Source: Chrysemys picta bellii
Lineage: Eukaryota
DNA length: 64,000 nucleotides
NCBI RefSeq assembly: GCF_011386835.1
Contig: NC_088807.1
Coordinates: forward strand, 24,738,001 to 24,802,000
Direction of reading: 5' to 3'
Every line of letters starts with the position of its first letter. Within the stretch, counting starts at the first letter, position 1. A program made the position numbers and the translations under genes. Of the stretch, positions 1 to 64,000 are shown one piece after another. Below the pieces are notes generated by a model. The model had not been told where the DNA came from and did not search any database. It saw only the letters and a program-made list of their open reading frames with translations.

Positions 1-11720: not shown

Positions 11721-12794
11721 ATCACATGACAGAGGGCGGGACCTCAGGTGACAACTGACCAATTGGCCCACTAGGAGTGTGGCCTTGGACCCTGACCAAC
11801 CAATCACACCATGGAGTAGTGATATCAGATCCTGACTGACCAATTGCCCTGAGTGGGGCGAGACCTAAGACTCTGACTGACCAATCACACCACAGGGGGC
11901 GTGGCCTCATAAACCAAGCAGCCACTCATGCCATGGAGTTGTGACTTCACACAGTGACCGACCAATCACACCAGAGATATTACTGTGATCACTAACTGAC
12001 CAATCGCAACATGGGAGGCGTGGCCTAAAACACAGCCACTTTGACTGGGCCAATCAAGCGATGGGGGGCGTGGCTTCGCTTAAAGGGGACATTGTCTGGT
12101 ATTTTTGTCATGCCTGCCCGGTGTTTTTCCCCTGTTGCACTGTGGGGAGGGGAGTATTTAACAACTCACTGCACCTATTTTTAGCTTAATCTCCCATCCC
12201 AATTTCTCAGTCTCTGGCCCTTTAAGAAACTTGGGCGTGTCCCCTCTTGGAAAGGCGTGTAGTTCTTGTTTGTGGAGGACTGGGTGGGGGGGGTGTAGAG
12301 AAGAAGCTGCCCCTTTAAGAGTTGCTCGCGAGTGAGCCTGATATATCCTCTCCCCAGGCCACCCTGAGTGACTGGGGACAGGCCTGGGAGCCAGGACTCC
12401 TGGGTTCTCTCCCCGGCTCTGGGAGGGGAGTGGGGGCTGGTGGTTAGAGCGGCGGGGGGGGGCTGGGAGCCAGGACTCCTGGGTTCTCTCCCTGGCTCTG
12501 GGAGGGGAGTGGGGGCTAGTGGTGGGCCTGGTGCAATGGAGGGGGTTGCAGAGTGGGGAAGGGTGGGCCATGGGGCAGTGGTTTGGGAAGGAGGAAGCAT
12601 GGGGCAAAGGGACCCCACCCAGAGGGGTTGCTGTGGAGATGGGGGGGGGGCCCATGGACCGACGGCGCACACAGGTGGCAGCACCCCCCTTCTTCTTCCT
12701 TTAACACCCATCACCCTTCTGCCAGGCCCCCCCCTCCCCCCCCGCTCTGGAGCCCTGTTACTTTTCGTAGCCTCGTTTTTTTACTGGCTGTTGT

Positions 12795-12800
12795 AATAAA
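12795..12800 (+). terminator. Probable polyA signal of the AdipoR-like gene
   Basis: AATAAA about 1.4 kb downstream of the stop, in a T-rich context. Confidence 0.55.
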
Positions 12801-13441
12801 TTTCTAGGAGCCGGAAACATTATAAGGAAAATAAGTTCTCTCCTGGCCCCTGGCCTGGCTGGAGTCCGCATGGCAGACCTTGGGCAGCGTTATGTGTGGC
12901 TGTTTCCCAGCTGCCTCGCCCCAGAGCTGGCTGCATCTCAGCGCCAGGCAAACCGTCTTTGTGCAGGCGGTGGGCGCTGCTGCAGAGAACCGGCATCTGT
13001 AGTCAGTTTCGTGTCTGTGGCTGACCTGCCTGGAGGGGAGTGGCAGGTGAAAGGAAGTGGTTGAGCATCACGGAGGCGGCTGTCTCCTGCCCAAGCTGCA
13101 GAAGGAAGCCGGGGTGAGGGGGCTGGGCAGGGGGCGCTCTCCCCTGGCAGGCAGGGCCGGGCGCTGTGGGGGCACCGTGGGGCAGGGAGCGGGGCGGGGC
13201 AGGGGGCGCTCTCCCCTGGTATTGGGAGGTGCCGTTGGGCAGAGCAGTGTGGGGCCAGCACCCTTGGTGCTATCACTACAAACACAGGAACTAGCCCCCC
13301 CGCCTCCCCCAGCGCAGGAAACCACAGGGGCGGAAGCGCCGCTCAGCTTCTGGGACTTGGTGCCGAGCCACCCGCGCCCTGGGGGGCCGAGGGGAGCAGG
13401 CGGCAGGTGCAGGGGGGAGCCCAGGGATGCGCTGAGCGACC

Positions 13442-16400
13442 ATGGATGAGGAGGGGCCGGCGGAGCAGGAGTCATGGTAAGAGGGGCACCGTGGGGAGGG
13501 GGAAATCTACCAAATCCTGCACCCTCCTCACCCCACAAAGACAGGGCCTGATGCTGCGTAGAGCAGAGGATTCTGGATTGTCCCCCCCAGGGGAAACAGA
13601 GGCACAGAAAAGGGGAACTGACTTCTCCTGTAACTCAGGAGACCCCACTCCCCTCCCCGAGATGGGGAGAGAACCCAGGAGTCCTGGCTCCCAGCCCCCC
13701 TGCTCTAACCACCAGCCCCCACTCCCCTCCCAGAGCCGGGGAGAGAACCCAGGAGTCCTGGCTCCTTTCCCATGGGCGCCAACCACAGCCCAGAATAACT
13801 CATCCACTTTTGTGTCGCCCCAGGCTCACTATATCCGGGGCAGCCAGGGGAATTACAGTTCCCCACAACGTAGCACCAAACTTCAGAGAAGTGTGTGTGG
13901 GGGGGTCATTCTTGATGTGTCCCCAGAGCACTGCTGGAGGAAACTCGCATCACGTAGGGGAGCAGAGAAGGGAGGCCCCATGGCACTGCTGGAGGGATGC
14001 TCAGAGCGCCCCATTCTTGTAATCCCCTTCCTGGTGTGTTTGCAGGTCCCCGGTGCATCGGGAGCGGTCCCAGACCTCGGGGTCCCTGTCCGAGGGCTCG
14101 GGGGTGAGTGGGGGAGGGCAAGGCTGGAGTGGAGGTTGGAACTTTGGGGTGGGGGTGGGGTGGGGTGGATGGGCACAGGGGGTCTGGGAGATCTGGGGGT
14201 GGGGTGGGGCGTCTAGGGGTGGGAGATCCAGGGTGGGGTGGCCGTGGGGACGGGGACAGGGGGTCTGGGAGATGGAGCGGGGGTAGGGTGGCTGTGGGGC
14301 AGGAGATCTAGGAGATGGGGTGAGGTGACCATGGGGACGGGGACAGGGGGTCTGGGAGATCGGGCCGGGGTAGGGTGGGCCTGGGGCAGGGGGTCTGGGA
14401 GATCTGGGGGTAGGGTGGGATGTCTAGGGGTGGGCGATCCAGGGTGAGGTGGACGTGGGGACAGGGACAGGGGGTCTGGGAGATGGGGCGGGGTAGGGTG
14501 ACCATGGGGCAGGGGGTCTGGGAGATCTGGGGGTAGGGTGGGGTGTCTAGGGGTGGGAGATCCGGGGTGGGGTGGCCGTGGGGATGGGGACAGGGGGTCT
14601 GGGAGATGGGGCCGGGGTAGGGTGGGCATGGGATAGGGGGTCTGGGAGATCTGGGGGTAGGGTCGGGTGTCTAGGGGTGGGAGATCTGGGGTGGGGTGGC
14701 CGTGGGGATGGGGACAGGGGGTCTGGGAGATGGGGCCGGGGTAGGGTGGGCATGGGGCAGGGGGTCTGGGAGATCTGGGGGTAGGGTCAGGTGTCTAGGG
14801 GTGGGAGATCCGGGGTGGGGTGGCCGTGGGGACGGGTACAGGGGGTCTGGGAGATCGGGCCAGGGTAGGGTGGGCATGGGGCAGGGGGTCTGGGAGATCT
14901 GGGGGTAGGGTGGGGTGTCTAGGGGTGGCCGTGGGGACGGGGACAGGGGGTCTGGGAGATGGGGCTGGGGTAGGGTGGGCATGGGACAGGGGATCTGGGA
15001 GATCTGGGGGTAGGGTGGGGTGTCTAGGGGTGGGAGATCCGGGGTGGGGTGGCCGTGGGGATGGGGACAGGGGGTCTGGGAGATGGGGCCGGGGTAGGGT
15101 GGGCATGGGATAGGGGGTCTGGGAGATCTGGGGGTAGGGTCGGGTGTCTAGGGGTGGGAGATCCGGGGTGGGGTGGCCGTGGGGATGGGGACAGGGGGTC
15201 TGGGAGATGGGGCCGGGGTAGGGTGGGCATAGGGCAGGGGGTCTGGGAGATCTGGGGGTAGGGTGGGGTGTCTAGGGGTGGGAGATCCGGAGTGGGGTGG
15301 CCGTGGGGATGGGGACAGGGGGTCTGGGAGATGGGGCCGGGGTAGGGTTGCCATGGGGCAGGGGGTCTGGGAGATCTGGGGGTAGGGTCAGGTGTCTAGG
15401 GGTGGCCGTGGGGACGGGGACAGGGGGTCTGGGAGATCGGGCCAGGGTAGGGTGGACATGGGGCAGGGGGTCTGGGAGATCTGGGGGTAGAGTGGGGTGT
15501 CTAGGGGTGGCCGTGGGGACGGGGACAGGGGGTCTGGGAGATGGGGCTGGGGTAGGGTGGGCATGGGACAGGGGGTCTGGGAGATCTGGGGGTAGGGTGG
15601 GGTGTCTAGGGGTGGGAGATCCGGGGTGGGGTGGCCGTGGGGATGGGGACAGGGGGTCTGGGAGATGGGGCGGGGTCCCCCCGAGTCCGACTCTGACCCC
15701 CCCCTCTCTCTGGCAGAAGAAGCGGAAGCAGCAGGGGGTACCTGGCATGGGGCAGCGGGGGCCTGAGCCCCAGACCTCCGATGACAAGGTGAGACCCTCC
15801 CCCGACTAGCCCCCATCATCTCCTCCTTATCCCCCACTAGTGCTTCTTCCCCCGCCCCCCCTCCCCGATTGCCCGCCCACCTCCCCCACACAAGTGTGGA
15901 TGGTTGAATTCTGGCCCGGCCCCTTTAAATGGTGACGGTAGGCGGGGCTTCTTCGGCGAGTGGGCGTGGTCAGCCTGCTGGCAGGGCTGCGGAGTTTCTC
16001 TGTGGTTGGCTGTGCCATGGCAGGGGGCGTGTCCGGAAGAACGGGGCGTGGTGATTGGCTGCAGGGAGAAGGGCCCTCACCCGGTTCTGTGATTGGCTGA
16101 GGAATGGAGGGGGGCATCTCCTCGACAGCTGATTGGCTGAACAGACAGAAGTGGTGTCACAGTGGGACACACCCATTCCGACCCTTCTAGGGACCCTCCC
16201 CCCTTAGGGTACCTTTGATCAGCCCCCCCCATCCCCTCCATGACCCCTTCCCCATCCCCTGCAGGGGGGAGTCCTGGGCAGGGCTGGGCTGGCAGGGGCT
16301 GCGGGTCGGGAGTGAGGGGCACCGGCAGACGGGGGGCAGGGGGGATACAGCGGGGCTGGGCTGGCAGGGGCTGCAGGTCGGGAGTGAGGGGCACCGGCAG

Positions 16401-19400
16401 ACGGGGGGCAGGGGGGATACAGCGGGGCTGGGCTGGCAGGGGCTGCGGGTCGGGAGTGAGGGGCACCGGCAGACGGGGGGCAGGGGGGATACAGCGGGGC
16501 TGGGCTGGCAGGGGCTGCGGGTCGGGAGTGAGGGGCACCGGCAGACGGGGGGCAGGGGGGATACAGCGGGGCTGGGCTGGCAGGGGCTGCGGGTCGGGAG
16601 TGAGGGGCACCGGCAGACGGGGGGCAGGGGGGATACAGCGGGGCTGGGCTGGCAGGGGCTGCGGGTCGGGAGTGAGGGGCACCGGCAGACGGGGGGCAGG
16701 GGGGATACAGCGGGGCTGGGCTGGCAGGGGCTGCGGGTCGGGAGTGAGGGGCACCGGCAGACGGGGGGCAGGGGGGATACAGCGGGGCTGGGCTGGCAGG
16801 GGCTGCGGGTCGGGAGTGAGGGGCACCGGCAGACGGGGGGCAGGGGGGATACCCCGGGGCTGGGCTGGCAGGGGCTGCGGGTCGGGAGTGAGGGGCACCG
16901 GCAGATGGGGAGTAGGGGGGATACCCCGGGGCTGGGCTGGCAGGGGCTGCGGGTCGGGAGTGAGGGGCACCGGCAGACGGGGGGCAGGGGGGATACAGCG
17001 GGGCTGGGCTGGCAGGGGCTGCGGGTCGGGAATGAGGGGCACCGGCAGAGCTGGGGGGGAACCCAGGGCTGGTCTGGCAGGGGCTGTGGGTCGGGAGTGA
17101 GGGGCACCGGCAGACGGGTGGCAGGGGGGATACACTGGGGCTGGGCTGGCAGGGGCTGTGGGTCGGGAGTGAGGGGCACCGGCAGATGGGGGGTAGGGGG
17201 GATACAGCAGGGCTGGGCTGGCAGGGGCTGGGGGTTGGGAGTGAGGGGCACCGGCAGACGGGGGGCAGGGGGGATACAGCGGGGCTGGGCTGGCAGGGGC
17301 TGTGGGTCGGGAGTGAGGGGCACCGGCAGATGGGGGGTAGGGGGGATACAGCGGGGCTGGGCTGGCAGGGGCTGCGGGTCGGGAGTGAGGGGCACCGGCA
17401 GACGGGGGGCAGGGGGGATACCCTGGGACTGGGGCTCGGCTGTTTCTCTCTTTTCCTGCCCGGAAGCCCCTGGATTGTTTGCTGGTGGCAGGAAACCGGG
17501 TCTATAAATAGTTGCCAGGGGCCCATTGTCTGGGTCCAGGCCCCCCCAGTGCTGAGCCGGTGACACCCCCTGTGACGAACTGGGACTGTTCTTACTGTGG
17601 TGTGTGAATGCTGACAGGGGAGTGTGACTAGGATGGTCTGCATCGGGGGATGGGAGCCGGCCCAAGGGAACATACCTGAGCTTGTAACATGAGAACCCAG
17701 GAGGGGGTTGGAGGTCAGGTGACTCCGGGGCCCGGGAAACTGATCAAAGGCTGTGGGAGGGGTCGCTGAAGGAGAGTGCTGGAAGCAGGCTGGAAGGAGG
17801 CTGGAGAGATGGCTGGGAGGCAGAGATGGCTCTGACCCCCCAAGGGGGGTGGGCTGGCATGCCCTGGGACCCCAAGCTGGACCTAACTGAGGGGGGCCCT
17901 GTTGTCTGTGCCTGCAAGACCTGTCTTGGACTGTATTCCTGTCATCCAAATAAACCTTCTGCTTTACTGGCTGGCTGAGAGTCATGGTGAATCGCAGGAA
18001 GCCGGGGGTGCAGGGCCCTAACTCCCCCACAATCCGCAACAACTGGTGGCAGCGGTGGGATCTACTGCACCCCGTGGACGGCGCTTCCTGCAGTAAGTGA
18101 CTGGGGAGCAGTAAAACGAAGGGGGATTGACGGGGACCAGGCCTGCTGAAGAGTGGGAGAGAGACGGTTATTACCCCTGGGAGTGTGTGACCAGCGAGAA
18201 GGACTTTTGCAGTAACAGGGTCCCCCGGGGGGATCGCAGCGAGTGGTCCCAGGGGCGGAGGAGTCTGCAGCTCGACCCTGGCAGAGAGGTGGTGACCTCG
18301 AGAAGGGCTGGCACACTAGGGGTCCCCCTGGGAACTGTGGGGAGCTGTGAGCACACAGGCCGGTGAGTGGCCAGCAGGAAGATGTATGCCAAGCGGCTTA
18401 AGAGCGACCTGGTGGAGCTGTGCAAGCAGAGGCGGCTGCGCATTGGGAGGCTCACCAAAGAACAGCTCATTGCCCAGCTAGAGGCGGAAGATCGCGCGAA
18501 TGAACCGATCCCTGTGTCTCAGGGAAGCAGCCTGGCAAATGCAGCGCAGGCACCAGTGTCTGTCCCAGCTGGGAGTGGTCAGCCGGCTGCTGAGGGCTTC
18601 CCGAGACCCCTCCTTCCTATGCCTAGGGGAAGGGTGGGGAGGAGCCCAGCAAATACCGAAGGCGCCGTGGCCCCCCCGGCCAGCAGGGGACCCTCCCGGC
18701 GAAGCTCGCCCGCCAGCAGAGGATCCTCCCGGCGACGTTCGGCATCCGGGGAGCGGAATTGGCTGGAATGGGAGAAAGAGCTAAAACTGAGAGAGCTGGA
18801 GGATCGTGAACAACAGAGACAGCATGAAGAGAGACAGCGTCAGCATGAACGGGAGGAGAAAGAGAGACAGAGACAGGAGAATGAGAGACAGCATCAGCGT
18901 GAACTGGAACTGGTGAGATTGAAGGGCAGTGAACCCCCGGCTGCGGTCAGTGATGGGGGACCCAGGACTGCACGGAGCTTTGATAAGTGCATCATGGCCC
19001 CATACAAGGAGGGGGAGGACATGGATGACTTCCTGGAGGCCTTTGAGACGGCCTGCGAGCTGCACCGGGTTGATCCCGCGGACAGACTCCGGGTCCTTAC
19101 CCCCTTACTGGACCCCAAATCCGTGGCATTGTACCGCCAACTGGGAGAGGCAGAGAAAGGGGACTACGAACTATTCAAAAAGGCCCTGCTACGTGAGTTT
19201 GGGCTGACTCCTGAGATGTACCGGGGAAGGTTCCGGAGTCAAGATAAAACCCCTGAGATCTCATATCTGCAACTAGCCGTCCGCATGGAAAGATACGCCA
19301 GCAAGTGGGCTGGTGGGGCCCAGACGAAGGAGGACCTGATTAAACTGCTGGTACTGGAGCAACTGTATGAGCGGTGCCCATCCGACCTGAGGCTGTGGTT

Positions 19401-22400
19401 GGTGGACAGAAAGCCAGAGAACCCGCGACACGCCGGGCAGCTGGCTGATGAGTTTGTAAAGAGCCGGTCAGGGGGTGGCAGGGAGGAGCCCCAAAGGAAC
19501 AGGCCCGCCGCGATGCAGAGAGAGATTCACCCTGGGACCTCCCAAAGGGGGAATATGGGGAATCCCCTCCCACGGGGAATGCCCAGCGTCAGGGACAACC
19601 AACCGGCTCGAGGGGACCCACAGGACATGAGCTGCTATTACTGCGGCCGAAAAGGCCACGTTCGGGCCCAGTGCCCCAAGCTCAAGGACAGACTGAGCAG
19701 ACCGAACCCGCACCGGGTTAACTTGGTAGAGGCCCAGACGGACGAGGGGCAGGCTTCTCACGCAAGAGGGGCTGGCAGCTTATCAACTGCTCAAGAGAGA
19801 GAAGGGCCCCAGGCCAGCTCCTCTAGGGGGCTGGATGCCCCAGACTCAGGGTTTTTGGTTTATACGGTGGGCGCGGGGCTGTCCCTCCGGAGAGAGTACC
19901 TTGTTCCCCTGGAGGTGGATGGGAGGAAGGTCAATGGATACTGGGATACGGGCGCAGAGGTGACGCTGGCCCGGCCCGAGGTGGTGGCCCCAGATCAGGT
20001 GGTACCCAACTCCTACCTGACCCTGACGGGGGTGGGCGGAACACCAGTCAAAGTGCCCGTGGCAAGGGTACACCTGAAGTGGGGGGCCAAGGAGGGCCCC
20101 AAGGATGTGGGGGTACACCCGTATTTGCCCACTGAGGTATTGATGGGGGGGGACCTGGAGAACTGGCCAAGCAACCCCCAAAAGGCACTGGTTGTGACCC
20201 GCAGTCAGAGCCGGCGAGGGGCCCTGCGCCCTGGCCTTGGGGGGGGTGCCTTGCCTGAGGCGCAGGACCCTAACCTGGTGGGGAGGGAACGCCCAGGGAC
20301 GCGGCTCAGGGAGGCTGCAGCTTCGGACCCAGCGGGCGAGAAAGAGCAGGTGGCCATCCCTGTCCCAGCTGCTGAGTTCCAGGCCGAGTTACAGAGAGAC
20401 CCCTCCTTGCGGAAGATAAGGGACCTGGCTGACCTCAATGCGGTACAGACCATGGAACGAGGTGGCCGGAAAAGGTTCCTGTGGGAGAAGGGGTTCCTGT
20501 ACCGAGAATGGGCTCCCCCAGGGAAAATGGAGTCAGGGGGGATCAGGAGGCAGCTGGTAGTACCCCAGAAGTATCGCCGCCAGCTGCTGTGCCGGGCCCA
20601 TGACATTCCCCTCTCAGGGCACCAGGGAACCTGGCGTACCCAGCAGAGGCTGCTACGGAGCTTTTACTGGCCTGGGGTCTTTGTTACTGTCCGACAGTAC
20701 TGCCGATCCTGTGACCCCTGTCAGAGGGGCAGGAAGGCCTGGGACAAGGGGAAAACAGCTTTAGGACCCTTGCCCAGCATAAAGGATCCTTTCCGGAGGG
20801 TGGCCAAGGTTAAAAGGGCGGCTCTAAACCAAGCGAGCCCAAAGCACAGACCTCCAGACTGGAGCGCTGGGAGAAGACCACAGCCCAGTTGGAACCCCAG
20901 AGGTATGGGGGTGGGAAAAGGGCACAGGCCGCATAAACCTTCCCACCTGCGAACTGCGAGTGCCATCAAGCACCCCCGACCTAAGGGGGCGCGTGGAACG
21001 GAAGGGGCCTGGTGTAACTCCCACCAAGGAACTGGAGGGATGCGGGGGCATCCATGGGAACGGGGGTAGGTTCGAACTTCCCCAGGTCACTGGCTAAAGT
21101 GACCCCGCTCAGTTCGGTCTCGAAGGGGGGAGAGATGTGACGAACTGGGACTGTTCTTACTGTGGTGTGTGAATGCTGACAGGGGAGTGTGGCTAGGATG
21201 GTCTGCATCGGGGGATGGGTGCCGGCCCAAGGGAACATACCTGAGCTTGTAACATGAGAACCCAGGAGGGGGTTGGAGGTCAGGTGACTCCGGGGCCCGG
21301 GAAACTGAACAAAGGCTGTGGGAGGGGTCGCTAAAGGCAGAGGGCTGGAAGCAGGCTGGAAGGAGGCTGGAGAGTTGGCTGGGAGGCAGAGATGGCTCTG
21401 ACCCCCCAAGGGGGCTGGGCTGGCATGCCCTGGGACCCCAAGCTGGACCTAACTGAGGGGGGCCCTGTTGTCTGTGCCTGCAAGACCTGTCTTGGACTGT
21501 ATTCCTGTCATCCAAATAAACCTTCTGCTTTACTGGCTGGCTGAGAGTCATGGTGAATCGCAGGAAGCCGGGGGTGCAGGGCCCTAACTCCCCCACAATC
21601 CGCAACACCCCCTCCCACACTTTCCTCCCCAGGAACCCTGCACCAAACGGGTGAAACCTGTCGCCAAGACCCTGTCGGGCTCGGGGCCCCCGTCGGCCAA
21701 GGTGACACCCCTGAAACGCCTGAGCCAGTCGATCCAGGTACACGGGGATCCCCCTCACCCGGCACTACGGGGGCCAGGACACATGGAGCAGGGCTGTGCG
21801 CAGCCCCCTGCAGCAGGGAGAGGGGGTGGGATGGGGGGGTCCCCTGAGGATGGGGGTGCAGGGCTGGGTGGGCTGGGGACCATGGAGTGGAGGGGGCAGG
21901 GCCTGTATTCCGCTCTCAGCCAATCACTGTCCATCCCGCCCTCGCCCCCACCCCAGAGGTCCATCAGCTTCAAGGCGGAGCCCCGCCCCCCAGGCTACGT
22001 CCCGCCCCCCCGGGCCGGGGGCTGCCGGCGCCGCAGCAGCAAACTCTGGAGCGAGACTTTCGACCGGGTCAGTGAGGAGCTCTCGGCCCATGAGGTGAAA
22101 CGACAGGAGGTGAGGGGCGGGGCCAGTCGCAGGGGGCGGGGCCAGCAGGCATGGGGTGGAGCCTGGGGAGAAGAGCGGTGGGGGAGGAGCCAGGCGGGGG
22201 CGGGGCCGGGAGCAGGTGGGGGAGGAGCCCGGCGGGGGCGGGGCCGGGAGCAGGTGGGGGAGGAGCCAGGCGGGGGCGGGGCCGGGAACAGGTGGGGGAG
22301 GAGTCAGGCGGGGGCGGTGCTGGGAACAGGTGGGGGAGGAGTCAGGCGGGGGCGGTGCTGGGAACAGGTGGGGGAGGAGTCAGGCGGGGGCGGGGCTGGG

Positions 22401-25400
22401 AACAGGTGGGGAGGAGCCCGGCGGGGGCGGGGCTGGGAACAGGTGGGGGAGGAGTCAGGCGGGGGCGGGGCTGGGAGCAGGTGGGGGAGGAGCCAGGCGG
22501 GAGGCACCATGGGGGTATCTGGGGACTTAGCTGGACCCTCCCCCCCCAGGTGATCTTCGAGCTGATGCAGGGGGAGCAGCAACTGGTGGACGATTTGAAC
22601 CTGGTGAAAAAGGTACCTCCCCCCCCCTTAGATGAGGGGCGCTGGGGGGTGGGGTCCCAGCGGGGGAAGTGGGGATCTCAGCAGGGGGGTGTTGCGCAGC
22701 GGGGGACTCGACGGGGGGCAGCAGGGGGCTGGGGGGGGAATTGGGGGGCTCAGTAGGGGGTGCTGTGTAGCAGGGGGTTGGGGGCAGCTGGGGGCTCAGC
22801 AGGGGGTAGTGGGGGGTTGCTGGAGGTAGTGGGGGGTGCTGTGCTGTGGGGGGATTTGGGGGGGCTGCGGGGGGACTTGGGGGGCTGTGGGGGTGCTGTG
22901 CTGTGGGGGGATTTGGGGGGCTGTCGGGGGCGCTGTGCTGTGGGGGGAATTGGAAGGGCTGCGGGGGGATTTGGGGGGCTGTGGGGGGCGCTGTGCTGTG
23001 GGGGGCGCTGTGCTGCGGGGGGATTTGGGGGTGCTGCGGGGGGACTTGGGGGGGCTGCGGGGGGCGCTCTCACCCCCTGCCCCTTGCAGAACTACTACGA
23101 GCCGATGCTGACGCTGGCCATCCTGCCCGAGGCCGAGCTGCGCGAGATCTTCGGGACCCTGGATTCCCTGGCCCCGCTGCACGAAGGTACAGCCTAGGGG
23201 GAGACTCCCTGCCCCATGGATGGGGGGAGGGTGGGAGCCCACTTTGCTGCTATTCCCCCCCCCCGCACTGGCGCCCCCTGCAGCAGGCTGCTCCCCCTAC
23301 AACTCCTGGATTTTGGCCAGCGGGAAGCGCAGCTCCCTGCCCGGGGGGGACAGGGGTGATCCCTGCACTGACCCACCCCCCCCCTTTTGCAGACTTGCTG
23401 GGGCGGCTGATGGGTCTGAGGCAGGAGGACGGGACGGTGCCTGAGCTGGGACCCACCCTGCTGGACTGGGTAAGGGCCGGGGTGGGAGGCTGGGGTCAAT
23501 GGGGGGAGGCTGACATCTATGGGGCTGGGGATGTTAGGAGGGGGGAGCAGGGGGTTGGGGGAGGAGCTATGGGGAGGGGGATGGGCATGGTGGGCTGAGG
23601 GGAAGGACAAGGGGGCTGGGAGGAAGGAAGTGGGGAATACTTGGGGGGCAGGGGCTTGGGGGGGATGGGCAGGAGGGAATGAGGGAGGGGTTGGGGACCA
23701 GGAATGGGGAGATCTGAGGAGGGCAGGACCCCCCAGGGGGGAGAAGAGGGTGGGGCGAGGGGTTTCCCCCTGGCTGGGCAGTGGGGCGCTGTCTAGTGTG
23801 GGGGGAGGGGGAGGTGTAACAGGACACCCCAGCTCAGCCTGGGGACCCCTGGCCTGGTGCGTGTGGGTGCCAGGAACGGGGAACCCCCAGAGCACAGGCC
23901 GTGACTGGCTCCCTGTCCCGTCCCCCCCCCCCGCAGCTGCCCAGGTTGCAGGCCTACGAACCCTACTGCTGCCACCAGGTGTGGGCCAAGGCGCGGCTGG
24001 ACAGCCGGAAGCGGGAGCCGGCCGTGGGGGAATTCCTGCGCCTCTGCCAGGAGTCGGCCTTCAGCCGCAAGCTGGAGCTGTGGAGTTTCCTGGACCTGCC
24101 CCGCAGCCGCCTGGTCAAGTACCCGCTGCTGCTGCGGGAGGTGCTGCGCCAGACGCCCCCCGAGCACCCCGACCACGGGGCCCTGCAGCGGGCGGTGAGA
24201 GGGAGGGCTAAGGCCACAAGGGGGGGGAGGGGGGGCAGAGGGTCCCCGTGCTCCCCGCAGGGAGGGGGTGGGCACCGTGGGGGGGGGGGCAGAGGGTCCC
24301 CATGTGCCTGCAGGGAGGGGGTGGGCACTGTGGGGGGGGGGCAGAGGGTCCCCAGGTGCCCTGCAGGGAGGGGGTGGGGACCGTGGGGGGGCAGAAGGTC
24401 CCCATGTGCCTGCAGGGAGGGGGTGGGCACTGTGGGGGGGCAGAGGGTCCCCATGCTCCCCGCAGGGAGGGGGTGAGCCCCATGGGGGGGCAGAGAGTCC
24501 CCATGTGTCTGTAGGGAGGGGGTGAGCCCCATGGGGGGGCAGAGGGTCCCCGTGCACCCCGCAGGGAGGGGTGGGCCCTGTGGGGGGGCAGAGGGTCCCC
24601 GTGCACCCTGTAGGGAGGGGGTGGGCACCGTAGGGGGGCAGAGGGTCCCCGTGCACCCCGCAGGGAGGGGTGGGCCCCGTGGGGAGGACAGAGGGTTCCC
24701 GAGCCCCCCCGCAGAGACAGGCGAGGACCCTGCTGACCTGTGACCCGGGGCGGGGGGGCAGGTGGCGCTGGCCCAGGACCTGGTGGGGCTGATCAACAGG
24801 AAGACGGGGGAGGCCGAGTGCCGCTACTACCAGCAACGGCTGAGCTACCCTGATGGGGGCCCCCGGCACCCCGGCATCGACCGCTCCAGCCTGCTGCTCT
24901 GCCACGGCGAACTCCGCAACAGCAAGGGGCAGGTACCGGCCTCCCTCCCCACAGCCAGGGCTGGGCGCTAGGGGGCACCGTGCCGCAGGGAGCCGGGCGG
25001 GGGGCTGGGCGTTGGAGTGGCTGGGGGGCGGAGGCTGGGCAATGGGAGGTGCTGGGGGGCAGGGGCCTGGGGGGTGCTGGGGGGCAGGGGCCTGGGGGGT
25101 GCCGGGGGGCAGGGGCCTGGCACTGGGGGGCGGAGGCTGGGCACTGGTGGGTGCCGGGGGGCAGGGGCCGGGCACTGGGGGGTGCCGGGGGGCAGTGGCC
25201 AGGCACTGGAGGGTGGAGGCCGGGCACTGGGGGATGCCGGGGGGCAGGGGCCAGGCACTGGAGGGTGGAGGCCGGGCACTGGGGGATGCCGGGGGGCAGG
25301 GGCTGGGCACTGGGGTTGCCATAGGGTGGGGCCCTGCAGGGGGTTGGTGGGCGGGGGCTGGGCATTGGGGGGTGCCAGGGGGTGGGGACACTATCTCTGA

Positions 25401-26205
25401 GTTCGGTTTACAGCGCTTGAACCCAGGAGTCCTGGCTCCAAGCCCCTCCCTGCTCGTTCTAACCACTAGGCCCCACTCCCCTGCCGGAGCTGGGGCAAGA
25501 ACTCAGGTGTCCTGACCCCCCTCCCCTCCCGGCAGAGGCTGCACGTGTTCCTGTTCCAGGAGGCGCTGGTGCTGACCCGGCCCGTCCTGCAGGGCCAGCA
25601 CGTCGTCTTCCAGGTCCAGGGGCCTCCCCTGCCCGTCGGCCAGCTGGAGGTGCAGGACCTGCCTGACGGGGGGCCCCGGCTCGGGGGGGCCCTGCGCGAG
25701 CGCGGTAGGTGCCCCCCATGTCAGCTGGGATTCCCCTGGCAACCCTCCCTTTGCTCCCCCACCCCGTGCAACCTCCACGCCCCCACTGGGATCCCTGCCC
25801 CCCCGGTTCACGTCGGCTGCTGGAGATGGTTGGGGGGGGTCAGCTGGGGGGGGGACTGGCTGGGGGGGGGAAGCGGGGGACAGTCTGGCTGGGATGGCGA
25901 GGCCCGGTGATGGGGCAGGCTGGGTGATGGGGCAGGTGGGCTGGCTGGGATGGGGGGGGCCAGGCCGGTAGCGGATTCCCCCCCCCCCGTTTGACCCCCT
26001 CCTCCCCCCAGCCAGGAGCTGCCTGCGGGTCAGCGCCGGGGCCCAGGCCCACACGCTGCAGGCGGCCGACGCCTTCGACAAGCAGCAGTGGTTGAGCCGC
26101 CTGCGTCAGGCCCTGGCCGCCCGCCCCCCCCCGGAGCTCGAGTGCAGCCTGGGGCCCCTGGCTGCCCTGCGCCTGGACTGCGACCCCCCCATGGACCACA
26201 CCTGA
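13442..26205 (+). CDS. ARHGEF3/NET1-like DH-PH RhoGEF, about 483 aa
   Basis: Exons 13442-13476, 14046-14103, 15717-15788, 21633-21737, 21957-22109, 22550-22612, 23090-23186, 23393-23469, 23937-24194, 24762-24932, 25536-25704, 26012-26205; 1452 nt, in frame. Motifs KRVKP, TPLKR, SKLWSETFD, KRQEVIFEL, FSRKLELWSFLDLPRSRLVKYPLLLRE, KTGEAECRYY, CHGELRN, LHVFLFQE, KQQWL. The first two exons are less certain. Confidence 0.92.
14150..15675. repeat. 124-bp G-rich composite satellite (intron)
   Basis: Repeated ORF starts at 14572, 14696, 14820 give a 124-bp period. Confidence 0.9.
16270..17425. repeat. 72-bp G-rich satellite, about 15 copies (intron)
   Basis: 24-aa periodic ORF unit GRGDTAGLGWQGLRVGSEGHRQTG. 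Confidence 0.93.
18044..18061 (+). other. Primer binding site for tRNA-Leu(AAG/TAG type)
   Basis: TGGTGGCAGCGGTGGGAT is the exact complement of the tRNA-Leu 3' end ATCCCACCGCTGCCA-CCA; starts 2 nt after the LTR. Confidence 0.92.
18382..21069 (+). CDS. Gag(SCAN, CCHC)-protease-integrase Zn-finger ORF, truncated before integrase core and RT
   Basis: SAP/LEM-like N-terminus, coiled coil, SCAN-like LLVLEQLYERCPSDLRLWL, CYYCGRKGHVRAQC knuckle, DTGA protease, HDIPLSGH...CRSCDPC integrase zinc finger; no YxDD or DDE motifs seen. Confidence 0.9.
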   Translation: MYAKRLKSDLVELCKQRRLRIGRLTKEQLIAQLEAEDRANEPIPVSQGSSLANAAQAPVSVPAGSGQPAAEGFPRPLLPMPRGRVGRSPANTEGAVAPPASRGPSRRSSPASRGSSRRRSASGERNWLEWEKELKLRELEDREQQRQHEERQRQHEREEKERQRQENERQHQRELELVRLKGSEPPAAVSDGGPRTARSFDKCIMAPYKEGEDMDDFLEAFETACELHRVDPADRLRVLTPLLDPKSVALYRQLGEAEKGDYELFKKALLREFGLTPEMYRGRFRSQDKTPEISYLQLAVRMERYASKWAGGAQTKEDLIKLLVLEQLYERCPSDLRLWLVDRKPENPRHAGQLADEFVKSRSGGGREEPQRNRPAAMQREIHPGTSQRGNMGNPLPRGMPSVRDNQPARGDPQDMSCYYCGRKGHVRAQCPKLKDRLSRPNPHRVNLVEAQTDEGQASHARGAGSLSTAQEREGPQASSSRGLDAPDSGFLVYTVGAGLSLRREYLVPLEVDGRKVNGYWDTGAEVTLARPEVVAPDQVVPNSYLTLTGVGGTPVKVPVARVHLKWGAKEGPKDVGVHPYLPTEVLMGGDLENWPSNPQKALVVTRSQSRRGALRPGLGGGALPEAQDPNLVGRERPGTRLREAAASDPAGEKEQVAIPVPAAEFQAELQRDPSLRKIRDLADLNAVQTMERGGRKRFLWEKGFLYREWAPPGKMESGGIRRQLVVPQKYRRQLLCRAHDIPLSGHQGTWRTQQRLLRSFYWPGVFVTVRQYCRSCDPCQRGRKAWDKGKTALGPLPSIKDPFRRVAKVKRAALNQASPKHRPPDWSAGRRPQPSWNPRGMGVGKGHRPHKPSHLRTASAIKHPRPKGARGTEGAWCNSHQGTGGMRGHPWERG

Positions 26206-26581
26206 GCCGGGGCCCCCCCGCCGCCAGCACCCGGGGTTCACCATCACGTGGAGCTGAGAGCTGAGCCGCCTGGACGCCTGGGTCCCTCCGTGACAGGCCC
26301 ACGGAGCCGAATTCATCTTTCTCCATCTCTCCCCGGACTCCTGGGTCCATCCCCCCCCCCCTGTATTTATTGCGGCCGAGGGCTATTAACCCCACGCGGG
26401 CTGCTCTCGGGCCGTCTCCCCTCCCGCGGCGGTCCTGCCCCCCCCCCAGGTTGGAAGACGAAGCTGCCCCCTGGCCACCCTGGATTGTGAGTGGGGGGCC
26501 CGGGGCTGCCCCTCTGCGGGGGGCCCTCGCGTGTCCCTGCTGCCCTGTACCCCCCCCCCGGCCTTTCTGTGACCAGCTGCC

Positions 26582-26587
26582 AATAAA
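26582..26587 (+). terminator. polyA signal of the ARHGEF3-like gene
   Basis: AATAAA about 375 nt after the stop, followed by a GT-rich tract. Confidence 0.75.
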
Positions 26588-26859
26588 CGTGTGATGGTCG
26601 CGGCCGGGCCCTGATTCCTCTGTGTCCCCCTCCCCCGTGCCGGGTAACCGGCTACTGCTGCTGCCAGCCAAGGGAGTCACCCCAGAGCTGCCCCCAGGAG
26701 TGCGGGGGGGGGAGGACTCTTGACTCTGGGCTCCCAACCCCCAGCTGTGCCCTGTCCTGGGGGAGGGGCTTAGGAGGGGGTGGAGCCACGGTGGGGGCAG
26801 GGACTGAGTCTGGCTGCAGAGGCACCAAGCCTGGGAGGGGAGGGGCTGGGTCAGGCCAG

Positions 26860-27460
26860 GGATCCTGCCTCCCGGCTGTGGCGAGAGGGCGTGGCCAGGA
26901 AGGGATCCTGCCCACAATTGGGCAGCTGTTGAGAGAGGGCGTGGCCAAGAAGGGATCCTGCCACCCAATTGGCCATCTGTGGCGAGAGGGCGTGGCCAGG
27001 CACGAACCCTGCCATCTGATTGGCCAGCTGTGGCTAGAGGGCGTGGCCAGGCAAGAACCCTGCCATCCGATTGGCCAGCTTGGGCGAGAGGGCGTGGCCA
27101 GGCAAGAACCCTGCCATCCGATTGGCCAGCTTGGGCGAGAGGGCGTGGCCAGGCAAGAACCCTGCCATCCGATTGGCCACCTGTGGAGGGCGCGGCCAGG
27201 CAGAGAGCCTGCTATTTGATTGACCAGCTGTGAAGGGAGGGCGTGGCCAGGAGTGAGCCTGCCAGCTGATTGGCCAACCACTACTAAGGGGCGTGGCTTG
27301 AGGAATCGCCTTAGCTCGCAGAGGGTGGAAGGGGGAGGGTTTTACAACATGCCTCATGATCTGATTGGTCCGTGATGGCGACACGCTGGGCCCTGACTGG
27401 CGAGGGGGCGGGGCCTGATGCGAAAGCTGCTCTGTGATTGGCTGGAGGCGGGGCCGGGGC
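26860..27460 (+). promoter_or_regulatory. Promoter of the Nudix gene built on a ~51-bp tandem repeat
   Basis: Unit gagagggcgtggccaggcaagaaccctgccatccgattggccagcttgggc, each with ATTGG and GGGCGTGGC; further CCAAT and GC boxes up to the ATG. Confidence 0.7.
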
Positions 27461-27470
27461 CGGGGGTGTC

Positions 27471-30400
27471 ATGGCGGCTGCCGCCTGGTCCGAGCGGGTC
27501 CGAGAGCTGCTGAAGCGGATGAACAACTTCCAGGAGCCCGGTGCGGGGGCGGGGCCTAGCCGGGGGCGGGAATCTACCGGGGGGGGGGAGTGTCCATGGT
27601 AACCGGCTCCTAAAGGCAGCGCCTGCTGCAATCGGCCGACACAAAATGGGGCACCGGCCACCCCTTTAATTCTTAAAGGGGAGGTGAGCGGGGGGAGTCA
27701 GCCGACAGACAATACCGGCTGCTGGCCTTTAATTCTTAAAGGGGAGGTGAGCGGGGGGGGAGTCAGCCGACAGATAATACCGGCGGGGAAGGAATTAGCC
27801 GACGGGAATGGCGGGGACTCGCTCACGTGCTTCGCTCCTTAAAGGCGCAGGGCGGGAATTCACTCCCCCGACAGGGACTGCAATTAAAGGGATGAGCCAT
27901 CGCTCTTTAAAGGCGCAGGGCGGGGAGCTGGGAGGCTTGTGACCCCTTTAACTGTTAAAGGGGCAGGATTTAGTGGGGGGAGGGACCCACAGCTAATTAA
28001 AGGGACAGGTGGGGGCACTGGGCCGCAGGGGGCTCTGAGGTGCAGGAGGTCAGTGGGGCGGGGGGCACTGGGGTGCAGGGAGCGGGCAGGGGGCTCAGAG
28101 GCGCAGGGGTTTGGTGGGGCGGGGGGCTCTGAGGCGCAGGGGTTTGGTGGGGCGGGGGGCTCTGAGGTGCAGGAGGTCAGTGGGGCGGGGGGCACTGGGG
28201 TGCAGGGCGGGGGCAGGGGGCTCTGAGGTGCAGGGGTTTGTGGGGCGGGGGGCTCTGAGGTGCAGGAGGTCAGTGGGGCGGGGGGCACTGGGGTGCAGGG
28301 AGCGGGCAGGGGGCTCTGAGGCGCAGGAGGTCGGGGGGGCGGGGGGCACTGGGGTGCAGGGCGGGGGCAGGGGGCTCAGAGGCGCAGGAGGTCGGTGGGG
28401 CGGGGGGCACTGGGGTGCAGGGCGGGGGCAGGGGGCTCAGAGGCGCAGGGGTTTGGTGGGGCGGGGGGCTCTGAGGCGCAGGGAGCGGGCAGGGGGCTCA
28501 GACGTGCAGGGATTTGGTGGAGCGGGGGCACTGGGGTGCAGGGAGCGGGCAGGGGGCTCTGAGGCGCAGGAGGTCGGGGGGGCACTGGGCGGCAGGGAGC
28601 GGGCAGGGGGCTGAGAGGCGCAGGGGGCGGGGGGCACTGGGCGGCAGGGAGCGGGCAGGGGGCTGAGAGGCGCAGGGGGCGGGGGGCACTGGGCGGCAGG
28701 GAGCGGGCAGGGGGCTGAGAGGCGCAGGGGGCGGGGGGCACTGGGCGGCAGGGAGCGGGCAGGGGGCTGAGAGGCGCAGGGGGCGGGGGCACTGGGCGGC
28801 AGGGAGTGGGCAGGGGGCTGAGAGGCGCGGGGGGCACTGGGCCACAGGGAGTGGGCAGGGAGCTGAGAGGCGCGGGGGGCGGGGGGCACTGGGCTGCAGG
28901 GAGCGGGGCAGGGGGCTCTGAGGTGCAGGAGGTCGGGGGGTGGGGGGGCACTGGGCCGCGGTCAGGGGGCTCGGGGGGCGGGAGCTCTGAGCTACAGGGT
29001 GTCCGTGTGAGGGGGTCTGACCTTGGCCCTCTCCCCAGGCTCATCCCGGGACCAGTGCCTGCCGTTCCTGGTGGCTGGGCAGCGCGTGGGCTCTGTGCCC
29101 GCCCCGGTTGCCCAGAGGCTCCAGGGCTACCCGGCCGTGTTCACCGTGTGCCCCGAGCCCGGCGGGCCCGGCCGTGTCGAGCTCTGCCGGAGCTGGCATC
29201 CCACGAGCAGCGCACGGCTGCCGTGGGGCAGGTGCTCACGGAGCTGCGGGACCTGGGGGCTTTCCCCTGCCTGCGCGAATGGAGAGACGAGGTGAGAGGC
29301 CGGGCGCCCAGCACTGGGGGGAGGGGGAGTGGGGGCTAGTGGGGAGCGGGCTGGGAGCCAGGACTCCTGGGTTCTCAGCTGGGCCCCGTGTCCTTGCAGC
29401 ACTATGAGGTGATGCCCCGGTTCTGCGACCCGCCTCTGTTCAGCATGGAGCGTGCGGCCACCGGTGAGTCCTGCTGGCTGGGGGGGGTGGGGGAGGGAAG
29501 GGAGGTGCAGTGGGGAGGAGCTGAGGGCAGAGTGGGGGGGCAGGGAGGCGCTGAGTGGGTAGGGGAGGAGCTGGGGGGCAGAGTGGGGGAGTGGAATGGG
29601 GTAGGGAGGTGCAGTGGGGAGGGGCTGAGTGGGGGAGTGGAATGGGGTAGGGAGGTGCAGTGGGGAGGGCAGATAGGAGGGCGTGGGGGTGGCAGGGAGG
29701 CGCTGAGTGGGGAGGGGAGGAGCTGGGGGCGGAGTGGGGAGTGGAATGGGTAGGAGGTGCAGTGGGGAGGGGCTGAGTGGGGGAGTGGAATGGGTAGGGA
29801 GGTGCAGTGGGGAGGGCAGATAGGAGGGCGTGGGGGTGGCAGGGAGGCGCTGAGTGGGGAGGGGAGGAGCTGGGGGGCGGAGTGGGGGAGTGGAATGGGG
29901 TAGGGAGGTGCAGTGGGGAGGGGCTGAGTGGGGGAGTGGAATGGGGTAGGGAGGTGCAGTGGGGAGGGCAGATAGGAGGGCGTGGGGGTGGCAGGGAGGC
30001 GCTGAGTGGGGAGGGGAGGAGCTGGGGGGCGGAGTGGGGGAGTGGAATGGGGTAGGGAGGTGCAGTGGGGAGGGTAGATAGGAGGGTGGGGGGAGGCAGG
30101 AAGGTGGGACGGCCTGGGGGGGCCGAATGGGGAGGGGAGAAGTGACGGCCTGGGGGTGCTCGGGGGAAACCCCTCCACTGACCTTCCCCCTCCCCTCCCC
30201 AGCGCTGCTGGGGGTTCGCTGCTACGGCACCCACCTGAACGGCTACACCTGGCGCAGGGGCCGCCCCTGCATGTGGCTGGGCCGCCGCGCCCTCACCAAG
30301 CCCACCTACCCCGGCCAGCTGGACAACCTGGTGAGGGGGGCACCGCTGGGGAGGGGCACGGGGCTGGATGCAGGGGGCGGAGCACTGGGGGGAGGGGTTC

Positions 30401-32032
30401 TGTGGCAGCCGGCTGCACCCGCACCGGAGAGGCTCCGGGGGGAGGTACCACGCTGGAGGGGCCCGGGGCAAGGTACCATGCCACAGGGGCCTAGGGGGAG
30501 GTACCACGCTGGGGGGAAGGTACCACGCTGGAGGGGCCCGGGGCAAGGTACCATGCCACAGGGGCCTAGGGGGAGGTACCACGCTGGGGGGAAGGTACCA
30601 CGCTGGAGGGGACCGGGGCAAGGTACCATGCCACAGGGGCCTAGGGGGAGGTACCACGCTGGAGGGGCCCGGGGCAAGGTACCATGCCACAGGGGCCTAG
30701 GGGGAGGTACCATGTCAGAGACACCCAGGGGGAGGCACAATGCCAGAGAGGCCTGGGAGGAAGGAACCACATTAGAGAGGCCCGGGGGAGGTACCCCACG
30801 TGCAGGGCGCTGCCCTCACTCCCTGCTGTCCCCCAGGCGGCGGGGGGCATCGCGGTGGGGCTGGGGGTGACGGAGACGCTGGTGAAGGAGTGCCAGGAGG
30901 AGGCCTGCATCCCCCCCGCGCTGGCAGCCCAGGCCCGGCCCGTGGGCACCATCAGGTAACTCGGGGTGGGGGGGTCACCCTCTCTAACCCCCCCCTCTAA
31001 CCCCCCTTTCCTCTCTGCTCTGACCCACCCCAGCCCCTAGATCTGCCAGGTCAGCATCACCATGTGGCCAAGAGGAGAACTGCATCTGCAGGGGGCTGAG
31101 CCCAGCACCATGGGGGTGGAAACCAGGCAGGGTCCAATGGGGAGCCGCTCTCCCCCTCCAGCACCCACCCTGCTGACCCCCTCTCCCCTCCCCCTAGCTA
31201 CACCTATGAAGACCATCGGGGCATCTTCCCCGAGTGCCAGTTTGTCTTCGACCTGGAGCTGCCCGAGGAGTTCGAGCCCCACGTGGGCGATGGGGAGATG
31301 CAGGAGTTTTACCTGTTGGGCCTCGATGAGGTGAGCGGTGGGCAGGGGGCGCTCTCCCTTGCCAGTCAGGGCCAGGTGCTGTGGGGCACCGTGCTGTGGG
31401 GCAAAGTGCTCAGTAGGGGGCACTTCCCCCTGGCAGGCTGGGCACTGGGGGGCACCGTGCTGCAGGGAGGGGGTCAGGGGCACCCGGCCAGGCAGTTAGC
31501 GCTGCCGCTCCTGCCCTGCCCTGCCCCACCCCGAGGGAGGTTGCGTTGGTTATCGCCCATGGCGACAGCCCATGACCATACACTTCTTAGGGAGCGCCAG
31601 GCACCGTTATGTGTGGCTGTTTCCCAGCTGCTCCGCTCCAGAGGTGGCTGCTTCTCCATGGAAGGCCAGACAGCCGCCCGCCCACAGCTGGTCTCTCTCC
31701 CGCAGGTGAAGGACGCCATCGCGTCAGGTGACTTCAAACCCAACTGTGCGCTGGTCGCCCTGGATTTCCTCATCCGGCACGGCCACCTCCAGCCTGATCA
31801 TGGTGAGGGGACAGCCCCGAGCTCGGCTAGCAGGGGCTGCGGGTCAGAAGTAGGGGCACCAGCTGAGCTGGGGGAGGCACAGGGGCTACAGGTCGGGAGT
31901 GAGGGGCACGGGCAGGGCGGAGCCAGGGGCTGGGGGGTGGGAGTGGGGCTTCGCACCAGCCTCTCACCCCCTGTTCTCCCCACAGAGCCCCACTACGCCG
32001 AGCTGGTCGAGGGGCTGCACCGGAGCAGGTGA
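27471..32032 (+). CDS. Nudix hydrolase of the YJR142W/Tnr3-N/plant NUDT20 type (DUF4743-like + Nudix), about 303 aa if one frameshift is corrected
   Basis: Exons 27471-27540, 29039-29291, 29400-29463, 30203-30330, 30837-30955, 31198-31330, 31706-31802, 31986-32032; 911 nt, one short of a multiple of 3. Motifs WRDE, MERAA, GxHLNGY, WxxRRxxxKPTYPGQLDN, AGG...KECQEEA, FDLELP, GDGE, FKPNC. AATAAA at 32150. Confidence 0.85.
28000..28960. repeat. G-rich intronic satellite (Nudix intron 1)
   Basis: Reiterated ggcagggggctctgaggcgcagg/gggggcactggg units. Confidence 0.85.
29480..30110. repeat. Purine-rich intronic satellite
   Basis: Reiterated gggagtggaatggggtagggaggtgcagtgggg units. Confidence 0.85.
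30440..30710. repeat. 75-bp satellite containing several GGTACC palindromes
   Basis: 25-aa periodic ORF unit AWYLPPSVVPPPRPLWHGTLPRAPP. Confidence 0.85.
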
Positions 32033-32204
32033 GACGTCGCCGCTCGTCTCCACTTCTGCTGCCCCTACCCAGCGACCCCCGCTCCTGTGATAAGGGTGCC
32101 AGGACACAGGGCCCCACCCCTCTGCACCCCGCCCCCCGGCACCTGCCTGAATAAATCCTCAAACCCTCAGCTGCTGTGTGCGTCTGGCTCTGGGGGGGCG
32201 CAGC

Positions 32205-32670
32205 TCACACACCGCAGGGCCCGTCCCCTCCAGCAGGGGGCGCAGGGCCCATCTCCTCCAGCAGGGGGCGCTGGACACACACAGGGCGCAGGGCCCGTCC
32301 CCTCCAGCAGGGGGCGCAGGGACCCACACAGAGCGCAGGGCCCGTCTCCTCCAGCAGGGGGCGCAGGGACCCACACAGAGCGCAGGGCCCGTCTCCTCCA
32401 GCAGGGGGCGCAGGGATACATAGGGTGCAGGGACCCACACAGCGCAGGGCCCATCTCCTCCAGCAGGGGGTGCTGGACACACACAGCGCAGGGCCTGTCC
32501 CCTCCAGCAGGGGGCGCAGGGACACACACACAGAGCGCAGGGCCCGTCTCCTCCAGCAGGGGGCGCAAGGACACACACACACAGCGCAGGGCCTGTCCCC
32601 TCCAGCAGGGGGCGCAGGGACCCACACAGCGCAGGGCCCATCCCCTCCAGCAGGGGGCGCAGGGACACAC
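32205..32670. repeat. ~47-bp minisatellite between the convergent 3' ends of the Nudix gene and RBM10
   Basis: Unit ccagcagggggcgcagggacccacacagagcgcagggcccgtctcct. Confidence 0.9.
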
Positions 32671-32742
32671 AGTCATTTTTCTCCTTTAATTAAAAAAAAG
32701 TTCATGGTGCCCCCTGCAGGGGAAGTCTCGAGGGGTGGGGCC

Positions 32743-48978
<16,236 letters not shown>

Positions 48979-60900: not shown

Positions 60901-62798
60901 GCTCTCCCCTGGTGGCCGGGTGCTGGGGGGGCTGAGGTGAGGCAGGGGGCACTCTCCCCTGGCACTCACAGCTGGGCGGGCACTGTGAGAGAGGGGGCGA
61001 TCTCCCCTGGCCGTCGGGGCTGGGGGGCTGCGGTGAGGCAGGGGGCACTCTCCCCTGGCAGTCACAGCTGGGCGCTGGGGGGGCACTGTGAGACAGGGGG
61101 CGATCTCCCCTGGCAGTTGGGGCCGGGCAGCACCGTGCTGTGGGGAGCAGAGTTCCCCTGCAGTCGTAGCCGGCTGCTCCACTTCCGATCTTCAATGATT
61201 ATGCAGCGTTATGTGTGGCTGTTCCCCAGCTGCCCTGCCCCAGAGGTGGCTGCATCTCCGTACTGGGCGAGCCATCCCCGTGCGGCTGTTCCCCAGGTGC
61301 CCCCCCAGCCCAGCATTCCCTCCCCCCTGTTTTTCTGCACCCTGCTCTTCCCTGGAGCTCTCTCGGCTCATCACTGTCTCTGCTCGGCAGCTGGCGGGGA
61401 GGGGGGGTTTGTGGCAGCTGGCGGGGTGTGAACGGGGAGGGGGCGCTGTGACGAACTGGGCCTGTTCTCACTGTGGTCTGTGGATGCTGACAGGGGAGTG
61501 TGCTGGGATAGTCTGCATTGGAGGATGGGATCGGCCCGGGGGCGCATTCCTGGGAGTGTAACATGAGAACCCAGGAAGGGGTTGAAGGCCAGGTGACTCC
61601 TTAGCCCGGGAAACTGGACAAAGGCTGTGGGAGGGGTCGCTGAAGGCAGAGTGCTGGAAGCGGGCTGGAGAGATGGCTGGGAGACAGAGATGGCTCTGAC
61701 CCCCCGAAGGGGGGTGGGCTGGCATGCCCTGGGACCCCAAGCTGGACTTAACTGAGGGGGTCCTGTTGTCTGTGCCTGCAAGACCTGTCTTGGACTGTAT
61801 TCCTGTCATCCAAATAAACCTTCTGCTTTACTGGCTGGCTGAGAGTCATGGTGAATCGCAGGAAGCCGGGGGTGCAGGGCCCTAACTCCCCCACAATCCG
61901 CAACAGGCGCGGCGACCCGCTTCCCGCCTGACTCATTCCAGCTAGAGAGTGGGCGAGGGACACGAGGCAAAGCCAGGCATCCCGGAGCACTGCTCCTGTC
62001 CCGGGGCTGGGGAGAGAACCCAGGAGTCCTGGCTCCCAGCCCCCCCACACCCACTAGGCCCCACTCCCCTCTCAGGGCCGGGGAGAGAACCCAGGAGTCC
62101 TGGCTCCCAGCCCCCCCACACCCACTAGGCCCCACTCCCCTCTCAGGGCCGGGGAGAGAACCCAGGAGTCCTGGCTCCCAGCTCCCCCATACCCACTAGG
62201 CCCCACTCCCCTCTCAGGGCTGGGGAGGGGAGAGAACCCAGGAGTCCTGGCTCCCTACTCTTCCCCCCCCCCCCCCCCCAGCCCTGCTAATGGTTCGAGG
62301 GAGGGCTGCCCGGGGCAGGAGGGGGCTGGTGGCTAACGGGGTGGGGGCAGATGCAGGCGGGTACCAGATCATGGGAATTGCCAGTGAGGACAGATGTGGG
62401 GGGGGGCTGTGGTCACAGACAGCGGGGCTGAGTGACAGATCGGGGGTCTGGGGGGGGTCTCTGCTCCTATGGGAGTGTCGCAGGCAGAGAGTCGAGCACG
62501 AGATTGGAAGGCGGCTGGGGGGGGTCGCAGGGGGAGGCTAGATTGGGGGGAATCGGTGGGGTGGGGGGCAGTTGGGGGAGGGCAGGGCGATTCCCCTTGG
62601 AAGTTTTGAGCGCCCTGTGTGCTGTGGGAGGGCGGTGTGGGCAAGCTGACCCCTCTCTGCCCCCCAGAACCCTGATTACCATGGCTTCGACCCAGACCCG
62701 GTGATTGACTTGTGGAACATGCGTCTGGCCTTCTTCTTCGGGGTCTCCCTCTGCATCGTGGTGGGGGCCACCTTCCTGCACTACCTGCCGGACCATGG
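54934..62798 (+). CDS. NDUFB11: NADH:ubiquinone oxidoreductase subunit B11, exons 1-2 (exon 3 outside the window)
   Basis: Exon 54934-55131 (Arg/Ala-rich targeting peptide, ends LRK|gt); exon 62668-62798 [43 protein letters not shown]; head-to-head with RBM10 as in mammals. Confidence 0.93.
55884..56005. mobile_element. 122-bp hAT-type MITE (Blackjack-like TIR)
   Basis: TIRs TAGGGTGACCAGA / TCTGGTCACCCTA; 8-bp TSD GGCGTGGG on both sides. Confidence 0.92.
56006..57618. repeat. ~40-bp G-rich minisatellite, about 40 copies
   Basis: Unit gggcg(c/t)ggggcaggtggggagagcattggagtggttggg. Confidence 0.95.
57640..57757 (+). mobile_element. MIR/CORE-SINE remnant
   Basis: gtgaccttggg...ctgtgcctcagtttcccatc matches the CORE-SINE core; a B-box-like ggattcaattcc lies upstream. 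Confidence 0.6.
61447..61905 (+). mobile_element. Solo LTR of the same Gmr1-like family as 17571-21607
   Basis: TGTGACGAAC...CCGCAACA; TSD GGCGC on both sides; 3' ~170 bp identical to the other two LTRs. Confidence 0.95.
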
Positions 62799-62884
62799 GT
62801 GAGTGGGGGGGCGCGGGGCAGGACCCCGAGAGCCGGGGGGCGTCAGACCCAGGCAGCCCGTGGGGAAGAGCAGCAGGAGAGGAG

Positions 62885-64000
62885 TCTAGTGGGTCAGAGC
62901 AGGGGGCTGGGAGCCAGGACTCCTGGGTTCTCTCCCTGGCTCTGGGAGGGGAGTGGGGTCTGGTATGTTAGAGCGGAGGGGGCTGGGAGCCAGGACTCCT
63001 GGGTTCTCTCCCTGGCTCTGGGAGGGGAGTGGGGTCTGGTAGGTTAGAGTGGAGGGGGCTGGGAGCCAGGACTCCTGGGTTCTCTCCCCGGCTCAGGGAG
63101 GGGAGTGGGGTCTAGCGGTTAGAGCAGGGGGGGCTGGGAGCCAGGACTCCTGGGTTCTTTGCCTGGCTCAGGGAGGGGAGTGTAGTCTGTCTGGTAGGTT
63201 AGAGCGGGGGGGGGGGGGGGGGGGCTGGGAGCCAGGACTCCTGGGTTCTTTGCCTGGCTCAGGGAGGGGAGTGGAGTCTGTCTGGTGGGTTAGAGCGGGG
63301 GGGGCTGGGAGCCAGGACTCCTGGGTTCTCTCCCTGGCTCAGGGAGGGGAGTGGGGTCTAGTGGTTAGAGCGGGGGGGTGGGGGCTGGGAGCCAGGACTC
63401 CTGGGTTCTTTGCCTGGCTCAGGGAGGGGAGTGGAGTCTAGTGGTTAGAGCGGGGGGGTGGGGGCTGGGAGCCAGGACTCCTGGGTTCTTTGCCTGGCTC
63501 AGGGAGGGGAGTGGAGTCTGTCTGGTGGGTTAGAGCGGGGCGGGGGCTGGGAGCCAGGACTCCTGGGTTCTCTCCCCGGCTCAGGGAGGGGAGTGGGGTT
63601 TAGTGGTTAGAGCGGGGGGGGGCTGGGAGCCAGGACTCCTGGGTTCTCTCCCTGGCTCAGGGAGGGGAGTGGGGTTTAGTGGTTAGAGCGGGGGGGGCTG
63701 GGAGCCAGGACTCCTGGGTTCTCTCCCTGGCTCAGGGAGGGGAGTGGGGTTTAGTGGTTAGAGCGGAGGGGGCTGGGAGCCAGGACTCCTGGGTTCTCTC
63801 CCTGGCTCAGGGAGGGGAGTGGGGTCTAGTGGTTAGAGCGGGGGGGTGGGGGCTGGGAGCCAGGACTCCTGGGTTCTTTGCCTGGCTCAGGGAGGGGAGT
63901 GGAGTCTGTCTGGTGGGTTAGAGCGGAGGGGGCTGGGAGCCAGGACTCCTGGGTTCTCTCCCTGGCTCAGGGAGGGGAGTGGGGTTTAGTGGTTAGAGCG
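62885..64000 (+). repeat. Tandem array of the ~75-bp tRNA/SINE-head-like unit (largest of many arrays)
   Basis: Unit gggaggggagtggggtctagtggttagagc(g)n ctgggagccaggactcctgggttctctccctggctc; other arrays at about 3020-3210, 7360-7630, 8880-9140, 9820-10145, 34690-34890, 38570-38975, 44330-44770, 45170-45590, 47120-47405 and 61990-62260. Confidence 0.92.

Follow-up and report, generated by a model that had tools for sequence, protein, structure and literature searches.

Proteins that combine a DUF4743 domain with a Nudix domain are known from fungi and plants, and comprise yeast YJR142W, the N-terminal domain of Schizosaccharomyces pombe Tnr3, plant NUDT20/24, and a maize homologue. As PMC5158307 relates from Goyer et al. 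2013 (Biochem J 454:533), YJ9J_YEAST and NUD20_ARATH act on the diphosphates of oxy- and oxo-thiamin (oxy-/oxo-ThDP) both in vitro and in vivo, findings that are also relayed in PMC5627462. The N-terminal Nudix domain of Tnr3, a protein of 569 residues in which it is fused to a thiamin diphosphokinase, likewise acts on oxy-/oxo-ThDP (PMC8789043). In yeast genetics, deletion, overexpression, and cross-complementation with the plant gene tie the family to oxythiamin resistance (PMC5158307). Pre-emption of thiamin damage by this family is therefore established in yeast and plants, while its extension to animals would proceed by homology.

Here, we describe a member of the family encoded in a 64,000-nucleotide stretch of the genome of the turtle Chrysemys picta bellii (the window). 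With a probability of roughly 80%, it is an intact, transcribed, single-copy turtle orthologue that likely functions as a damaged-thiamin diphosphatase, the frameshift present in the window being an assembly artefact.

Gene model and the missing base of exon 2

The coding sequence lies on the plus strand and runs in eight exons from the ATG at position 27471 to the TGA at 32030-32032 (Table 1), which are exactly the limits (27471-32032) and the exon number of the first-pass annotation. All its introns are of the GT..AG type, and tblastn with the Gopherus flavomarginatus protein (LOC127036860, P0001) as query matches 8 of 8 exons. The open frame across exons 6-8 (window 31100-32029) was used as a query beside the single exons. 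The polyadenylation signal that the same annotation had called is also present.

Table 1. Features of the DUF4743-Nudix gene and its surroundings, in window positions
Feature	Positions	Strand	Evidence and remarks
RhoGEF / SOS1_NGEF_PH (ephexin-like) gene, upstream neighbour	15717..26199	+	tblastn with RhoGEF ORF; Gopherus and platypus gene tables
51-bp tandem repeat, 8 copies, putative promoter region	26875..27276		TRF; motif and CpG scan
Exon 1, coding part	27471..27540	+	ATG 27471; 23 codons + 1 nt; donor GT 27541; encodes MAAAAWSERVRELLKRMNNFQEP
Exon 2, bulk of DUF4743	29039..29291	+	Pfam and DNA alignment; assembly 1 base short after 29186 (TGCC^CGG)
Exon 3, DUF4743 end (HYEVMPRFCDPPLFSMERAAT)	29400..29463	+	Pfam E 2.2e-5
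Exon 4, GTHLNGY and KPTYPGQLDN, Nudix fold begins	30203..30330	+	tblastn, conservation
Exon 5, variant Nudix box G175-x5-L-x7-K189-E190-C-Q-E193-E194-A-C-I	30837..30955	+	
Exon 6, with invariant E224, F227, D230, L231	31198..31330	+	tblastn, conservation
Exon 7, FKPNC motif	31706..31802	+	tblastn, conservation
Exon 8, coding part, ends TGA 32030-32032	31986..32032	+	tblastn
Polyadenylation signal AATAAA	32150..32155	+	118 nt past stop codon
Open frame with C-terminal G-patch exon of RBM10, downstream, tail-to-tail	32766..33341	-	Pfam G-patch E 2.1e-16

DNA alignment with Gopherus and with a softshell-turtle cDNA reports exon 2 as one base short after position 29186, and the raw CDS of the window (911 nt) is frameshifted, with early stops. 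If this deletion were real, the turtle copy would be a recent pseudogene, truncated after about 73 correct residues. However, the deletion is backed by 0 of 4 runs (three DNA runs and a spliced RNA contig). The DNA runs X1, possibly the source sample, and X4 both carry a C inserted behind 29186, as does X15, the spliced RNA contig, in which position 29291 is spliced to 29400 across a GT..AG intron. The independent X2, another sample under the same organism label, exhibits an in-frame CCA variant at the affected codon. Because all four read sets restore the frame, the frameshift is an assembly slip of one base in a GC-rich exon. The orthologues of Caretta and Lepidochelys are flagged 'LOW QUALITY PROTEIN' by NCBI; this GC-rich gene is thus often hit by assembly indels, a further argument against a pseudogene. 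The 8 exons and 14 splice sites hold no further defect, and the corrected CDS comprises 912 nt and encodes 303 residues, with exon lengths (70/254/64/128/119/133/97/47) equal to those of Gopherus. The dN/dS ratio against Gopherus is 0.21 (dS 0.19), and the gene is thus under purifying selection. A pseudogene is very improbable in the light of these data; the turtle gene is real, transcribed, and intact. Since Logan contigs may omit rare variants, the assembled animal could nonetheless carry a heterozygous frameshift allele. The first-pass annotation had passed over the frameshift without mention.

Domain composition and predicted fold

All the motifs listed in the first-pass annotation are present in the product: WRDE (residues 105-108), GTHLNGY (138-144), KPTYPGQLDN (162-171), AAGG...KECQEEA (173-195), and FKPNC (266-270). 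Pfam analysis of the exon pieces reports colinear hits with DUF4743 (PF15916), piece 2a covering profile positions 15-52 (E 1.4e-8), piece 2b positions 61-90 (E 5.6e-5), and exon 3 positions 91-111 (E 2.2e-5). Single window exons do not return any Pfam match with NUDIX (PF00293), as expected for pieces of ~40 residues. The full-length domain search was performed on the proteins of Malaclemys terrapin (LOC128829426, P0214) and Gopherus (P0001) as stand-ins, which are 97.4% and 92.7% identical, respectively, to the window product over 303 residues. Pfam reports DUF4743 with an E-value of 1.9e-36 for the former (profile 2-117 of 118) and of about 1e-36 for the latter. NUDIX scores 24.9-27.8 bits for these two proteins and 24.9-40.1 bits in six vertebrate orthologues, the cut-off (Pfam gathering score) being 21.1. 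The PF15916 and NUDIX profile matches, together with database names that go back to best hits at NCBI and UniProt, support the assignment of the turtle protein to the YJR142W / Tnr3-N / NUDT20-24 family, to which the maize homologue also belongs by PF15916 and database names. Two differences are apparent within this family: Tnr3 has an added C-terminal thiamin diphosphokinase domain of which the vertebrate protein is devoid, and the plant members have 'chloroplastic' in their names, while in the turtle protein the conserved DUF4743 helix begins right at the N-terminus.

The Nudix box departs from the canonical one, as the glutamate of GX5E is replaced by Leu, the Arg by Lys, and a Gly by Cys; the Leu and Lys replacements are a point against the proposed function, although 3DUP (see below) has them too. 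The catalytic core KExxEE (K189-E190-C-Q-E193-E194, exon 5) is unchanged in 44 vertebrate sequences, across which 40 residues are invariant, including G175, K189, E190, E193, E194, and E224. W6 is also invariant in the 44 vertebrate orthologues. The AlphaFold model (pLDDT 94.6) returns as top PDB match in Foldseek the entry 3DUP (TM 0.88/0.93, rmsd 1.8 A, 40% identity), a MutT/nudix protein from Rhodospirillum rubrum deposited by structural genomics, the other matches having TM values of at most 0.43 and covering the Nudix half only. A phmmer comparison with 3DUP yields an E-value of 8e-60 over residues 30-300. 3DUP possesses the same two domains over its full length and the same variant Nudix box, with KEC-x-EE and with the glutamate of GX5E replaced by Leu; it is bacterial and has no introns, unlike the turtle gene. 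The model thus predicts an N-terminal DUF4743 domain packed against a C-terminal Nudix fold, as in 3DUP.

The name 'thiamin pyrophosphokinase 2', under which the same gene is found in fish, shark, and coelacanth, implies a second thiamin pyrophosphokinase. While the database name alone speaks for such an activity, six orthologues, among them the fish protein P0013, have no Pfam domain besides DUF4743 and NUDIX, the TPK catalytic and B1-binding domains being absent. Moreover, the ~300 residues of these proteins match only the N-terminal Nudix half of Tnr3, and their fold is that of the Nudix protein 3DUP. Proteins that lack a kinase domain are misnamed in this way; the name probably derives from the likeness to the bifunctional S. 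pombe Tnr3, and we give a kinase function practically no credence.

Predicted activity and substrate

The turtle protein is most likely a metal-dependent diphosphatase that would use the K189-E190-x2-E193-E194 helix of its variant Nudix box. The chemistry expected is that of the yeast and plant enzymes, XDP -> XMP + Pi. Judged by its homology to the characterized enzymes of budding and fission yeast, Arabidopsis, and maize, it most likely acts in vivo on damaged thiamins in their diphosphate form: oxy-/oxo-ThDP, and ThDP more slowly, would be converted to the monophosphates, a conversion that would keep damaged cofactors away from ThDP-dependent enzymes.

Alternatively, the protein may be a functional Nudix hydrolase with a non-thiamin physiological substrate in vertebrates, for instance a nucleoside diphosphate like GDP or some other metabolite with a diphosphate group. 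The characterized yeast, fission-yeast, Arabidopsis, and maize enzymes have low kcat/Km values on oxy-/oxo-ThDP, about 1e3 M-1 s-1, and higher ones on GDP (PMC5158307), and Nudix specificity is notoriously hard to infer from homology (PMC5389931). The sampled bacterial homologues, devoid of a thiamin gene context, are also compatible with another substrate. In contrast, the oxythiamin-resistance genetics of yeast (PMC5158307) and the fusion of Nudix and thiamin diphosphokinase domains in Tnr3 (PMC8789043) point to thiamin. Bacterial and vertebrate homologues share 40-47% identity, and this strong residue conservation suggests a conserved substrate. Overall, a non-thiamin substrate appears unlikely, albeit worth keeping in mind, and damaged thiamin diphosphates are the preferred candidates.

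Regarding the bacterial context, the 80 best proteobacterial homologue loci were collected, their neighbouring ORFs clustered, and the ten most recurrent families submitted to Pfam. These include tRNA-synt_1c, 5'-nucleotidase, NnrU, HNH, peptidase M23, and Abhydrolase_2, among others, with no thiamin-related gene among the ten, and Rfam analysis returns a TPP riboswitch in 0 of the 16 proteobacterial loci scanned. Taken by itself, this gene context is neutral on the thiamin link, neither for nor against it.

Distribution among vertebrates and genomic neighbourhood

The gene is already known, being machine-annotated in dozens of vertebrate genomes under names such as 'nudix hydrolase 20/24, chloroplastic-like', 'YJR142W-like', and 'thiamin pyrophosphokinase 2'. 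The outcome at this locus is hence mainly one of clean-up: an intact gene, a one-base assembly error, and a misleading database name. A literature search for a study of any vertebrate member found none. The abstract of Goyer et al. 2013 reportedly mentions free-standing homologues in animals. Nothing substantial differs between the annotated orthologues and the window, except that the window assembly is one base short in exon 2. The Malaclemys and Gopherus loci carry the same gene, in Gopherus also with the same neighbours, and the gene tree agrees with the species tree, placing the window sequence within turtles (support 99) and beside Malaclemys.

Orthologues are annotated in lamprey, sharks, ray-finned fish, coelacanth, lungfish, amphibians, squamates, and turtles. 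The earlier view of a pathway kept in reptiles was consequently too narrow, also in view of the monotremes and marsupials below, and among reptiles in the broad sense birds and crocodilians gave no orthologue. A mammalian orthologue, which the first-pass annotation had set beforehand as counting against its proposal, exists: protein searches report it in platypus and echidna, where the same gene is named 'nudix hydrolase 24, chloroplastic-like' (in platypus also with the same neighbours), and in at least nine marsupials. The marsupial proteins exhibit an insert of 6-8 residues after the HLN motif and a second one after residue 220, and form a long branch. The same annotation knew of no human orthologue, in line with the protein searches, which returned no placental (hence no human), bird, or crocodilian orthologue, and with a survey of 22 human NUDIX proteins in which thiamin is unmentioned. 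For birds, the negative is tempered by the high GC content of this region, which many bird assemblies lack. An archosaur source was considered for the Logan protein P0002 and rejected, as its 90% cluster includes Pelodiscus sinensis. Among vertebrates, the gene thus appears to be missing only from placentals, birds, and crocodilians.

We tentatively propose, at less than even odds, that purifying selection has kept an enzyme pre-empting thiamin antimetabolites in vertebrates as far apart as lamprey, turtles, monotremes, and marsupials, and that this enzyme was lost independently in placentals and archosaurs, a loss pattern read only from absence in protein searches. If true, humans, rodents, and birds would lack a protection from oxy-/oxo-thiamin diphosphate found in most other vertebrates, which would be relevant to oxythiamine pharmacology and to the thiamin deficiency linked to thiaminase in fish and reptiles. 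Should the phyletic pattern hold, zebrafish, Xenopus, and opossum would be natural test systems, the standard mammalian models being without the enzyme.

According to the gene tables, the order with the RhoGEF gene upstream and RBM10 downstream is common to the window, Gopherus, and platypus. The RhoGEF gene comprises at least 10 coding exons and has an AATAAA at 26582. RBM10 adjoins on the other side, as the first-pass annotation had proposed: its G-patch exon lies on the minus strand at ~32957-33050, and the gene extends past 42500, colinear with Gopherus RBM10. UBA1, which was expected next to RBM10 from the mammalian arrangement, was not located in the ORF list of window positions 1-7000. 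Lastly, the 51-bp tandem repeat sits about 200-600 bp 5' of the ATG, and its copies contain ATTGG, the CCAAT box in inverted form, together with a GC-box-like motif (GGGCGTGGCC). With two extra ATTGG boxes at 27364 and 27437, this array is a putative promoter of the DUF4743-Nudix gene.

Gene structure and the reading frame of exon 2

Reading 27000-32500 and translating the candidate exons yields a DUF4743-Nudix gene of eight exons on the + strand (see table), whose CDS ends are exactly those of the first-pass annotation and whose translated exons contain all the motifs quoted there. All seven introns have GT..AG ends, G-rich minisatellites fill introns 1, 3 and 4, and the open frame of exon 1 contains no ATG before that at 27471. 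The gene itself was thus correctly observed, but a frameshift in exon 2, an assembly error, had been passed over. The raw window CDS measures 911 nt and its frame changes between residues 72 and 74; as compared with the Gopherus genomic sequence and softshell-turtle cDNA, one base is missing after 29186 (TGCC^CGG). Contigs of four public read runs were aligned to 28990-29468. A C is inserted behind 29186 in X1 and X4 (both DNA) and in X15, whose contig skips 29292-29399 with GT..AG ends and therefore represents spliced RNA. X2, a second sample with the same organism label as X1, reads CCA at that codon, which is in frame and synonymous. Because the runs restore the frame and none of the four carries the deletion, we attribute it to a slip of the assembly within a GC-rich run; a heterozygous allele keeps a slight probability, since rare variants can be lost from Logan contigs. 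Once the base seen in the reads is restored, the CDS comprises 912 nt and encodes 303 residues, and the exon lengths (70/254/64/128/119/133/97/47) equal those of Gopherus. In NCBI, the orthologues of Caretta and Lepidochelys carry the label 'LOW QUALITY PROTEIN', which fits with frequent indel errors in this gene.

Features of the Nudix locus and its flanks (window positions)
Feature	Position	Strand	Remark
RhoGEF / SOS1_NGEF_PH gene	15717-26199	+	upstream; at least 10 exons
51-bp x 8 tandem repeat	26875-27276		upstream of ATG; copies with ATTGG (inverted CCAAT box) and GC-box-like GGGCGTGGCC
Two more ATTGG boxes	27364 and 27437
Nudix coding exons	27471-27540, 29039-29291, 29400-29463, 30203-30330, 30837-30955, 31198-31330, 31706-31802, 31986-32032	+
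Nudix TGA stop	32030-32032	+
AATAAA	32150-32155	+	3' of Nudix stop
RBM10 C-terminal G-patch exon	~32957-33050	-	downstream

Exons 6, 7 and 8 and the two intervening introns form a single open frame of 310 codons (31100-32029, +), probably by chance in DNA of 69% G+C; intron retention across these exons would hit no stop codon. Within intron 2, a 48-bp stretch (29342-29389, core GGACTCCTGGGTTCT) reaches a summed contig depth of 2e5-9e5 in every run; it is a piece of a highly abundant SINE-like turtle repeat.

Protein family, structure and predicted activity

Protein searches were started with the open frame spanning exons 6-8 and continued with the best full-length matches. The window product shares 97.4% identity with the Malaclemys terrapin protein LOC128829426, 95.4% with Platysternon, 92.7% with Gopherus and 84-87% with softshell turtles. 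Pfam reports colinear DUF4743 matches in exons 2a, 2b and 3, and, in full-length orthologues, the entire DUF4743 profile (E ~1e-36) followed by NUDIX (24.9-40.1 bits, cut-off 21.1) and no other domain. The only NCBIfam similarities, to IPP isomerase and YfcD, fall below threshold. The sole solved relative by sequence is the Rhodospirillum rubrum MutT/nudix protein 3DUP (E 8e-60, residues 30-300). An AlphaFold model built with 50 orthologues (pLDDT 94.6, pTM 0.90) superimposes on 3DUP with TM scores of 0.88/0.93 and an rmsd of 1.8 A; its other PDB matches cover the Nudix half only. The turtle protein and 3DUP both carry Leu where the canonical GX5E motif has glutamate, and both possess the KEC-x-EE core. 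These domains and the 3DUP match bear out the DUF4743-Nudix assignment proposed earlier. The label 'thiamin pyrophosphokinase 2' used in databases is wrong, as Pfam finds no kinase domain. NCBI and UniProt apply it to fish, shark and coelacanth orthologues (P0013, P0004, P0040 and many others) comprising DUF4743 and NUDIX only, and the Platysternon protein P0219 is labelled 'histidine ammonia-lyase'; both labels look like annotation errors.

Across 44 aligned vertebrate sequences, 40 residues never vary. Among them are G175, K189, E190, E193 and E194 of the variant Nudix box (G-x5-L-x7-K-E-C-x-E-E-x-C-I), E224, the WRDE residues W105, R106 and E108, as well as E125, R126, N142, R158, K162, D170, F266, K267 and N269. 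Between the window and Gopherus, dN is 0.039 and dS 0.189; the resulting dN/dS of 0.21, together with the solely synonymous exon 2 differences of the X2 haplotype, shows that the gene evolves under purifying selection.

Yeast YJR142W and Arabidopsis NUDT20 are described as hydrolysing oxy- and oxo-thiamin diphosphate (PMC5158307, citing Goyer et al. 2013). According to the same source, yeast oxythiamin resistance is lowered by deletion and raised by overexpression, the plant gene raises the resistance of the yeast deletant, and kcat/Km on these substrates is only ~1e3 M-1 s-1, GDP being better in vitro (PMC5158307). The Tnr3 N-terminal Nudix domain, fused to thiamin diphosphokinase, reportedly hydrolyses both compounds too (PMC8789043, citing Goyer et al. 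2013). From its family membership and conserved catalytic core, we infer that the turtle enzyme would do likewise. The gene context of the bacterial homologues offered no independent support for a thiamin role.

Distribution and gene tree

Among the 120 best matches of the turtle query are annotated orthologues from turtles, squamates, salamanders, frogs, coelacanth, lungfish, sturgeon, teleosts, sharks, rays, chimaera, platypus and echidna. The platypus query adds Petaurus, Dromiciops, Notamacropus, Gracilinanus, Sminthopsis, Monodelphis, Macrotis, Vombatus and Trichosurus among its own 120, and an exon 6-8 open-frame search identifies a lamprey orthologue. Mammalian orthologues therefore exist, in platypus, echidna and at least nine marsupials, and the range extends from lamprey to turtles, monotremes and marsupials; the family assignment aside, the earlier picture of a gene kept in reptiles and absent from mammals does not hold. 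Many vertebrate genomes already have the gene annotated, and the locus is in no way unusual. Neither list of 120 best matches contains a placental, bird or crocodilian protein, down to ~50% identity; since turtles are the archosaur sister group, any archosaur protein should have outranked those of squamates. On these negative searches, the gene is likely absent from placentals and archosaurs, which apparently lost it. GC-rich regions are often missing from bird assemblies. The high-identity match P0002, considered as an archosaur candidate, clusters with Pelodiscus.

The branching of the 44-sequence tree is that of the species: the turtles group together (support 99), the window sequence lying beside Malaclemys, and monotremes and marsupials make up another clade (support 100) on a long branch. 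The marsupial branch measures 0.4 substitutions per site, yet all catalytic residues are kept. In the same alignment, two inserts specific to this lineage are common to the marsupial proteins P0173-P0181 and P0197: one of 6-8 residues behind HLN(A/G)(F/Y) and one of 5 residues behind residue 220. Full-length homologues also occur at no fewer than 552 bacterial loci, mostly of Alphaproteobacteria (Rhodospirillales, Thalassospira, Magnetospirillum) and Gammaproteobacteria; the best 80 of these at least 552 share 36-47% identity with the turtle protein, which is unusually high for a vertebrate-bacterium pair.

Neighbouring genes, transcripts and putative promoter

The 3' ends of the Nudix gene and RBM10 face each other across ~500 bp of a 47-49-bp minisatellite, and colinear RBM10 sequence extends beyond 42500. 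UBA1 was not located among the ORFs of 1-7000. Gene order is the same in Gopherus and in platypus, where the upstream gene model also has an HlyIII (AdipoR-like) domain; in Dromiciops, the Nudix gene stands alone within 20 kb. In the turtle, AdipoR-like (HlyIII) and ephexin-like RhoGEF genes (7032-26199) lie in a row with the Nudix gene beside the RBM10 3' end. The platypus locus (L004:1-9404) holds HlyIII, RhoGEF and Nudix domains in turtle order upstream of RBM10, the first two merged in one model.

Two independent softshell-turtle Logan cDNA contigs (L002:1574-1810 and L003) run straight from the RhoGEF 3' UTR into Nudix exon 2, omitting exon 1, hence some read-through, conjoined transcripts exist; the matching window sites are ~26321-26372 and 29037. 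In these transcripts, the Nudix ORF has no ATG in frame upstream of exon 2. L002 also extends over the 3' end of RBM10, on the opposite strand, so an assembly join may account for part of this contig. The coding exon 1 is conserved, with W6 invariant across the 44 vertebrates, which argues for the Nudix gene having its own start. From its motifs, the region upstream of the ATG looks like a putative CCAAT/GC-box promoter. The tandem repeat there is a minisatellite made of promoter elements, the alignable stretch in Gopherus (L001 8438-8597) being shorter.
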